A DNA stretch of 64,000 nt from Candidatus Marinacidobacterales bacterium (GTDB taxonomy: Bacteria > Acidobacteriota > Vicinamibacteria > Marinacidobacterales > SMYC01), in NCBI GenBank assembly GCA_965237955.1, contig OZ250169.1, positions 3,136,001 through 3,200,000 on the forward strand. The letters run 5' to 3'. The position numbers were made by a program, and so were the translations under genes. Shown here one piece after another: positions 1-64,000 of this stretch. Each line of letters starts with the position of its first letter. Within the stretch, counting starts at the first letter, position 1. The notes under the pieces are model-generated. The model worked only from the letters and a program-made list of their open reading frames with translations. It had not been told where the DNA came from and ran no database searches.

Positions 1-227
1 GCTCCATTCGATGTGAGTGTCTCGACCACGTGATCGTCCTCGACGAGCACTACCTGAGTCGAATCCTACGCAAATACGTCAACTACTATCACTCGTGCCG
101 GACTCATTTGTCACTTGAGAAGGACGCGCCCGAGCCTCGCCGGGTAGAGTCGTCGGCGATGGGCAAAGTGAAAGCCATTCCAAAGGTCGGTGGCCTCCAT
201 CATTACTACACTCGACACGCTGCTTGA
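1..227 (+). pseudogene. rve integrase-core transposase, C-terminal part (5' part outside the window)
   Basis: ECLDHVIVLDEHYLSRILRKYVNYYH...RTHLSL...KVGGLHHYY resembles the C-termini of the full integrases at 48203 and 55742. A TIR-like end GAGTTTATGAAAGGGACA lies at ~374-391. Confidence 0.85.
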
Positions 228-452
228 GTCCGCGCCGCTCGGAACGGCTGCGGGACTTCGCACCAGGTTCCACCTCTGCCCCTGAGTAGAGCCGACGCCG
301 GCTCTCAAAACGTCCTACATGAAGACGACCAAAGCATCCCGGTTGTAGGCAGTTCGCCAATCTCATGCAGCTCGAGTTTATGAAAGGGACAGGCGTAGCA
401 GCACTTGGTGGCAGCTGCACCGACATCATTTCATCAAACACCGGGTTGAGAA

Positions 453-842
453 TTAGCGGCGGCGGCGATCACGATCGTCATTCACAGCTTCACGAACGCG
501 ATAGGCCAACTCGACGACATCTTTGGCAACAGCTACCGCTTCATCGTCGGAGAGCATCTCGATCGACGGCTTATAACGGCCCTCCCGCTCGGACCCGGCC
601 GATGACGTTACGCTTTGCCAGACACGCTCATAGATTGGCTTGCAATAACTTGGTAGGACGGGCTCCGGCACAAAGACAAGACCTTTGTGGCAGGCCTTGA
701 TCAGTCGCTCTTGGATGCGTCCGGGATGCGTCGCGAGGATCCCAACGGCTGTCCAGAGCTTCCCGTTGGCATAGATCAAAGTACCCATCATTCCTCCTCT
801 GTTCTTTGCCGTCGGCGGGATGTCCGATATTACCTTCTGCAA
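453..842 (-). CDS. hypothetical protein (true start probably the MM at ~791)
   Basis: Protein-like 129 aa ORF with GAGGAGG just upstream of the internal ATGATG. No recognisable family. Confidence 0.5.
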   Translation of the reverse strand: MQKVISDIPPTAKNRGGMMGTLIYANGKLWTAVGILATHPGRIQERLIKACHKGLVFVPEPVLPSYCKPIYERVWQSVTSSAGSEREGRYKPSIEMLSDDEAVAVAKDVVELAYRVREAVNDDRDRRRR

Positions 843-855
843 GGTGCTTCCGCAG

Positions 856-1507
856 TTAAAGTGACCCCCGGCAAAGCCGGGGGCCTATTCATAAGAGCCC
901 CTCGAAGGGGCTGTTCATGAGCCCCCTAAAGGGGGCGATCTTGCTCCCCAACTACGAGCCCGACCAGTCCATATTCAGCTGGTCCAGACGTTGGTCCTCC
1001 TGCTCTTGGAATGTACTTGCGGACCATCTCTTCGTCCAAGCCTACGGTCGACACGAAGTAACCGCGTGCCCAGAAGCTTTCGCCGGTGAAGTTGCGTCTG
1101 CGTCCGCGGAAGTTCCGTGCCACCGAGATCGCACTCTTGCCTTTGATGAACCCCACCACGTTCGACACCGCAAACTTCGGTGGGATGCTGATGCACATGT
1201 GGACGTGGTCCGACATCAAGTGGCCCTCCAGAATCCGGGCCTCTTTTTGTTTCGCCAGCTCGTGGAGAATCTTTCCCAGATGCGTTCTGATTGCACCATA
1301 CATCTTCTTCCTTCGGTACTTCGGGATGAACACAACGTGATATTTGCAGTCCCATCGTGTGTGGGATAGGCTCTTGTATTCTTTCACCTTGGTAGTCCTC
1401 CTTGTTTGGAAGTTCGCGCTTTCCAAGGAGGACTTTCTTTCCTACTTCCTTACACGGTCAAACCTCTGGGAGTCACCCCGGCAGAGCCGGGGGTTTACCT
1501 CAATGAA
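856..1507 (-). mobile_element. IS200/IS605-family element
   Basis: Subterminal hairpins CCCCCGGCAAAGCCGGGGG (~865-883) and CCCCGGCAGAGCCGGGG (~1476-1492). TTAA lies next to the left end. Contains tnpA. Confidence 0.9.
926..1426 (-). CDS. tnpA: IS200/IS605 Y1 (HUH) transposase, C-terminus apparently frameshifted
   Basis: SHTRWDCKYHVVFIPKYR, DHVH (HUH motif), FWARGYFVSTVG, VRKYI. Confidence 0.9.
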   Translation of the reverse strand: MESANFQTRRTTKVKEYKSLSHTRWDCKYHVVFIPKYRRKKMYGAIRTHLGKILHELAKQKEARILEGHLMSDHVHMCISIPPKFAVSNVVGFIKGKSAISVARNFRGRRRNFTGESFWARGYFVSTVGLDEEMVRKYIPRAGGPTSGPAEYGLVGLVVGEQDRPL

Positions 1508-1991
1508 TTAAGTGTTGGCGGCCAGCCCCTAACCGGTCTGCGTGCTAGAGTTTGAACCAGAATTCTGAAGACACAGTTCTCTCATCGTCAGGGCCGAGCC
1601 GAAGTGAAGAATCGCAGATGTCTCAATCCCGCATGTCCGTTGCGGGGCAAAGTCAGTTCCGGAAACATCGTTCGCCACGGATTCTACCGAACCAGGTCCG
1701 GGAAACGCCGTCGATACCGGTGCGGCGAGTGCGGAAAGACGTTCTCCTCGACGAAAGGCACGCTCTACTACCGTCTCCAACATCGAAGAGCTACTTTCGA
1801 TGGGGTCATCGCTCTCAGAGTCGAGGGCGTCAGCATTTCCTCGATTTCTCGGATCGAAGGGATTGCCTGGAACACCGTCGCCCGCTGGCTCGAGAAGGCA
1901 GCCCAAGTGTGTCGTCGATTCAACCACTTGATGGCGGAAGCACCGATTTATGGCCTATTTCAAAAGGGCCGAGTTTTTGCGCAGGACGGGG

Positions 1992-2231
1992 GTCGAGAAG
2001 CTGCGCACCGAGCCGGTGTTCGTGCTCTGGATCGAAAACAAGGAGTTCCAGTGGCTCGAGCCGACCATCACCACCGAGCAGATCGCCGAGCTTGGCGGCT
2101 GGGATCCGTCGAAGGGCGTTCAGCAGATCGACCTTGCCACGAACAAGGCACACACACTCAAGCCGGGTGAAATCGTCGATCTGAGGGATATCAAGACCTT
2201 CGTGAAAAAGATCGGCTGGCGACGTGGCTGA
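1992..2231 (+). pseudogene. ubiquitin-like (multi-ubiquitin/beta-grasp) protein, 5'-truncated by a mobile-element end
   Basis: WIENKEFQW..PTITTEQIAELGG...LKPGEIVDL pattern typical of bacterial multi-ubiquitin domains. Ends in RRG and overlaps the start of the E2-like gene. Confidence 0.7.
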
Positions 2232-2635
2232 GCGCGAGCTCCGCCTCGAGGAAGAACACCGGCTGATCGCCACGGTCTTTCCAAGCGTCGTTCAGTCGGG
2301 GGATTGGTTCCTCATCCCGGACGACGCTCGGGCGACGCGGTACGGCTGGACTCTGGATCCGTTTCCGGTTGCGTTTCACGCACAGCCAGGACACCCGGGG
2401 CAGGTGCCATACGGTATATACGTGCCGTCCTCCGCACAGGCCGGCGGCCAAGTGCCGAACAACTTCAACGGCAACGCGAGCAATCGGCCGCCGTTCGAGG
2501 GGCAGTGGGGTGTTCTCTCCTGGCAGGGCGACGACCAAGGAATCCCCTGGGTCCCGGCGCAGCGGATTCGCGAGGGGGCCAACCTGTTGAACTTCCTCAT
2601 TCACGTTCGACGAGCGGTTCAAAGAAGGTGTCTGA
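2224..2635 (+). CDS. prokaryotic E2/UBC-like protein (1-nt frameshift at ~2600 near the C-terminus)
   Basis: WFLI..GW..VAF..PGHPGQVPYGIYVP...PPFEGQWGVLSW...W.P...GANLLNFL fits a prokaryotic E2 pattern. Removing one T at ~2600 gives ...LITFDERFKEGV* ending at 2635, overlapping the JAB start. Confidence 0.7.
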
Positions 2636-3176
2636 ATCCACTAAGGAACGGAGGCTCCGCTTCGAGAGCAAGGCGCATTACCAAGCATTTCGCTCCGCGC
2701 TCGTGTGCGGAGCATACGCATACTATCGCGAGCAAGGGGCTTTTCTCTTCGCGTCCCCGGCGGCAAATGGAGAGCTGGACGTCGTTGATGTCGCCGTGCT
2801 CAAGACGGCCGATTTCGTTATGCAGTCGGCCGGCTACGTGGAGCTGCACGACGATGCGCTCCAGGAGATGATCGTCCGTGCGCATAGGACGGACACCGCG
2901 CTGATGGAGGCTCACTCGCACCCCCTCGCGGAAGGGCCTCGGGTGCGTTTTTCGTCCTTCGATTGCGAGGGCTTGGCCGACATCGGGCCGCAGATGTCGT
3001 GGCGACTTCCAGGCCGGCCCTACATCGCCTTGGTCTTAGGTCGGGATGCGTTCGATTCCCTTTACTGGGAAGGTCGAGAGCGAAGGCCTCGGGGCTCCGT
3101 GGACCTTGTCGTCGCCGGGCAACTGCTACGCGCGAGTCGTGAATCCGAGCGCTCTTGGGGGCGAGACCATGGATAG
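2628..3176 (+). CDS. JAB/JAMM metallopeptidase (deubiquitinase-like)
   Basis: E in REQGAFLF plus HSHP...FSSFD (HxH-x-S-x2-D JAMM motif). The GTG start overlaps the reconstructed E2 stop. Confidence 0.85.
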   Translation: MSESTKERRLRFESKAHYQAFRSALVCGAYAYYREQGAFLFASPAANGELDVVDVAVLKTADFVMQSAGYVELHDDALQEMIVRAHRTDTALMEAHSHPLAEGPRVRFSSFDCEGLADIGPQMSWRLPGRPYIALVLGRDAFDSLYWEGRERRPRGSVDLVVAGQLLRASRESERSWGRDHG

Positions 3177-3978
3177 GTTCGACAGGCAACGGAAGATCTT
3201 CGGAGACGAGGGACAGAAGCGCCTGCGCGCCGCGACGGTTGGTGTCGTCGGCGGGGGAGGCCTGGGCTCGTTCATAGTGCTCGAGCTTGCCTATCTGGGG
3301 ATTGGGAAGATCCTAATTGTCGACCAGAAGCTGCTCAAGTGCTCGAATCGGAACCGGTTGGTGGGTGCTTGGGCGTCGCACCCAGACGGGACGCCCAAGG
3401 TCCAGCTACTACGCGACCTCGCGGGACTGATCGACTCCAAGATCGAGATCGAGCTGGTACAGGACGGTGTCGAAAGCTCCGATGCACAAGCCGCACTCGC
3501 AAGCGTGGACATCGTTGTGGGATGCGTCGACCACGATGGCCCTCGGTTCGTGCTGAACGAATTCTGCTGCAAGCAAGGTCTGCCGCTTATCGACGCGGCA
3601 AGCGATACAGTGCATGAAAAGGACAGGGTTCTCTTCGGAGGGCGGGTTTGTGTCGCAACGCAGGAGACGGGCTGCCTCGCGTGCTTCAAGGTGTTGGACC
3701 AGAACGAGCTTCAGGACTACTTCGCTTCGCCACAGCAGCGGACTGACCGGGGTGCGATCTACGGCGTGCCCGAGAGCGCCCTGGCCGGTGGCGGTCCGTC
3801 GGTGGTCACGGTCAACGGAGTGGTAGCGTCGATCGCGGCGACAGAATTGATGGTGTTGGTGACCGAGATCCGTGCTCCCATCGCGCATCAGGACTGGCGT
3901 GGCCATGAGGGTTGCCTGCTTCGTGTTGTCGACCGCGAGGAAGGCTGCTACTACTGTGGCTTGCGTCCTGTTGATTAG
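3169..3978 (+). CDS. ThiF/MoeB-family E1-like adenylyltransferase
   Basis: RFDRQ, VGGGGLG, SNRNR, PKV, GCVD and the Zn-binding pair CLAC/CYYC. The ATG overlaps the JAB stop. Confidence 0.92.
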   Translation: MDRFDRQRKIFGDEGQKRLRAATVGVVGGGGLGSFIVLELAYLGIGKILIVDQKLLKCSNRNRLVGAWASHPDGTPKVQLLRDLAGLIDSKIEIELVQDGVESSDAQAALASVDIVVGCVDHDGPRFVLNEFCCKQGLPLIDAASDTVHEKDRVLFGGRVCVATQETGCLACFKVLDQNELQDYFASPQQRTDRGAIYGVPESALAGGGPSVVTVNGVVASIAATELMVLVTEIRAPIAHQDWRGHEGCLLRVVDREEGCYYCGLRPVD

Positions 3979-4062
3979 CCGGGTCCTATTGCTCACTACG
4001 GTACTTTCGAGTGAACGAACGATTTCGGTCACTCCCCGATGGCCTCCGCCCACGCGGGCGGT

Positions 4063-4647
4063 GCCGTCCTGTGCCAAAACTCGGCCCTTTTAACTGAAAG
4101 GGATGTCCGAGTCTATGTCAGAATCAGCGGCACAGCGGCAGCGACACCTGTGCTCCGCAAAAAGTCGATCCGGCGTTGATTACGTGGTTTAGACCTGCCA
4201 TGCTCGGCTGCCTTGTGCCGGTCGACCCGACGGCGCCACCGGCGTCTTAGGAACGTGGAGAGGCTCGCTCTTGCGACTGTTTTCGAATATCCGGTCTATT
4301 GTTCTGGACGCCATCGCGTTCGCTCGCAACCTATGCCGCTCGCGCCGCGCCCTCGCCGCAGAGAACTTTTTCCTTCGGAAGCAGCTCACGTTCTTTGTCG
4401 AGCGTAAGCAGGCTGTGCTCCGCAAAAAGTCGATCCAGCGTTGATTGCGCGGTTTAGACCTGCCATGTTCAGCTGCTTTCGCTCCGATCGACCCGACGAC
4501 GCCACCGGCGTCTTATGAACGTGGAGAGGCTCCCTCGGGCCAGACGATTGTAAAGCCTACGGCCCTTGGCCCGGTCGCGAACACAGACACTAAGCTGCTG
4601 ATTTATAGTCTATTTCAAAAGGGCCGAGTTTTGGCACAGGACGGGGG
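4063..4647. repeat. cluster of orphan mobile-element ends
   Basis: CCGTCCTGTGCCAAAAC end at 4064. Two TGTGCTCCGCAAAAAGTCGATCC ends at ~4149 and ~4414. A ~105-bp TIR copy at ~4540-4645 matches 56840-56943. Confidence 0.8.
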
Positions 4648-4656
4648 GGACACCAG

Positions 4657-6108
4657 CTAATGTCTACGTTCGCCGACTACCCAGAGGTTGGCGCTCGAGC
4701 GAATGAACAGCTGGCCCTGTGACACCGCCACCGAGCTGAGGCAGTACGGCGTGCAGCCGTCGTCGAACGAGTTTGACGCGAGGATCTCGAATTCCGGCCC
4801 GGTCCGGTACACGGTCCACAGGCCCTCCTCCTCGGTCGAGACGTAGATCTTGCCGTCGGCGAGGATGGGAGACGAGCTGTAGGTGCCGCTCGGCAAACGC
4901 TCGGGGCCGTAGACGACCTCGCCCGTGTCGAGCCTCAGACAGTAGGCCACGCCGCGGTCGGTCACGACGTAGACATACTCGCCGGCGCTCACCGGCGTCG
5001 GCACGTCGGGGCCTCGGTCGAACTCCCACGCGACGTGCGTGTCGCCGATGTCACCGCTGCCGCCCGGCCGGATCGCGACCATGGGCCGCACCCGACTCGG
5101 CGCGACGATCAGATCGCCCATGATCGTCGGCGAGGCGATGATCCGGTAGGCCCCGTTGTTCTGGGGATTGAGGACGTTCGCGCGCCAGAGTTCTCGGCCG
5201 GTGTCGGGATCGTGCCCGGTGACCGCATCCCCGCCGGTGATGACGAGTTCCGTCTTGCCGTCGTACTCGAGCCACGTCGGCGTCGTGTAAGAATCCGGAG
5301 ACTCGCGCCGTGCCGTCGTCGGCCGCTCGATGTACCACAGCGTCTCGCCGGTCATCTTGTCGACCTTGACCACGTACGACGGATCGTCGGTCCGCATACC
5401 GTGGAGCACCTGCAGGTAAAGCGCGTCCCCCTGCAGGAGCGGCGACGAGGCGTATCCCCAGTTGAGCCCGAACCGATAGTAATCGTCCGAGATGTTGCGC
5501 GACCAGATCTCGTTGCCCTCGAAGTTGAACGCCTTCAGGGCGCCGACGCCGGTCATCACCCAGACACGTTCGCCGTCGGTCACGGGCGACGGCGACGACA
5601 TGTTCTGCTTGCGCTGCATGTTGTTGCCGTCGGCGATGGGTCGCTTCCAGGCCACGTCCTGCGTCCGGCGGTCGACCGCCCAGAGTTCAAGGCTGCCCGA
5701 GGCCGTCTCCGTGGCTACATTGAGGAACACCAGGTCGTCCCAGATGATCGGTGTCGATCCGCTATAGGCTGGCAGCGGGAGCCGCCACGCGATGTTCTCG
5801 GTGTCGAACTCATCGCAGTTCGGCGGATGCGTCGGGACCGCAACCGATCGGCCGAAGCCGCGCCCCCGCTGCCGCTGGCCTCCCTGCAAGTTCGGACTGG
5901 CCTGGACGCTACGGGGGCCGCTCTCGGGCACCCCGGACACCCTGGGCTCGTCTTCGTCCAGGCACGTGGCGCTCCAGCTCACCGGCAGTCTGGTCTCGGT
6001 GCTGACGCTGTTGCGGGTCGGGCCGCGCCAGTGTGGCCAGTTGTCGGCCAGAAGCGACGATCGGGCCGCGACCGTCAGGATACAGGTCACCCAGAGTAAT
6101 CTCCGCAT
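4657..6108 (-). CDS. secreted PQQ-binding-like beta-propeller protein
   Basis: Signal peptide followed by NWPHWRGP, repeated SSP/STP blade motifs, W-ending blades and a C-terminal QLFIRS. Confidence 0.9.
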   Translation of the reverse strand: MRRLLWVTCILTVAARSSLLADNWPHWRGPTRNSVSTETRLPVSWSATCLDEDEPRVSGVPESGPRSVQASPNLQGGQRQRGRGFGRSVAVPTHPPNCDEFDTENIAWRLPLPAYSGSTPIIWDDLVFLNVATETASGSLELWAVDRRTQDVAWKRPIADGNNMQRKQNMSSPSPVTDGERVWVMTGVGALKAFNFEGNEIWSRNISDDYYRFGLNWGYASSPLLQGDALYLQVLHGMRTDDPSYVVKVDKMTGETLWYIERPTTARRESPDSYTTPTWLEYDGKTELVITGGDAVTGHDPDTGRELWRANVLNPQNNGAYRIIASPTIMGDLIVAPSRVRPMVAIRPGGSGDIGDTHVAWEFDRGPDVPTPVSAGEYVYVVTDRGVAYCLRLDTGEVVYGPERLPSGTYSSSPILADGKIYVSTEEEGLWTVYRTGPEFEILASNSFDDGCTPYCLSSVAVSQGQLFIRSSANLWVVGERRH

Positions 6109-6340
6109 GTCGGGAACTCCCTTCGATGGTTAGCGTAACCGGAGATACGAACAGGTTCAACACGATGTCAACTCTATCGGTATCAGGCGTAAACGTGCCG
6201 GGTAGTCCCTCGTTCGGGGGGGTGCACCCGAGCCGCGACGAGTGCAAGGCCGGGCTAAGCCTCGCTCCGGCTTGGCACGTTCTTTGGGATTCCTCGACAG
6301 AGCGCTCAGCCTGCGGCGACGGTGGAGTCAAGCCCATTCT

Positions 6341-7644
6341 CCTAAGAAACTACCGCCTGAACGACGTCGCCCGTTTGAGTGTCGATGAGAGCGAAACCGA
6401 GGTCAGCGGCGCGTTGGGTCAGGCGGCGCACGGCACGGGAGCGATCTTGAGCGTTGTAGGCGGCGGCCCCGGGGTCTTGATAGACGAGCCCATCCTTGAG
6501 AGTGCGGTAGACGAGAATGGCGAGCTTTCGAGCGGTGGCGGTGATGGCTTTGGATTTACCGACGCGATAGGCGAGACGTCGATAGTAGGCGCCGAGAGCG
6601 GTCTGTGTACGCCCGAGGCTGAGTGCGGCCATGCGGAGAATGCCAGCGGCGCGGTTTGCAGAGGGTTGTGTTTTCGAGCTGAGGAGTCGCCCGCCGGAGA
6701 TTTTGTTATTGGGCGCGAGGGTAAGCCAGGAAGTGAAGTGCTTTTCAGTAGGCCATCGGTTCATATCGGTCCGATCTCGGCGAGCAAGCGAAGCGCGGAA
6801 TAGGGTCCGATGGCGTCGATCTGGGAGAGGTCGACCCCGGCGATCTGGTGGAGGAGAGGCCGGAGCTCGAACCGAGGTTCGTTCACTCGGGGCTTGCGCG
6901 ATTTTCGAGGCGGTGGCAAGGAGGTGTTCGGGGTTGAGCGTTGAGCTAGAAGCTGCAGGTGCGATTCGATGGCCACGTCACAGGTTTGGATCTGGAGCTG
7001 AAAAGCATCAAAGAGTTCGAGGTTCTGCTTGAGAGCGAAGAGGTGCTCGGGGCGATAGTTGCCGGTGAGTGCAGCGGCGATCTCGGCCTCGGAGGACTGA
7101 CAACGGTGGTCACGGTGCTTGGCGAGCCGATGGGGGTCGGTTTGTCCGGCAACGATGTCTCGTAGAATCCGCATGCCAGTGACACCCGTGATATCAGTGA
7201 CCACAAGGTGGAGTTGAAGATTCATTTGCACGAGAGCCTTCTGCATGCGCTGGATATGGGTTACCGCACTCTGAACGAGAGTCTCTCGGTGGCGGAGGTA
7301 GCCACGCAGGGCGGTGATGGCTGCTTCGGGTCGAAAGCTTCCGCGGAGCAACCCCACGCTGTGCAACTCCCGGAGCCATTCGCAATCGCTGACATCGCTC
7401 TTGCGCCCCGGGACGTTTTTGACGTGGCGCGCGTTGACCAAGAGGACCTGGAAGCCACGGGCTTCGAGGATTTCATACAGGGCGATCCAGTAGACGCCGG
7501 TCGACTCCATCGCGACGCTCGTCACGCCGCAAGTCGCGAGCCGATGAAGATCGGCCGTGAAACTCCTGAAGGAACGGACCGGTTTAGGATCGCGCTCCGG
7601 TGGAACTGCGACGAAATGCTCGGCCGAGCCGCAATCGATCCCAG
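6341..7644 (-). pseudogene. IS110-family transposase copy, 5'-truncated and frameshifted
   Basis: Nearly identical to 37535-38847, with a 12-nt deletion and a 1-nt deletion at ~6770. Fused at ~7644 to an integrase fragment. Confidence 0.9.
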
Positions 7645-8315
7645 GCTCGTGACCTACTATGTGCTCGTCGTCATCGAGCTGTCTTCGCGAAAAGTGCACA
7701 TTGCCGGAATCACTCCGGGGCCGGATGGCCCGTTCATGATGCAGGTCGGTCGGAATCTCACCGACTCATTCGACGGCTTTCTGCGCGGCAAGCGATTCCT
7801 CATCCTGGACAGCGACAAGAAGTTCACCACGGAGTTTCGCGATTTGCTCGAGCACGCCGGAACGGACGTCATTCGGCTGCCGCACCGTTCGCCGAATCTG
7901 AACGCTTACGTCGAAAGGTTTGTTTTGTCGATCAAGAGCGAGTGCTTGGAGCGGATGATCTTCTTCAGTGAGCAATCGCTGCGCCGTGCCGTCGCTGAGT
8001 TCATCCATCATTATCACGGAGAGCGCAACCATCAAGGGCTCGGGAACGCGTTGCTCGAAGCGGAAGAATGCGTCGGCAGTCCTCACGGGAAAGTGCGATG
8101 TCGTAAGAGATTGGGCGGCTTGCTCAGCTATTACCACCGCGACGCCGCATAGGAGTTCGGGCGCGCCAGTTGGACGGAACGGATGGTCTGCAGGAGAGGT
8201 CTGCTCGGGGTCGCCTATCGCAGAGCTAGTACCGCGTCGGCTGGTCTCCGCGAGTTTTGAGAACGCCTCTAGGATTCGACCTTGCCGCTCCGTTCGCGTT
8301 TTCGGACAGGACGCG
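7645..8315 (+). pseudogene. rve integrase element, 3' half plus right end
   Basis: Homologous to 48778-49445. Ends GTTTTCGGACAGGACG. Confidence 0.85.
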
Positions 8316-8405
8316 ATCAACAACGGGCCGAAGAGCGACGATGGACGGGATGCTCTCAAGCCTTGCCGGATCCTGGTTGATACAAAATCCGAGGCAAGTG
8401 AGGGC

Positions 8406-8499
8406 TGTGCTCCGCAAAAAGTCGATCCGGCGTTGATTGCGCGGGTTAGACCTACCATAGTCGGCTGCTTCTGGCCGGTTTTCTTTTTTGCGGATCACA
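8406..8499. mobile_element. ~95-bp MITE
   Basis: TGTGCTCCGCAAAAA ... TTTTTGCGGATCACA inverted termini. An inverted homolog lies at ~47762-47855. Confidence 0.7.
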
Positions 8500-8550
8500 A
8501 CAGCCAGCGGCCAACGTGGTCAATACCGGAAAATCAGGTGTTGCCTAGCC

Positions 8551-9966
8551 CTAGCTGAAGTCCACCCCGAAGAACAGCACCGCGACGATGATCGCCGCCA
8601 CGGCCAGCGGCGACACGAACTGAATGAAGAACCGCCACGCTCCATAGTTGAACCACCTGGGTTCTGAGCCATCCACGAGCTCCCGCTCGGTGTACTTGCG
8701 CGTCAGGAACCAGCCCGCCGCGATCGTGATCGCAAATCCCCCGGTCGGGAGCATCCAGTTCGACACGAAGTGGTCGACCATGCCGAACCAGCTCGCCTTG
8801 CCGCCGAAGAGCATCTGGCCGAGCGCGCCGCCGAGTTGGAGCTCGGTGATCGCGCCGACACCACCGAACGACAACGCGGCGAGGACCGTGAAGGCAAACA
8901 CCGCACCACCACACAGCAGCGTCGCCGTGGCCCGCGGCATGTGGTGTTCGTCGATCACGTAGGCAGCGACCACTTCCAGTAGCGACATCGTCGAGGTGAG
9001 CGCCGCGAGGGCCACCAGCACGTAGAAGAGTGGCCCCAGGAATGCCCCGAACGGGACCTCGGTGAAGAACAGCTGCGGCAGCGAGATGAAGAGCATCCCC
9101 ACAGTGCCCGTGCCGCTGACCTGCTCATCCATACCCGGCACGCTGAAGATCACCGAGAACATGATCACCGTGGCCACGAGTGCGATCAGCGTATCGAGCA
9201 CGACGATGATCGCCGAGGCTTTCACGATCGACTGATGCTTTGCGATGTACGAGCCGTACGTCACCATCGCGCCCATGCCGAGCGAGAGCGTGAAAAACGC
9301 GTGGCCGAGCGCCTCGAGGACGCTCCCCCCATCCAATTCGCCGAAGCACGGCAGGAAGATGAAGCGGAGCGCCTCACCGGCCCCGGCCATCTCCAAGGCG
9401 GAGACGAGCAGCAAGACGAGGATCCCGAAGAGAATCGGCAGAAAGACACGCGCGATGCGCTCGATGCCCTTTTGGACGCCGAAGTAGACGACCGAGACCG
9501 TGGCGATACTGAACCCGAGAGACAAGCCAAGCTGCAGGCCGCCATTGGCCGCCTGCGCACCGAACAGCTCGCCCATCGAGGCGCCCGCCGGGAATCCACC
9601 GACCGACCAGCCCGCGGACTTGGCGAAGTAGAAGAGCGACCAGCCCGCAATCACCGTGTAGTAGCTGAGCAGCAGAAAGCCGCAGAGCACGCCCCAGAGG
9701 CCAACGATGCCCCACGCCGGCCCGATGGCCTGCTTGAGCGCCCCGACCACGCTCTTCTGCGTCGCTCGCCCGATCAGCAGTTCGGCCATCATGATGGGCA
9801 GGCCCACGGTGGCGATGCACACGAGGTACACGAGGACGAAGGCCCCGCCGTTGTTCTCCCACGTGACGAACGGGAACTTCCACAGGTTGCCGAGGCCGAT
9901 CGCGCTCCCGGTCGCGGCGAGAATTAAGCCGGTGTTCGAACTCCAATGGCCGCGCGGCTCTGACAT
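8551..9966 (-). CDS. NSS/SNF-family sodium-dependent transporter
   Basis: GSAIGLGNLWKFP, NGGAFVLVY, FFTLSLGMGAMVTYGSY and multiple TM helices. Confidence 0.95.
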   Translation of the reverse strand: MSEPRGHWSSNTGLILAATGSAIGLGNLWKFPFVTWENNGGAFVLVYLVCIATVGLPIMMAELLIGRATQKSVVGALKQAIGPAWGIVGLWGVLCGFLLLSYYTVIAGWSLFYFAKSAGWSVGGFPAGASMGELFGAQAANGGLQLGLSLGFSIATVSVVYFGVQKGIERIARVFLPILFGILVLLLVSALEMAGAGEALRFIFLPCFGELDGGSVLEALGHAFFTLSLGMGAMVTYGSYIAKHQSIVKASAIIVVLDTLIALVATVIMFSVIFSVPGMDEQVSGTGTVGMLFISLPQLFFTEVPFGAFLGPLFYVLVALAALTSTMSLLEVVAAYVIDEHHMPRATATLLCGGAVFAFTVLAALSFGGVGAITELQLGGALGQMLFGGKASWFGMVDHFVSNWMLPTGGFAITIAAGWFLTRKYTERELVDGSEPRWFNYGAWRFFIQFVSPLAVAAIIVAVLFFGVDFS

Positions 9967-9993
9967 GTGTCGTTCTCCGATCGATGGGCGTGG

Positions 9994-10609
9994 TCAACGC
10001 GCATGCTGGAAGTGGCGGGCTGCAAACTCCTCTGCCGCCACAATCTCGGTCCCGTCCACGATGCGGACACGCTTGCCCTCGGTCTTGGGTGCAAAGGTGG
10101 CATTGAGGCGGACTTCCTCTACGTCCTGTTGCGCTAAGAACTCGGCCTGCGAAGTCTCCTTGAAGTCGTACTTAGGGTTGGTCGCGTGTAGTTGCTTTGT
10201 CTCTTCAAGCACTTCGTGCTCCACTTCCTCCCTAAGCGCCTTGGCTTCGTCGGTCCAAAGAGTACCCGGGTCCAGGCCTGCAGCCTCTGCACGGTCCGCG
10301 AACCGCTTGAACACCCCGAACTGCAACTCGCGCCAGTAGTAGCGTTTGACCATGCATGGCTGCACGCGGGTGCGCTTCGACCGGCATCCCACGGCACTCG
10401 CGGCAAATGTCGTCGACGAACCCGAGGGTGACAGGTATCCGCTCCTGAGTCTCCAGCACACACCCTTCCCGTAGCTGGTGGGCGAGGAAGCGTTCACCAT
10501 TCTCGCGGTCGCATACGCACATCATGACGCCGCTGCAAGTGCCGCAACGGTACTTGCGGATCAGCTCGTATTCGTTGAGACACAGGACAGATTTGTGAAG
10601 ACAAGACAT
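9994..10609 (-). pseudogene. Cys-rich protein, frameshifted and truncated (resembles the N-terminus of VRR-NUC nuclease proteins)
   Basis: MSCLH..CLNEYELIRKYRC..C..MMC.C...CREC continues in another frame as KRYYWREL...EEFAARHF. Family assignment is from memory only. Confidence 0.5.
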
Positions 10610-10610
10610 G

Positions 10611-10815
10611 GAGCTACCCTCAAAAAGTGTGGAAATGAAGTAAAGGCGGAGTAACCTTCCGCGTCGCAAAACACGGCCTGAAGAGGCCTACGGAAGGAAG
10701 ACACCGCCATGAAGGAAAAGACCACAGGAGGTAGGAGCTCGTCAAGGGTGGCCTGGGAGTCGCTGGAGAAGTGGGCGAGGCTTGAGATCCAGGATTGGCT
10801 CCAGGAGCTGATGGT
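10611..10815 (+). mobile_element. IS256-like left-end fragment
   Basis: GAGCTACCCTCAAAAAGTGTGGAAATGAAGTAAAGG (similar to ~35296) plus N-terminal peptide MKEKTT...WESLEKWARLEIQDWLQELM. Confidence 0.5.
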
Positions 10816-10856
10816 CGTCCTGTTTCAAAAGGCCCGAGTTTTGGCACAGGACGGGG

Positions 10857-11111
10857 AAGAGTCTTGACCTGGGTCACGAGCGCTAGAAACTTCCGCCAAT
10901 TCAGAAACTGTCTGAACCGCTCCCGGACTCGATAAGTGCCGCTGCCGAGATCTTCGATGAAGCCCCGAAACTGCTTCGACCAATAAGTATTGAGCGCGCC
11001 AAGCGTCCAGCCCGTGGCGTTGAGCACGTCCTCCTTTGTGAACGGCTCCAGCGTGTGCAATCGTTCCGCGAAGAATTTATGCGCAGCGCGTTGTGTCGTG
11101 TCATCTGCCAT
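10857..11111 (-). pseudogene. hypothetical protein, 3'-truncated by an element end
   Basis: Translationally coupled to the nuclease gene. The reading frame runs into the GGACGGGG end at ~10856. Confidence 0.55.
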
Positions 11112-11534
11112 CAGATCGTCTCCTTTGCTCTTGCGATGAACGAATCGAGGGTTAGAACTTCCACGTTCTCCGAGTTTCTCAAATATTGCTGCAGCCTACC
11201 GCTCGTGTAGAAGCTTCGCGGCTTCCACCCCTCACCGCCGAGAACGACGTAGGCTTTGTGATGGATTCCTGGCTGCGGCTGCATGGCTTCGACGAGACAG
11301 ATCATCTCGAATGGAACCTTCTGTTCTGCCGTGCCGGAGACCTGTTGCCATTTCACCGAGATCAAATGCTTGCGTCCGTTCTTCTCGGCAACCGCGTCGA
11401 CGTAGTGCCGCCCGTGACCGAGTCGCTGACCGATGTGGACTTGAGCGGTCCATTGATAATTGTCCCTGCTCTAGCGCTGGTAAGATCATCGCCTCCAATA
11501 CACCGCCGGTTCGCGTATCGCGGCCTGGGCTCAT
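11111..11534 (-). pseudogene. PD-(D/E)XK restriction endonuclease-like gene, 1-nt frameshift at ~11462
   Basis: Joining the frames gives TGGVLEAMI...HYVDAVA...ISVKWQQVSGTAEQKVPFE...YVVLGGEGW. Overlaps the MTase stop. Confidence 0.75.
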
Positions 11535-12439
11535 TTCAGGTTACGGAAGGCGAGGACCTCGGGTGCGGGCGTCCGATCCCCGTTGCAGCTTATACGTCGA
11601 GGTGCGTCGAGGAATTTCAACCTGAACTTCAGGGACTCATAGAGCGTTACTATTCGATCAGTAGCTTGGTTCGACAAGATCACTGGCCCCTTATGCTTCG
11701 AGAGCCATTCCGCCGTCTGCAATTGTTCATCCCAACCGAAGCCACCTCGCGAGTATTGGGTGAACTCAACATCGTATGGCGGATCAGCGTAAACAAAGTC
11801 ATCGTCTCGAAGCTCTAGCGCCTCGAAATGAGTGTTGGCTAATTCCCACTTCGCGAAGATTGACTTGTATTCGAGGAAATCTGTACGGTAGTTGATGCTC
11901 TTGTACTTCCCAAAGGGAACATTGAAACCGCCGCTGCTATTAAACCGACACAGCCCGTTATAGCCAGTCCGGTTCAAGTAGTAAAAGAGGGATGCGGCCT
12001 CGACCGTATCGCCTTGCCCCGCCGCAAGTAGCTTGTTGAACCGCTTCCGGTGCGTGTAATAACGTGTCTTTGCGTTGGTCATCGACAACGTGATGACGAG
12101 GCCCTGCTTCAACCAGCGGTAGAAGTTAATCAGATGTGGATTGATGTCGTTGAGAAGCGCCCGGTCCGGTAGAAGTCCCAGGGTGACGGCGAGTGCACCA
12201 CAGAACGGTTCGACGAGGCGGCGATGGCTTTCGGCGCGCCAGACGTCAATCAGGTGGCGAACCTGCCATCTCTTGCCGCCGGCCCACTTGAGAGGGGGGC
12301 GGGGGGCGAGCGCTTTGGAAACTTTAGGCGGCTGAGGCTGAAGGTTTACTGAGCGTAGCACTGATCGTGTCCTATCAAGAGGATGTCCCGCGCCCTGTTG
12401 AACTTGGTCGGTACAGCGGCTCATTGTGAACGTACTCAC
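11531..12439 (-). CDS. Dam-like (D12 class) N6-adenine DNA methyltransferase (start uncertain, possibly later)
   Basis: PLKWAGGK, EPFCG, NDIN, YLNRTGYNGLCRFN..GGFNVPFGKY, DPPY. Confidence 0.95.
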   Translation of the reverse strand: MSTFTMSRCTDQVQQGAGHPLDRTRSVLRSVNLQPQPPKVSKALAPRPPLKWAGGKRWQVRHLIDVWRAESHRRLVEPFCGALAVTLGLLPDRALLNDINPHLINFYRWLKQGLVITLSMTNAKTRYYTHRKRFNKLLAAGQGDTVEAASLFYYLNRTGYNGLCRFNSSGGFNVPFGKYKSINYRTDFLEYKSIFAKWELANTHFEALELRDDDFVYADPPYDVEFTQYSRGGFGWDEQLQTAEWLSKHKGPVILSNQATDRIVTLYESLKFRLKFLDAPRRISCNGDRTPAPEVLAFRNLK

Positions 12440-12479
12440 GCAATATTCTCAGTAACAATGGAATCTTGTTCGCTTCGAA

Positions 12480-12605
12480 CGGGTGAGGCACCGAGTTCAT
12501 CTCACGGTACCCCTTGATTCGGCGAAACTTCTCTTCGGCGGTGATGACACCGAGAGCGGTCCACCGACGAATCATCTCCGGACTCCTCCATCTCTTCACG
12601 TTGCG
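12480..12605 (-). pseudogene. IS256-family transposase C-terminal fragment
   Basis: RNVKRWRSPEMIRRW...AEEKFRRIKGY, comparable to the C-terminus of 33888-35177. Confidence 0.7.
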
Positions 12606-13031
12606 AGGCTCCCTTGTTTTCTTGTTGATGTACCTGCAGTTCGAAATCCTTCTACAGCGTAAGAACTGACAGCCCAGACAACATCGTCCCTTCCCCTCAT
12701 TCGCACGCACAGAGACGCCCCCTCATTGGATTATAGGGTTAACGCGGATTCGTGTGGGTAAGTTCTGACGGAAAAACAGTGTAACTCATTGTGTGGAAAA
12801 GGTATCGAGTACTTCATCAGGTGCTGAAAAGTGGTCCATTTTTAGGATAGGCTAACCGAGTGAAAAATTCCCAGTCGATCCCGTATGGTGCAAATAGTAC
12901 GTCGAGCTCGACGTCGCGTCTGGTCAATATACTCGAACGCCCAGCGGGTCAGCAGTTTGCACCTTTCCAAAGGCTGCTTGAATCCGCCATCGCGGTCGGA
13001 TACGTATTCCAGTTCAGCGGAAGGAGTCGCG

Positions 13032-13243
13032 ATGGACTGGAAGACCATGCTGGGCTACGTCTCAGGATCCGTGGATGAGAAATTGCTCCTGCGCAACGGG
13101 TATCTTGTGGCCGAGAATCGAGTTCTTCGAAATCAGATCCAGGGTCGCTTGCGCCTGACCGATGCGAAACGTCCCGGCGCGACGGTCTTGAGTCCGTTTG
13201 TGTTTTTGGACACGACGGCGTTTGTGTTTTTGGACACCACGGG
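13032..13243 (+). pseudogene. rve integrase N-terminal fragment plus duplicated element end
   Basis: YLVAENRVLRNQIQGRLRLTD. Two tandem GTTTGTGTTTTTGGACAC ends are the reverse complement of 48099-48120. Confidence 0.7.
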
Positions 13244-13258
13244 GACACTATGAGGTAC

Positions 13259-13287
13259 TTGACAGGATTTGGCCCATTTTATATGCT
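13259..13287 (+). promoter_or_regulatory. sigma70-type promoter of the HTH-peptidase operon
   Basis: TTGACA-17 bp-TATGCT, followed by a GGAGG RBS before the TTG at 13321. Confidence 0.65.
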
Positions 13288-13320
13288 AATCAGCGGATTA
13301 TCATAGGCGGAGGCCACGAT

Positions 13321-13644
13321 TTGAAAACGTTCGGTCAGATCATCGCCGAGGCCCGCAAAACGCTCGGTATCAGCCAGAAGGACCTAGCCGGCAAGACGCT
13401 CAAGCAAGACGGGACGCCGATCTCGCCCCAATATCTCAACGATATCGAGCATGGCCGGCGCGACCCGCCCGCGGAGTTCATCATCGATCAGCTGGCCAGG
13501 ACCCTGAAGCTCTCCAAGGAGTACCTCACGGCCGCCGCGGGCCAGTGGCCGCCAGATCTGCGCGACAAGCTCGCCGGGTCCGATCCCAAGAAGGTCGAAG
13601 AGGCGTTTACGGCCTTCCGCAAGGTGCTCAAGGACAAGTCCTGA
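13321..13644 (+). CDS. XRE-family HTH regulator (CapH-like)
   Basis: FGQIIAEARKTLGISQKDLA...ISPQYLNDIEHGRRDPP. Adjacent to an ImmA/IrrE peptidase. Confidence 0.9.
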   Translation: MKTFGQIIAEARKTLGISQKDLAGKTLKQDGTPISPQYLNDIEHGRRDPPAEFIIDQLARTLKLSKEYLTAAAGQWPPDLRDKLAGSDPKKVEEAFTAFRKVLKDKS

Positions 13645-13663
13645 TACGAAAGGGCTGATCAGC

Positions 13664-14365
13664 ATGAGGTGGACCTGCGACACGTCCGGCCGGTTCCGGC
13701 AGCGCCCGTATTACACAGATTCGGAACTTGAGCAGATCTGCGAGGACGCGATTTGCGGGTTTCTTCGAGAGCGCCACGGCAAGGCCGTTTTCCCGGTCAG
13801 CACCGCCGACCTGACCGTCCTGATCGAGCAACACGTCGACGATCTCGACAGCTATAGCGACCTTGAGGACGGCATCGATGGCCTCACGCACTTCTTCCCG
13901 AAGAAGAAGCCGAAGGTCAAGATCGCCTCCCGGCTCCAGGAAGCGTATCTCGAGAACCGCTTGCGCACGACACTGACACACGAACACGGGCACGTCCTTC
14001 TCCACGGCTTCCTGTTCGCCATGGAAGAAGAACTGAAGAAGCTGTTCGATGGAGAGCCAAAGGAGACGCGCAACACCTGCCACCGAGACCACATTCACGG
14101 AGGCGCCACCGACTGGATGGAGTGGCAGGCCGGCTTCGCCTGCGGCGCCCTGCTTATGCCTCAGACCGAACTCTCACGCGCCGTCAAGGCGTTCCGGGAC
14201 GCCGAACAGATACCCTACGCCGATATCGGTGTGAAGACGGAATCCGGCAAGCGACTCATTTCAAAGGTGATGGACGTGTTTCAGGTGTCCGAGGACGCCG
14301 CGCGCGTGCGCCTCGAGCAGCGCAAGGCCATCGTCCGGAACCCGGTGGCCGGGCTCGTCGGCTGA
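13664..14365 (+). CDS. ImmA/IrrE-family zinc metallopeptidase (CapP-like)
   Basis: RLRTTLTHEHGHVLLH (HExxH), EWQAGFACGALLMP, FQVSEDAARVRL. Confidence 0.9.
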   Translation: MRWTCDTSGRFRQRPYYTDSELEQICEDAICGFLRERHGKAVFPVSTADLTVLIEQHVDDLDSYSDLEDGIDGLTHFFPKKKPKVKIASRLQEAYLENRLRTTLTHEHGHVLLHGFLFAMEEELKKLFDGEPKETRNTCHRDHIHGGATDWMEWQAGFACGALLMPQTELSRAVKAFRDAEQIPYADIGVKTESGKRLISKVMDVFQVSEDAARVRLEQRKAIVRNPVAGLVG

Positions 14366-14389
14366 ATTTTTTTGCGTATGGTATACTCT

Positions 14390-14423
14390 GAACCGCGGAT
14401 TCGCGGATATGCGTGGTATAATT
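14390..14423 (+). promoter_or_regulatory. putative promoter/operator upstream of the Ubl gene
   Basis: Extended -10 TGGTATAAT preceded by the imperfect palindrome CCGCGGATTCGCGG. Confidence 0.45.
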
Positions 14424-14511
14424 AACCGTATGGAGGTTTTGCGATTCGTGAGCCTTAACCAGACGCAAGGAGGATTCGCCCAAATCCTTTCACAATCGGA
14501 GGAGCAAACCC

Positions 14512-14760
14512 ATGAATGGTGACACGCAGATTTACGTGAGCGGTCGAGAGTACAAAGTCCCAGGCGATGTCGTGAGTTATGAGCAGATCGTGAAGATCTG
14601 GAACGAGCTGCACGAGGCGGAGAACAAGCACATCATCGGCACGCCCGGCATCGACTACGACGACAGCTTGAAAGGTGAGGACGGTATTCTCCTTCCGGGC
14701 AAGGACGTTGAGGTCAAGGACGGCACGAGCTTCTCGGTCGACCCCGAACATGTCTCGTAA
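14512..14760 (+). CDS. multi-ubiquitin-domain (Ubl) protein
   Basis: IYVSGREYKV...VSYEQIVKI...GILLPGKDVEVKDGTSFSV...S* is a typical pattern. GGAG RBS present. Confidence 0.8.
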   Translation: MNGDTQIYVSGREYKVPGDVVSYEQIVKIWNELHEAENKHIIGTPGIDYDDSLKGEDGILLPGKDVEVKDGTSFSVDPEHVS

Positions 14761-14890
14761 GGACCGCCTCTCCGCGTTCGGTGAGCAGGCCGGGTTTACC
14801 GTCAGGGTTGAATCCGACGTTCTCCGGGCCATCCGGGTTCCTTGTCTCCTTGCAGGTGGGGTTGTTGGCACTTGTACCATTGAGAAGTTT
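14750..14890 (+). pseudogene. N-terminal remnant of the gene following Ubl (resembles the DUF6791 N-terminus of ThiF fusion proteins)
   Basis: The ATG overlaps the Ubl end. GFTVRVESDVLRAIRVPCL..GVVGTCTI is cut off by an IS200 fragment. Resemblance recalled, not searched. Confidence 0.45.
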
Positions 14891-15065
14891 AAAGACAACA
14901 TGGTATTTGCAGTCGTACCGCGTGTGCGATAGGCTTTCGTAGTTTTTCATTGAGTCCTCCTTGTTTGGAAGTTGGCGCTTTCTAAGGAGGACTTTGTTAT
15001 TACTGCCTCACACGGTCAAACCTCTGTGAGTCACCCCCGGCAGAGCCGGGGTTTACCTGTGATAA
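14890..15065 (-). mobile_element. IS200/IS605 left-end fragment
   Basis: MKNYESLSHTRYDCKYHVVF plus the hairpin CCCCGGCAGAGCCGGGG. Similar to 1325-1500. Confidence 0.85.
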
Positions 15066-15235
15066 TTACAGCCAAAAATAGCGCTCGCGACCTTCGCCGC
15101 ACGCTAAATGGAGTGTAAGCGCTTTTTTTGCAAAGGGATACGTACACATCACCAACAGCAAACAGCGCAAGCACCCTGAAACTTGACAATACCCCGGTTC
15201 CAAACGAAACAGGCCGTCGGCTTTTCTAGCGACAA

Positions 15236-18142
15236 ATGGAGCGACAAATGTTGACACTTTGCAATCACAGACCGGCTTTCCTTTTGCTGGTGCTGGTTTT
15301 CGCTGCCGTCGTGTACGCGCCCGGCGTTGCCAACGCCCAGGACGCGACGATCTCCGGGACGGTTACCGACGCCACGGGCAGCATTCTCCCCGGCGTCACC
15401 GTGGAAGCGCGGGACGCGGCGGGCAGCGGGCGGGTGACCGTCACCGACGGGACTGGCCAGTTCACGTTCAGCGGTCTCGCCCCGGGGACATACGGCGTGA
15501 CGTTCACTCTCTCCGGCTTCACCGCGCCCGCGCAGGTGGTGGAGGTGAGCGCCGGCGCCACGGCCTCCATCAACGTGGAGATGGCGGTCGGAGGATTTGA
15601 AGAACTGGTGGTCGTTGTCGGGACCCGTGCCCAGCCGCGGTCGGTGACCGACTCGGCCGTGCCGATCGACGTCATCCGAAGCGAGGATTTCGCCAGCCAG
15701 GGCAGTACGGACCTGGGCGAGCAGTTGCGGACCGTCATCCCCTCGTTCAACATCAGCATTCAACCGATCAGCGACGCGGCGACCATCGTCCGGCCAGCGT
15801 CCCTGCGCAATTTGGCGCCGGATCACACGCTGATCCTAGTCAACGGCAAGCGCCGCCACCGCGCGGCGGTCATCACCTGGCTTGGCAACGGCATCGCGGA
15901 TGGTTCGCAGGGACCGGATCTCTCCGTCATCCCCTCGATTGCGATTCGGCAGGCCGAGGTGCTGCGCGACGGCGCAGCGGCGCAATACGGCTCGGATGCC
16001 ATTGCCGGCGTCATGAACTTCCAGCTCAAGGATGCCCGTTCGGGCGGCAGCCTGGAGTTCCGCACAGGCGCCTACCTCGATGCGAACCCGGGTAGCCTGT
16101 CCACCTGCGGGGAGGGCATCATCGGCGACATCAAGCATTCCTGCAACGGGATCGGCGGCCGGGGGCAGGCGGTCACGGTCGCCGCGAATGCCGGACTGCC
16201 GCTCGGCAGGACCGGGTTCGTGAACCTCAGCCTGGAGTACGGCAACGCCGGGCCGACCAACCGCAGCATTCAGCGCACGGATGCGCAGAACATCATCGAG
16301 GCCGGCAATACGAACCTGCGCAACCCGGCCCAGGTCTGGGGATCACCGAAACTCGAGGACGACCTGAAGCTGTTCGTCAACTTCGGTCATCTGTTCGCGA
16401 ACCAATGGCAATTTTACGGCCACACCAACTACGCGAGCCGCACGGTGACTGGCGGCTTCTACTTCCGGAACCCGCATACCCGCGGCGGGGTCTTCCGCGG
16501 CCCCGTGGTCGACGGCCTCCCGACCCTGCTCGTCGGCGACCGGGTCTGGGCCGAGACCGGCGTCAAGGGCGCCGGCGGCTGCCCCGCGGTCCCGATCATC
16601 GGCAACGTCCCCGATGCGGCCGCCCTCCAGCAGGTCGAGGCCGACCCGAACTGCTTCACGCTCCACAGCCGGTTCCCCGGCGGGTTCACGCCGCAGTTCG
16701 GCGGCGACCTCATCGACCATTCGGTAGTCGCCGGCCTGCGCCGGCTCTCAAGCACCGGCCTCAACTGGGACACGAGCATCAACATCGGCACCAGCCAAGT
16801 CGATCAGTTCATCTTTGATACGGTCAACGCGTCGCTCGGCTACGACACGCCGACGTCGTTCAAGCCCGGCAGCTACCGGCAGCACGACGTCAACATCAAC
16901 TTCGACGTCTCGTACCCGGTCAGCGACATGGTGAACGTCGCGGGCGGCACGGAGTGGCGTGACGAGCAGTTCACGATCGGCGCGGGCGGGCAGCCGTCGT
17001 GGGAGATCGGCCCGTATGCCGCCCAGGGCTTTAGCTCCGGGTCGAACGGCTTCAACGGTTACCGAGCTGACACGACGGCGGGCAGCTGGAACCGCAGCAA
17101 CGTGGCGGTCTACGGGGACGTCGAGTTTAACGACCCGGGCGGCCAGTGGACGGTCGGCACGGCCGTCCGGTTCGAGAACTTCGAGGACTTCGGCACAACG
17201 ACGAACGGCAAGCTCGCGGCGCGCGTCGGACTGACCGACGCGTTCTCGCTGCGTGGCGCCGTGAGCAGCGGGTTCCGGGCACCGACCCCAGGGCAGCAGC
17301 ACGCGTTCAACGTGACGACTGCGTTCATCGGCGGGCAGTTGACCAACAACGGCGTCGTCCCGGCTACCTCCGCGGTGGCCGTCGCGCGGGGCGGCGGGCA
17401 GCTCCAGCCTGAAAAATCACTCAACGTCAGCGCGGGCGTGGTCTTCGAGCAAGGCCCATTCACTTTCACCGCCGACTACTTCCGGATCAATATTGACGAT
17501 CGTGTCGCCCTGTCGCAGGAAATCGCACTGTCGGAGCCCGAGATCCTGACGCTGCTTGAGGAAGGGATTCCCGAGGCGCGGAATTTCCCCGTGTTCCGGT
17601 TCTTCCTGAACGACTTCTCGACGACAACCCAGGGTCTCGACTTGATTGCGAGCCTGGCGGTCGGGCGCACGACGGTCAGCGCGGTCTTCAACTACACGGA
17701 CACAGCAGTCAAGAATATCGAGAGCGCCGTGATCGATGAATTCCGCATCAACACGCTGGAACGGGGATTGCCGAATACCCGATGGAACGTCAGCACCATC
17801 CACCGCGCCGACCGGTGGAGCCTGATGGGCCGGCTGAACTACTTCGGCCAGTTCTGGGACAGCGAAGATGGACGGAATGCCGTCGATGTCGCTGGCGGAC
17901 CGGCGGAGCCCTGGCTGTACCCGGCCTATTCAGGCAAGGCGTTGCTCGACCTCGAACTCGGCATTCCGTTCGGCGATGCCGTCACCCTGGTGGTCGGCGG
18001 TGAAAACGTGCTGGGCACGTACCCCGACGTGAACAGGTTCGGCACTGACACGGTCGGCAATCAATACGGCCAGTTCTCACCGTTTGGCTTCAATGGCACC
18101 TACTACTACACGCGCCTCAACTACCGGTGGGGAGGCATGTAG
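15236..18142 (+). CDS. TonB-dependent receptor with N-terminal carboxypeptidase-regulatory-like domain
   Basis: Signal peptide, ISGTVTD domain, EELVVVVGTR, LILVNGKRRH, DGAAAQYGSDAIAGV, SSGFRAP and a C-terminal YTRLNYRW. Confidence 0.97.
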   Translation: MERQMLTLCNHRPAFLLLVLVFAAVVYAPGVANAQDATISGTVTDATGSILPGVTVEARDAAGSGRVTVTDGTGQFTFSGLAPGTYGVTFTLSGFTAPAQVVEVSAGATASINVEMAVGGFEELVVVVGTRAQPRSVTDSAVPIDVIRSEDFASQGSTDLGEQLRTVIPSFNISIQPISDAATIVRPASLRNLAPDHTLILVNGKRRHRAAVITWLGNGIADGSQGPDLSVIPSIAIRQAEVLRDGAAAQYGSDAIAGVMNFQLKDARSGGSLEFRTGAYLDANPGSLSTCGEGIIGDIKHSCNGIGGRGQAVTVAANAGLPLGRTGFVNLSLEYGNAGPTNRSIQRTDAQNIIEAGNTNLRNPAQVWGSPKLEDDLKLFVNFGHLFANQWQFYGHTNYASRTVTGGFYFRNPHTRGGVFRGPVVDGLPTLLVGDRVWAETGVKGAGGCPAVPIIGNVPDAAALQQVEADPNCFTLHSRFPGGFTPQFGGDLIDHSVVAGLRRLSSTGLNWDTSINIGTSQVDQFIFDTVNASLGYDTPTSFKPGSYRQHDVNINFDVSYPVSDMVNVAGGTEWRDEQFTIGAGGQPSWEIGPYAAQGFSSGSNGFNGYRADTTAGSWNRSNVAVYGDVEFNDPGGQWTVGTAVRFENFEDFGTTTNGKLAARVGLTDAFSLRGAVSSGFRAPTPGQQHAFNVTTAFIGGQLTNNGVVPATSAVAVARGGGQLQPEKSLNVSAGVVFEQGPFTFTADYFRINIDDRVALSQEIALSEPEILTLLEEGIPEARNFPVFRFFLNDFSTTTQGLDLIASLAVGRTTVSAVFNYTDTAVKNIESAVIDEFRINTLERGLPNTRWNVSTIHRADRWSLMGRLNYFGQFWDSEDGRNAVDVAGGPAEPWLYPAYSGKALLDLELGIPFGDAVTLVVGGENVLGTYPDVNRFGTDTVGNQYGQFSPFGFNGTYYYTRLNYRWGGM

Positions 18143-18208
18143 GGGGGAGGGCTCCCGGTAGGGTCGAGGGCTGGCGCGGTGCTCCGTAGGCGCGGCCTAT
18201 CTGTTTCT

Positions 18209-18604
18209 CCCCGTCCTGTGCCAAAACTCGACCCTTTCGAAATAGACCATAAATCACCGGCTTAGTGTCTGTGTTTGCGACCGGGCCAATAAAAGGCCCA
18301 CCGATGAGGCTCCCTCACTATTATAGTCGGCACCCTGGGCATCAGCGGGGGAACTGTCCGGCCCAGCAGGCTTCTGGTCAGGCTCCATCGCGGTAGGGTC
18401 GAGGGCTGGCACGGTGCTCCGTAGGCGCGGCCTATCTGTTTTCCCCGTTTCCTGTGGGAGTGCCCGTAAGGTCAAAATACTCATGCGGCTTCCCTATGGT
18501 AGAAACGTAGCAACCCGCCAAGCCGTTCACGGGAGCGCACCATAGACACTAAGCTGCTGATTTATGGTCTATTTCAAAAGGGCCGAGTTTTGGCACAGGA
18601 CGGG
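18209..18604. repeat. pair of inverted long-TIR element ends enclosing ~250 bp of non-coding DNA
   Basis: CCCCGTCCTGTGCCAAAACTC at 18209 and GAGTTTTGGCACAGGACGGGG ending at 18604. MITE-like derivative of the 55511-56943 element. Confidence 0.7.
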
Positions 18605-18792
18605 GTGGCGGATGGTGCAGGTTGGAGCTATCCGGTCTCGGCAAAAGGTGGTCCAGCTTTTGGCGGAAATCCTCAAACAGAAAAGTCAGTGGAGATTCAG
18701 GAGGTTTCGAGCTTCGCGCATTTCTAGAATTTATGGATGCGTACGCACAGGTTTTGCGAGAAGGCTGTTTTACGCGCTCTCGGGTTTCAACC

Positions 18793-19879
18793 TGCCTTGG
18801 TGCACAACTCCGATAGAGGCCGAGAGCTCGCTTGGCCCCGACTCCCATCATCCGATCATCTCGCTATCAGGCATCCCGAGCGCCGTCATGGTGTTGAGAA
18901 TCTTGCACCCGATCCTTGCCTCGACTCTCTGTGCCGCCAACCCTCTCGCTCGCATTGCTGAGCCCACGATAGCCTTGTAGCGATGGAACGTTGTCTCGAC
19001 TTTGCTCCGTTTGCTGTAGCCCGATTCTGTGTGCCACTTTCGTTTGCCGAGCCGAGCTTGTGCTGCAATGTTGCGATTGCGCTGTCGGCTGCTCGCCGGC
19101 CCCGATGCGAGCTGGGCGCCCTTGCGCGGCGGTATCAGCACCCTCGGCGAGCGATGAGCGCTGTGATTCTCGATCGCCTCATAGACGCCGCTGGCGTCGT
19201 ATGCGGTGTCAGCTCTGGCCGATGAGATGGGACTGTCGATCTGTCCGACAAGCGATGCAACCCGCGATGAATCGCGGGCTCTTTTGCTCGTCAGCTCGCC
19301 GGCAACGACTTCGCCAGTCTGCTCGTCGACACACAGATGGAGCTTGCGATAGTCCCTGCTCTTTGGTGCTCTGCGCAGCTGGCCGGCGTGGACAGCGAGA
19401 CCGCTGCTGTCGATCAAGATGTGCAACGGCGTCTTCTGCTTGTCTTGGTAGAAGGGGACCTTACCCAGCTTCGCCTTGCGCCTCGAAATCGTGGTGTGAT
19501 CGGGCACATCATTGTCTAGCTTCATCAGAGCGAACAACGATCGTAGCAATCCCTCGCTCTGCCTAGATGACAGATGAAACACCATGCCCAGGGTGACAGC
19601 CGTCTCGATGGCGTGGTTCGAGTACTTGCGTTGACGGCCCGGTTTCCTCCTCCTTGGCCGGGGCGCGTCCCAGTTCACAAGCTTGCCGGCGGTGAGCGAG
19701 ATCCAGACGGTCAGGCTCCCACGGTTGCGTAGACCCGCCTCATATTCACGCCAATTCCTCACGCGATAGGCCTTCTTCACATACTTCCGCTGAGTGCGTT
19801 TGAAAATGCTCATGGGGAACCTCGAATCCGTGAGTACAGGACAATTGTGGACCGAGATCGCGAGTTGTGCACCAAGGCA
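18793..19879 (-). mobile_element. IS5-family element, copy 1 (transposase 18848-19813)
   Basis: TIR TGCCTTGGTGCACAACTC / GAGTTGTGCACCAAGGCA. Motifs YRVRNWREYE..L..RGSLT, IDSSG, RKLHL, RSKVET. Confidence 0.95.
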
Positions 19880-20493
19880 GTTGCGACGCGGGAAATTTCC
19901 GCCTCGCGGCGGCTCGTTCATGTCGAACTCGGAGATTACGGCGCCGTTTCGAGAAATTTGCTCCGCGAGTTTCCGGTGCTCGCGTGGATAGATGTTTCTG
20001 AGCCCGGAGCCGAGGACGGCGATGGTGCGGCCACGGGCGTCGAGGGCGCCGCGATGCGAGGCCGCGTCGATACCGCGTGCGAGGCCGCTCACGATCGTCA
20101 GTCCAGCCGCCGAGAGTGCGGCCGCGAGGCGGCGGCTCATTTCGAGGCCGTAACGGGTCGCGCGTCTCGAGCCGACGATCGCGAGACCGAGTGCGTCGTC
20201 AGGCTCGAGTCGGCCCAAAACCGAGATCACCGGAGGCGGGTCGGGGGCGGCTCGGAGAAGGCGAGGGTAGAGAGGGTCCGTCATGCACAGAGCTTCGAGA
20301 CCCGCTGTTCGAATCTCCTCGAGGACCCGTTTCCGGCGGCGGACGCCGAATGGGGGATCCGGCTGAGCGCCGCGCGGAAGCTCCCGTGCTCGCGCACGAG
20401 TTCGAGTCGCACCCGCCGCGGCGGGGTGGTTAGCATGGCCACGGTAAAAGCCGCGAGCAGCTCCGGGTGGGGTGTTGAGCCTTTCACAGACAT
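19880..20493 (-). pseudogene. dprA: DNA-processing protein DprA, frameshifted (~20340) and truncated by IS5
   Basis: YPRLL..PDPPP, AIVGSRRATRYG, IVSGLARGIDAASHRGAL, TIAVLGSG, ISEF, NFPRRN, then IS5 sequence. Confidence 0.92.
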
Positions 20494-20737
20494 GGGGACC
20501 TCCTTTGAGGAGAATGCAGACGCGCTTCGCTAACGGAGCGCTTGTTCACTGAAGATGACGAGAAACGGCCCGGCAGACCTCCCTCGACACCAGGTTGAAA
20601 ATCGCTCGAGCCCGTCAACCGTGTCAGGGACGCGAAGGTGCTTCTTGCGCGGCCTAGGGGGGTGGGCTACCATGGCCAAGCCGCCGCCACCACGAGAGTG
20701 ATGGAACCTCGTTATTTGCTGAAATACAGAGGTAGAT

Positions 20738-21106
20738 TTGTCCTTACGTGCCCATCTCGCCGTCCTGTTTCTGCTTGCCATCCCCTGTGGAGTTTCGGCC
20801 GACGACCGCGAAAAGGAGTCTCGCGAGCAGGTAGCGTTCGGTATCGAAGTGGCCCGGATGGGTCTGTGGCGAGAAGCCATTTACCGTTGGGAAAAAGCGG
20901 TGGAGCTCGATCCGGCGAACGCCAGCGCGCGGAACAACCTGGCCGTTGCGTACGAGCAGTCCGGGGAGTTCGACCTTGCGAACGAGGAGTACGAAAGGGC
21001 ACTCGAGCTCGATTCCGACAACTTGTATATTCGTCAGAATTATGAGCTCTTCAGAGAAGCCTATGAGAGAAAAAAGCGTACTGACAGGCGGGCGCGCCGG
21101 AACTGA
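20738..21106 (+). CDS. secreted TPR protein
   Basis: Signal peptide and WEKAVELDP.NASARNNLAVAYEQ.GEFD.A..EYERALELD. Confidence 0.9.
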   Translation: MSLRAHLAVLFLLAIPCGVSADDREKESREQVAFGIEVARMGLWREAIYRWEKAVELDPANASARNNLAVAYEQSGEFDLANEEYERALELDSDNLYIRQNYELFREAYERKKRTDRRARRN

Positions 21107-21899
21107 ACGGCGCTTGTTCGGATTTCTCTGGCCGTTCGGCCTTTTCTTGTTGATGGCCGTAGGCGGCTGCACGTCCTATTACGAGGTGCCCATCGAGGTG
21201 CCCATCGCGGCGAAGCTGGACATCACCGACTACAACCGAGTCCTCGTGGCCAGCTTCACCACCCAAACCAGCGAGCGGCTGGACCTCGATTCCGAGACAG
21301 TGCGGCTTTTGCGCAACCAGCTCCGCATGCGCGCCAACCTTCAGGTCCTCGATGCTGATGTCGAGCCGTTGGGCGATTTCTCCGAGGGCACTCTCGAACA
21401 GCTGGGACTTCTCGACGAATTCAAGGAGATGGAAGAAAAAGCGCGGGCGGAGGGCGAAGAGGAGATCTCCCAACAGGAATGGATCGATCTCGAGCAGGAC
21501 AAGCTGCTCGAGGACGAGGAATACTGGCAGCAGATCGGCGAGGAGTACCAGAATCCTCTGATCGTGACCGGGAAGCTCCGTTTCGGCTCCGAGTCCCGCT
21601 CCGGCTTCACCCGACGCGATCGCTACGTCCGGGATTCTTTCAATCGACCGCAGCTCCAAAGAACTTCAGCGTTCCAGGAGCGAACCGGATTCACGTTGAA
21701 CGCGGAGTTCTACTTTATCGATGGTGAGACCGGGCGCACCATCCACCGTGAGCGGTTCACCGAAGAAGTCATCTATGGACGAGAAGAGCAAAGCTCGGCT
21801 TTGTCATCGTATTTCGAGCTCATGGACCGGCTGCTTCCGAATTTTCTGAGCATCCTTTCGCCCCAGACGTTCAGGGGCACGCGAATTCTCTTGAAGTGA
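21063..21899 (+). CDS. putative lipoprotein (start uncertain)
   Basis: Hydrophobic stretch and lipobox-like AVGGC. Typical codon usage, lies between the TPR and BamA-like genes. Confidence 0.75.
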   Translation: MREKSVLTGGRAGTERRLFGFLWPFGLFLLMAVGGCTSYYEVPIEVPIAAKLDITDYNRVLVASFTTQTSERLDLDSETVRLLRNQLRMRANLQVLDADVEPLGDFSEGTLEQLGLLDEFKEMEEKARAEGEEEISQQEWIDLEQDKLLEDEEYWQQIGEEYQNPLIVTGKLRFGSESRSGFTRRDRYVRDSFNRPQLQRTSAFQERTGFTLNAEFYFIDGETGRTIHRERFTEEVIYGREEQSSALSSYFELMDRLLPNFLSILSPQTFRGTRILLK

Positions 21900-22071
21900 A
21901 GTGGTGATGGTGACGATTGAATAAATTCTCCAACAGGAGGGACACTGCCCTTCACGAGCGCCAGGCTTCTCGCCGCCAAGCTTCGCGTCGTTCGGGCAAG
22001 TGCCGAAGAGACACTTCGGCGCCTTGGAACATTCGAACCTACGTACCTACGTAAACGACACGAGGTAACCC

Positions 22072-25056
22072 ATGATGAATAGCTCGAAGAAATCGATGGG
22101 AAGAGCGGCTCTCGTCGGGATCATCTTGTTGGCATCGGCCACGCTCACGTTCGGCCAGTCATTTACTCCTTTTTACGGCAAGAACAAGGTCAAGTGGGAC
22201 AAACACGGGTGGCAGGTGTATCGCTCGCCCCACTTCGAGGTCTATTACTATCCGGAGTTCGAACAGGAGCTCGGCCGCCTCGTGAGCTACGCCGAAAGCG
22301 CCTACGAAAAAGTCTCGAACGACCTGAAGCACGAGATCTCGTTTCCGATTCCACTCATCCTCTATAAGACGTTTTCAGAGTTCGCGCAGACGAACCTGTT
22401 TCCCATCGAGATTCCCGAAGGAGTGGGGGCGTTCGCCGAGCCGGCGCGCGATCGGATGGTCATCCCCATCGACAACCCGCCCGACGAGCTCCAAGAGCTC
22501 TTTATCCACGAGCTCACACATATCTTCCAGTTCGACATCATCCCGCGCTCGCTCGTCAGGCGTTCGGTCCCGGTGTGGATCGACGAGGGCATGGCGACGT
22601 ACATGGAGAGTGAATGGGATCCACTCGACCTCATGGTGATCCGTGACGCCGCGGTCACCGATCAAATCCCGAGCTTCGAAGCACTGAACGTCGGCTTCGC
22701 GCGCGCCGCGTATAGCTTTGGCGCTTCGGTGTTCGAGTTCATCGAGGAGAGGTTCGGCAAGGAAGGCGTACGCCAGTTCATCTTCGCGCTCCGCCGCGCC
22801 ATCGTCGGAGGCGTGGGCGCCGAGGTGTATCAGCAAGCGTTTCGTCTGAAGCCCGAAGAGTTCTACCGCGAATGGAAGCGCTGGCTTGTCGAACAGTACA
22901 AGCCGTTTCGCGACAAGGAGATTCCCGACGACTACAGCCTCGATATGTCGCCGGACCCGTTAAGGGGCAACTTCGTCGCAGCACTGTCCGCGGCGCCGTC
23001 GCCTTCCAAAGAGCTCATCGCGGTGATGAGCGTGAACCGGAAAGAGGCCGAGTTCGACATCATCTTGCTCTCGGCCGCCGACGGATCGATCATCAAGAAT
23101 TTGACGCCTGGTTACACCGGTGCCTTCGAGAACATCGTCGGGCTCATCGGTGAAGATTCGCTCATCGGTCGTAACATCGCGTGGATGCCCGATGGCGACA
23201 ACATTGTTTTCTTCGGTCGATACAAAAAGCGCCGTGCCCTCATCGTGGTGAACGTTCTCAACGAGCAAGTGGTCAAACGGATCCAGATTCCCGTCGACCG
23301 GGCGCTGTTCCCCCACGTAGGACCGAAAGGCGAGTGGGCTTATTTCACTGCTCTGAAAGACGGTATCAGCGACGTTTGGCGCGTCAATCTCGAGACGGAA
23401 CAGTTCGAGAACATGACCGACGACGGCTTTTTCGACAAGTTCCCGACGGTGACCCCCGATGGCGAGTGGCTCTATTGGAGCCGTCGCATCAGTGGATACG
23501 ACAAGCTGTACCGTTTGCGGCTCGAGGATCCGACCAAAAAGGAGCAAGTCACGTTCGGGACGCACGACGATGCGTCACCGACATTCTCCGATGACGGCCG
23601 TTTGGTCTTCTACACGTCGAACGAGGATGACGACATCTTCAACCTTCGCTCGATGGACGTCGAGACCGGCGATATCATCCAGTACACCGACGTGCTCGGT
23701 GGAAATTTCTCCCCGACGATCATCAAGGACATGAAGTCCGAGGATGATGTCCTCCTGTTCACGAGCTACTACAAAGGAAACTATGGTCTCTATCGGCTCC
23801 CGATGGACGAGCCCGTCAAGGAGATCACGTCCGACCTGATCGTCCGCACCGAAGGTCCGGTGATCGACTTCGTGCCGCCGGTGAGCCATCAGATCATCTC
23901 CGAGAACAAACGCAAGAAAGGAACGTTCGAGAATTTTTACGTCGACGGTGCGCCACCTATCGCCATCGGCGTCACCTCGGGCGGCGATTTCTTCGGTGGC
24001 GCCGGTGTCAGCTTTTCCGACGTTTTGGGTGATCAGAGCTTCACGTTCATGGCGTTGTCGGTGCGCGAGTTCCGGAGCTATCTCGGATCGTACATGAATC
24101 GCGCCGGCCGGTTGCAGTACTCACTGACGGGGTTCGACTCGACGAGCTTTTTCTTCGCGTCGCCGTTCTCTTTCCAGCCGGGCTTCGGCCGTGAAGGCTT
24201 ACTGGCCACGATCCGGCAGACCGGCGCCACCGGCGCCGCCGTGTACGCTCTGAGCCGCTTCCGGCGCTTCGAGCTCGGCACCGGCATCGTGCGGCAACGC
24301 ACGGGGTTCGATGATCCTTTTCTCGACCCGCGCTTCAACCTGGGACTGCCGCCGGACTTTGAGCAGGCGATCGAGTCGCGCTATCCCAACGGAACCGCGC
24401 TGCCGGTCTCGGCCACGTACGTCCAGGAGACGACACGGTTCAGAAATTTCGGTCCGATGGCCGGTAGCACCGTGCTCGCCGGGGTGTCGATTTCGCCTGG
24501 TGGTCCGTTCCTTTCGCGCCAGACGTTCAACCTCGACGCGCGGAAGTACTTACAACTGACGTCGGCGAGCCTTCTCGCGCTGCGGGTGCGAGGCCTGTGG
24601 AGCAGCGGGGAGAACCCCGACCTTTTTTGGTTCGGCGGTAACGGCGACATGCGCGGCTACGACTATCAGTCCTTCGTGGGCAATCAGGCGTTCTACGCGA
24701 ACGCCGAGCTACGGTTTCCGATCATCGATGCCGCGATCACGCCCATAGGGTTCTTTGGACCGCTCCGTGGTTTGTTCTTCGTCAATATGGGCGGTGCGAG
24801 CTTTGTCGACGAGCCGTTCAAGCTCTTCAGCAGCGACAGGCGCCTCTCGTCGCTCGGTGCGCGGTGCGGCCCGGCCGGTACGTCATTGTGTATCTCGGAT
24901 GGATTCGGTCTCGGCGACGCCGTCGCTTCCTACGGCATCGGCCTGACGTTCAACTTCTTCGGGATGCCGATGAACATCAACTGGTCGAAGCTGACGGATT
25001 TCGCGACCACTGTCGAAGGCTGGAAGACGGACTTTTGGATTGGATATACGTTCTGA
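22072..25056 (+). CDS. outer-membrane protein: peptidase-MA-like + TolB/PD40 propeller + BamA/Omp85-type barrel
   Basis: HELTH, VWIDEGMA, PD40-like repeats (PTVTPDGEWL, PTFSDDGRL), MRGY..NAELRFP and a terminal F. Confidence 0.85.
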   Translation: MMNSSKKSMGRAALVGIILLASATLTFGQSFTPFYGKNKVKWDKHGWQVYRSPHFEVYYYPEFEQELGRLVSYAESAYEKVSNDLKHEISFPIPLILYKTFSEFAQTNLFPIEIPEGVGAFAEPARDRMVIPIDNPPDELQELFIHELTHIFQFDIIPRSLVRRSVPVWIDEGMATYMESEWDPLDLMVIRDAAVTDQIPSFEALNVGFARAAYSFGASVFEFIEERFGKEGVRQFIFALRRAIVGGVGAEVYQQAFRLKPEEFYREWKRWLVEQYKPFRDKEIPDDYSLDMSPDPLRGNFVAALSAAPSPSKELIAVMSVNRKEAEFDIILLSAADGSIIKNLTPGYTGAFENIVGLIGEDSLIGRNIAWMPDGDNIVFFGRYKKRRALIVVNVLNEQVVKRIQIPVDRALFPHVGPKGEWAYFTALKDGISDVWRVNLETEQFENMTDDGFFDKFPTVTPDGEWLYWSRRISGYDKLYRLRLEDPTKKEQVTFGTHDDASPTFSDDGRLVFYTSNEDDDIFNLRSMDVETGDIIQYTDVLGGNFSPTIIKDMKSEDDVLLFTSYYKGNYGLYRLPMDEPVKEITSDLIVRTEGPVIDFVPPVSHQIISENKRKKGTFENFYVDGAPPIAIGVTSGGDFFGGAGVSFSDVLGDQSFTFMALSVREFRSYLGSYMNRAGRLQYSLTGFDSTSFFFASPFSFQPGFGREGLLATIRQTGATGAAVYALSRFRRFELGTGIVRQRTGFDDPFLDPRFNLGLPPDFEQAIESRYPNGTALPVSATYVQETTRFRNFGPMAGSTVLAGVSISPGGPFLSRQTFNLDARKYLQLTSASLLALRVRGLWSSGENPDLFWFGGNGDMRGYDYQSFVGNQAFYANAELRFPIIDAAITPIGFFGPLRGLFFVNMGGASFVDEPFKLFSSDRRLSSLGARCGPAGTSLCISDGFGLGDAVASYGIGLTFNFFGMPMNINWSKLTDFATTVEGWKTDFWIGYTF

Positions 25057-25079
25057 GGCGCGGCTTCGCCGCGCCGAGG

Positions 25080-25211
25080 CGGCCATCAGCCGTCGGCCAT
25101 CGGCCATCAGCAGGCCACAGCTGTGCAGGGGTTGGAAGCTCAACTCAGCTCCGGAGCTGCGTTGAGCTGCGGGCTATCAGCACAACTCTGTTCTGCTGAT
25201 GGCTGATGGCC
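25080..25211. repeat. GCCATC(A/G) heptamer repeats in inverted arrangement
   Basis: GGCCATCAGCCGTCGGCCATCGGCCATCAGCA ... TGCTGATGGCTGATGGCC. Confidence 0.7.
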
Positions 25212-25217
25212 GTTCCC

Positions 25218-25246
25218 TTGACGCTTTCGTCTCCGAAGGCTAAACT
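25218..25246 (+). promoter_or_regulatory. sigma70 promoter of rplU-rpmA
   Basis: TTGACG-17 bp-TAAACT, followed by a GGAGG RBS. Confidence 0.65.
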
Positions 25247-25281
25247 GTTCAGATCTACGCAGGCGTTTAACGGAGGCACCC

Positions 25282-25593
25282 TTGTACGCAATCATCGAAA
25301 CTGGCGGAAAGCAGCAGAAAGCGGCGCCCGGTGAGAAGCTCAAAATCGAGAAGCTCGACGCCCAGGTGGGAGATACCGTCCGCTTCGACAAGGTGATGCT
25401 CGTCAATCGTGACGGCGCGGTCGAGCTCGGAAAGCCGTACGTGGACGGCGCCTCGGTCACCGCTACCGTCACCGAACAGGGTCGCGCGAGAAAAATTATA
25501 GTTTTTAAAAAGAAGCGCCGCAAGCAGTATCGCCGGACGCGCGGCCACCGGCAGGCTTTCACTGCCGTGACCGTTGAGGCCATCGAAGGATAG
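25282..25593 (+). CDS. rplU: 50S ribosomal protein L21
   Basis: [11 protein letters not shown]...[21 protein letters not shown]. Confidence 0.99.
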
Positions 25594-25599
25594 ACATCC

Positions 25600-25863
25600 A
25601 TGGCGCACAAAAAAGGTCAAGGAAGCTCTCGTAACGGTCGGGACAGCAACGCTCAGATGCTCGGCGTCAAAGCGTTCGCCGGGCAGAACGTGACCGGCGG
25701 GTCCATCCTGGTGCGACAACGCGGCACCCGCTTCAAGCCCGGCAAGAACGTGGGGCGCGGCAAGGACGATACGCTGTTCGCGAAAGTGGGTGGTGTGGTG
25801 GAGTTCCAAAGCCGCGGGCAACGGGGACGGTTCATCCACGTCCACCCCGCGAGCGCTGCCTGA
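25600..25863 (+). CDS. rpmA: 50S ribosomal protein L27
   Basis: [16 protein letters not shown]...ILVRQRGT...GKDDTLFA. Confidence 0.99.
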
Positions 25864-25954
25864 TACCGTTTGACACCGAACCACGAGCTGTTCTTCCTCC
25901 TCCACGACACCCGCGCGTTTTCCTCCACCGAACCTCCGCGGTCATAATAGTTCC

Positions 25955-26968
25955 ATGTGGATCGACGAAGCCGTCCTCGAGCTTCGAGCCGGTAAAGGTG
26001 GCGACGGCGTGGTCAGCTTCCGGCGCGAGAAGTTCGTTCCCAAAGGCGGCCCCGATGGCGGCAGGGGAGGGCACGGCGGTTCGATCTGGCTGGTGGCACG
26101 TTCCGAGCAAAATACGCTCGCCGGCTATCGATACCGACCTCACTATCGAGCGGAGCGAGGCCGTAACGGCGAGGGCCAAACGCGGACGGGTCGAAGTGGA
26201 GAGGACCTAGAGCTTGCCGTTCCTCTGGGGACACTCGTCAGAGATGGTGCGTCGGGCGAGCTCCTAGGGGATTTGACCGAAGAAGGTCAAAGGCTGCTCG
26301 TGGCACGTGGTGGTCGCGCGGGTCGTGGGAACACGTCGTTCGCTTCCGCGACCAACCGGGCGCCGCGACAGGCCGAGAAGGGAGCACCGGGCGAGGAGCT
26401 CTCAGTTCGACTCGAGCTTCGATTGCTCGCCGACGTCGGGCTCGTCGGGTTTCCGAACGCGGGCAAGTCCACGTTCATCTCGCGGGTGAGCGCGGCGCGG
26501 CCCAAGATCGCGGACTACCCGTTCACGACGCTCGTGCCGCACCTGGGAGTGGTGGAGATTTCCGACGACGCTTCGTTCGTGTTGGCCGACGTGCCGGGTT
26601 TGATCCCCGGAGCCAGCGAAGGAGCCGGGCTCGGCGATCGCTTCTTACGGCACTTGAGCCGGACCGCGTACCTCGTTTATTTCGTGGACGTATCCGAGGG
26701 CTCGGGACGAGCGCCGGCCGATGATCTGATCGCGCTTCGGCGAGAAATCGAAGCTTACGGTGAAGGGATGGACGGAAAACCGGCGTTCGTGGTTGCGAAC
26801 AAGATCGATGCGCTCGAAGACGACTCGAGGCTGAAATCGCTCGAGGAAGCGGCGCAAGGTCTGGGCCTTCCGTTTCTTGCCGTCTCCGCTGCGACCGGAG
26901 AAGGTTGCGCCGAGATGGTTCAGGACCTCTATCATCGCATCGCGGCCGCGCGAGCACCAGTAGCATGA
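25955..26968 (+). CDS. obgE: GTPase ObgE/CgtA
   Basis: FRREKFVPKGGPDGG, GFPNAGKST, YPFTT, DVPG, NKID. Confidence 0.99.
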   Translation: MWIDEAVLELRAGKGGDGVVSFRREKFVPKGGPDGGRGGHGGSIWLVARSEQNTLAGYRYRPHYRAERGRNGEGQTRTGRSGEDLELAVPLGTLVRDGASGELLGDLTEEGQRLLVARGGRAGRGNTSFASATNRAPRQAEKGAPGEELSVRLELRLLADVGLVGFPNAGKSTFISRVSAARPKIADYPFTTLVPHLGVVEISDDASFVLADVPGLIPGASEGAGLGDRFLRHLSRTAYLVYFVDVSEGSGRAPADDLIALRREIEAYGEGMDGKPAFVVANKIDALEDDSRLKSLEEAAQGLGLPFLAVSAATGEGCAEMVQDLYHRIAAARAPVA

Positions 26969-27558
26969 GCAGAGTAGGTGTGCTCGGCGGCACGTTCGAT
27001 CCGTTGCACCTCGGTCATTTACGAGCTGCGGAAGTCGCGCGCGACGAGCTGACCCTCGAACGCGTTCTCTTCGTCCCCGCTGCGAACCCTCCTCACAAGC
27101 TGGGGGATGCGGTGACCGACGCGAGCGCGCGGGTTTCGATGCTCGAGCTCGTGCTCGGCGACGAGGACGGCTTCGAGCTTTCGAGCGTCGAAATCGAAAG
27201 AGGTGGACCGTCGTACACGATCGAGACCCTCGATGAGCTGCAGCGGAGGCATCCCGGCGACGACTACTGGTTCATCAGCGGTAGCGACGCGTTTACGGAG
27301 ATTCGGACGTGGAAGGATTGGGAAGCGCTCTTCGAGAGGTATGCATTCGCCGTGCACGAGCGACCCGGCGTTTTATTGGAAGAGGCGTCTCGGGCGGTAC
27401 CGCCGTCGCTTCACGAGCGCATCGTGTTCCTGAAACGTGAGATGCTCAACGTGTCCTCGACCGAGATCCGGAGCTCGGTTCGAGACGGGCGCTCCATCCG
27501 CTTCCTCGTTCCGGAAGCGGTAGAGGACTACATTCGCCGAAATCGTCTATATGAGTGA
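26965..27558 (+). CDS. nadD: nicotinate-nucleotide adenylyltransferase
   Basis: GGTFDPLHLGH, SYTIETL, VSSTEIR. ATGA overlap with obgE. Confidence 0.98.
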   Translation: MSRVGVLGGTFDPLHLGHLRAAEVARDELTLERVLFVPAANPPHKLGDAVTDASARVSMLELVLGDEDGFELSSVEIERGGPSYTIETLDELQRRHPGDDYWFISGSDAFTEIRTWKDWEALFERYAFAVHERPGVLLEEASRAVPPSLHERIVFLKREMLNVSSTEIRSSVRDGRSIRFLVPEAVEDYIRRNRLYE

Positions 27559-27570
27559 GGATTTGAGAAC

Positions 27571-27939
27571 TTGACCGAATCGAAATTGACACTGAGCTCA
27601 CTCGAGCCTGAACTGCGAGGCGCCGTCGAGGCGGCGCAGGAGAAGAAAGCCGGAGACATTCTCGTGCTCGACCTGCGCGGTCTTGCGAGCTTCACCGACT
27701 ACTTCTTGATTTGCTCCGGCACGAGCCACCGCCAGATCGAGTCGATCGCGGACGAGGTGGCATCGTCGCTCCGATCGCTGTCACGAAGACCGTCCCATAT
27801 CGAAGGGTATCCGCGAGGAGAGTGGATTCTCATGGACTACGTCGACTTCGTCGTTCACATCTTCACGACCACGGGCCGCGACTACTATGATCTGGAACGG
27901 CTCTGGGGTGACGCGGAGAAACTCGCCGTGGCCAGCTGA
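27571..27939 (+). CDS. rsfS: ribosome silencing factor
   Basis: DYFLICSG..RQ, WILMDY.D.VVHIF, YDLERLW. Confidence 0.97.
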   Translation: MTESKLTLSSLEPELRGAVEAAQEKKAGDILVLDLRGLASFTDYFLICSGTSHRQIESIADEVASSLRSLSRRPSHIEGYPRGEWILMDYVDFVVHIFTTTGRDYYDLERLWGDAEKLAVAS

Positions 27940-27967
27940 TACCGCGGCTCACGTCGACGACCAGACG

Positions 27968-28939
27968 ATGGCGAAAGTAAACATCGGGCGAGCCCGATCT
28001 CAAGTTGACGCGACCATCATCGCAATAGATCCGCAGATGGTGGAAGTGGTCAAGCTTCTGAAGCGGCTCGCCGGCACCAACAGCAACGTTCTCCTCAGCG
28101 GGGAAACCGGCACCGGAAAAGACGTCGCCGCCCATGCGCTTCACTTCTGGGGTGAGCGATCCTCGCTGCCGATGGTCAAGGTCGACTTGCCTGCCATTCC
28201 GGCGACGCTCATCGAGAGTGAGCTCTTCGGCTACGAGCGAGGCGCGTTCACCGGCGCCGCGGCGACGAAAGCGGGCAAGTTGGAGCTCGCCGCTCGAGGC
28301 ACCGTTTTTCTCGATCAGATCGGTGAGCTTGCGCCGGTGCTGCAGGCGAAGCTCCTGCGTGTCGTCGAAGATCGGCACTACGAGCGGCTCGGTGGGACCG
28401 AGTCGATCGAGCTCGAGGCGAGGATCGTCGCATCGGCGAGCGCGGATCTCGAGCAAGCCGTCGAGCGTGAGCGTTTCCGGCGAGATCTCTTCCATCGTTT
28501 GGGAGTCTTTTGGATTCGCCTCCCGCCGCTCCGGGAGCGCATGCGCGATATCGTCCCCCTCGCCGAGTATTTCCTCGAGCGAGAGATCGAGCGTCGCGGC
28601 CGGGCACCATCCAAGTTCGCGGCCGACGCTATCGAAGCGCTCGAAAGCTACGCTTGGCCGGGCAACGTACGTGAGCTCAAAGGCGTCGTCGAGCACGGCG
28701 TGCTCATGGCCCGGGGGGAGACCTTGGAGCGATCCGACATCCCCGACTACGTGCTCGACAGCCCGTCAGTGGCGTGGGGGTTCACCCGTGACAAGAGGCC
28801 GTCGCTCGCCGAAGTAGAAAAGAGCTACATCGAACGCGTCTTGAAAGACGTGGGTGGGAACCAGACGCGGGCGGCGGAGATTCTCGGCATCAGCCGGAAG
28901 TCGCTGTGGCAGCGACGGCGGCGTTATGAAATTGAGTAA
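27968..28939 (+). CDS. sigma-54-dependent (Fis-family) activator without a receiver domain (start uncertain)
   Basis: GETGTGK, ESELFGYERGAFTGA, WPGNVREL, GNQTRAAEILGISR. Confidence 0.92.
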   Translation: MAKVNIGRARSQVDATIIAIDPQMVEVVKLLKRLAGTNSNVLLSGETGTGKDVAAHALHFWGERSSLPMVKVDLPAIPATLIESELFGYERGAFTGAAATKAGKLELAARGTVFLDQIGELAPVLQAKLLRVVEDRHYERLGGTESIELEARIVASASADLEQAVERERFRRDLFHRLGVFWIRLPPLRERMRDIVPLAEYFLEREIERRGRAPSKFAADAIEALESYAWPGNVRELKGVVEHGVLMARGETLERSDIPDYVLDSPSVAWGFTRDKRPSLAEVEKSYIERVLKDVGGNQTRAAEILGISRKSLWQRRRRYEIE

Positions 28940-28943
28940 GATC

Positions 28944-28982
28944 TGCCATCGGCCATCGGCCATCAGCCATCAGCCATCGGCC
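28944..28982. repeat. tandem GCCATC(A/G) heptamer x5
   Basis: GCCATCGGCCATCGGCCATCAGCCATCAGCCATCGGCC. Confidence 0.85.
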
Positions 28983-29003
28983 AGAGTTGCTAGACTAGAG
29001 ACG

Positions 29004-30377
29004 ATGCGAGTTCGGACGGTTCTGACCATTCTCTTGGTTTTTGGGTCGGTGTGGTTCGCGGTGTCGACGATCCGCCTCAACGAAGCTCTGGTTACGATTC
29101 AGTTCGCGTTCTTCCAGCCCATCGAGCTCGAGCTGTGGATGGTGATGCTCGCCGCGTTTGGAGTGGGTGCGGGCGTGATCTTGTTCTTCGATCTCGCCGG
29201 AGGTGCCCGCCGGTTTGCCCGTGATCGTCGTCGCCGCCGCGCGAGCCGGGCTCACGCGGAAGTGGAAGACTTGTACCTCGCTGGGCTCGACGCGATGGTC
29301 AACGGACATTACGAGAAGGCGCTCAACCGCTTCGAGAGCGTCCTCGCGCGAGAGCCGGAGGATGAGAATGCGCTCGTGAAAAAAGGCGACAGCCTGCGCA
29401 CGCTCGGTCGCTATCGCGAGGCCGCCGACACGCTCGAACGTGTCTCGGGAGCGGCGCCCGAGAATCTTCTCGCGCTCTACTCGCTGTCGGACGTCTATCT
29501 CGCCGCCGGCGCGGACGAACGGGCCAAGTTGACCCTCGAGCGGATCATCCACCTCGGTCCCGAGACGACGGTCTCGGCGCACCGCAAGCTCCGGGACCTC
29601 CTGTTGCAGCAAGCCAAGTGGCAAGAAGCGAACGCGCTTCAAAGCCGACTCGTCGACATGGTCACGAACAAGGAAGAGCGAGCGCTCGAGGCGGCGATGG
29701 CGAACGGCATTCTGCTCGGTCTCGGAGTCTCCAAAATGAGCAACGTCGAAGCAGGCGACGTCGAAGAGGCCATGCTCATGTTCCGCTCGATTCTCGAGAA
29801 CGACGAGAGGTTCATTCCGGCGTATGTGAGGCTCGGCGAAGCGCTCGCGTCTGAAGACGACACCGAGCAAGCCGTGCGCACCTGGCGGCGCGGCTACGAA
29901 ATCACTGGATCCACCGAGCCGCTGACGGCGCTCCAGAACTTTTACCTGCGCGCCGAGCAACCTGAAGAGGCCATCGCCGTGTGGAAGCAGGCGCTCGTCC
30001 TCGCGGACAACGAGGTGCCGCTCCGCTACTGTCTCGGCAAGCTGCATTACCGCCTGTTCATGCTCGACGAAGCGCTCCGAGAATTTCGGTTGATTGAAGA
30101 CCGCGTGAGCGGGCTTCCCGCGCTCCACCTCTATATCGCGCGTATTCTGGAGAGCAAGAACGACCCCTCTGCAGCCCTCGCCAAGACCAAGATGCTCGTC
30201 ACCGAAGTCGAAGAGTTGATGATGGACTACGTGTGCGCCGCGTGCGAGTGGCGTGCCGGCGAATGGATTGAGCGCTGCGCGCGATGCGGCTGCTGGGGTT
30301 CGATAGCGTTGCATTTGCCCGCCGCGGCGACGCCGGAGCCGACCATGCAGCCATCGCCTACGTGGTCTACTCCGTAG
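29004..30377 (+). CDS. LapA/LapB-like membrane-anchored TPR protein with C-terminal rubredoxin-like CxxC pair
   Basis: Two N-terminal TM segments, TPR helices and YVCAAC...ERCARCGCWGSI. Confidence 0.8.
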   Translation: MRVRTVLTILLVFGSVWFAVSTIRLNEALVTIQFAFFQPIELELWMVMLAAFGVGAGVILFFDLAGGARRFARDRRRRRASRAHAEVEDLYLAGLDAMVNGHYEKALNRFESVLAREPEDENALVKKGDSLRTLGRYREAADTLERVSGAAPENLLALYSLSDVYLAAGADERAKLTLERIIHLGPETTVSAHRKLRDLLLQQAKWQEANALQSRLVDMVTNKEERALEAAMANGILLGLGVSKMSNVEAGDVEEAMLMFRSILENDERFIPAYVRLGEALASEDDTEQAVRTWRRGYEITGSTEPLTALQNFYLRAEQPEEAIAVWKQALVLADNEVPLRYCLGKLHYRLFMLDEALREFRLIEDRVSGLPALHLYIARILESKNDPSAALAKTKMLVTEVEELMMDYVCAACEWRAGEWIERCARCGCWGSIALHLPAAATPEPTMQPSPTWSTP

Positions 30378-30435
30378 TTCAGTTCAGCATGCTAACCCCG
30401 GGAGGATTTCACCTTCAAATCTCGTCTACTACTTT

Positions 30436-31176
30436 GTGGCTTCTTTGGGCGGCGTGTTCTCTGCGGCACTTCACGGGCTGGGCGCGGTCCTGGTCCCGGG
30501 GGAGTGCCTTCTCTGCAGCGCGCTTCTTGCTCGTCCGCTTCGGGGGCCGATTTGTGTTCGTTGCTTGGACCGGTTGCCTCGTATCACGGAGCCGTTTTGT
30601 CCGCGGTGCGGGCTTCCCTACAGCCGCTTTGTAGCACCGGGGCTTTGTGGGCCGTGCCGCGGTGGTGGGCGCGCGTTTCGCCGGGCGCGTGCCGGCTTGG
30701 TTTACGAGGATGACGTGCGCCTTGCGGTACACGCGTTGAAGTTCGGCGGGCGGGAGAGGATCGCGCACGTTCTGGAGGCTCTCGCCGCGGAGTTGTGGGT
30801 CCGGCCAGGCAAGCTCGAGGGGCACGCGGCTGTCCTTCCCGTGCCGTTGTCGGGCAAGCGCCGGCGCGAGCGGGGGTTCAACCAGGCGGAGCTCATCGCG
30901 CGGGCCGTGGCCCAAAATGCCGCGATCCCCATCCGGGGTCGGCTCCTCGTCAAGAAGAGGGACTGTCCGCCGCAGGCCGGACGCTCCGCCTCCGCCCGGC
31001 GGAAAAACGTCGCGTCGGTGTACCGGGCGTCGATCCCGCGCTCGCTCCAGGGTCGGGACCTCCTCGTGGTGGACGACGTGCTCACCACCGGTGCGACGGT
31101 CGAGGCGGCGGCGAGGGCGCTTCGGCGTGGCGGTGCCGGCGCCGTCGACGTGCTGACCCTCGCCCGCGTGCTGTAG
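30436..31176 (+). CDS. comF: ComF-family phosphoribosyltransferase-like protein
   Basis: Zinc fingers CLLC/CVRC/CPRC/CGPC, VPL..RRRERGFNQA, VDDVLTTGAT. Confidence 0.95.
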   Translation: MASLGGVFSAALHGLGAVLVPGECLLCSALLARPLRGPICVRCLDRLPRITEPFCPRCGLPYSRFVAPGLCGPCRGGGRAFRRARAGLVYEDDVRLAVHALKFGGRERIAHVLEALAAELWVRPGKLEGHAAVLPVPLSGKRRRERGFNQAELIARAVAQNAAIPIRGRLLVKKRDCPPQAGRSASARRKNVASVYRASIPRSLQGRDLLVVDDVLTTGATVEAAARALRRGGAGAVDVLTLARVL

Positions 31177-31246
31177 GATCAACCGGGTTGCCCCCTGCCT
31201 GATCAAGACCCCAGAGCAATTCGGCCTTGACAAGCAATCGAGACGC

Positions 31247-32333
31247 TGCCTTGGTGCACAACTCCGATAGAGGCCGAGAGCTCGCTTGGCCCCGACTCCC
31301 ATCATCCGATCATCTCGCTATCAGGCATCCCGAGCGCCGTCATGGTGTTGAGAATCTTGCACCCGATCCTTGCCTCGACTCTCTGTGCCGCCAACCCTCT
31401 CGCTCGCATCGCTGAGCCCACGATAGCCTTGTAGCGATGGAACGTTGTCTCGACTTTGCTCCGTTTGCTGTAGCCCGATTCTGTGTGCCACTTTCGTTTG
31501 CCGAGCCGAGCTTGTGCTGCAATGTTGCGATTACGCTGTCGGCTGCTCGCCGGCCCCGATGCGAGCTGGGCGCCCTTGCGCGGCGGTATCAGCACCCTCG
31601 GCGAGCGATGAGCGCTGTGATTCTCGATCGCCTCATAGACGCCGCTGGCGTCGTATGCGGTGTCAGCTCTGGCCGATGAGATGGGACTGTCGATCTGTCC
31701 GACAAGCGATGCAACCCGCGATGAATCGCGGGCTCTTTTGCTCGTCAGCTCGCAGGCGATGACTTCGCCACTCTGCTCGTCGACACACAGATGGAGCTTG
31801 CGATAGTCCCTGCTCTTTGATGCTCTGCGCAGCTGGCCGGCGTGGACAGCGAGACCGCTGCTGTCGATCAAGATGTGCAACGGCGTCTTCTGCTTGTCTT
31901 GGTAGAAGGGGACCTTACCCAGCTTCGCCTTGCGCCTCGAGATCGTGGTGTGATTGGGCACATCATTGTCTAGCTTCATCAGAGCGAACAATGATCGCAG
32001 CAATCCCTCGCTCTGCCTAGACGACAGATGAAACACCATGCCCAGGGTGACAGCCGTCTCGATGGCGTGGTTCGAGTACTTGCGTTGACGGCCCGGTTTC
32101 CTCTTCCTCGGCCGGGGCGCGTCCCAGTTCACAAGCTTGCCGGCGGTGAGCGAGATCCAGACGGTCAGGCTCCCGCGGTTGCGTAGACCCGCCTCATATT
32201 CACGCCAATTCCTCACGCGATAGGCCTTCTTCACATACTTCCGCTGAGTGCGTTTGAAAATGCTCATGGGGAACCTCGTATCCGCGAGTACAGGACAATT
32301 GTGGACCGAGATCGCGAGTTGTGCACCAAGGCA
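31247..32333 (-). mobile_element. IS5-family element, copy 2 (transposase 31302-32267)
   Basis: Same TIRs and near-identical sequence to 18793-19879. Confidence 0.95.
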
Positions 32334-32376
32334 TTCTGGACGAACAGAGAAGTGTCACGAGCAGCACGTGACGGGT

Positions 32377-33501
32377 TCAATTCGAGCACACGAGCGGCGC
32401 CTCATACTCGAGCGCGAGCAGCCGGAAGTAGTTCTCGCCCAGGGCGATGTTCCGGAAGGCGGCGTCGCTCAGATGCCGATTGATGCGGCTCGTGACCTCC
32501 AGCTCCGTGCGGTAGACGTCGAGACCCTTGTCCCGCGACGCCAGGAAGTCTGTTCCAGGCAGAATCCGGTCGGAGTAGGCGTTCACGAACGGCACATACA
32601 CCGCCCGGTCTTCCGGGGTCGCAAAGTGGGCGTCGTCAATCATTCGCCAGGAGAGGTCCAGCATCAGGTTCGGATGACGCTCCAGCATCGACATCATCAG
32701 CTCAACGTGCCAGGCGGCGTCCATGGCGGTGAGCTCGCGCGACAGTCCCATGTGGACCCAGACGATCGCGTTGTCGGGATACAGGCGCAGCACCTCCTCC
32801 ATCAGCGGCAGGTATCGGGTCGGGGCTTCGTCGTTTCCTAGGTCCGCATGGATGGCGAGCGGCATACCGCGTGCCCTCAACATCTCCATGAAGGGGGCCC
32901 AGTCGCTGATGGTGGCCGGCGGGACCGGCTCGTGCCCGTTGTCGAACAAGGCCTGCTTCACGAGGTTGACCTCGCCCATCCACGTGAAGGCGCCGGGGTA
33001 TTCTTGCTCCAGGAGTTGCATCCCGGAGAGGATCGACGCAGGCTGCGACAGGTCTGGGAACGTCATCGAGAGCGTCAGGTGGGTGTCGGCCGGGGCCTTC
33101 GTCACGTAGTTGGCGGCGTTGACGAAGTCGTTCTTCAGCGTCGGCGTCACCAGCGTGCCGGGGCAGTCCAGGTAGTAGGTGCAGGAGGAGGTTGCCGGGA
33201 GCATCTGGCCGATGCCATAGACGTTGGCGAACAGGACGCCGGTCTCCTCGAAGTACTGCACGACCTCCTCGAACGGGATGGCGGGGCCGCCGAACGGGCG
33301 GAAGTGCACGTGGGTGTCGACCACTGAGGTCTGGGGCTGCACGGAGCGGTCGTAGCAGGGCGCATCGCCGCTTCGAAACATCTCCAGCGTCAGCCCGGGG
33401 GATGCGTCGATGGTCGTCGCGCCCTGCCAAGTGCAGCCGACGGCTCCTGACAGGCTCAGTGTCATGAGCAGCGGAAGGGTGTTGGTATCAACGACGCGCA
33501 T
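32377..33501 (-). CDS. amidohydrolase-family (TIM barrel) putative lipoprotein
   Basis: AVGC lipobox-like motif, VDTHVH, GE, IHAD, VHMG, GTD. Confidence 0.85.
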   Translation of the reverse strand: MRVVDTNTLPLLMTLSLSGAVGCTWQGATTIDASPGLTLEMFRSGDAPCYDRSVQPQTSVVDTHVHFRPFGGPAIPFEEVVQYFEETGVLFANVYGIGQMLPATSSCTYYLDCPGTLVTPTLKNDFVNAANYVTKAPADTHLTLSMTFPDLSQPASILSGMQLLEQEYPGAFTWMGEVNLVKQALFDNGHEPVPPATISDWAPFMEMLRARGMPLAIHADLGNDEAPTRYLPLMEEVLRLYPDNAIVWVHMGLSRELTAMDAAWHVELMMSMLERHPNLMLDLSWRMIDDAHFATPEDRAVYVPFVNAYSDRILPGTDFLASRDKGLDVYRTELEVTSRINRHLSDAAFRNIALGENYFRLLALEYEAPLVCSN

Positions 33502-33789
33502 CGCACCAGTGTCCGCGATTTACCGTCCGGCACCGTGTTGGACAGCTGTCAGAATAGTGTGTGCGGGGGTCAACCGCAAGCCGCAGCGGCGCGTTGCCAG
33601 GTGCAAACCGCCGGTGCATGCCGTGGTCCGGGACAAGGAGTAGCGCTGGGAAAGGGAGACAGGGCTGAGATTCAGATCACCGTGGACCGAACGTTCGTGC
33701 CGGCGAATCTGAACGTGGACTCGCGCGACGCCCGCGAACTTGGCATTAAGGTCTACCATGCTGCCGTTGAACGCGACCCCGTCCTGTGC

Positions 33790-35234
33790 GGAGATGCCCC
33801 TGAGATAGTTGAAGGTTAGGAGTGGCGGCTCCTAAGGCCGGGTTCGATAGAATCCGGCTGTGAAGGAAAAAGAAAGGAGCCACCACGATGTCAAATCACC
33901 AAATCATCGATGCGAAGAACAGGAAGAAGCTTCGAGAGATACTGAGCTCGAAGGGGCAAGCTCTGTTGCCGTTCTTGGATGCGATTGAGCGAACCGAGAT
34001 AGCGATCGACGAAGTGATCGACGTTGCTGGCCGAGCGACGATCGAAGCGGTCTTGGATCTGTCAGCCCAAAGTGTGGCTGGGGAGAAACACCTGGGGAAG
34101 AAGGGTAGCGATGTTCGCTGGCACGGCCGGCAGGGTGGCGTAGTAAGCCTTGCGGAGCGGAAGTTGAGAGTGAGCCGGCCACGTCTGCGGCGTAAGGGAA
34201 AGGCAGAGGGAGGGGAGGTTGCGATTCCTGCCTACGAAGCGGTGAACAACTCGTCTCGGCTGAGCCAACGCATCTGGGAAATCCTGATGCTGGGTGTGTC
34301 GACGCGCAAGTACGCGTCGGTTCTTCCCGAGATGGCGGAGACGGTAGGGGTTAGCAAGAGCGAGGTGAGCCGTGAGTTCGTGGAAGCAAGCGCGGAGCAG
34401 TTGCAGGGGCTGATGGAGCATCCGCTGGACGAGCTGGAGATCGCGGTCGTGTACCTGGACGGGATTCGCTTCGGCGTGCACCACGCGCTGGCGGCAATCG
34501 GCGTAGATACAGAGGGATACAAGCATGTTCTGGGGCTTCGGGATGGAGCATCGGAGAACCAGATAGTGTGCAAGGCGCTGCTGGAGGACCTGGTCGAACG
34601 AGGCCTGAGCCCAGAGCGGTGTCGGCTGTTCGTGATCGATGGCTCCAAGGCGCTACGGGTCGCCGTCGACGCTGTGTTCGGTACCCACAACAAGGTCCAG
34701 CGTTGCAGGAAGCACAAGGAGCGCAATGTGCTCGGTTATCTGCCGCAGGAGCTGAAGCCGCAAGTGCAAGCGAGCCTGCGTTCGGCCTGGCAGCTCCCAG
34801 CAAAGAAGGGCAAAGCGCGGTTGGAGCAACAGGCGAAGTGGCTCGAGGACGACTACCCCTCGGCGGCGGAGAGCATCCGGGAGGGGCTCGACGAGATGTT
34901 CACCATCAACGAGCTCGACCTCCCCGCATCTCTGAAACGCTGCCTTGGATCGACGAACATCATCGAGTCGTGCTTCAGCGGTGCGCGAGGTCGTACCCGT
35001 CGCGTCACCCGCTGGCGCAATGGCAAGATGGTTCTGAGATGGGCCGCTTCGGCTCTGCTCGCCACGGAGAAAAATTTCCGTCGTATCATTGGATACCAAT
35101 CGCTACCGATCCTCGAAGCGAAGTTAGCGGAGGTCACTGAGAATCAAGCGCTCGACAAGCACGCCAAAGTCGGGTAAACCATGTGTCAGGAGCCGCCACC
35201 ACCTCGAACCTTCAACTATGGTGGGGGCACCTCC
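33790..35234 (+). mobile_element. IS256-family element (transposase 33888-35177)
   Basis: TIRs GGAGATGCCCC..ATAGTTGAAGGTT / AACCTTCAACTAT..GGGGCACCTCC. 8-bp TSD TCCTGTGC at 33782-33789 and 35235-35242. Motifs YLDG, IDG, QRC..HK, STNIIES. Confidence 0.97.
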
Positions 35235-35421
35235 TCCTGTGCCAAAACTCGGCCCTTTTTGAAATAGACCATCAGTGTCATGAATTGACGGACACGAGCT
35301 ACCTTCAAAAGGCGTGGAAATGAAAGTAAAGGAATTGGAATCCTTCGTTCAAAGGGAAACCGTAGTACCCTAAGAAGCGTCTTTCAATGCAGAAGGGGGC
35401 AGTGCCATTTGGAGGAGGACT

Positions 35422-35673
35422 ATGGCCAAAGCGCGAGTGTTGACGAGGTCGGAACTAGCCGAGCATTTGGGCGTCGATAAACAGATGGTAACAAAATGGG
35501 AGCGGTCTGGGATGCCGGTCCACACTAGAGGGCGCGGCGTGGCGTCTCAATTCCGTCTGCGGGAAGTCCGGGCGTGGCTAAAGGTGCGGGAAGCCAAGGC
35601 CAAAGGCGGCGGAGAAGGCAAAGGTGCGAGAAGCCAAAGCGGCAGAGAAGGCGAAGAAGACAGCGAAGCAATA
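35422..35673 (+). pseudogene. small wHTH protein (Nu1/excisionase-like), copy with frameshifted tail
   Basis: Near-identical to 52785-53036, with one extra G at ~35605. Confidence 0.7.
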
Positions 35674-35727
35674 AGACGCGGCGGCGATGAGACAAGTCTG
35701 ACTGCGCGAGTCCTTGGAACTCGGTAG

Positions 35728-36483
35728 TCTCTCGGTACCGGTTGCCAACGACGCTGCTCGGGGAGCGCGATGACGTCGTACTCATGGCATTCGGTGACGA
35801 GTGCCTCTTCGAAACTGCGAAAGCTGTCGACGGCTTGCTTGCCCAGATGGGACAGCAGGGTATTGTCAAAGTTAAGCAAAATCGGGCTGACCGATCCCCA
35901 ACATGCCGGGTTCACGACACTTCCCCTGATCGTCACGGATGGGCTCGATTTCTACGAAAAGGTCGTCCGTCGCGTCTTCGGGCCGGCTTGTCTCTATGGC
36001 CAAGTCCTCAAGACGCGTAGGAACGATCGTGTCGTCAAGGTCGAACGACGGGCCATTCATGGAGCTGCGTGGCGATTCGAAGAAGCGCTCAATAACTCCG
36101 AGGACTCTTTCGACATTGAATACCTCCTTCATCGAGCGACTGAATCTGACCATCCGGCAAAGCTCGGCATACCTTTCGAGACGAACGCTTTCCCACGCTC
36201 GCTCGACGGAGAGGCTCGATGAGCACCTGGAGTTGCTCCGTTGCTATTACAATTTCGTCCGACCGCACGGAACTCTGAAGTTCGGACGTGAGATCCGAAC
36301 TCCGGCTATGCAGGCCGGTCTGACCACGCGACGGCTCACCTTTCGAGACATCTTCTTGGCGACAACGATTCCTTTGTGGTCGCGGATCGAGGTTTTCTTG
36401 CTCACTGGGAGGCGCAACCTGGTCTCTTCCGCACCTGTACCACTGCCCGCAGCCGCGTAGCAACATTTGATGGAGGAAGCACC
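35728..36483 (+). pseudogene. IS1-like transposase 3' part (frameshifted) plus right TIR
   Basis: IVTDGLDFY, YGQVLK, NTSFIERLNLTIRQ, YYNFVRPH, TPAMQAGL. TIR CAACATTTGATGGAGGAAGCACC at 36461-36483. Confidence 0.88.
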
Positions 36484-37533
36484 GCTCAGCCCGCATTCAT
36501 GCGGACCGCGGACCGCGGACCGCAGCATGCAGTATATGGTGCCAAGGATCGTCACGAGTACCCTGGGCTCCAAAGTTTAGGAGGATATACCTTGTTGAAG
36601 AACGGCATGTTGACATTCCTTGTTTTCACTCTTTGGTCGGTGCCGACCGCGGCGGTGCCCGCTGCCGAGGAGCCGGACGTGGAGACCGCCGCTCTCGAAG
36701 CTGAGATCCGCCAGGAGTTGTCTTTGCTACACTCGCGTCTGTTAAAAGCTCGAGGCGCTTTTGGACTCGTTGCAGGCAGGCAGTGGAGCCTCCGAAGTCG
36801 CACCCGGCGGGGACTCAGGTAAAACCGCCGTGGACGAGGCCGTTCCTCCCGCCCCGAAGCCCGCCATCTCTGGTCGTAGCGATCAGAAGCTGTCCAGGGG
36901 CGTGGCAAGCAGCGGAGGCCAGGCGATCTCGTTCACCGGCTTGCTTGACACCTATTTCACGTACAATACCAACAGTCCACCAGACGGCCACAACACGCTG
37001 TACTACACGAATCCGAATGCGCGGGGCTTCGGCTTAAATCAAGCCAAGATCGAGATCGACGCCAGCGGCGACGGGCCCATCGGATTCCGTTCCGACATCT
37101 GGTTCGGCTCCGGGGCGCGCCTGTTCCGAGACGGTCTTGAGCCGGGTCCACTCGAGGATGTGCTGTACCTGCAACAGGCGTATGGCTACTACCAGTTCTC
37201 GAACGGAGCGCAGCTCGATGTTGGCCTGTTTGGCACGATTGCTGGCCTGGAAGTGGCCGAGTCACACCTGAACTGGAACTACACCCGAGGCATCCTGTGG
37301 GCTTGGAACGAGCCCTTCTCGCACCTTGGCGCTCGGCTCAGCATGCCGATGACGGACACGTTCACGTCGACCGTCATGCTTGTCAACGGCTTCGACAACG
37401 CCTGGGATCAGAATACCGGCAAGTCGTACGGTCTGCAAGGTTCCTTCGCTCCAAACGATGGCTTCAACACGACCTTGACCTGGATTAATGGACCGGAGAA
37501 TTGGGGCACGAACGAAGGCTGGCTCAAGAACCT

Positions 37534-39183
37534 CCTAAGAAACTACCGCCTGAACGACGTCGCCCGTTTGAGTGTCGATGAGAGCGAAACCGAGGTCAGC
37601 GGCGCGTTGGGTCAGGCGGCGCACGGCACGGGAGCGATCTTGAGCGTTGTAGGCGGCGGCCCCGGGGTCTTGATAGACGAGCCCATCCTTGAGAGTGCGG
37701 TAGACGAGAATGGCGAGCTTTCGAGCGGTGGCGGTGATGGCTTTGGATTTACCGACGCGATAGGCGAGACGTCGATAGTAGGCGCCGAGAGCGGTCTGTG
37801 TACGCCCGAGGCTGAGTGCGGCCATGCGGAGAATGCCAGCGGCGCGGTTTGCAGAGGGTTGTGTTTTCGAGCTGAGGAGTCGCCCGCCGGAGATTTTGTT
37901 ATTGGGCGCGAGGGTAAGCCAGGAAGTGAAGTGCTTTTCAGTAGGCCATCGGTTCATATCGGTACCGATCTCGGCGAGCAAGCGAAGCGCGGAATAGGGT
38001 CCGATGGCGTCGATCTGGGAGAGGTCGACCCCGGCGATCTGGTGGAGGAGAGGCCGGAGCTCGAACCGAGGTTCGTTCACTCGGGGCTTGCGCGATTTTC
38101 GAGGCGGTGGCAAGGAGGTGTTCGGGGTTGAGCGTTGAGCTAGAAGCTGCAGGTGCGATTCGATGGCCACGTCACAGGTTTGGATCTGGAGCTGAAAAGC
38201 ATCAAAGAGTTCGAGGTTCTGCTTGAGAGCGAAGAGGTGCTCGGGGCGATAGTTGCCGGTGAGTGCAGCGGCGATCTCGGCCTCGGAGGACTGACAACGG
38301 TGGTCACGGTGCTTAGCGAGCCGATGGGGGTCGGTTTGTCCGGCAACGATGTCTCGTAGAATCCGCATGCCAGTGACACCCGTGATATCAGTGACCACAA
38401 GGTGGAGTTGAAGATTCATTTGCACGAGAGCCTTCTGCATGCGCTGGATATGGGTTACCGCACTCTGAACGAGAGTCTCTCGGTGGCGGAGGTAGCCACG
38501 CAGGGCGGTGATGGCTGCTTCGGGTCGAAAGCTTCCGCGGAGCAACCCCACGCTGTGCAACTCCCGGAGCCATTCGCAATCGCTGACATCGCTCTTGCGC
38601 CCCGGGACGTTTTTGACGAGGCGCGCGTTGACCAAGAGGACCTGGAAGCCACGGGCTTCGAGGATTTCATACAGGGCGATCCAGTAGACGCCGGTCGACT
38701 CCATCGCGACGCTCGTCACGCCGCAAGTCGCGAGCCAGTCGGCGAGCCGATGAAGATCGGCCGTGAAACTCCTGAAGGAACGGACCGGTTTAGGATCGCG
38801 CTCCGGTGGAACTGCGACGAAATGCTCGGCCGAGCCGCAATCGATCCCAGCGACATTCACGTTGATTTGCTTCAGGAGGGATGGAGAAGTCCGCTTCTTG
38901 GGTTGACGACGATTGTGCTTCATCAGATGCTCCTTCATACTTCGTGAAGCATCCGGGAACAGGGATGGGCATTCGTTACATTCTCCTAAACGGGATCACG
39001 CTCACGCGTGTCACCACTGACAGTGCCGAAACATCCCCGGGCCATGCTTAGTTACGGGCTGGATCGCACCAGTGTTGAGTCGGCCTCGGTTCCCGGATGC
39101 TCCCGCTATTGTATGAAACGGACGCTCCGTGCAGCACTGGAGTTTCTACCCAGATAGATCGCGAGCCCTGCGCGTACGATGCT
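37534..39183 (-). mobile_element. IS110-family element, full length (transposase 37535-38938)
   Basis: GIDCG, MESTGVYW, RKSDVSD (DEDD), SGG. CT core at both junctions, no TIR or TSD. Confidence 0.95.
38948..39101 (-). ncRNA. putative IS110 bridge RNA
   Basis: A 13-bp inverted repeat (38948-38960 / 39089-39101) encloses segments matching the target halves (AGTGTTG 39071-39077, CTTAGTT 39047-39053) and one donor half (CTCCTAA 38983-38989). Confidence 0.65.
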
Positions 39184-39981
39184 TAGTTGGAACGCCTACA
39201 AGATGCTGCACGAGCGGTTGGAGTTCATGGCCAACCTCGATTACATCCAGGCCAACGATCCAGAGTTCGGCAGCGCGATATCCTGGGGCATGGGCGGGTA
39301 CGCCCGCGGGCATGTCTCGGACCAGGTGCGCATCGCCTACCGCTTCGAATTCATGGACGACACCGATGCGCGGTCGACCGGATTCAAGCAGAACCTCCGG
39401 GAGAACACGTTCACGCTCGAGGTCCAGCCTGTGAAGGACGACCCACGCTTTCTGACGCGTATCGAATACCGCCGTGACTGGTCCGACCTCCCGTTCTTCA
39501 CCTGCGGCAGCTGCGCGAGTGGCATGGCGACGAAACAGGACACGTTCACGGTTGGTATGATGTGGGTCTTCGGACCCAGGCAATAGGGGTCGCCCGACGG
39601 CACGGGGCTGGGAGGGTGCCTTTTGAGAGCGTTGAGGTTGCGAACGTCCCGGAATAAGTTGCCTCGTGCGGGACGAAGATGAGGGCGCGAAAGGTGTGTG
39701 ATTTGTGCACATCGTTCAACGAGGTCCGTGGTCGGTGACCACGAAGCCCCCGGGCGGCTTGCGATGGAAGTCCGAGAGGTTGGTGAAGGATCGTTCTTTT
39801 TTCGCAGAAGCTTTCGCGGATGAAACGGGTAGCCCTTTTCTCGTTGGCTCGGCCTGAGAGGAGGCTTGGGACTGGAAGGTGGAAAAACATACCTGCTCCG
39901 CCAGCCACTCGCCGAGCGCCGACTTTGAGGTTGTCGTAGAACCAGCTACCTTTGGACATCCGGTGCTTCTGCCATCAAGTG

Positions 39982-41404
39982 ATGGAATGGACTCCTCCGC
40001 TGACATAGACGGCATCGATGTGCCAAAGTCAGTCGAATACGCATCGAAAAGGAGGAGTCCGAATGAAAGATACGACGATCGCTGTGGATCTTGCAAAGAA
40101 CGTCTTCGAGATTGCCATCTCGGGAGAAGCGGGGAAGGTGTCCAAGCGACTCCGTGTGAGTCGACCCAAATTGGTGTCGTTCTTTGCCAAACAGAGCGCT
40201 GCCACCGTGCTTCTCGAAGCCTGCGGCTCGGCTCACTTCTGGGCAAGGACGTTCCGAAGGTTGGGACAACGACGTCGTCCTGCTCCCACCTCACCTCGTG
40301 AGGCCGTATCGACGCGGGAGCAAGAACGACCGCGCCGACACGAAGGCGTTGCTCGAGGCCTACAGGAACGAGGAGCTTCTTCCCGTACCCATCAAGTCCG
40401 TGCACCAGCACACCCTCGCCGCGCTCCATCGCCTGCGCTCAGGATGGCTCTCCACACGGACCGCACGCATCAATGCCGTACGCGGGATCCTGCGCGAACT
40501 CGGATTCATCATCCCAAAGGGCGCTCACTTCGTCGTGCCCGCCCTCTTCGAACTCGTCGAAGACGCTGATTCTGATTTGCCCGACGTGCTCCGTTCGCAT
40601 CTCCGTGATGCCTGCTCCGAGATTCGAGAACTCAAGGACAAGTGCGCTGGCATCGAGCACGAGCTCAAGGCGCTCACCAAGCAGCTTCCTGAAGTCCAAC
40701 GACTTCTCGCCATTCCCGGCATCGGACTTCTGACCGCGACCGCCATCGTGGGCTTCGTCGGCGATCTTCGCCGCTTCCCATCGGGGCGCCGCTTCTCGAG
40801 CTACCTCGGCCTGGTTCCCAAGGAAAACTCCAGTGGCGACATTCGCCGCCTCGGACGCATCACCAAGCGTGGCGACTCCTACCTGCGTATGCTCCTCACC
40901 CAGGGCGGGCGCGCCGTGCTCCGCGCGGCGAACGTCAGTAAGAGCCCGCCCGACAAGCTCCGCGCCTGGGCTCGGAAGGTCCACCGCTCGCGGGGACACA
41001 ACAAGGCCGTGATTGCTGTCGCCAACAAACTCGCCCGGATCGTCTGGGCCGTCTCCACCCGCGAGGGTGAATTCCAGTCGGTGCCCGTGGCCGTTTAGAG
41101 GTTCCACTTTCGTGTTTTCTTTTTTCCCTTCCAAAAGAGGCTGCGACGATACCCATCCAACTGATGGCGTACCGGTCGGACCGGCGCGGGGTCAAGCCGA
41201 TAGCAACACTGGCCCTAAGAGGTCGTTCAAAGTGATTGGCTCCTCGCGCGCGGATTTTCCATCATGGCCCGGAGCACCCAAGACGCTCCTCACTGAGGCC
41301 GAAGATACGTTTGCAGTCTGACCCACTCGTCACGACGCGATGGATGCGCAGCTTCGATGGAAGATTTATTAAGAAAGGGGCTTGACTAGAGGAGTCCAGA
41401 TATG
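39982..41404 (+). mobile_element. IS1111-group (IS110 family) element; transposase 40063-41098 with 1-nt frameshift at ~40268
   Basis: IAVDLAK, LEACG, KNDRAD, IPGIG, GLVP..SSG. Subterminal IRs TGGACTCCTC (39988-39997) / GAGGAGTCCA (41389-41398). TG core and long 3' non-coding end. Confidence 0.93.
41160..41330 (+). ncRNA. putative IS1111 seek/bridge RNA
   Basis: Four guide-like segments match the reconstructed target and donor junctions (see findings). A second copy lies at ~56941-57075. Confidence 0.7.
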
Positions 41405-42808
41405 TTGCTACGCCGCATTTGAATGCTAGTGCCGGTTGGCCTGCGTGTGTCGGCGAACGCCATCGCGTCTAATAAGTGGTGTCGGCGTGCACACGAAGAT
41501 GTCCCTGAACGTCAGGCACCGCGTGGTCAGCCCAGCCGGCATCGCCGACAGAACTACGTCTCTCGAAATCAGGCTCAAACTCTAGCACGCGAGCGGGTTA
41601 CGCGGCAGTCACCAACACTTGATTGCGGAAGCACCGACTTTGCCCCGCAACGGACAGGCGCGATTGAGACATCTGCGATTTTTCACTTTGGATCGGCCCT
41701 GACCACGAGAGAACAGTGTCCTCGAAATTCTGGCTCAAACTCTAGCACGCAGGGGGGTTAGGGACTGGCCGCCAACACTCCTAAGAAACTACCGCCTGAA
41801 CGACGTCGCCCGTTTGAGTGTCGATGAGAGCGAAACCGAGGTCAGCGGCGCGTTGGGTCAGGCGGCGCACGGCACGGGAGCGATCTTGAGCGTTGTAGGC
41901 GGCGGCCCCGGGGTCTTGATAGACGAGCCCATCCTTGAGAGTGCGGTAGACGAGAATGGCGAGCTTTCGAGCGGTGGCGGTGATGGCTTTGGATTTACCG
42001 ACGCGATAGGCGAGACGTCGATAGTAGGCGCCGAGAGCGGTCTGTGTACGCCCGAGGCTGAGTGCGGCCATGCGGAGAATGCCAGCGGCCCGGTTTGCAG
42101 AGGGTTGTGTTTTCGAGCTGAGGAGCCACCCGCCGGAGATTTTGTTATTGGGCGCGAGGGTAAGCCAGGAAGTGAAGTGCTTTTCAGTAGGCCATCGGTT
42201 CATATCGGTGGGTTACCGCACTCTGAACGAGAGTCTCTCGGTGGCGGAGGTAGCCACGCAGGGCGGTGATGGCTGCTTCGGGTCGAAAGCTTCCGCGGAG
42301 CAACCCCACGCTGTGCAACTCCCGGAGCCATTCGCAATCGCTGACATCGCTCTTGCGCCCCGGGACGTTTTTGACGAGGCGCGCGTTGACCAAGAGGACC
42401 TGGAAGCCACGGGCTTCGAGGATTTCATACAGGGCGATCCAGTAGACGCCGGTCGACTCCATCGCGACGCTCGTCACGCCGCAAGTCGCGAGCCAGTCGG
42501 CGAGCCGATGAAGATCGGCCGTGAAACTCCTGAAGGAACGGACCGGTTTAGGATCGCGCTCCGGTGGAACTGCGACGAAATGCTCGGCCGAGCCGCAATC
42601 GATCCCAGCGACATTCACGTTGATTTGCTTCAGGAGGGATGGAGAAGTCCGCTTCTTGGGTTGACGACGATTGTGCTTCATCAGATGCTCCTTCATACTT
42701 CGTGAAGCATCCGGGAACAGGGATGGGCATTCGTTACATTCTCCTAAACGGGATCACGCTCACGCGTGTCACCACTGACAGTGCCGAAACATCCCCGGGC
42801 CATGCTTA

Positions 42809-45800
42809 GGGCCGGCGACAAAATAAGTTCCCGTTTTCAAGACGGTCGGATGGTGTAGTTCCATTTGGGTAGAGTCTGGTCCTTTGTAACGGAAAGCGCC
42901 TGCATCCGCTCGTCAGTGATTTTGACGCCCTTCGGATAACGACGCCGGATAAGGTGTGCGCGTACTCGCAAACCGGAAGAGGTGGTGGTCGTGCGGATGT
43001 ATTTGAGGATGGTTTCGTAGCTGTCGAGAGGCCTGCCCGCCCAGTTCTTGCTGATCTCGCTGAACAGACGGTGCTCCACTGGATTCCACTTGGATGTACC
43101 GGACGGATAGTGGGCTATGGTGATAGCGATGTCGTGGCGATTGCAAATCCGCGTTTGAAGCCCGTGCTTCCAACCCCGACACCGATAGCCATTGCTGCCC
43201 CCGGCGTCTGCCAATATCGCGAGGTCACGGTGTTTCGGTTCAGCTGGAACATGACAGTCCTGAAGTTAAAATACGCACATGGAAAAAGGAGCTGTCATGA
43301 GCAAAGGTCGTCGTCGTCACACTGCGGAGCAAAAGGCAGAGCTGTTGCGCCAGCACGTTGCCGAGAAAAAGCCGGTCTCGGAGGTATGCAACGAGGCAGA
43401 AATCCAGCCGAGCCTGTTCTACACATGGCAAAGGGAGCTATTGGCTGGAGCCCATACGGTGTTTTCGTTCCGTCGTGCGCCGAGCCGTGAGAAGGAGCTA
43501 GAGGAGAAGCTCTCCCGTCTCGAGGCGAAGGTGGCCCGTAAGGATCAGATCATCGCTGAGGTGACCGAAGAGTACGTGACACTCAAAAAAAACTTGGGGA
43601 AGCCTGAGTGGTGCCTGGATTCCCCATGACCGTCGTGACGAGGTTGTCGACTTCGTGAACACAATCGCCACCAAGACCCAGCTTCCGGTCCAGCAGATCG
43701 TTCAGTGGTGCGGGATCGCTCGGGGCAAGTTCTACGACTGGCGCAAGCGGTACGGGAAGGTGAATGAGCACAACGGCCTGGTGCTGCGGGATCACTGGAC
43801 CGAAGAATGGGAGCGCCAGTCCGTGATCGACTACTTCGACTGCCACCCACTGGACGGGTATCGCCGACTCACGTTCATGATGCTGGACGAAGACGTGGTG
43901 GCAGTTAGCCCCTCGACGACGTACCGGGTGTTGTCGAAGGCGGGTCGTCTGGACCGTTGGAACCCGAAGCCGTCGAAGAAGGGAACGGGCTTCGTTCAGC
44001 CGCTGCGAGCGCACCAGCACTGGCACACGGATATCTCGTACTTGAACCTGGGTGGGACGTTCTACTACCTCTGCTCGTTTCTGGATGGTGCGAGCCGCGC
44101 GGTGGTTCACTGGGAGATTCGTGAGTCGATGACGGAAGCGGATGTGGAGTGCATCTTGGAGCGAGCAAAGGAGCGGTACCCCGATGCGCGGCCTCGAATC
44201 ATCTCGGACAACGGTCCGCAGTACATCGCGAAGGACTTCAAGGCATTCATCCGCATCTCAGGGATGACGCACGTGAGGACCGCGCCGTACTACCCGCAAT
44301 CGAACGGGAAGATCGAGCGTTGGCACAAGACGATAAAATCGGACGCCCTGCGTCCTGCCAGCCCCACGAGCCTCGAAGAGGCTCGCCGCTTGATGGAACG
44401 ATTCGTCGAATATTACAACGGGGTTCGCCTGCACAGCGCGATCGGCTACATTGCGCCGCTGGACTTCATGGATGGCAAGGCCACCCAGATCTGGTCGGAG
44501 CGAGACCGCAAACTCGAGCAGGCTCGGAAGCTGCGGCGTGAGCGCCGTGCGAACAAGGTGCCCGCATGAACACTCTGATCCCAGGAGCCCCACTCCGTTC
44601 CCTCTCGCCCACAAGCATTGAGTACCAGAGAGCGCAGGGGGCGTCAAGGGCGGCGAAGCCGGCGCGCGCAGCGCGCTTTACCCTTGACGCCCCCGAGCAC
44701 TCTGGTACGATCCCTGGGGCGATAGGGGACATCCTGCCGCCGGGCGTTGCGTTAACGTCCAACCTCGCTGTCATCTTCACGCTGAACCAATACAACGGGC
44801 TGCAGGATAGCGTCGCCGTCCTTCCGTTCGCCACCACTTCTCGATGGCATTCACGGCGAAGTCCGGGGTGTTGTACGAGGTACCAATGAACACTGTCCCG
44901 CGGTTCGCGAGCAGATCGTAGACGCCGTAGGGGATTGCGATGCCGTTCGATTCGGAACGGAAGTCATGGTCTTTGACGAGAGTCGGCTCGCGGTTCCAGG
45001 CCTGCCCGCCGTTTTTGAATAATCCCACCAGCTCCCGTTTCTTCGTGTCTACGCTGATGATGGGATGACCAGCTGCGGCAAAACGCTCGCGCAGTTCGGC
45101 GATACACGCGAATTGGGTATCGCGATCTTCGGACGTGGCACCGCACAGCTTCTTGTGGTTCACCCGCAACGAGAAGCCGAGCTGTTTGAGCAGTCGACCG
45201 ACGGTTTTGCTGCTGACGTTCACACCGAGGCTTCTTAGCTCGCAAGCAATCTTGTCGGTGGTCCGCCGCGTCCATTTCACTCCCGTCATCGGATCGCCCG
45301 CGGTGTCGTGCTTCATGAGTTCTTCGATCTTGGCGATGACTTCTGGCGTTTTTTTTGCACGGCGCGCCGTCCGCCACCCTTTCGCCGAACTCCGTCGAGC
45401 TCAACATCTCTCATTAGCAATTCCCTACGACCTCTGGCTACCGTGCTCGGATCCATCCCGAGCAGTTCGGCAATCTGTTGGTCGCCACCGTGACCGAGCT
45501 TCATGGCCTCGACTCCCGCGTAGAGACGGCGCTGCTTTTCATCGAGCAGGCTGTAGAAAAGAACGATCGCAGCCTTCAACTCCACGGGGAGCACGCGGAC
45601 TCCCCCGACCCAGCCCAACGTGGAAGGTGACGCCTCATGTACCTGGCGGGCCGAGAGCTGTTGCTTGCGCGTGCTCACATCGGTGGCCAGATACAGATAT
45701 CGGCCGAACACCTGCTCGCGCGCCAATCTTTTCTCTCGGACCAGTTTCAACAGAGGAGCCTTGACGTCAACCTGCACCACGTCCTCGAGCTCGTCGACGT

Positions 45801-46302
45801 AGTAGCCTGCCTCACAGGCCGCGACCAACGCTTTTACCGTCGCAAGCAACGTCCCGTACTTCGAGAACCACACTGAGCGCAACGACCAAAGACCTTTTCG
45901 ATCGAACTGGGCGATCTCGTCCAACGTGTAGTAGCTACCACGGTGGGAGTAGCTTGTCCGATACGCCAACTCATTGAGCTTTCGGAAGACGGTCGAGTCC
46001 ACATCGGTACCCAACACTGCCTTCAAATCATCGAGGGTAGCTATTTTGTGCTTCCTCAACAGGCGGTCGAGATCTTCAGACTGATAGCTCGTAGGTCTCA
46101 TAATAGGAGAAGTGCTCCTTGATAGGCGTAATCCTACCTAAAATGAGGACCGTTTGCCAAACACGCGCTGGTTGCTGAAGATCTACAAATGTTCCGTTTC
46201 TAGGGAGCTTGCCAGGCTCTCGTGATGCCAGACGACATCGCGATCACGACCTGAAACAGGAAGAGTGTGCTCAAAACTAGACAGTTATTTTGTCGGCGGC
46301 CC
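42809..46302 (-). mobile_element. ISAzo13-family element (ORFs 45313-46101, ~44799-45316, 42837-~43226), interrupted by IS3
   Basis: TIR GGGCCG(G/C)CGACAAAATAA, TTA TSD. Motifs ISVDTKKRELVG, DHDF, ADAGGSNG, SKWNPVEHRLFS. A-run frameshift site at ~45350. Confidence 0.92.
43231..44794 (+). mobile_element. IS3-family element (orfA ~43297-43609, orfB to 44569)
   Basis: TG...CA TIRs (TGTTTCGGTTCAGC / GCTGAACCAATACA), 4-bp TSD ACGG. Motifs WHTDI, SDNGPQY, SNGKIERW. A8 run at 43585-43592. Confidence 0.95.
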
Positions 46303-46595
46303 TTAGTTACGGGCTGGATCGCACCAGTGTTGAGTCGGCCTCGGTTCCCGGATGCTCCCGCTATTGTATGAAACGGACGCTCCGTGCAGCACTGGAGTTT
46401 CTACCCAGATAGATCGCGAGCCCTGCGCGTACGATGCTTAGTTGCGGAAGCACCATAAATTCTGCTAAAGTACTCTACTTGTACTGACTTAGTTGACCGG
46501 CAAGCCATCGTCAGGTGTCAGGGGGACCGTCTGCCCGACTGGCTGAGCTGAATGCCCAAAAAGCTTTGACCTGGACTGAAAAGGAGCGCAAGAGC

Positions 46596-47093
46596 ATGAA
46601 GAAGATTATCTCTACAGTGTTTGTATTATTGACATCCATGAGTATGGCAAACGCCGACCAGTATTTGCAGGCATCCTCAACGATTACCCAGTGCCCCGGC
46701 AATGCACCCGTGGTCGTTAAAATGGATGTCACGGATGCAGCCAATGGCCTTGCCCTAAAAGACAACAAAATCACTGTAAGTGAAGCCGGACCCTATCTGA
46801 TAGTCGCTGCACCCCAAGTGGGACGCGAAGGTGGAGGACCCTATGGTTGCTTCGATTTATGGCTGCGTGTTAATGGAGATGATGTAGCGAACTCCAACGT
46901 ACAGCTGTGTCAGGATGCCGACAGCAGGGCGAAAGACGTCATCATATCGCAGGGAATCGTCCCACTGAAGGCGGGTGATGTTGTAGAAGTCATGATGTCA
47001 GCTAATAATTCAGAGGCGAACCTATGCATTGAAGCTATCCAGCCGGCCGGTGAACCATTGGTGCCTTCGATCATTTTCTCGATGATCAAGTAG
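46596..47093 (+). CDS. secreted hypothetical protein, possible C1q/TNF-like jelly-roll
   Basis: AAGGAG RBS, signal peptide MKKII..ANA, ITVSEAGPYLI, LWLRVNG, LKAGDVVEV. Confidence 0.75.
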   Translation: MKKIISTVFVLLTSMSMANADQYLQASSTITQCPGNAPVVVKMDVTDAANGLALKDNKITVSEAGPYLIVAAPQVGREGGGPYGCFDLWLRVNGDDVANSNVQLCQDADSRAKDVIISQGIVPLKAGDVVEVMMSANNSEANLCIEAIQPAGEPLVPSIIFSMIK

Positions 47094-47329
47094 TAAGATT
47101 TGTGTAGAAGTTGAGAAATTCTCCGACGAAGGTGCCGCTGGGTGTACCAGCGCCAAGCCTCGGGCATCAAGGCCCTCCTCTTGGTCTGATTGGCAATCCT
47201 CTTCCGCCGCGCCAGTTGCGACACCCATTTTCGGGTCGTTACATCGAGGTCGCCAAGCGACCGTTCGAGTCCGGGCTCAGCGATGCGCGGTGCCCCGACG
47301 AGGTCTTTAACCAAGTCGAGTCAGAGGAA

Positions 47330-47760
47330 GAGCATGACTTCGTGCGTACTTGGGTAACAGATAGGTTCCGGTTTCGAAGAGGAAGCGTGTTCGTGGGGCT
47401 GGCCACCCTACTAACAATAATGATTCCAGAAGGTGCTGAATCCCAACGCCTGGCTGGAAACCTCACCGGCAGGGTCGTAGATCCGGTCGGGGAAGCGATC
47501 ATGGGAGCGGTCGTCACTATTAACAGCCCGGATTAACAGCCCGGCGCTCATCACACCGGATCTCTCGACTGAGACGAACGAGCGCGGAGACTTCCGGTTT
47601 GCGAGTCTGGAACCGGGTGTCTACGAGGTGAAGGCGGAGCTTCCCGGCTTTGGAGCAGTGATACAGGAGAACGTGCGCATCAACGTTGGCGCGACCACCG
47701 AGCTCGCCATGGAGTTACTGCCGCAAATCGGCGAGGCTCTGCTCGTTACCGCGGAGCCTG
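47330..47760 (+). pseudogene. N-terminal fragment of a TonB-receptor-like gene (carboxypeptidase-regulatory domain)
   Basis: LTGRVVDPVGEAIMGAVVTINSP...TNERGDFRFASLEPGVYEVKAELPGF. Broken by a 13-bp duplication and truncated by a MITE. Confidence 0.75.
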
Positions 47761-47761
47761 T

Positions 47762-47855
47762 TGTGATCCGCAAAAAAGAAGACCGGCGCGAAGCAGCCGA
47801 TCATGGCAGGTCTAAACCGTGCAATCAACGCTGGATCGACTTTTTGCGGAGCACA
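47762..47855. mobile_element. ~95-bp MITE (inverted homolog of 8406-8499)
   Basis: TGTGATCCGCAAAAAA ... TTTTTGCGGAGCACA. Confidence 0.7.
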
Positions 47856-48098
47856 GGTCTTTCAGGCGTCCAGGAGGTTGAGGTTGCCATCGAGAGAAGC
47901 CGATTGAAGCCCAATTCGAAATTCCGGCTCGAACGACCACCCGTCGATGAGGCGTGCGGGGACCAGCACGTGACGGCAGCCGTTAAATCACTGTAGAAAA
48001 ATAGGATAGAACGACATTGGTACCAGGGTTGAAACCCGAGAGCGCGTAAAAAAGCATCGCGGAACTCGAAAAACTCCCGTATATGGGCCGCAAAAGCC

Positions 48099-49447
48099 CG
48101 TCGTGTCCAAAAACACAAACGAACTCAAGCCCCACGGGCCGGGACGTTTCGGATTAGAGGTGTCTAGGCTTGGTTCGCCAATGGAAGCTAGAATCCTCAG
48201 TCATGAGCACGCTGATCCAGCCCTTGACATTGTTGGTGGTTGCCATCGCTGGTTGGGTCCAGCGTGACCAACAGGCCGCTATCGTCTACTTGCTTGAGGA
48301 GAACAGAGTCCTCAAAGCTCGGCTTCGCGGGAGGAAGCTTCGCCTCACGGACGACGAGCGACGTCGGCTTGCGGTAAAGGGTAAGGCGCTTGGCCGGAAA
48401 CTCTTGGCCGAAGTCGCCGGTATCGTCACACCGGAAACCCTGCTGGCTTGGCACCGAAGGCTCATTGCGGGGAAGTGGGACTACAGCGCGCGGCGGAAAC
48501 AGCTTGGACGGCCCCGGGTCATGGCCGAGATTAGCGAGCTCGTGGTGGGAATGGCGACGTCGAATCCGAAGTGGGGATATACACGAATTCGCGGCGCCCT
48601 CTCGAATCTAGGTCATACCGTAGCCAGGAGCACCATCGCCAATATTCTGCGGGAACACGGCATCGAGCCCGCGCCGGAGCGAGGTGAGCGGACGCCGTGG
48701 CGCACGTTTCTCACCGCCCATTGGGAAACCGTTGCTGCGACCGACTTCTTCACCGTCGAGGTCGCCACGGTCCGCAGGCTCGTAACCTACTATGTGCTCG
48801 TCGTCATCGAGCTCTCTTCGCGAAAAGTGCACATTGCCGGAATCACTCCCGGTCCGGACGGCGCGTTCATGATGCAGGTCGGTCGGAATCTCACCGACCC
48901 GCTCGACGGCTTTCTGCGCGGCAAGCGATTCCTCATTCTGGACCGCGACAAGAAGTTCACCACGGAGTTTCGCAACTTGCTCGAGCAGGCCGGAACTGAC
49001 GTCATTCGGCTGCCGTACCGTTCGCCGAATCTGAACGCTTACGTCGAAAGGTTTGTTTTGTCGATCAAAAGCGAGTGCCTGGATCGGATGATCTTCTTCG
49101 GTGAACAATCGCTGCGGCGGGCAGTCGTCGAATTCTGTCGTCACTATCATGCAGAGCGAAATCATCAGGGTTTGGAAAACGCGTTGATCGAAGCGGACGA
49201 GCGCGTGGGCAGTCTCGCCGGGAATGTGCAATGTCGTAAACGATTGGGCGGCTTGCTCAGTTATTACCACCGCGACGCCGCATAGGAGTTCGGGCGCGCA
49301 AGCTGGACGTAACGGGTGGTCTGGAGGAGAGGTCTGCTCGGGATCGCCTATCGTAGACCCAGTGCCGCGTCGGCTGGTCTCCGCAAATTTCGAGAACGCC
49401 TCTAGGATTCGAGCTTTCCGCTCCGTTCTCGTTTTCGGACACGATGC
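48099..49447 (+). mobile_element. rve-integrase (IS481/IS3-like DDE) element; transposase 48203-49285
   Basis: Intact ORF with ATDFF, ILDRD, NAYVERF. Ends CGTCGTGTCCAAAAAC and GTTTTCGGACACGATG. Confidence 0.9.
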
Positions 49448-50066
49448 GATCCGGCGTTGATTGCGCGGTTTAGACTTGCCACGATCGGCTGCTCCGTACC
49501 GGTCGACCCGACGATGCCGCCGGCGTCTTATCAACGTAGAGAGGCTCGTTCTTGCGACTGTTTTCGAATATCTAGCCTATTGTCCTGGACGCCGGGGCTG
49601 ACCCTAGGCGGTCGTGGAGATCCTCGCCAACTCGAAATTGCGTCGGTGGCCCGGCGGCGACAGCGTTCAGAATTTCCACCGCGTCGAAGACGAATTCGCA
49701 GGACGTCGCTCTCATGGCTGTCTGCCCATTGATACGCGATCTTCTTTTTTGCGGATCACACCCGCTTGCCAACACGATCGACTTGGGAAAGCGGCCTCGG
49801 CCATTCCTCTGGTAGGTCGTGGTATTTAGAGCAGCTTTAGCAATTGGAGGAAGACGTTATGTCGACGTTATCCCCCTTCAGCATCGTATAAAACGGCTTC
49901 ACACGTCAGCCATTGCCTGGCGGTCGGTGACGCTGTCGGGACGACCGTGGAGTTCCAGCTACGCGGACAGTTCAATCCGCTGTCCGACATGGTGGGGGAG
50001 GCGGGCCGTGTCAACGTCATCGCGCACCGCTGCATAGAGTTGGCGCGGTCCCGCCCGAACCGCGCC

Positions 50067-50827
50067 TTACTTGAACCTGCGAGCTGCTTCCCGCAAGTCG
50101 ATGATCTTGTTGACCCGTTCCATCGTCGGTTCGCGCCCCAATTTCTGAAGAAAGGCTCTGGCAACGCTCAAGTCAGTAATAGGGAAACTACCACTTGGAT
50201 CTACGAACGAGTCAATGTACTTGCACGGCTTCTACAAGCTGCTTGGCATAGCACAGAAACGCTCGGGCTCGTGGCCGGACAATGACAAGATTTGCGATCT
50301 CCTCGTCCAGCAGCTTGACGCTGATGGTGTTCAGAACAGTATGTACGGCATCCAACGCCGCCGTTACCTGCTGCAAACTGGCGGGGACCAGCGGTTCGGC
50401 GTTGGGAGTTATCGCTCCGGCCAGATCCGTATGGCTGATGCGTTGGTTCCTCCATGGGCGCGCGAATTCGGCGGCTTCAACGGCAGTATCGATCCTGCTC
50501 CGCACTGCGCTACGCAGTGCCTGCTCCTCGCAGAACTCGGACAGCTTCCTGACTGTCAGGTTGTTCTTGCTGCCAGTCTGGATAGGGTCGGTCATCCTGC
50601 ACAGGCGCAGCATTAAGTCATTCCAGAAGATGTGCTGGACATCCCAGATGAATCCGCCGCCGCTGATGGCGTTCAGAAGTCCAACGTCTTCAGCGTTGCT
50701 GAATAACTCCCGGAACTCGTCGGACCTCATCTTGCCCGCCGCCCACTCATTCCGAAGGCCGTCAAACACAGTGCCGAACTCCACGCCAAGCTTCTCCTGA
50801 TATTCCTGCCTAATTTTTGTCGCTCAT
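50067..50827 (-). pseudogene. HEPN (AbiU2-like) protein with two apparent 1-nt frameshifts
   Basis: Core 50212-50784 has LMLRLCRMTD...NLTV...WRNQRISH (R-x5-H). It is extendable to MSDKIRQEYQEKLG and ...EAARRFK* by single-base corrections. Confidence 0.7.
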
Positions 50828-50970
50828 CTATTTCCTAGCGCGCCGCTCCCGTGAGGTCCAAATATTCATGCGGCTTCCCGATGGTAGAAACGGAGCAACC
50901 CGCCGGACGCCTCTGCCGCCCGGAGATCAGACACACGCGGGCGGGCCGCCAGGAGTAGAATACGCCGGTC

Positions 50971-51465
50971 ATGACAACCGACCCGGACCGGAAACACCGC
51001 GTCAACTTCGCCTCCGTCATCGCTGACATCAACAGGGCCTACGAGCAGTTGCTTGGCATGGAACCGGTCCGCGCGGACGCGCACCGGTTCCCGGTTCCCG
51101 CAGCCGCTGGCGTCTACCTCCTCAGTGAGTCGAACGAGCACCTCTACGTGGGCAGGTCGCGCAACCTGCGCCGGCGCCTGCGCGATCATAGCAGCCCATC
51201 GGCGCAACGTCAGGCAACGCTCGCGATCAAGATCGCGCGCAACGAGACCCGACATGACAAGCCGACGTACCAGCCCGCCGGCAGCACGGCCGACCTGCTC
51301 GCCAACTCGTCCGCTTTCAGGGCCTCGTTTGACGAAGCGAAGGCGCGCATCCGCGCTATGCAGGTCCGCTATGTCGAGGAACGCGATCCGGTACGTCAGG
51401 CTCTGTTGGAGATCTACACCGCCGTGGAGCTCCGTGCCTCCTACAACAGTTTCGAGACGACCTGA
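50971..51465 (+). CDS. GIY-YIG nuclease-family protein
   Basis: GVYLLS..HLYVGRSRNLRRRLRDH...LLEIY...YN. AGGAG RBS. Confidence 0.88.
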   Translation: MTTDPDRKHRVNFASVIADINRAYEQLLGMEPVRADAHRFPVPAAAGVYLLSESNEHLYVGRSRNLRRRLRDHSSPSAQRQATLAIKIARNETRHDKPTYQPAGSTADLLANSSAFRASFDEAKARIRAMQVRYVEERDPVRQALLEIYTAVELRASYNSFETT

Positions 51466-51550
51466 ATGGAAGCTCCGACCGACCTTCCGAGGCGAGGTCC
51501 AATTCCCGCGCAACGACCGCTCGCGGTCGACACGATTCCCGGTCTCAACT

Positions 51551-52241
51551 GGCGTTGTTGCACGGCCCGGAGCAAATCGCTGACCTCCCTGTGCCGGTCG
51601 GAGAGTCACCCGGCGCAGTAAGTATCGGGCATGCCGAGCGCGGTCATCTTGTTGAGTATCTCGCACCCAATTCGGTGTTCAACTCGTTGCCTCGCCAACG
51701 TTCGAGTCCGCATCTCGGGCCCCATGATCGCCTTGTAACGATAGACCGCGTTCTCCACCATGCTTCGCTCGGTGCAGCCTGAGAGCTTGTACCATTCACG
51801 TCGGCCGTGTCTTTCGATTGCACGAATATGGCGGTCGCGTTCCCGCATGGCGGTGTTCGAATTCTGACTGAGCGTGGCGTTTCGTTGCGGCGGAATCACC
51901 ACGCGCGTCCTTCGTCCAGGGCTGTGCGCTTCGATGGCTTCGTAGACCGCTTCCTTGTCGTATGCACTGTCCGCCGCCACCGACGCTATAGGTGCTTGAA
52001 TCTGTGTTAGCAAAGGGGGGACTCGCGTTGCGTCGCGAGCTCGTGACGCCGTCAGTTCGGACGCAACAATGTTGCCGGTCTTGCGATCAACGGCGATGTG
52101 CAACTTGCGCCAGGCGCGCTGCTTTGGCGGTTTGCGGGTGGTTCCAACATGAATCCTCAAGCCCGTGCTATCGATCATCAGGTGGATTGGTTGATTGCTT
52201 GCGGCTTTCCGAATCCGCAGCTTCTTGCGGATGCTCACCAC
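51551..52241 (-). pseudogene. second IS5-family transposase, 5'-truncated
   Basis: IDSTGL, WRKLHIA, ADSAYD, RSMVEN..RYK, ILNKMTALGMP. TIR-like GGCGTTGTTGCAC at 51551. Confidence 0.88.
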
Positions 52242-52462
52242 TCGCGAACTACCTCTACCTTGAGACCCACTCCATCCACTTCCAGGTAGTACCGTCCGTT
52301 TTGCTCAACGACGCGGGCTTGCGGCCTGTAGGCGTAGTGATAGTGGTACCGATACTCGTTCTGCCGCCACTTTGTTCTGCTGGAGGAGAACGTGAACATC
52401 CTGTCAGTGTTCTCAAATCCCTCGAAATCGCCATCAAGCTGACCTTGCTCAATGATCCGCAT
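52235..52462 (-). CDS. small hypothetical protein
   Basis: GAGGAG RBS and pattern DGDFEGF...W.Q.EY.Y.YHYAYRP...LEVDGV, recalled from conserved hypothetical proteins. Confidence 0.65.
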   Translation of the reverse strand: MRIIEQGQLDGDFEGFENTDRMFTFSSSRTKWRQNEYRYHYHYAYRPQARVVEQNGRYYLEVDGVGLKVEVVREW

Positions 52463-52474
52463 CCGACATCTCCT

Positions 52475-52780
52475 CTATGGCAATTGCGATCGCACGGCAG
52501 AATCCAGCCGCCTGTGGATCAGCAAGATTGTCGTTAGGATGTCGAGAGCGTCCTGCTCGGTAACCTTCCAGTGAATCTTCGGCACATGCGCGGTCGTATT
52601 GCGAAATGCCCCGAACAGGCCTTTGATCAGATTCATGAAGACGATATGCTCGCTGGGCGTCGTCAGAGAGTTGAACGCCAGGCGCGGAATACCTGATTTC
52701 CCGATCCCCAGCGCTTCACCGACGAGTGAGACCCCGTCTGACACGAGCCCGGTCTTCTCGCGAAGCTTCTCAGCAACGCT
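52475..52780 (-). pseudogene. TIGR02391 (Ymh-like HEPN) C-terminal fragment
   Basis: LREKTGL..DG..LV...LAFNSL...FMNLIKGLFGAFRNTTAH.PK...EQDALDIL..IHRRLD. Confidence 0.75.
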
Positions 52781-52784
52781 CTTC

Positions 52785-53036
52785 TTACTGCTTCGCTGTC
52801 TTCTTCGCCTTTTCCGCCGCTTTGGCTTCCCGCACCTTCGCCTTCTCCGCCGCTTTGGCCTTGTCTTTCCGCACCCTTAGCCACGCCCGGACCTCCCCCA
52901 GACGGAATTGAGACGCCACGCCGCGCCCTCTAGTGTGGACCGGCATCCCAGACCGCTCCCATTTTGTTACCATCTGTTTATCGACGCCCAAATGCTCGGC
53001 TAGTTCCGACCGCGTCAACACTCGCGCTTTTGCCAT
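52785..53036 (-). CDS. small wHTH protein (lambda Nu1/excisionase-like) with Lys/Ala-rich tail
   Basis: GGAGGAG RBS. LTRSELAEHLGVDKQMVTKWERSGMP...EVRAWL followed by KAKAAEKAK repeats. Confidence 0.75.
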   Translation of the reverse strand: MAKARVLTRSELAEHLGVDKQMVTKWERSGMPVHTRGRGVASQFRLGEVRAWLRVRKDKAKAAEKAKVREAKAAEKAKKTAKQ

Positions 53037-53544
53037 AGTTCTCCTCCAAATGGCACTGTCCCCTTCTGCATTGAAAGACGCTCCCAGGGTACTACGGTTT
53101 CCCCTTGAACGAAGGATTCTAATTCGCTGCAATAATCCCCAGCTGATTCCGTTGCAACAGGGATGTTTATACATGCATTTTACATACTTTCTCTAACCTA
53201 GCCACGAGGCGGGCTGATCCAGCCTCGACCGGGAATGGCATTGTCAAGTTAGACGGCATCCCAACGGTCTGCGTGCAGAAGGCGATCGGCTATGCCTTCC
53301 TGGCGCCCTCATGGGATAATTACCGCGGCGCTTTCGTCCCAATTATTCTGACGACGTACACGTCGAAAGGCACGAAAGAAGTACTCGGACGAGGAGAAGA
53401 TCCGGATCGTGTTGGGAAGGGCTGCGAGGCGAAGAGAGCATTGCAGCCCCTGTGCTGGCGAGAAGGGATCTCATCGAATCTGTATTAGCGGTGGAGCAAG
53501 GAGTTTCTCGAGCTGCGGCATCTAGAATCTCCCTTTTGTGCGTC

Positions 53545-53697
53545 CGCGTGATGGGGGTCACGGATCCACTCAGCCAGAACGTGCCCTTGGAGGACGTGCA
53601 GTACCTGGCCGGACACTCTGAACCCCGGACCACACAAATCTATGACCGGCGTAGACGGCGCGTCACTCGCAACATCGTGGAGAGTATCTCGATATGA
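53545..53697 (+). pseudogene. tyrosine recombinase C-terminal fragment
   Basis: LEDVQYLAGHSEPRTTQIYDRR (box II His and catalytic Tyr). Confidence 0.8.
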
Positions 53698-54258
53698 AAG
53701 AAGGACCAGGGAAGAGAGACATCCTTTCGAAGCCTGCCAGCAAGAAAGCCGCCGCACGGCCTCGTTCGGCTCCCCTCAATGAGCCCAAGCTGGTGCCGGT
53801 TCCTCTGCCCGAAGGTGTCCGCCACCAGCGGGTGGGTGAAACGACGGAACGTTCCGCGCCCGCGCATCTCGAGAAACTCAAGCAATTCTTCGAGGCGGCT
53901 CCGATCAGCCGCTACCTGGGCATGACACTCGGCTATTGCGGAGAACGGCGTGGCACGCGTGCGGTTGCCGTTTCGAGCCGAGTTCGAAGAAGGGCATGGC
54001 GTCATCCACGGGGGGCTCATCGGTCTGCTCGCCGACACGGCGGGTAACTTCGCGGTGGGTTCGGTCTCGCCGGGCTCCACGGTCAAGACGGTGGAGTTCA
54101 AGCTGAGCCTGCTGGCGAGAGTCCAGGGAGACCTGCTCGCCATTGGAGAACTCGTACGAAAGGGACGCCTGCTGGCCACCTGCCGGCTCGAGGTCGTCGA
54201 GGGCAACGACCATGTGGTGGCCATCGGGCTGGCCACTTACGCCCTCCAGGCCGTTTAG
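53694..54258 (+). pseudogene. PaaI-family thioesterase, frameshift at ~53945
   Basis: PISRYLGM then, in another frame, GVIHGGLIGLLADTA..TVEFKLSLL..VRKGR. Confidence 0.85.
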
Positions 54259-54294
54259 CCATCTCCACCCGAGATAATGACATGGACCCCGTCC

Positions 54295-54870
54295 TGTGCG
54301 GCGCTGCCGATCGCCCCGGCGACGTATCACGCGCAGAAGGCCCGCGAGACGGACTCGGCACGACTGCCCGGACGCACGGTGCGCGATGACTGGCTGATGG
54401 CGGAGATCCGTCGTGTCTGGACCGAATACCACGGCGTCTACGGTTCCCGCAAGGTCTGGCGGCAATTGCGCCGGGAAGGCATTCCGGTCGCACGGTGCAC
54501 CGTCGAGCGCCTGATGCGTGTGCTGCAGCATCGGGGTGCGGTACGTGGCCGGCGGTTCAGGACCACGATCCCGGACGCCACGGCAGCCCGGCCGCGGCAG
54601 GTATCGCGACACCGTGCTCTCGGAGATGATGAAACCGAGTGAGACGAGGAAGACAACAACGCCGAGCATAAGCGGCGGAGTTTCGCCGTCTTCGGCCCGG
54701 AATTCAAGCGGAGCGTAAGTCCTTGATTTCGTGGGCGGAGCAGTTTTGACGATGCACAGCGAGTTCACAGCCGCCGGCAAGCTCTTCGACAAGACCGGCG
54801 AGCGGCTGACACCGAGTCACACCAAAAAGCAGACCGGGCAACGGCTTCCGCTACTACATCTCCCGGGCGT
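54295..54870. pseudogene. mosaic of fragments: IS3 orfB (+), integrase (-), large serine recombinase (+)
   Basis: VYGSRKVWRQLRREG..VARCTVERLMR, LGFIISESTVSRYL, AGKLFDKTGERLTPSHTKK. Confidence 0.65.
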
Positions 54871-54930
54871 TGGTGCACGAATAGCTCTTGATTCCGGCAA
54901 CCGCTTCGACTGAGCTTCTCGATGGCATTG

Positions 54931-55510
54931 TTCGTGACCTACTATGTGCTTGTCGTCATCGAGCTGTCTTCGCGAAAAGTGCACATTGCCGGAATCACTC
55001 CCGGGCCGGATGGCCCGTTCATGATGCAGGTCGGTCGGAATCTCACCGACCCGCTCGACGTCTTTCTGCGCGGCAATCGATTCCTCATTCTGGACCGCGA
55101 CAAGAAGTTCACCACGGAGTTTCGCGACTTGCTCGAGCACGCCGGAACTGACGTCATTCGGCTGCCGTACCGTTCGCCGAATCTGAACGCTTACGTCGAA
55201 AGGTTTGTTTTGTCGAGCAAGAGCGAGTGCCTGGAGCGGATGATCTTCTTCGGTGAGCCATCGCTGCGCCGGGCCGTCGCTGAGTTCATCCATCATTATC
55301 ATAGAGAGCGCAACCATCAAGGGCTGGGGAACGCGTTGCTCGAAGCGGAAGAATGCGTCGGCAGTCCTCACGGGAAGGTGCGATGTTGTAAGCGATTGGG
55401 CGGCTTGCTCCGTTATTACCACCGCGACGCGGCATAGGAGTTCGGGCGCGCAAGCTGGACGTAACGGATGGTCTGGAGGAGAGGTCTGCTCGGGATCGCC
55501 TATCGCAGAC
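54931..55510 (+). pseudogene. rve integrase 3' fragment
   Basis: Homologous to 7645-8230 and 48778-49360. Confidence 0.88.
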
Positions 55511-56943
55511 CCCGTCCTGTGCCAAAACTCGGCCCTTTTGAAATAGGCCATAAATCAGCAGTTTAGTGTCTGTGTTTGCGACCGGGCCAAGGGCCGTGGG
55601 CTTTACAATCGTCTTGGGCGGGCGGGTCGTCACCATGCAGATGACCACCTAGTCGAGAGCGAATATCGAAGCGTGTTCCTGAAGCGGTTTCCACGCTACG
55701 CCGGTCGAGCCCGCCGAGGGGCTACCGTCGCCGGCGACCATCTACGCGGCACGGCAGTAGTAGTTGAGAATGCCCACAAGTCGCTCTCGCGACACGATGG
55801 GGCCAGCGTCATTCGCGCTTGCCGGCAGAGGTGTGATGAGCTCGTTGCCGAGACCTTGGTGGTTCCGTTCTGTGTGATAGTGCACTACGTATTCGGTTAC
55901 CGCTGTGCGCAGGTGTCGCTCACTGAGAGGTACGAAGCGGTCGAGACACTCTCGACGTATGGAGAGAACGAATCTTTCCGCATATGCGTTCAGATTCGGA
56001 CTATTAGCGGGAAGGCGAAGGGGCTTCACGCCTGAATCTCTCAACAGCCCACGTACCGCCTCGGTGAATAGCGGGTCCCGGTCGTGGATGAGGTATCGCT
56101 TGCCAAGGAGGAAACCATCCCACATGTCAGTGAGGTTTCTTGCAACCTGCTTCATCCACTCCCCGTTGGGGTCCGACGTTATCCCACCGATGCACACGCA
56201 GCGAGTGGCGATATCGATGACAAACAGGACATGGTAGCGGACGAGCCCGAACGGGTTCACAACCTCGACGGTGAACAGGTCTGTCGCAGCGATGGCGCCC
56301 CAATGAGCCTTGATGAAGGTGCTCCACGACATGCTCCTGCCCCGCTCCGGCGCAGGAGCGATACCGTGCTCGGCGAGGAGCCTCTTGATAGTGTTGCGTC
56401 CGAGTTCATGTCCTAGGTTCTTGAGTGCGCCTCGCAGGCGCGTATATCCCCACGTCGGGTTCTCCCGCGCCACGCGCACAATGAGCTCACGGATGTCCTT
56501 CGCCGTCGGAGGTCGGCCTGGACTCCGGTTCTTGCTGCCATCGTACTTGGCTGCGATGAGGTGGCGGTACCAGCGCAGAAGCGTAGCGGGTGTGGCAACG
56601 GACGCAATCTGGGCCAGCGCCTCGCGGCCCAAAGCCTGGGCCTTGACGGCGAGCCTGCGCCGCTCGTCGTCCGAGAGACTGAGACGCTTGCCCCGAAGCC
56701 CGGCTCGGAGCACACGGTTCTCCTCTTGCTGGTAGTCGATCACATCCTGCTGCTGGCGGTTGACCCAGCCAGCTAGAACGAGCAGTAGGAATTGCACGTG
56801 GTACGTCATCATGGAGCTGAAGATAACACCCTCGGGCTAGACGATTGTAAAGCCTACGGCCCTTGGCCCCGGCGCAAACACAGACACTAAGCTGCTGATT
56901 TATGGCCTATTTCAAAAGGGCCGAGTTTTGGCACAGGACGGGG
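55511..56943 (-). mobile_element. rve-integrase element with ~105-bp TIRs; transposase 55742-56812
   Basis: Intact 356-aa DDE ORF (ATDLF, IHDRD, NAYAERF). 55511-55614 and 56840-56943 are long inverted repeats. Confidence 0.92.
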
Positions 56944-57509
56944 TCAAGCCGATAGCAACACTGGCCCTCAGAGGTCGTTCAAAGTGATTGGCTCCTCGCG
57001 CGCGGATTTTCCATCATGGCCCGGAGCACCCAAGACGCTCCTCACTGAGGCCGAAGATACGTTTGCAGTCTGACCCATTCGTCACGACGCGATGGATACG
57101 CAGCTTCGATGGAAGATTTATTAAGAAAGGGGCTTGACTAGAGGAGTCCAGATATGTTGCTACGCCGCGTTTGAATGCTAGTCCCCTGTATCAGAACAAA
57201 CTAGATAAAGCAGAGCTTGCCGAAACCATTCTAAGTGCATGAATCTTATGAATCTTATGGGCTGGCGAAAAGCCTAACTTTGTATAGTAATCAAAGATCC
57301 AGGGGACTAGTGTCAGTTGGCCTGCCTGTGTCGGCGAACGCCATAAATAAGGATGTCGGCGCGCATACGAAGATGTCTCTGAACGTCAAGCACCGCGTGG
57401 TAAGCTCAGCCGGCATCGCCGAAAGAACTGCGTCTCTGGAAATCAGGCTCAAACTCTAGCACGCGAGCGGGTTACGCGGTAGCCACCAACACTTGATTGC
57501 GGAAGCACC
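56941..57509. repeat. second copy of the IS1111 3' end plus IS1-like derivative
   Basis: Homologous to 41188-41635. Confidence 0.85.
57182..57306. mobile_element. 125-bp MITE
   Basis: TIR TCCCCTG(T/G)ATC and CTAG TSD (57178-57181, 57307-57310). Absent from the homologous site at ~41426. Confidence 0.85.
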
Positions 57510-57579
57510 GTCCAGTTGGTAATGTTGAGCAGAGGCTTCGCGCCAATATCGTAGGGCTCGAGGATGCACCGTCGATGGG

Positions 57580-58260
57580 TTAGCGTTTCTCGATGGGTTC
57601 GATCTTTCCGTCTCGCAAGGTCACGATCGACTGGGCGTGCTCCGCGACGTGACGCTCGTGGGTGACCACGACGATGGTGTGGCCGCGACGATGCAGACTG
57701 TCGAGTAGCGCCAGAATCTCCTCGCCGGTCGCGGTGTCGAGATTTCCCGTTGGCTCGTCGGCGAGAAGGATGGACGGCTCGTTGACGAGCGCCCGCGCCA
57801 TGCCGACGCGTTGGCGTTGCCCGCCGGAGAGCTCGTTCGGGCGGTGTTCGACGCGGTCGGCGAGGTCGACCTCGGCAAGTGCTTTGAGAGAGCGCTCGCG
57901 ACGCTCGTCACCGGCGACGCCCGCGTACACGAGCGGCAGCTCGACGTTGTGAAGCGCCGTCGCGCGCGCGAGCAGGTTGAAGGTCTGGAAGACGAAGCCT
58001 ATCTCCTGGTTTCGCACGACCGCGAGCTCGTCTTCCTCCATCGAGCTGACGTCGCGTTGCTTCAAGACATACCGGCCCCGCGTCGGGGTGTCGAGACAGC
58101 CGAGAAGGTTCAATAACGTGGATTTGCCCGAGCCCGACGGGCCCATGATCGCGACGTACTCGCCGCGCTCGATCTGGAGCTCTACGCCTTGAAGCGCGTG
58201 GATCTTGTTTGGCCCCATCTCGTAGGTTTTCCAAAGATCGGAGACTTCGATGAGATTCAT
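57580..58260 (-). CDS. MacB/LolD-type ABC transporter ATP-binding protein
   Basis: [30 protein letters not shown]. Confidence 0.97.
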
Positions 58261-59540
58261 TCGTGCCGCAACGCCTCGATGGGATCGAGCCGCGACGCTT
58301 TGATCGCAGGCGCCATACCGAAGATGAGCCCGACGCTCGCGGAAAAGCCCAGCCCGAGGGCGAACGACCACCACGGAAGAGAGATTGGAAAACCAGAGAG
58401 GAAATGGATGAGAAGACCCATCGCCGCTCCGAGCACCACGCCGAGGACGCCGCCGAGCGAAGTCAACGTCGACGCTTCGATGAGAAACTGACACAAAATC
58501 TCTCGTCGTTTCGCGCCCAACGCCTTACGGAGCCCGATCTCGTTGGTGCGCTCGGAGACCGACATCGTCATGATCGCCATGACGCCGATGCCCCCGACGA
58601 GGAGGGCTATCGAAGAGATGACGACGAGGGCAAGGAAAACCGCTTGGGTGGTTCGCTCCCACACACGCATCGCTGCGTCTTGGGTAACCAGGTCGAAGTC
58701 GTTCGGCTCGTCGAGTCGCAGGCCATGCCGGATGCGCATGAGCTCTTCGATCTGCTTCAATGCTTCATCTCGACCTCCGTCGCGTGGCACTGCGACGATC
58801 GTGACGTCCCGGTGCTCGCTGCCGTGAACCTTCCTCACGCGTTGTCCAAATTGGGTCTCGTACCTCGTATACGGAATCACCGCGAAATCGTCCTGCCCGA
58901 CGTTGAAACCCCCCGGGCTTGCCCGCTCGCCCATCACACCGACGACGGTGTACCGCCGCCCTGCGATTCGAACTGTCTTTCCCAGCGGGTCGACGAGGGG
59001 AAAAAGAGATCGGTACGGCCCTTGCCCGAGCACCACGACGCGGCGCCGGTGCCTCAGCTCGGCATCGGTGAAAAAACGCCCCATCTCGAGCGGAATGAAG
59101 CTCACCTGCGCGAAATATTCGGAAGCGCCGAATACCGCGACCCGCTTTGTCTTCTCACCGCGATAGTAGATTCGCTCGGTTTTGACGTCGACGCCACCCC
59201 CGAACATGACGTCGACAAAGCGGATGACGTCGAGTCGTTCGATCGCCCCCGCGTCCTCGGGCGAAAGGTTCGGCCTTCTGATGAGCTCGATGAACTCTTT
59301 GCCAGACATGAAGCTCATCCCACTGAACTTCACGATCGAGATCGTGTTCGGGCCGAGCTCTTCGATCATGGCCCGAAGCGAACGGTCGAAGCCGCGTACC
59401 AGCGACGTCATGCCGACGATGGCGGTGATGCCGATGATGACGCCCATGACGGTGAGGCCCGAGCGCAGCTTGTTGACGCGCAGCGTCTCGAACGCCATTC
59501 CGACGATCTCGCGAAGGAGAGCTAGGCGGATGAAGACCAC
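58257..59540 (-). CDS. MacB/FtsX-type ABC permease
   Basis: [49 protein letters not shown]. Confidence 0.96.
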
Positions 59541-59544
59541 TCCG

Positions 59545-60774
59545 CTACTCCTTCCTGAGCGCTTCGATCGGGCTCAGGCTCGCGGCCCGAGTCGCCGGGT
59601 AGATTCCAAAAAAGAGACCGACGACCGCGGTCATCGTTATCCCGAGCGCCACCGACCAAGCCTCGATGGCCGCAGGGATCGGCGTTGCCCGTTCGATCGC
59701 GAGCGCGACCCCGAACCCGAGGCCAGTACCGACGACGCCGCCCACGGTCGACAAAACGACCGATTCGGAAAGAATCTGCCAGATGATATCGCGACGACGG
59801 GCACCCAACGCCTTCCGCAAGCCGATCTCGCGAGTGCGCTCGGTGACCACCATCAACATGATGTTCATGATGACGATGCCGCCCACGACGAGAGAGAGAG
59901 CCACCACGCCGATGAGTACCGCGAAGATACCGGACGTCGCGGCCTCCCAGATGGCAAGGATGGTGCCTGACGTGAACATTCCGAAGTTGTCGTCCTCGGA
60001 CGGTTTCAGTTTGCGCTCGATGCGAAGCGCGAGCCGAGCCTCGTCCATGGCCGCCGTCATCCGACGCGCGTCGTCGGGTTTGACCATGAGCGACAAGCCA
60101 CGGCGGGACCCAAATATCTTCTGGAACGCGCCCAGGGGAATGATGGCAAACTCGTCCTGGGACTGACCGAAGACGGTTCCTTTTTTCTCGCTGACGCCAA
60201 CGACTCGAAAATGCTTACCTTCGATCTTGATGGTCTGGTCGAGGGGGTTCTTGCCTCCAAAGAGTCGGTCGGCAACACCCCATCCGATGACGGCGACGGG
60301 GCGCTTGCGCCGAACCTCAGCCGCGGTCGGAAGCCTGCCGTTCTCAGCGCCGTAGTTCGAGAAGCGGATGAAGTCCTCGCTAACGCCTTCGATACTGGCC
60401 CGCTCGAGCTCTTTGTTCCGGTAGCTAACCCTTCCGCTTTGCTGGACGCGAGCCATGACCGCGCTCACTCCAGTGGAGGACAAACGGCTGATGGCGTCTG
60501 CATCTCGAACGGTGATGCGTGGATTGAGACGTCGGGCGCGCTCCGCGTCGTCTTCGTTGGTAATGATCCCCACGCGCTCGATCATGAACGCATCGGCGCC
60601 AGCTTCGGAAAGGATGAAGTCGCTGACTTTGGCGTTCATGCCTCGTATCAGAGCGACGACCGCGATGATCGACGTCACCGCGACGATGTTGCCGAGCACG
60701 GTCAGAATGGATCGGAGCTTGTGCGACCACACGGCATCGAGCGCGAGCCGGATTGCTTCCAGGATCTTGGACAC
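59545..60774 (-). CDS. MacB/FtsX-type ABC permease
   Basis: [43 protein letters not shown]. Confidence 0.96.
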   Translation of the reverse strand: MSKILEAIRLALDAVWSHKLRSILTVLGNIVAVTSIIAVVALIRGMNAKVSDFILSEAGADAFMIERVGIITNEDDAERARRLNPRITVRDADAISRLSSTGVSAVMARVQQSGRVSYRNKELERASIEGVSEDFIRFSNYGAENGRLPTAAEVRRKRPVAVIGWGVADRLFGGKNPLDQTIKIEGKHFRVVGVSEKKGTVFGQSQDEFAIIPLGAFQKIFGSRRGLSLMVKPDDARRMTAAMDEARLALRIERKLKPSEDDNFGMFTSGTILAIWEAATSGIFAVLIGVVALSLVVGGIVIMNIMLMVVTERTREIGLRKALGARRRDIIWQILSESVVLSTVGGVVGTGLGFGVALAIERATPIPAAIEAWSVALGITMTAVVGLFFGIYPATRAASLSPIEALRKE

Positions 60775-60777
60775 GGG

Positions 60778-62109
60778 CTACTGCCAGAAGTAATCTGATT
60801 CGGGCTCTTCGAGCTTCACCCGAGCGCCGTCTGCGATCTCGCGCACCGCGCTGTAGGGCCCGGTAATGACCCCGTCGCCGGCGTCGAGGCCCGCGAGTAC
60901 TTCGAAATGTCGTTCTCCAGCGATCCCGATCGTGACGGGTGTGAAAACAGCCTCGCCGTCGCGGTGAACGAAGACTCCCTCGACTTCTTCGAGCCGATGT
61001 GCAGGTGGTACGGCGTCGCGGCGTTTGCCGTCGTTCTTGTCCTTCTTCTGGTGACGCACCCTGGTCCCATTCGAGTCGTATTCGAGCTCGCGCACGGTTA
61101 GAGCTTGGATTGGCACCGCGATCGTGTGCTCGCGCACGGCCGTCGTAATCTCCGCCGTGCATGAGAAATCCGGACGCACTCCGGGCACTTCGTCCGTCAA
61201 GGTTACTTCGACCACGAAATTCGTTCCTGTCTGACCGGTGTCGGCGCTCATGGCGTTTTGGCCTCGCGTGGCGCTCGATCCGATCTTCGTGACCTGCCCC
61301 TCGAACTCCCGGTCCGGCAACGCGTCGATGGTGATGGTGGCCGACTGCCCCAGACGCACGTCGACGATGTCGGTCTCGTCGACCTCGAGCTCCGCTTGGA
61401 TGACCGATAGGTCGGCGATCGTCAAAAGCACCGTGCCGGCGTTATTCATCGTGCCGACCACGACCGTCTCTCCTTGTTCGATGTTGAGACGTGTGATCAT
61501 GCCCGCCATCGGCGCGTCGATCGTCACCTTGCTCAAAACGTGTCGCGCGGTCCTAAGATTTGCGGTCTCCTGGGCGAGGCGTTCCTCCTGAACTCTCACC
61601 TCGGTCTCGCGCGCCTTGAGCTCGCTCCGGCGGACCTTGGCCTCGCTCTCGGCGCGGTCTAGCGACTCTCTCGAAACGACCTCGTCTTCGTGCAGCTTGC
61701 GCGAACGGGTCTCGTTGCGAAGCGAGAGCTCCAAGTTCGCCCGTGCGGTCTCGACGGCCACGCGTGCTGCGTTCAGCGCTTCACGCCCGGCACGAAGCCC
61801 AGCCTCGCCCATCTGTACCGCACTTTCCGCGGCCTCGGGGTCGATGAGCATCAGAAACTGGCCGCGATCAACTTGCTCGCCTTCGTAGACGGCGAGCTCG
61901 GTGACCCGGCCCATCGTGTCCGCACTGATGTTGACGAGCCGTTTGGGCTGGATCTTGCCGGACGCGGAGACGACCGCCGTGAGAGTGCGATGTTCGATTG
62001 CCTCGACCTGAACTTCTGGCCCGCGGGATTGCTGGTAGTAGCGGTTCGCAAAAAAGACCGCTGCGGCGAGTAGCACGACTCCAACGCCGATGACGATGTT
62101 GCGTTTCAT
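60778..62109 (-). CDS. MacA-like periplasmic adaptor (membrane fusion protein)
   Basis: N-terminal TM, VSASGKIQP, helical hairpin, IDAPMAG, VDETDI..V..GQ. Confidence 0.95.
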   Translation of the reverse strand: MKRNIVIGVGVVLLAAAVFFANRYYQQSRGPEVQVEAIEHRTLTAVVSASGKIQPKRLVNISADTMGRVTELAVYEGEQVDRGQFLMLIDPEAAESAVQMGEAGLRAGREALNAARVAVETARANLELSLRNETRSRKLHEDEVVSRESLDRAESEAKVRRSELKARETEVRVQEERLAQETANLRTARHVLSKVTIDAPMAGMITRLNIEQGETVVVGTMNNAGTVLLTIADLSVIQAELEVDETDIVDVRLGQSATITIDALPDREFEGQVTKIGSSATRGQNAMSADTGQTGTNFVVEVTLTDEVPGVRPDFSCTAEITTAVREHTIAVPIQALTVRELEYDSNGTRVRHQKKDKNDGKRRDAVPPAHRLEEVEGVFVHRDGEAVFTPVTIGIAGERHFEVLAGLDAGDGVITGPYSAVREIADGARVKLEEPESDYFWQ

Positions 62110-62513
62110 GGGATGGGTCACGTTGAGCGACTCGTTATGGACTCCGGCCACTCGCGTCGGACTGGCGCGGGATTACGCGGGCGATAAGGAGCCGCACAGG
62201 CCTCCGAGGGTGGACGAGTGCAGGAGTCGCCGCCATGGAGTCCACAGCGGATAGAGACGAAATCGCTTATGCGGATACTCCCTCTGGTTGTGGCTTCGTA
62301 GGCCGAGGCCCCAAAAGGACACAAAATCAAACCTCACCCCCCATGGGGAGAGGCGGCCAAGTGGTCAGCGACAATTAAAACTTCCGCCGGGAAGAAAGGT
62401 TTAACGCTGGACAGCCAAGAGTCGCGAATTGCATGTTCCTTCAGTAGGCCTTCAAATTCTTGGAGGCAGGCTTTGCGTCGCGATTCGACTGGAAGGGCCT
62501 GCAAAAGCTGCTT

Positions 62514-63768
62514 TCCCGTCCTGTGCCAAAACTCGGCCCTTTTGAAAAACCATGTCTGTAATTTAATGCACCGTAAAGTCTTAGTGTCATTTTACCAACA
62601 CTTAATGGCGGAAGCACCCATGAGGTCTGTGTGAGCGGCAGGGCTGCCCGATCGAACAACGGCTGCCTGACCAACAGTAGGAATTGCACATGGTACGTCA
62701 TGATGGTTCCGAAGATAACACCCTCGGGCCAGACGATTGTAAAGCCCACGGCCCTTGGCACCATCGTAAAACACAGACGCTAAGCAACTTAGTGTCTGTG
62801 TTTGCGATCGGGCCAAGGGCCGTGGGCTTTACAATCGTCTTGGGCGGGCGGGTCGTCACCATGCAGATGACCACCTAGTCGAGAGCGAATATCGAAGCGT
62901 GTTCCTGAAGCGGTTTCCACGCTACGCCGGTCGAGCCCGCCGAGGGGCTACCGTCGCCGGCGACCATCTACGCGGCACGGCAGTAGTAGTTGAGAATGCC
63001 CCCAAGTCGCTCTCGCGACACGATGGGGCCAGCGTCATTCGCGCTTGCCGGCAGAGGTGTGAGGAGCTCGTTGCCGAGACCTTGGTGGTTCCGTTCTGTG
63101 TGATAGTGCACTACGTATTCGGTTACCGCTGTGCGCAGGTGTCGCTCACTGAGAGGTACGAAGCGGTCGAGACACTCTCGACGTATGGAGAGAACGAATC
63201 TTTCCGCATATGCGTTCAGATTCGGACTATTAGCGGGAAGGCGAAGGGGCTTCACGCCTGAATCTCTCAACAGCCCACGTACCGCCTCGGTGAATAGCGG
63301 GTCCCGGTCGTGGATGAGGTATCGCTTGCCAAGGAGGAAACCATCCCACATGTCAGTGAGGTTTCTTGCCACCTGCTTCATCCACTCCCCGTTGGGGTCC
63401 GACGTTATCCCACCGATGCACACGCAGCGAGTGGCGATATCGATGACAAACAGGACATGGTAGCGGACGAGCCCGAACGGGTTCACAACCTCGACGGTGA
63501 ACAGGTCTGCCGCAGCGATGGCGCCCCAATGAGCCTTGATGAAGGTGCTCCACGACATGCTCCTGCCCCGCTCCGGGGCAGGCGCGATACCGTGCTCGGC
63601 GAGGATCCTCTTGATAGTGTTGCGTCCGAGTTCATGTCCTAGGTTCTTGAGTGCGCCTCGCAGGCGCGTATATCCCCACGTCTCTCCCGCGCCACGCGCA
63701 CAATGAGCTCACGGATGTCCTTCGCCGTCGGAGGTCGGCCTGGACTCCGGTTCTTGCTGCCATCGTAC
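62514..63768 (-). pseudogene. degenerate copy of the 55511-56943 element plus mixed ends, interrupted by IS3
   Basis: 62790-63768 is near-identical to 55563-56547, with a small deletion. Orphan TIR at 62514 and IS1-like TIR at 62596-62618. Confidence 0.88.
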
Positions 63769-64000
63769 TGTATTGGTTCAGCGTGAAGATGACAGCGAGG
63801 TTGGACGTTAACGCAACGCCCGGCGGCAGGATGTCCCCTATCGCCCCAGGGATCGTACCAGAGTGCTCGGGGGCGTCAAGGGTAAAGCGCGCTGCGCGCG
63901 CCGGCTTCGCCGCCCTTGACGCCCCCTGCGCTCTCTGGTACTCAATGCTTGTGGGCGAGAGGGAACGGAGTGGGGCTCCTGGGATCAGAGTGTTCATGCG
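63769..64000 (-). mobile_element. IS3-family element right end (second copy, continues beyond the window)
   Basis: Reverse complement of 44563-44794. Confidence 0.93.

Follow-up and report, generated by a model that had tools for sequence, protein, structure and literature searches.

The 64,000-nucleotide stretch that we analyzed (hereafter the window) belongs to Candidatus Marinacidobacterales bacterium contig OZ250169.1. Over positions 1989-3978, its plus strand holds four overlapping genes encoding a ubiquitin-like protein (Ubl), an E2-like protein, a JAB peptidase, and an E1 enzyme, with an 8-base overlap at each junction (Table 1). The initial annotation had described four coupled genes in this order, and we recovered all four frames on the plus strand where it had placed them. 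It had also reported an E2 that lacks Cys and has Ser in a WGVLSW motif, as well as an E1 loop between CLAC and PSV that contains YG and zero Cys. Both descriptions hold: the E2 is Cys-free in the window up to a frame break and also in P0005, a natural intact relative that is 96% identical to the window E2, and the E1 loop reads as described.

Table 1. Features of the locus, with coordinates in the window
Feature	Position	Strand	Remarks
Insertion-sequence terminal repeat, 45 bp; orphan end abutting the cut Ubl gene	1945..1989	.	repeat comparison
Ubl 3′ remnant (BubA-like, last beta-grasp domain)	1989..2231	+	ends in IGWRRG; Multi_ubiq 25.7 bits, above cut-off
E2-like gene (Prok-E2_E/BubB-like)	2224..2635	+	frame break at 2600/2601; no Pfam hit for the window E2
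E2 Tyr63, PYG motif	2410..2412	+	aligns with the Asp found alongside the catalytic Ser of Type I Bub E2s; branch-defining
E2 Ser99, LSW motif, predicted Ubl acceptor	2518..2520	+	aligns with the WSRH/FSWH Ser of Type I Bub E2s; no His after it
JAB/JAMM zinc peptidase (BubC-like)	2628..3176	+	Prok-JAB E=0.003, below cut-off; E35, H96, H98, and D112 present
Single-domain E1 adenylation enzyme (BubD-like), 269 aa	3169..3978	+	ThiF 123.6 bits
E1 Tyr198, IYG motif, predicted first Ubl acceptor	3760..3762	+	invariant (89/89)
Non-autonomous derivative of the same insertion sequence, 581 bp	4064..4644	.	perfect inverted ends of 28 bp; follows closely downstream of the E1

Word-seeded searches returned 85 E2 homologs and 257 E1 homologs at E≤1e-40, the best 120 of which were examined, and a profile search of representatives at 50% identity returned 308 E2 proteins at E≤0.001, of which 150 were examined. 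From genomes and metagenomes we drew 43 loci (L001-L043), many of them near-duplicates or short contigs. All four genes stand in the same order in 28 of the 43 loci, so the arrangement is not a matter of chance; of the remaining 15, 14 are short contigs and one, L003, has a copy cut like that of the window. A single fused frame encodes both Ubl and E2 in 17 of 35 loci (near-duplicates are numerous among them), and JAB is fused to E1 in 6 of the best 120 of 257 E1 homologs; JAB and E1 are separate in the window and in every fetched locus that holds both. These fusions suggest that the genes are functionally tied, and they repeat the architecture of Type I Bub (see below). A plasmid of Ca. Tenderia electrophaga (CP013100.1) encodes an intact set of a Ubl3-E2 fusion, a JAB, and an E1 under the locus tags Tel_16805/16800/16795. 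The family is sparse; a search of 400 further genomes from this phylum yielded no member, and neither did a search of viral contigs. PADLOC and NCBIfam yielded generic E1 matches alone, below cut-off.

Intact relatives carry a divergent pair of HTH and IrrE-type peptidase genes upstream of the operon. Our upstream scan covered 47 of 73 candidate ORFs from 17 distinct loci, with shadow frames and duplicate loci left out, and found an IrrE-type peptidase in 12 of the 17 (11 by Pfam and L011 by direct similarity) and LexA in one. IrrE/HTH pairs are described as CapP/CapH-like stress switches by Ye, Gong, Chambers, and Corbett (bioRxiv 10.1101/2024.11.21.623953; hereafter Ye et al., cited throughout from part of its text). 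Other neighbors encode type I restriction-modification subunits, AbiEi, HNH, Schlafen, RadC, and a SNF2 helicase. The 89 neighboring ORFs scanned (42 downstream and 47 upstream) included no sulfur-transfer or cofactor gene.

The intact Ubl of L001 and L002 is 233-236 aa long and has three domains; it matches the three-domain Bub/Bil Ubls 9d59, 9cd2, 9d5b, and 8u38 (E of 2e-24 to 7e-22). Bub Ubls feature between one and three beta-grasp domains and a terminal Gly, and we found the same here. The metal-binding and catalytic residues of JAB are all present in the window copy (Table 1).

The window copy bears two lesions. Its Ubl gene is cut at 1989 by a terminal repeat, 45 bp long, that belongs to an insertion sequence of 1,430 bp. 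The 16-base core has 265 copies in the genome, and 13 near-full-length copies of the element are among the genomic matches listed. The element encodes an rve-type transposase, as judged from an rve_3 match on the copy in a relative (L002:8272-9414). L002, which has an intact operon, is 89.6% identical to the window at the DNA level over 1,986 bases, with homology from ~1989. The initial annotation was thus right that a mobile-element end had removed the 5′ end of Ubl and the promoter, and its start of 1992 gives way to the ~1989 at which homology begins. The insertion-sequence end replaced the first two of the three Ubl beta-grasp domains, the promoter, and the upstream regulator pair; we sought the missing 5′ part of Ubl and the regulator genes in the rest of the genome and did not find them. 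An in-frame ATG at 1950, inside the terminal repeat, could yield a 93-aa chimera with a one-domain Ubl. In the E2 gene, one extra base at 2600/2601 turns the last helix into an unrelated tail and gives a protein of 215 aa in all versus 136 aa in intact relatives; the lost helix includes Arg131, which is kept in 127 of 128 non-gap representatives.

We followed both lesions in public contigs from four of 23 listed runs (X1, X2, X3, and X5). The sequencing data at ~2600 indicate that the extra base is real and that an allele without it also occurs: it is present in contigs of X2 and X3, which come from two studies, whereas those of X1 and X5 lack it. X1 and X2 may be the source sample, so that X3 alone gives independent support for the frame break. 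The repeat-Ubl junction is present in contigs of X1 and X2. Since both lesions are seen in public contigs, they are real alleles, and sequencing error is rejected as the cause of the E2 frame break because both alleles stand in such contigs. A 361-base X5 contig equals the window over 1989-2270, yet runs on into intact Ubl sequence; this lineage therefore also has an intact allele. The earlier suggestion that this copy may be dead is borne out by the loss of the Ubl 5′ end and by the truncated E2, and we regard the window copy as very probably inactive. Even with a one-domain Ubl made from the ATG in the repeat, the E2 would stay broken.

Across 89 aligned E1s, the adenylation residues Asn62, Arg63, Lys77, and Asp121, the four-Cys zinc pattern C169, C172, C260, and C263, and the loop residues Tyr198 and Gly199 are invariant, and Cys119 is kept in 88. 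Among the best 120 of 257 homologs, every one of the 114 crossover loops that could be delimited has YG, and three have a Cys, at unshared positions. There is no IAD/CYS domain. A structural model of the E1 (pLDDT 91.8 overall, 57-76 in the loop) matched Citrobacter BubCD (9eav) best in Foldseek, with a TM of 0.81, followed by ThiF at 0.77; identity to BubCD is about 20%. Tyr198 occupies another column than BubCD Tyr370, 2-3 positions later, and the Pro that closes the loop lies 12 residues after Tyr198 versus 9 after Tyr370, so the loop is longer. We built a maximum-likelihood tree of 37 E1 rows with loop columns removed (10 of 47 rows were dropped as long branches or near-duplicates) and rooted it on two MoeB/ThiF-like proteins, a distant outgroup; Citrobacter BubCD was represented in this tree by relatives with the same motifs. 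The 21 IYG E1s form a clade (97/97) whose sister group (98/94) is made up of the 14 other Bub-like E1s in the sample, and the nearest BubE-linked E1s are about 28-32% identical to the window E1.

In the E2, all 45 locus-derived and close sequences have Ser99, as do 139 of the 141 representatives without a gap there, which are <50% identical to each other; P0245 has Ala at this position. It stands among invariant Trp residues, and no conserved Cys column lies near it in the 45 sequences or in the 150 listed representatives of 308. The initial annotation had proposed a Cys-independent Tyr/Ser system, and an invariant Tyr198 together with a near-invariant Ser99, with no conserved Cys at either site, supports that proposal. 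At E2 position 63, Tyr occupies the column in 124 of the 150 listed representatives, and position 101, which is His in Type I Bub, is variable. We scored the pattern on the 135 of 150 listed representatives readable at all three positions: His is present at 101 in two of 114 Tyr-type sequences versus 21 of 21 Asp-type sequences, so that 112 of the 114 combine Tyr63 with the absence of this His. In an E2 tree of 134 columns for 141 rows, with the trait columns kept in, the Tyr-type E2s make up one side of a branch with a support of 99. Co-evolution of Tyr63 and His101 (Fisher p 1e-22) was rejected since the tree holds a single change, one independent pair; the pattern is therefore a clade marker and provides no independent evidence. 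We also considered His57 as a substitute catalytic His and rejected it; it is invariant in 85 close E2 homologs but is replaced by Tyr/Phe in remote members (17 His among 150).

Single-sequence E2 searches of PDB and Pfam gave zero matches, and the wider family profile alone reached BubB: its best PDB match was Citrobacter BubB at E=0.005, and the E2 UFC1 came second at E=0.69. The remote members L012, L031, L036, and P0248 exceed the Prok-E2_E cut-off, and a profile-profile comparison with seven canonical Prok-E2_E proteins gave a match of 96.6% and E=6e-10. In this match, and in a joint alignment that took in intermediate FSWH-type E2s of BubE-linked operons, Ser99 falls on the Ser of WSRH, position 101 on its His, and Tyr63 on the Asp; a HMMER local alignment set Ser99 opposite BubB Ser337, not Ser333. 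A Foldseek search of the E2 model (pLDDT 86.7) against PDB returned antibody noise alone and no meaningful match, BubB included, so the assignment of a putative UBC fold rests on the sequence profiles.

All Bub operons are reported to possess BubE (DUF6527/PF20137) (Ye et al.). The published set was collected by DUF6527, however, which makes BubE partly circular as a membership criterion. Our BubE profile, built from seven DUF6527 proteins and recovering seven of seven in leave-one-out controls, had zero hits in L001-L043, L058, and the window, a search that reached ≥1 kb downstream of the E1 in 22 loci and ≥2.2 kb in 15. A Pfam scan of the 42 downstream ORFs found no BubE either. Downstream of the nearest plasmid E1s (28-32% identity) there is a DUF6527 gene, in some cases with a phosphotransferase gene in between. 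There are two DUF6527 genes elsewhere in the window genome; they adjoin Type II-like E1s, and one of them sits in a full operon whose Ubl has a different tail.

We compared this BubE-less branch with the published systems. Type I Bub (6E.1/DUF6527), from Citrobacter sp. RHBSTW-00271, comprises BubAB, BubCD, and BubE, with structures under PDB 9ea4, 9ea5, 9ea8, 9eae, and 9eav; the mutations Y370F and S333A/H335A abolish conjugation, and the helpers reported for Bub E2 Ser are His+Asp or Lys+His (Ye et al.). The branch shares with Type I Bub the order Ubl-E2-JAB-E1, a multi-beta-grasp Ubl ending in Gly, a Prok-E2_E-type, Cys-free E2 with an invariant Ser, a single-domain E1 whose crossover loop has an invariant Tyr and lacks Cys, Ubl-E2 and JAB-E1 fusions in some members, and CapH/CapP-like regulators. 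It differs in being without BubE, in having a variable residue in place of E2 His335 and Tyr63 in place of Asp299, and in placing its E1 Tyr in an IYG motif within a shifted, longer loop, with the four-Cys zinc site kept. JAB and E1, which are fused in the Type I BubCD, are usually separate in the branch, and its E1 and E2 fall in clades of their own.

Type II Bub (6E.2), from E. coli ZDHYS365, consists of BubA, BubBD, and BubE (Ye et al.); the branch shares its Tyr/Ser, Cys-free logic and a three-domain Ubl similar to 9cd2. Type II has an E2-E1 fusion, Lys+His by the Ser, and usually no JAB, whereas the branch has a JAB, no such fusion, no BubE, no Lys/His beside the Ser, and an E2 of another family. 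Type I/II Bil (BilABCD), as described in the part of Chambers et al. cited here (bioRxiv 10.1101/2023.09.26.559546), resembles the branch in its four separate genes Ubl-E2-JAB-E1, its E1 zinc site, its CapH/CapP association, and the absence of an E3. BilD, however, is a large IAD-AAD-CYS E1 with Cys417, and BilB has Cys138 and His151; the branch has neither. The initial annotation had likened the gene order to Bil/Bub: the order is indeed Bil-like, but the enzymes are Bub-like and not Bil-like. Operon class 6e (Iyer, Burroughs and Aravind 2006, PMC1779556, cited from part of its text; Pfam Prok-E2_E PF14462 and Multi_ubiq PF14452) likewise combines a polyUbl, a Cys-less E2-like domain, a JAB, and an E1. 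Its JAB-E1 fusion and metal-binding protein are not typical of the branch, and the window E2 scores nothing against PF14462.

Judged by its sequence, the locus fits neither Type I nor Type II Bub, nor Bil, as published. The suggestion of an uncharacterised variant gains substance from the lack of BubE, the loss of the E2 His/Asp pair, the conserved Tyr63, and the separate clades. We found no paper on a BubE-less, His-less Bub branch in the literature searched, which covered the Bub work as a preprint rather than in its journal version and included parts of Gong et al. (bioRxiv 10.1101/2024.11.21.623966) and Ledvina et al. (bioRxiv 10.1101/2022.03.31.486616). A term search of Table S1 of Ye et al., in the portion available, gave neither "Type III" nor "Tenderia."

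By analogy with Bub, we think it likely that the locus is an inactivated copy of a BubE-less Bub branch and that its intact kin conjugate their Ubl via Tyr and Ser esters. The initial annotation had stated that Bub pathways are reported to use oxyesters, and this is right: Tyr/Ser chemistry is already published for Bub in the cited part of Ye et al. The lack of both the BubE protease and the Ser helper residues implies that the chemistry of the branch has likely been rewired. In intact members, a stress or DNA-damage signal would lead the IrrE-type peptidase to cut the HTH repressor and so turn on the operon. JAB would free the terminal Gly of the Ubl where the latter is fused to the E2 or tailed and, as the only peptidase in the absence of BubE, would probably strip tags as well. 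An E1 dimer would then adenylate the Gly and take the Ubl on Tyr198, from which it would move to E2 Ser99; without His/Asp helpers, Ser99 would probably be positioned or activated by Tyr63. Finally, the E2 would transfer the Ubl to target lysines with no E3. The gene context points to a likely role in defense against phages or other mobile elements, or in a stress response; according to the cited part of Ye et al., phage protection by the tested Bub operons has not been found so far.

Other readings of the same proteins must be weighed. Mutating Ser and His together kills BubB, and the E2 here is without this His, so that its Ser, if unassisted, may be only weakly nucleophilic. A Tyr-to-Tyr relay might operate instead, in which E1 Tyr198 passes the Ubl to E2 Tyr63 as an aryl ester and Ser99 serves as a helper or second acceptor. 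We consider this relay rather unlikely, and with it the idea that Tyr63 took the place of the Asp-His pair at the origin of the branch. If true, it would be the first E2 working through Tyr and a Cys-free cascade needing no His base. The E2 might, on the other hand, be a catalytically dead, UEV/RWD-like adaptor that merely binds targets, with Ser99 and Tyr63 kept for structure, while the E1 alone activates the Ubl (as an adenylate or Tyr ester) and transfers it. That both Bub E2 helper sets are absent, that position 101 varies, and that the invariant Trp residues around Ser99 could be structural all fit an adaptor, and the cited part of the 2006 survey (PMC1779556) called this E2 family inactive. 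The same verdict has since been overturned for BubB (Ye et al.), however, and Ser99, in the register of BubB Ser333, is retained in all but two of the non-gap representatives, more constancy than one would expect of a small residue kept for structure alone. We judge a dead E2 to be unlikely.

It is quite improbable that the locus is an ordinary Type I Bub operon, with drift behind the motif changes and a BubE encoded elsewhere that acts in trans. The branch does have the four domains and the fusions of Type I Bub, and the available part of Ye et al. Table S1 contains Type I operons in which Ubl and E2 are separate. The two DUF6527 genes elsewhere in the window genome could be cited in its favor, but both adjoin Type II-like E1s; moreover, E1 and E2 fall in their own clades, the loss of Asp/His is fixed in nearly all Tyr-type representatives, and the identity of the E1 to its nearest BubE-linked counterparts is low. 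Very improbable, in our view, is that a conserved Cys carries out thioester chemistry or that the Ubl is a MoaD/ThiS-like sulfur carrier. The E1 scores well against ThiF/MoeB models, yet far below their equivalog cut-offs. Its near-invariant Cys119 lies in the core GCxD strand motif common to MoeB, ThiF, and BubCD, the last of which nonetheless depends on Tyr370; the zinc pattern accounts for the remaining four invariant Cys. The genome also encodes a separate MoeB of its own with a loop Cys, and the neighboring ORFs scanned are free of sulfur-transfer and cofactor genes.

Overall, the Tyr/Ser chemistry of Bub is known; judging from the aligned families, what is new and apparently undescribed is that the branch has lost both BubE and the His/Asp pair of the E2 and conserves a Tyr at the Asp position. 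Bub overturned the rule that ubiquitin-type cascades need Cys, and its authors, in the cited part of Ye et al., credit helper residues (His+Asp, Lys+His) for the reactivity of the Ser. The branch keeps the Ser without either helper set, and with a Tyr fixed across >100 clusters at 50% identity, and so offers a natural test of what drives oxyester transfer. The window copy itself is a decaying allele, of value as a pointer only. The Bub family has been under-counted because it was collected through BubE, and, free of this inhibitory protease, the compact four-gene form on a sequenced plasmid (CP013100.1) may lend itself more readily to finding the targets and biological role of Bub conjugation.

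The mobile remnants in the window were clustered at 1-1989 and 4064-4644, and they include the termini of a 1,430-bp element whose terminal repeats are 45 bp long. The core of this terminal repeat occurs 265 times genome-wide, and most of these occurrences are orphan ends. Elements of this kind also adjoin the cut points of homologous operon copies, namely those in comparison locus L003 and at C1:401736 (L046) in the window's own genome; in the latter, the 5' side of the E1 gene was cut by an end of the same insertion sequence that cut the window's Ubl, and another mobile element lies between this Type II-like E1 and the DUF6527 gene. The other Type II Bub-like locus of this genome, L045, is apparently complete, and its Ubl consists of one domain that terminates in TDQS, without a terminal Gly. 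We also observed that residue 54 of the window's E1 (window 3328-3330) is Lys, a position occupied by Asp or Glu in 82 of 89 homologs and by Lys in six; this substitution may reflect lineage drift or may be an additional sign of decay.

Coordinates of the features discussed (G000:C1, the window's own genome; L026 and L040, comparison loci)
Feature	Position	Strand	Remark
IS200/IS605-type tnpA element	window 853-1510		
Transposase fragment	window 1506-1927		
Type II Bub-like operon (L045)	G000:C1:132109-133989	-	Ubl, E2-E1 fusion, DUF6527
Second Type II-like E1 and DUF6527 gene (L046)	G000:C1:401736-402557 and 403806-404237	+	E1 5'-truncated
Further Ubl/small E2-like/JAB-E1 operon	G000:C1:3062867-3065024	-	
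Further Ubl/small E2-like/JAB-E1 operon	G000:C1:696188-698620	-	
Stand-alone Ubl, short tail beyond Gly	L026:2541-2798		KRGAR
Stand-alone Ubl, short tail beyond Gly	L040:2-508		RRGRTLR

Among the relatives, the short extensions after Gly in the stand-alone Ubls of L026 and L040 would require processing by the JAB peptidase. Upstream of the Ubl in six loci (L016, L018, L019, L022, L023 and L029), we found a recurrent, divergent set of three genes that encode a ~220-aa protein with one weak ECF sigma match, a ~141-aa protein without a Pfam match, and an IrrE-type peptidase. This set may be a regulator distinct from CapH/CapP.

The E2 homologs nearest the Tyr branch (P0301, P0320, P0330, P0333, P0334 and P0357) are of the Asp/His type with the motif PDNF...FSWH, and some are fused to a Ubl with a C-terminal KRG; they likely represent the intermediate state. 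FSWH-type E2s are also found in the Type I Bub-like operons L059, L060 and L063, on plasmids of Rhizobium, Deinococcus and Bradyrhizobium, where a gene annotated as "phosphotransferase" (~480-530 aa) lies between JAB-E1 and DUF6527. We found no mention of this gene in the sections consulted of the Bub preprint (bioRxiv 10.1101/2024.11.21.623953).

In the window's genome, no DUF6527 match was detected near the two further Ubl/small E2-like/JAB-E1 operons, whose Ubls end in EPGPAS and GSTPVA, not in Gly. In their E2-like proteins, the expected strand carries a Ser; their E1s have a Tyr in the loop, and in the E1 tree these E1s form a separate branch with L055 (support 100/100). Several kinds of BubE-less Bub relatives exist.

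Follow-up and report, generated by a model that had tools for sequence, protein, structure and literature searches.

An IS1111-group element confined almost entirely to a single base position in one end of an IS1-like element in a Candidatus Marinacidobacterales genome

IS4321 and IS5075 are IS1111-type elements that reportedly target the terminal repeats of Tn21-family transposons, an observation said to go back to Partridge and Hall in 2003. An IS1111-attC group is likewise said to have been described, by Tetu and Holmes in 2008 and by Post and Hall in 2009. The available part of PMC11187229 describes the IS1111-attC elements ISKpn4, ISPst6 and ISPa25 with a non-coding region 3' of the gene and a defined guide order, ISEc11 and ISXne4 as close relatives with altered guide bases and altered targets, and ISEc21 as an IS110-group element with an upstream non-coding region and a target within the coding region of an IS3-family transposase. 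The RNA of IS621 lies upstream, according to the part of PMC11208160 considered here.

We analysed one window, the whole 64-kb stretch of DNA presented here, in which an IS1111-group element (A), an IS110-group element (B) and an IS200-like element (C) interrupt copies of one terminal repeat. Our preferred reading, which we consider very probable from sequence comparisons, is that A almost exclusively occupies a single base position in the downstream end of an abundant IS1-like host and its MITEs, likely by way of a predicted bridge/seek RNA, and that B and C follow short motifs of their own and likely hit variants of the other end incidentally.

The IS1-like host and its interrupted repeats

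The repeat on which the original prediction was built is clearly present, with seven matches in the window when up to 3 mismatches are allowed (0.04 expected), and 182 matches genome-wide at up to 2 mismatches. MITEs of 166 bp and ~244 bp and autonomous elements of ~1.2 kb have it as their 23-bp terminal inverted repeat, and it comes as two distinct ends, ..TGTTGGCGGCC upstream of the host gene and ..TGTTGCTACG downstream of it. IS1 elements have terminal inverted repeats of ~23 bp starting with GG, a form with which the host repeats agree, and duplicate 8-9 bp of their target, some subgroups making no duplication. No host target duplication of at least 6 bases was found among 277 ends, with end pairs 40-9000 bases apart, and none was evident among 63 adjacent end pairs. 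IS1 transposases are DDE enzymes with a zinc ribbon and a helix-turn-helix. The 355-aa host transposase has its best family match in NF033558 (E 5e-22), its 78.8 bits lying under the cut-off of 100, and its plasmid matches at 25-31% include annotated IS1 transposases; we refer to the host as IS1-like. Many other elements truncate or interrupt copies of the repeat.

Removal of A, B or C rebuilds the repeat, as predicted, with breaks after base 16 (C), bases 17-18 (B) and bases 19-20 (A). The supposedly shared repeat, however, comprises two different ends: B and C lie in the upstream end and A in the downstream end (Table 1). Nor are the copies listed as empty free targets of A. Those at 41613-41635 and 57487-57509 belong to MITEs that carry A in the other end, and are the upstream ends. 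At 36461-36483 there is a downstream end in which the stretch matched by the guide has a mismatch. The copy placed at 1925-1944 in fact spans 1922-1944; it breaks off after base 20, where it joins an internal part of the transposase gene. The copy at 62596-62618 is a TTGGTA-type end.

Table 1. Features of the window; guide assignments are predictions
Feature	Position	Strand	Remark
Element C, IS200-like, Y1 transposase	859..1510	-	3' of AGTTA in upstream-type repeat (843-858 and 1511-1517)
IS1-like host, internally deleted	1511..1944	+	5' part of transposase gene fused to downstream repeat broken after base 20
B, partial copy	6342..7644	-	right end in IS256-type terminal repeat
Empty downstream-type repeat	36461..36483	-	AAATG instead of AAGTG, a mismatch to A's guide
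B, intact copy	37535..39181	-	CAACTAAG site outside any such repeat; empty allele elsewhere in genome
Host downstream repeat, outer 20 bases	39962..39981	+	final TG is the core, common to or part of A's left end
Element A, IS1111 group	39980..41404	+	frameshifted copy (1-base insertion near 40268); 27 bases differ from main clone
A, left subterminal inverted repeat TGGACTCCTC	39988..39997	+	
A, predicted first target guide loop ATAGCAACACT	41200..41210	+	complements AG-TG-TTGCTA of host downstream end, host stop codon included
A, predicted second target guide, AAG-TG then AT	41226..41239	+	AT: A's first bases (handshake position)
A, predicted first donor guide TTCCATCAT	41255..41267	+	complements A's left end
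A, predicted second donor guide, AGATA-CG then TT	41303..41313	+	matches A's right end and first target bases
A, right subterminal inverted repeat GAGGAGTCCA	41389..41398	+	
Remainder of host MITE (251 bp with A taken out)	41405..41635	-	upstream-type repeat at 41613-41635
Element B, IS110 group	41781..46436	-	in upstream-type repeat variant reading CAACTAAG; internally deleted and interrupted
ISAzo13-family element in B's guide	42809..46303	-	nested IS3-family element at ~43230-44795
B, target loop: first loop ACTCAACACT, guide TAACTAAG	46300..46335	-	guide split by ISAzo13 insertion; first loop without flank co-variation
Host repeat, outer 18 bases, left side of B	46437..46454	-	
Second A copy, truncated (guide region and right end)	56939..57156	+	in downstream end of MITE ending at 57509

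Placement and predicted guides of element A

Other copies of A encode an intact DEDD recombinase of 343 aa, within the ~330-350 aa range of the IS1111 group, which scores 308.9 bits against NF033542 (cut-off 140) and contains PF01548 and PF02371. The subterminal arms are perfect over 10 nt; if they are lengthened to 11 bp by allowing one mismatch and the TG is assigned to the left end, the extensions are the 7 and 3 bases of the IS1111 group. A non-coding region of ~305 bases (41099-41402) lies 3' of the gene, as in the IS1111 group.

With regard to genome-wide insertions, the predicted enrichment in the repeat is borne out for A. In this genome (G000), 24 of 25 left junctions fall at the same base of the repeat, nearly always in its downstream end; four of the 24 have one flank in common, so that at most 21 are independent. 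The right junctions read TTGCTA in 18 of 25 cases, six are joins within A itself, and one belongs to a sister element. When left ends from five related genomes were paired by coordinate, 60 of 66 lay at that same base (G033, 32/32; G015, 15/15; G008, 4/4; G018, 4/4; G012, 5/11), the other six G012 copies being outside the repeat despite having the same target guides, and 29 of the 30 resolved right junctions in G033 are TTGCTA-type (33 A copies fetched). In six genomes, A is associated with one base, one orientation and one host end, and its TG core in the window corresponds to repeat bases 19-20.

It is extremely improbable that the nesting as a whole arose without targeting, simply because insertions persist in dispensable islands rich in IS elements. 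The repeat ends are indeed clustered in few genome regions (0-21 per 200 kb), the frequent interruption of repeats by other elements is in line with survival, and part of the B and C insertions is likely accounted for in this way. Nevertheless, strict ends make up 0.06% of the genome, and survival explains neither the single base, orientation and end used by A in six genomes nor the guide-flank co-variation described below.

A different route, in which A reached the repeat on one or a few occasions and the resulting composite was spread by the host transposase, was suggested by A's left end, which restores 22 of 23 repeat bases (TGATGG versus TGTTGG/C). In the window, the composite at 39961-41636 has 25-nt arms that are 88% complementary; the host gene is intact in an A-filled autonomous copy, and one G012 junction reads TGTTGG. 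Immobilisation of the host, also envisaged in the original prediction, is a possibility, with the repeat restored at all but one base. However, full-length host MITEs in G000 differ from each other by 5-32 of ~244 bases and their A copies mostly by 0-1 of 1423, and six G033 hosts show 13-88 differences over ~650-690 bases against 0-9 of ~1430 in A. Near-clonal A copies in such diverged hosts, which belong to several subtypes, indicate that A inserted independently. Neither G000 nor G033 holds two composites with an identical host and different flanks; the closest G033 pairs show 2-3 differences in the first 220-240 bases and 13-21 over 690. Relatives that target attC likewise have TGATGG as their left end, which is therefore no adaptation to the repeat. 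We consider composite spread very improbable, and as the main route of A's dispersal it is already contradicted.

Occupation of all perfect sites by A is a feature of G000 only, where 184 strict ends are unoccupied, 134 of them TGTTGG-type, and the full AAGTGTTGCTA is found in just one of the 184 (in addition to a partial end and a site outside the repeat). As 38 empty perfect downstream ends are listed in G033 and 11 in G008, neither saturation nor escape is a general result.

The preferred reading, targeting of the downstream end by A, is supported by the predicted target guides, TAGCAACA and AAGTG. The top-strand complement lies 5' of the bottom-strand match, which is the order given in the available part of PMC11187229. 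Among homologues of A, the first loop, counted over 25 distinct sequences, matches the flank at 129 of 150 bases (shuffles, 81.3 +/- 5.3) and the second guide, counted over 22, at 61 of 66 (20.6 +/- 4.3), scores that were attained in 0 of 10000 shuffles; the first-loop register is the best of three, in the shuffles as well, the set includes one mis-parsed row, and the relatedness of the homologues means that the shuffle tests overstate significance. Together with the genome-wide placement, this co-variation makes RNA-programmed targeting a fitting description of A. The predicted RNAs fold weakly when taken as single sequences (z -1.73 for A and -0.34 for B), and an Rfam search of the window returned no family reaching its gathering score.

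By analogy with work on IS621 and ISEc11, A would leave as a circle, and its RNA would pair with both target strands, TAGCAA-CA on one and AAG-TG on the other, and also with A's own ends. The DEDD recombinase would then put the circle into the TG core, which lies a few bases beyond the host stop codon, leaving the host gene whole. Circular intermediates of the IS1111 group have abutted ends, and no such end-to-end joint of A was present in the contigs of four sequencing runs, a selection that leaves out runs with a small share and a form of data that drops rare forms. A sigma-70 scan of linear A gave no promoter; TTGACT is located near its right end, and joining the ends yields only a weak -10.

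Short motifs of elements B and C

The original prediction had a second RNA-guided recombinase aimed at the same repeat. This expectation held for A but not for B, and the copy of B predicted at 41780-46438, which is indeed an IS110 element, also holds nested ISAzo13 and IS3 elements and is one of three copies in the window, the other two being outside this repeat. Its DEDD recombinase scores 253.2 bits against NF033542, the gene extends to the right end, and a non-coding region of ~240 bases lies upstream of the gene. The core, AG/CT, corresponds to repeat bases 17-18. All 11 left junctions read CAACTAAG; six of them are in IS256-type ends and one is in the IS1-like repeat, as are 2 of 17 right junctions, both with the same host flank. 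B therefore fails as a targeter of the IS1-like repeat, most of its copies being elsewhere.

Of B's two target loops, only one is recognisable as a guide. For the second loop, co-variation with the left flank reaches 40 of 50 bases (shuffles, 17.6 +/- 4.5), and TAACTAAG would mainly direct B to CAACTAAG sites, IS256-type ends being their most frequent setting. The first shows no co-variation with the right flank in three fixed registers, the observed scores being attained in 1380-7311 of 10000 shuffles. CAACACT does occur in the non-coding ends of both elements, in loops starting at 41200 and 46326, but its supposed role as B's guide to the repeat is not upheld: six of 14 homologous first loops end in CACT, and three contain CAACACT, two of these in elements inserted elsewhere. 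As a separate observation, a floating TYGR match is found in 8 of 10 occupied and 8 of 30 empty flanks of B; it was picked post hoc among five patterns and is a lead only.

IS200/IS605 elements have a Y1 transposase and subterminal hairpins and insert 3' of a fixed short motif. C (PF01797, E 5e-37) is alike in all three respects, has only its own motif, AGTTA, and shows nothing unusual. All seven copies lie 3' of AGTTA, where C would insert, and one is in the repeat, after base 16 with AGTTA at 854-858. Two of the seven are within 85 bases of host-family ends, which is above uniform chance (P ~0.001), and at least one of seven in the repeat has P 0.005; C being closer to family ends than chance, the term incidental is not fully shown for this element.

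A convergence of two divergent RNA-guided recombinases on one repeat, with the IS200 element as a third user, is very improbable in view of these counts. The placement of all three insertions within repeat bases 16-20 would fit it, as would the 7-base match of B's first loop to the repeat, the occupation by B of the only repeat copy seen with CAACTAAG, and C's proximity to family ends. Against this, B's junctions and its non-co-varying first loop point elsewhere, B and C lie in the opposite end to A, and C's two family hits differ in position. The surprising three-way convergence is thus absent, and of the three IS types thought to share a landing pad only the IS1111 element is aimed at the repeat.

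Ancestry of element A and comparison with known systems

The sole exception among the 25 left junctions in G000 is a sister, A', which is 93% identical to A (aa), has different guides and occupies an attC-like site rather than an IS1-like end. Its loop reads ATAACAATCGT and its target is a 116-bp attC-like hairpin, a second such site lying ~5.9 kb off; the genome with A' encodes an integron integrase above the family cut-off. A and A' form a clade (support 96) in a midpoint-rooted tree from a quick search with one aberrant row, and their sister, L009 (support 100), likewise has a TAAC guide, its target not being seen. This tree and the attC-like site of A' suggest that A likely arose by retargeting of an integron-attC-specific ancestor. 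A stronger version is doubtful, namely that A is an integron-attC parasite which has just moved to a transposon end and rides it without disabling its host, the filled elements staying mobile and the recombinase of A producing deleted or shifted repeats that are closed to further entry by A; if true, a host switch and an arms race of two mobile elements would be readable in one genome.

As far as the available parts of PMC11208160 and PMC13626964 describe IS621 and ISCro4, A is similar to them in its predicted two-loop RNA with readable target, donor and handshake positions and its 2-base core. It differs from IS621 in having the guide RNA region 3' of the gene rather than upstream, and its resemblance to the structures 8wt6 and 9t56 is distant (E ~1e-8, C-terminal part only). 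B is comparable to ISEc21, as partly described in PMC11187229, in its IS110 type, upstream non-coding region and targets within other IS elements; in contrast, IS256-type ends are where B is mostly found, and a guide can be read in just one of the two target loops. From the same partial source, A shares the 3' non-coding region and guide order of the IS1111-attC group, and its closest relatives have TAAC-type guides in attC-like sites, whereas A itself, compared with ISKpn4, ISPst6 and ISPa25 by description and not by alignment, has the guide TAGC and a transposon-end target. A and A' recall ISEc11 and ISXne4 in that same source as a natural reprogramming, but are 93% identical, reside in the same genome and differ across classes of mobile-element site.

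A literature search that covered few subscription papers returned no IS1111 element in IS1-like ends and no switch from attC to an IS end. In common with IS4321 and IS5075, A is IS1111-type, has subterminal inverted repeats and occupies a fixed point in the terminal repeat of another mobile element; unlike them, it targets one end of an IS1-like element with 23-bp repeats and its MITEs instead of Tn21-family repeats. A is a clear new case of this known habit, with no new mechanism, and IS1-like ends thereby join the list of mobile-element targets. It is also a clean example of six guide bases picking one host end over the other. A and A', whose recombinases are 93% identical and occur naturally side by side in one genome but differ in guides and target classes, make the retargeting of RNA-guided insertion sequences directly testable.

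Target and predicted guides of the IS1111-group element

This analysis revealed that the IS1111-group element (A) is placed with high precision in the 23-bp terminal repeat of an IS1-like host. The repeat motif is multicopy, with seven matches within the window, compared with 0.04 expected, and 182 copies across the 8.13-Mb genome (G000, contig C1). Pairing of its ends grouped autonomous elements of ~1.2 kb with MITEs of two sizes (166 bp and ~244 bp) into one host family. The host transposase (355 aa) has zinc ribbon, helix-turn-helix and DDE-type motifs. As its top-scoring family, IS1 (NF033558, E 5e-22), scored below the cut-off, and no target duplication of at least 6 bases was found among the paired repeat ends of G000, the host is IS1-like and was left outside the IS1 family. 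Past base 23 the two ends diverge: the upstream end, relative to the transposase gene, continues with G and the downstream end with CTACG, whose CTA is the stop codon of the host gene on the opposite strand.

In G000, 24/25 left junctions of A lie after repeat base 20, in a single orientation (four of the 24 have a common outer flank and were counted as one event). The 25 right junctions comprise 18 TG-TTGCTA (downstream ends), six in which the right end is joined to a site within A, and one exception, a sister element. Across five related genomes, 60/66 left ends are within the repeat, the coordinates of two listings having been paired by eye. G012 is the outlier (5/11), and the AAG-TG half is mostly kept in the three outside sites inspected there. 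In G033, all 33 fetched copies lie within the repeat and 29/30 resolved right junctions are downstream-type. G012 carries an A variant with unchanged target guides and an altered donor loop (TTCCGTCAT, AGATATG), of which 6/11 copies are outside the repeat; carriers of the variant are also among the four genomes without this excess of outside copies. The 3' part of A is duplicated in tandem at some loci, with the right-end core as the exact endpoint, fused to an internal TG, CG or GG; these duplications are likely recombinase misfires of A, or possibly assembly artefacts.

The 3' non-coding region of A reads as a predicted bridge/seek RNA. The predicted loop ATAGCAACACT is complementary to AG-TG-TTGCTA, AAG-TG-AT matches the opposite target strand and then the first bases of A, and TTCCATCAT and AGATA-CG-TT match the ends of A itself. 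The guide order is that reported for IS1111 elements (PMC11187229), and the two extra bases of the guides occupy the position of the IS621 handshake guides (PMC13626964). Co-variation was assessed in homologues with parsable RNA and flanks. For the first loop, 129/150 bases over 25 distinct loops agreed with the right flank (81.3 +/- 5.3 in shuffles); for the second guide, agreement with the left flank was 61/66 over 22 guides (20.6 +/- 4.3 in shuffles); kinship inflates these shuffle statistics, and the matches nonetheless span many different targets. This co-variation and the left junctions fit the original proposal that the IS1111 element is RNA-programmed against the repeat. A full 11-base guide match was observed in 1/184 unoccupied strict ends of G000, and the TAGC part of the guide would explain why 134 TGTTGG-type ends remain empty. 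Perfect empty ends are retained in G033 (38) and in G008 (11).

Coordinates of the elements and associated features
Feature	Window	G000:C1	Other
A (IS1111-group)	39980-41404		
A, predicted loop	41200		
A, AAG-TG-AT	within 41226-41239		
A, tandem duplications of 3' part		near 1134010, 3027774, 3052307-3052995, 7864498	G033 locus L237; sequencing run X15
A variant, altered donor loop			G012 loci L064, L072, L079, L085, L091
A, copy truncated by CGTCCTGTGCCAAAAC end	56939		
B (IS110-group)	41781-46436		
B lineage, first loops	46300-46335, 42730-42800		homologue loci L093-L145
C (IS200-like)	859-1510		
Repeat ends lacking A, broken after base 20	1922-1944	3087653, 7995414; tandem array near 2862000-2862350	
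Integron integrase with adjacent attC-like site		3346207-3348244	
Separate attC-like pair		5241285-5247300	
CGTCCTGTGCCAAAAC ends	1959-1987, 4066-4090		
~130-base insert in MITE	about 57208-57345	3549300	
Short genes	2000-3978		
IS3 copy in host-family repeat		4590310-4591950	

Insertion history and origin of A

Full-length host MITEs in G000 show 5-32 differences per ~244 bases, whereas most of their A copies show 0-1 per 1423; divergence is higher in the window copy (27 differences) and in a second one (8). Six G033 hosts showed 13-88 differences per ~650-690 bases versus 0-9 per ~1430 in A. The far greater divergence of the hosts argues that A swept through pre-existing hosts. No sign of movement of A-filled hosts after insertion was seen among the G000 and G033 host comparisons, which would be compatible with host immobilisation. 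This is not proof, as TGATGG, the left end of A, restores 22/23 repeat bases and insertion leaves the host gene intact. Twelve ends (~6 events) are broken after base 20 without A, versus four at base 18 and four at base 19, a weak hint that they may be footprints of the A recombinase. In one of these cases an autonomous host, intact elsewhere, has lost 3 bases from its end and with them the A target.

The sole G000 copy outside the repeat is the sister element, whose protein is 93% identical to that of A and whose guides, ATAACAATCGT and CAG-CG, match its own flanks. When rebuilt, the site it occupies forms an attC-like hairpin of 116 bases with GTATAAC at one boundary and GTTATCC at the other. 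A similar site lies at a distance of ~5.9 kb, and an integron integrase is encoded in the genome. Guides of TAAC type, with flanks such as GTTAGGC, recur in many further relatives, and a quick tree unites A and its sister in a clade, with TAAC also present in the closest outgroup. The simplest reading of these sequences would be that A was retargeted from attC to an IS end. The integrase is in two frames, and the separate attC-like pair is distant from it.

Placement of the IS200-like and IS110-group elements

The repeat had been proposed as a landing pad shared with IS200 and IS110 elements. Counted in G000, this describes A (24/25 left junctions) and neither B (1/11 left junctions) nor C (1/7 copies). 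AGTTA precedes 7/7 C copies; besides the copy in the repeat, another lies internally in a 166-bp MITE. C copies near the host family exceed uniform chance (P about 0.001), a value to be read knowing that the two positions differ, the window was chosen for such an insertion and the host family is clustered in IS-rich regions. In our reading, C lands where its motif is available and persists where the DNA is dispensable, possibly with a mild preference.

All 11 left junctions of B carry CAACTAAG: six are IS256-type ends, four are other sites and one is the repeat. Of its right junctions, 11/17 are IS256-type and 2/17, with a common host flank, are in the repeat. Convergence of B on the repeat is not supported, its junctions lying more often in IS256-type ends. 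CAACTAAG sites were filled in 6/12 IS256-type ends versus 5/37 others (P 0.016; copies non-independent). The B guide TAACTAAG co-varies with the left flank (40/50 over ten elements; shuffles 17.6 +/- 4.5). CAACACT had been noted in both elements as matching the repeat; it would serve as guide sequence in A but largely as scaffold in B, as the B loop containing it showed no co-variation with the right flank among homologues and it is present in two homologues inserted outside the repeat. CACT ends 6/14 homologous B loops.

The guide of the window copy of B at 41781-46436 is interrupted by an ISAzo13 element, itself carrying an IS3 element. The nearest named carriers of B-like proteins are mostly Acidobacteriota assemblies. 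In the B lineage, the first loops of the target and donor domains share a terminal CAnT-GGTG scaffold, and neither reads like a plain duplex guide; second guides alone match. One further lead, picked post hoc, is a floating TYGR match to the first loop.

Other nested elements and comparison with known elements

The conserved end CGTCCTGTGCCAAAAC occurs in 452 copies in G000 and truncates many IS copies, including one of A. Two MITEs hold the same ~130-base insert, bounded in the window by CTAG-TCCCCTG and CAGGGGA-CTAG. An IS3 copy interrupts a host-family repeat near base 11, and a related IS200 adjoins in the same MITE. JAB-like and ThiF/E1-like motifs were recognised by eye in short genes of the window, presumably a bacterial ubiquitin-like cluster.

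Within the literature covered, no published report of this target or of the attC switch was found. A shows every IS1111 feature that can be tested on sequence and acts like IS4321/IS5075; it would be an addition to an already known kind of element.

Follow-up and report, generated by a model that had tools for sequence, protein, structure and literature searches.

An IS1111-type insertion sequence of a Candidatus Marinacidobacterales bacterium carries a predicted guide RNA with four covarying guides and targets the right terminal repeat of an IS1-like element

The window (the whole 64,000-nt stretch of DNA analysed here) contains an IS1111-type insertion sequence inserted in a MITE of an IS1-like element (Table 1). 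It belongs to a genome of 8.13 Mb with 60% G+C, in which 22 left-end and 24 right-end matches and an alignment of the 16 full copies defined the bounds of the element. The sub-terminal inverted repeats are perfect over 10 bp and differ at position 11 (A versus G). The extensions outside them follow the IS1111-type pattern, with 7 nt (TGATGGA) on the left and 3 nt (ATA) on the right. In the convention of PMC11187229, as its available text sets it out, the left extension is the right donor, and it would be read by the predicted right donor guide (RDG). The long downstream non-coding region of the IS1111 group is also present, with 304 nt 3′ of the transposase gene versus 83 nt 5′ of it. Insertions occupy one position of the host repeat in a fixed orientation and without target duplication, as counted over 25 left and 18 right junctions. 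A leader inverted repeat (GGCATC ... GTGCC, 40007–40030) is kept in most homologues, down to approximately 50% protein identity.

Table 1. Positions of the insertion sequence, its predicted RNA and its target in the window.
Feature	Position	Strand	Remarks
Left target flank	39962..39979	+	Outer portion of the right terminal repeat (IS1-like host MITE) that the insertion interrupts
Whole IS1111-type insertion sequence	39980..41402	+	1423 nt here; 1425 nt in most copies
Left end	39980..39997	+	7-nt extension TGATGGA, then left sub-terminal inverted repeat TGGACTCCTC (39988-39997)
DEDD/Tnp transposase gene	40063..41098	+	Frameshifted here by one extra A at 40268
Predicted bridge/seek RNA, ~168 nt	41165..41332	+	Covariance model R1 match of 164.9 bits (sequence in training set)
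Predicted helix and arms	Closing helix 41174-41181/41316-41323; target arm 41185-41248; donor arm 41250-41314	+	Helix covariation
Right target guide (RTG), predicted	41201..41210	+	TAGCAACACT; would pair with target top strand, -2 to +8
Inner hairpin of target loop (GGCC/GGTC)	41211..41224	+	Helix 4, 97.0% of cells paired
Left target guide (LTG), predicted	41227..41234	+	TCAAAGTG; would pair with target bottom strand
Right donor guide (RDG), predicted	41257..41265	+	TTCCATCAT; would pair with top strand of left end
Left donor guide (LDG), predicted	41303..41309	+	AGATACG; AGATA matches right end
Right end	41382..41402	+	-35-like TTGACT (41382-41387), right sub-terminal repeat GAGGAGTCCA (41389-41398), terminal AGATA
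Rest of host MITE	41403..41635	+	Contains right target flank TGTTGCTA (41403) and, ending at 41635, the second terminal repeat
Second window copy, 5′-truncated	56939..57152	+	Most of the RNA and the right end; left side cut by rve_3 element

The transposase belongs to the IS110 family. It matched the IS110-family model NF033542 with 308.9 bits (cut-off 140) and the Pfam domains PF01548 (47.2 bits) and PF02371 (87.8 bits), and it combines a DEDD RuvC domain with a Tnp domain carrying the catalytic serine. Residues D9, E52, D89, D92 and S257 were invariant across 15 homologues, and the length of 343 aa falls within the range of the IS1111 group (330–350 aa). The predicted structure (pLDDT 88.5) best matched IS621 (E = 1.2e-12) and ISCro4 (E = 1.5e-12). 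The best named plasmid match to the protein was ISPa25 (46.3%). A sequence search of the PDB with the transposase returned only two matches, neither of them an IS1111 protein, and the IS1111 mechanism is less settled than that of IS621. A reading made earlier from the sequence alone (the sequence-only reading) had noticed the frameshift of the window copy. The single extra A was confirmed, but the repair that had been called for is unnecessary, since 14 of the 16 full copies encode the intact protein. The extra A is absent from the other 15 full copies and from the contigs of six of eight public runs. The window copy is the most diverged of the full copies.

The same reading had counted the second window copy as conservation of the guides. 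All four strings are indeed present there (at 56953, 56979, 57010 and 57055), but the fragment differs from the main copy in 3/218 bases (98.6% identical) and therefore adds no independent support. Near-identical elements were found in genomes titled Candidatus Marinacidobacterales, and among 41 related genomes, 20 yielded a match at E ≤ 0.001, mostly a distant one.

Other mobile elements lie nearby. A second, longer IS110-type transposase gene (467 aa; 37535–38938, minus strand) splits a BBP2 porin gene (36761–39586); copies related to it are located at 6332–7556 and, in two frames directly after the host MITE, at 41771–42696. The rve_3 integrase-core element (55508–56945) has inverted ends of approximately 120 nt, and several further ends of this kind lie in the window. 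The right end of this element truncates the second RNA copy, removing its 5′ helix. An ABC transporter cluster (57580–62151, minus strand) encodes an ATPase, two MacB/FtsX permeases and an HlyD-type adaptor.

The insertion sequence targets an IS1-like element and its MITEs at their right terminal repeat. The sequence-only reading had read the guide-matched sequence but missed this identity. All left junctions are preceded by the same 18 nt, and the flanks vary further out. The possibility that this conserved flank is part of the insertion sequence was rejected, as the 18-mer heads 206 termini in the genome, 25 of them followed by the insertion sequence and 181 empty. These termini are the ends of MITEs of 165–250 nt (the host MITE would measure 251 nt without the insertion) and of an element of 1197 bp that has a single frame of 350 aa. 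The best model for this frame was the IS1 transposase model NF033558 (78.8 bits against a cut-off of 100); its best plasmid matches were at 27–31%, and two of the 10 listed were annotated as IS1. Elements of the IS1 family generate target duplications of 8–9 bp. The host repeats measure approximately 26 nt, and duplicated bases numbered three or fewer in 39/39 end pairs; since these pairs showed no target duplication, we call the host IS1-like rather than IS1. In this abundant IS1-like MITE family, fusion of an end to that of an rve_3 element is frequent.

The insertion sequence uses the right end of the IS1-like element, and this end overlaps the host stop codon. From the 24 right ends, 18 run into TGTTGCTA and the other six into the element's own 3′ part. 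The guide-matched sequence (TGTTGCT) was found at 18/18 true right junctions versus 13/181 empty termini, the remaining empty termini being mostly left-type ends, one or two bases off. The Fisher value for this preference (1.2e-17) is overstated because some copies share flanks, having moved with the host, and the 18 junctions represent fewer than 18 events for the same reason. No exact empty 15-nt target is left in the source genome; the uninterrupted target was seen in the contigs of four of eight public runs (X1, X2, X3 and X5). The IS1111-type elements IS4321 and IS5075, which Partridge and Hall reportedly described in 2003 at one position inside the terminal repeats of Tn21-family transposons, offer a parallel by description, as they too insert at a single site within a terminal inverted repeat belonging to a different mobile element. 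In contrast to them, the element studied here has an IS1-like element and its MITEs as host instead of a Tn21-family transposon, and uses the right repeat only.

The 3′ non-coding region is predicted to encode a bridge/seek RNA. Homologues were collected from related genomes, 400 genomes of the phylum (22 matching at 1e-60), GTDB contigs and 80 of 579 metagenome matches. The structure was drawn by hand from a single fold and the alignment, with pairs counted afterwards, because RNAalifold recovered only 10 pairs on the MAFFT alignment and the single-sequence fold was unremarkable relative to shuffles (z = −1.33). On the MAFFT alignment (24 sequences), the resulting seven-helix structure paired 85.3% of cells, and both sides had changed in 17 of its 36 pairs; none of 500 shuffles and no slid control reached its score. 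The model-fitted alignment had 90.1% of cells paired, a value to be read in light of its fitting to the drawn structure. The helices of the donor arm were the most conserved. A covariance model gave 94 matches among the 98 loci searched, 25 places in the source genome (G000), and a match of 108.6 bits to the 3′ region of ISPa25. An Rfam scan of positions 39500–42000 returned no match at E up to 1. Contigs from two RNA-labelled public runs (X18 and X12) cover the region in pieces, although assembled contigs cannot show expression.

Four segments had been proposed as guides from the sequence alone, TAGCAACACT at 41201, TCAAAGTG at 41227, TCCATCAT at 41258 and AGATACG at 41303, and all are located there, as is the hairpin between the first two (GGCC at 41211, GGTC at 41221). 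The right donor match had been given one base short and comprises 9 nt. In the LTG, AAGTG is in register with the target, and TC may pair via a 1-nt bulge; in the LDG, the final two bases (CG) do not match the TG of the donor. The guides lie between helices, with mean unpaired probabilities of 0.67 (RTG), 0.73 (LTG) and 0.63 (RDG) versus ≤0.02 for three stems, but part of the LDG is paired in the single-sequence fold (unpaired probability 0.44). When the 168-nt RNA region was dinucleotide-shuffled 5,000 times, the 10-nt reverse-complement match to the target was reached once, the 9-nt donor match four times and all four guide matches together never. The 5-nt exact same-strand matches were reached in 3,270 and 2,099 shuffles. 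These same-strand segments are not significant alone, and two of the four guides thus rest on loop position and covariation.

For the covariation analysis, 92 loci were parsed, of which 68 had both ends and 65 remained after identical guide pairs were dropped. By hand and on the basis of earlier parses, we corrected the flanks of two rows and the guides of three, and the left end of one row was dropped. Scores were higher for cognate than for non-cognate pairings of the RTG (7.95 versus 5.77), LTG (4.23 versus 2.40), RDG (6.62 versus 6.24) and LDG (4.99 versus 4.55), and in each case the excess was reached in none of 20,000 permutations, in which relatedness was ignored. The same result was obtained with 46 elements held out from the first alignment, and an earlier test with 19 elements agreed. 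The effect per element was moderate: the cognate target was best or tied for 27/65 RTGs and 25/65 LTGs, partly because many relatives flank attC-like sequences. With helices that covary and guides that covary with their targets or ends, the covariance check suggested by the sequence-only reading upheld its IS1111 type, the 3′ guide RNA, the order of target loop then donor loop, and all four guide assignments.

The register of the RTG slides among homologues, its last base facing −2 in 16, −1 in 20, +1 in 28 and +2 in one (n = 65); unlike the RTG, the LTG keeps one register across the loci. Right flanks with GTTAG in L125, L127, L132, L160, L163 and other loci resemble the attC-type targets of ISKpn4 and ISPst6.

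Could the host repeat instead be chosen by the protein, binding the IS1-like terminal repeat or its transposase, with the RNA matches arising by chance? Among relatives, 52 of the 58 listed left flanks are in the host repeat, where the conserved 18 nt extend over more than the guide reads, as such a choice would predict. However, the insertion sequence almost never uses left-type termini, although their outer 18 nt are the same, and the guides covary with unrelated targets. The remaining 6/58 insertions lie outside the repeat, two of them with a guide-matched 12-mer; L064 and L065 are inserted between TCAAG and TGTTGCT in unrelated DNA. We consider choice by the protein very improbable. Near-cognate sites with one mismatch are sometimes used (L032, with TGTTGGC; L086; L024).

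It is also conceivable that only the target loop works, as a short seekRNA, with the ends recognised by the protein via the sub-terminal repeats and the donor matches being relic or minor. An 82-nt seekRNA was enough for ISEc11 transposition according to the available text of PMC11187229, the donor signal is small (the RDG scores above), and the last two bases of the LDG equal the first two of the donor in just 3/65 elements. Against this, the first five bases of the LDG are identical to the final five of the right end in 81/82 elements, following it through five variants (AGATA, 65; ATATA, 11 plus one wobble; ATACA, three; AGACA, one; ATACC, one). Changes in the RDG likewise accompany changes in the left end (C with G at +1 in 4/5 G-starting ends; T with A at +6 in 13), and the most conserved helices are those of the donor arm. 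A seekRNA acting through its target loop only is unlikely in our judgement. We assign a probability of roughly 90% to the reading that this stretch is the guide-bearing core of a predicted bridge/seek RNA, which would steer the transposase to the IS1-like right repeat and to the element's own joined ends.

The source genome also contains a sister element (L108, G000:C1:5245300-5247800; 94% protein identity) with other target guides. Its right flank differs from that of the window family and matches the L108 guides; the left match is weak, and the element is present as a single copy. L108 and the window element are a natural reprogramming pair in one chromosome. In another variant at 94–95% (L084, L005 and L024), the LDG ends in TG, one-base changes in the RDG and left end stay wobble-compatible, and six insertions lie outside the host repeat.

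All 18 true right junctions start with TG, as the left end does, and a shared TG core had been read from the sequence alone. An IS621-like exchange of both strands around a 2-nt core would account for it: IS621 and ISPpu9 recombine at a shared dinucleotide (PMC11208160 and PMC12288879, in their available text), and a G at +2 is common to both junctions in 46/65 homologues. The window family itself has this shared core, but most of its clade does not. The two junctions share a dinucleotide in only 8/65 homologues, leaving 57/65 without one, and any shifted boundary gives ≤7/65. Furthermore, 28/65 homologues combine a left TG with a right CG and 0/65 the reverse, which a staggered two-strand exchange over mismatched cores should also produce. 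We therefore regard the IS621-like exchange as quite unlikely here, and the TG "core" of the window element appears to be incidental. The asymmetry of the junctions fits a transfer of the top strand only; a blunt two-strand exchange would leave the same pattern.

The dinucleotide at the end of the LDG equals that of the LTG in 57 elements and that of the right flank in 37 (n = 65), and both loops usually end in CG, the target consensus. The idea that the last two bases of the LDG strictly track the target held only partly, CG being nearly fixed (60/65): the five LDGs without a CG end all equal the right flank, and the window element and L166 keep CG versus flanks of TG and GG. As the LDG ends in the dinucleotide of the target so much more often than in that of the donor, the donor loop may be tuned to the integrated junction of right end and target, i.e., to copying out. 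We tentatively suggest, at somewhat less than even odds, that the clade is core-independent, with transfer of the top strand alone and any target dinucleotide accepted. No paper on a coreless IS1111 element was found by title or abstract opening in the literature searched.

The right end was also fused to internal sites of the element, at 10 distinct junctions whose second base was always G (seven TG, two CG and one GG). They were found in G000 (~1134011, 3027775, 3052308-3052996 and 7864497) and in L054 and L059-L062. These junctions create tandem copies of the RNA-bearing 3′ part, with four RNA copies at one locus. They are likely misfired end-joining events; in likeness, the 10 sites scored 3.6 to the left end versus 3.5 to the target.

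We propose the following course of events from the sequences, copy census, target preference and covariation of helices and guides described above, taking the circle, the junction promoter, the production and binding of the RNA, and the catalysis from known IS1111 elements. The element would be copied out as a circle, in which the joined ends would form a promoter (TTGACT, 18 nt, TGGAAT) that transcribes the gene and the RNA. The right end would contribute half of this predicted promoter; a TTG is located 20–22 nt from the right end in 45/65 homologues, and a promoter scan of the linear element gave no sites. An end-to-end circle junction was found neither in the genome nor among the listed joints of eight public runs, which does not establish its absence, as contigs drop rare forms. 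[quoted passage not shown] Top strands would be cut after the AGATA of the right end and 18 nt inside the host repeat, and then exchanged. Completion would likely follow by replication, requiring no shared core and leaving no target duplication. The window copy is probably a dead, older copy, for which the intact copies elsewhere would supply the enzyme.

The element shares with the 3′ seekRNA elements ISEc11, ISKpn4, ISPst6, ISPa11 and ISPa25 (Siddiquee et al. 2024, PMC11187229) a DEDD transposase of approximately 340 aa, the long downstream non-coding region, sub-terminal repeats with 7-nt and 3-nt extensions, a top-strand match located 5′ of the bottom-strand match in the RNA, the lack of target duplication and natural reprogramming among relatives. 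It differs from them in its target, an IS1-like terminal repeat rather than attC, REP or the ISEc11 site, and its sub-terminal repeat matches at 10/11 positions. As far as its available text goes, PMC11187229 assigned target matches only; here, donor guides were also read, and covary. With IS621 and ISCro4 (PMC11208160, PMC13626964; PDB 8wt9 and 9t56), the element shares the protein fold (TM ~0.67) and the four-guide logic of target loop then donor loop. The proteins, however, are only ~20% identical, the RNA lies 3′ of the gene, the guide order within each loop is reversed, and most of the clade has no shared core. For CazIS110-1, top-strand copy-out and top-strand integration were demonstrated experimentally, with tandem repeats as by-products (10.1101/2025.10.25.684509, available text). 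The same mode, considered here from junction sequences only, would explain both the junction asymmetry and the 3′ tandem duplications.

The sequence-only reading had presented the element as a candidate new programmable recombinase. The individual system is new, but its architecture, an IS1111 3′ RNA and a bridge system, was already described (PMC11187229 and PMC11208160, in their available text; the background literature also includes PMC13604230), and the RNA of ISPa25 fits the same covariance model. We class it as a clear further case of an RNA-guided system that is known and likely reprogrammable, rather than as a new kind. [quoted passage not shown]

With 14 intact copies, a near-saturated target, covariation support for all four guides and a sister element at 94% identity, this is an unusually well-documented natural IS1111 bridge system. 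The junction statistics predict top-strand transfer without a shared core, which is directly testable. If the core-independent reading is true, the element would provide a programmable recombinase of 343 aa that is not bound by the core requirement of IS621, along with a natural reprogrammed pair in one genome that is ready for such a test. The right ends of IS1-like elements join the mobile-element ends that are parasitised by insertion sequences of the RNA-guided type.
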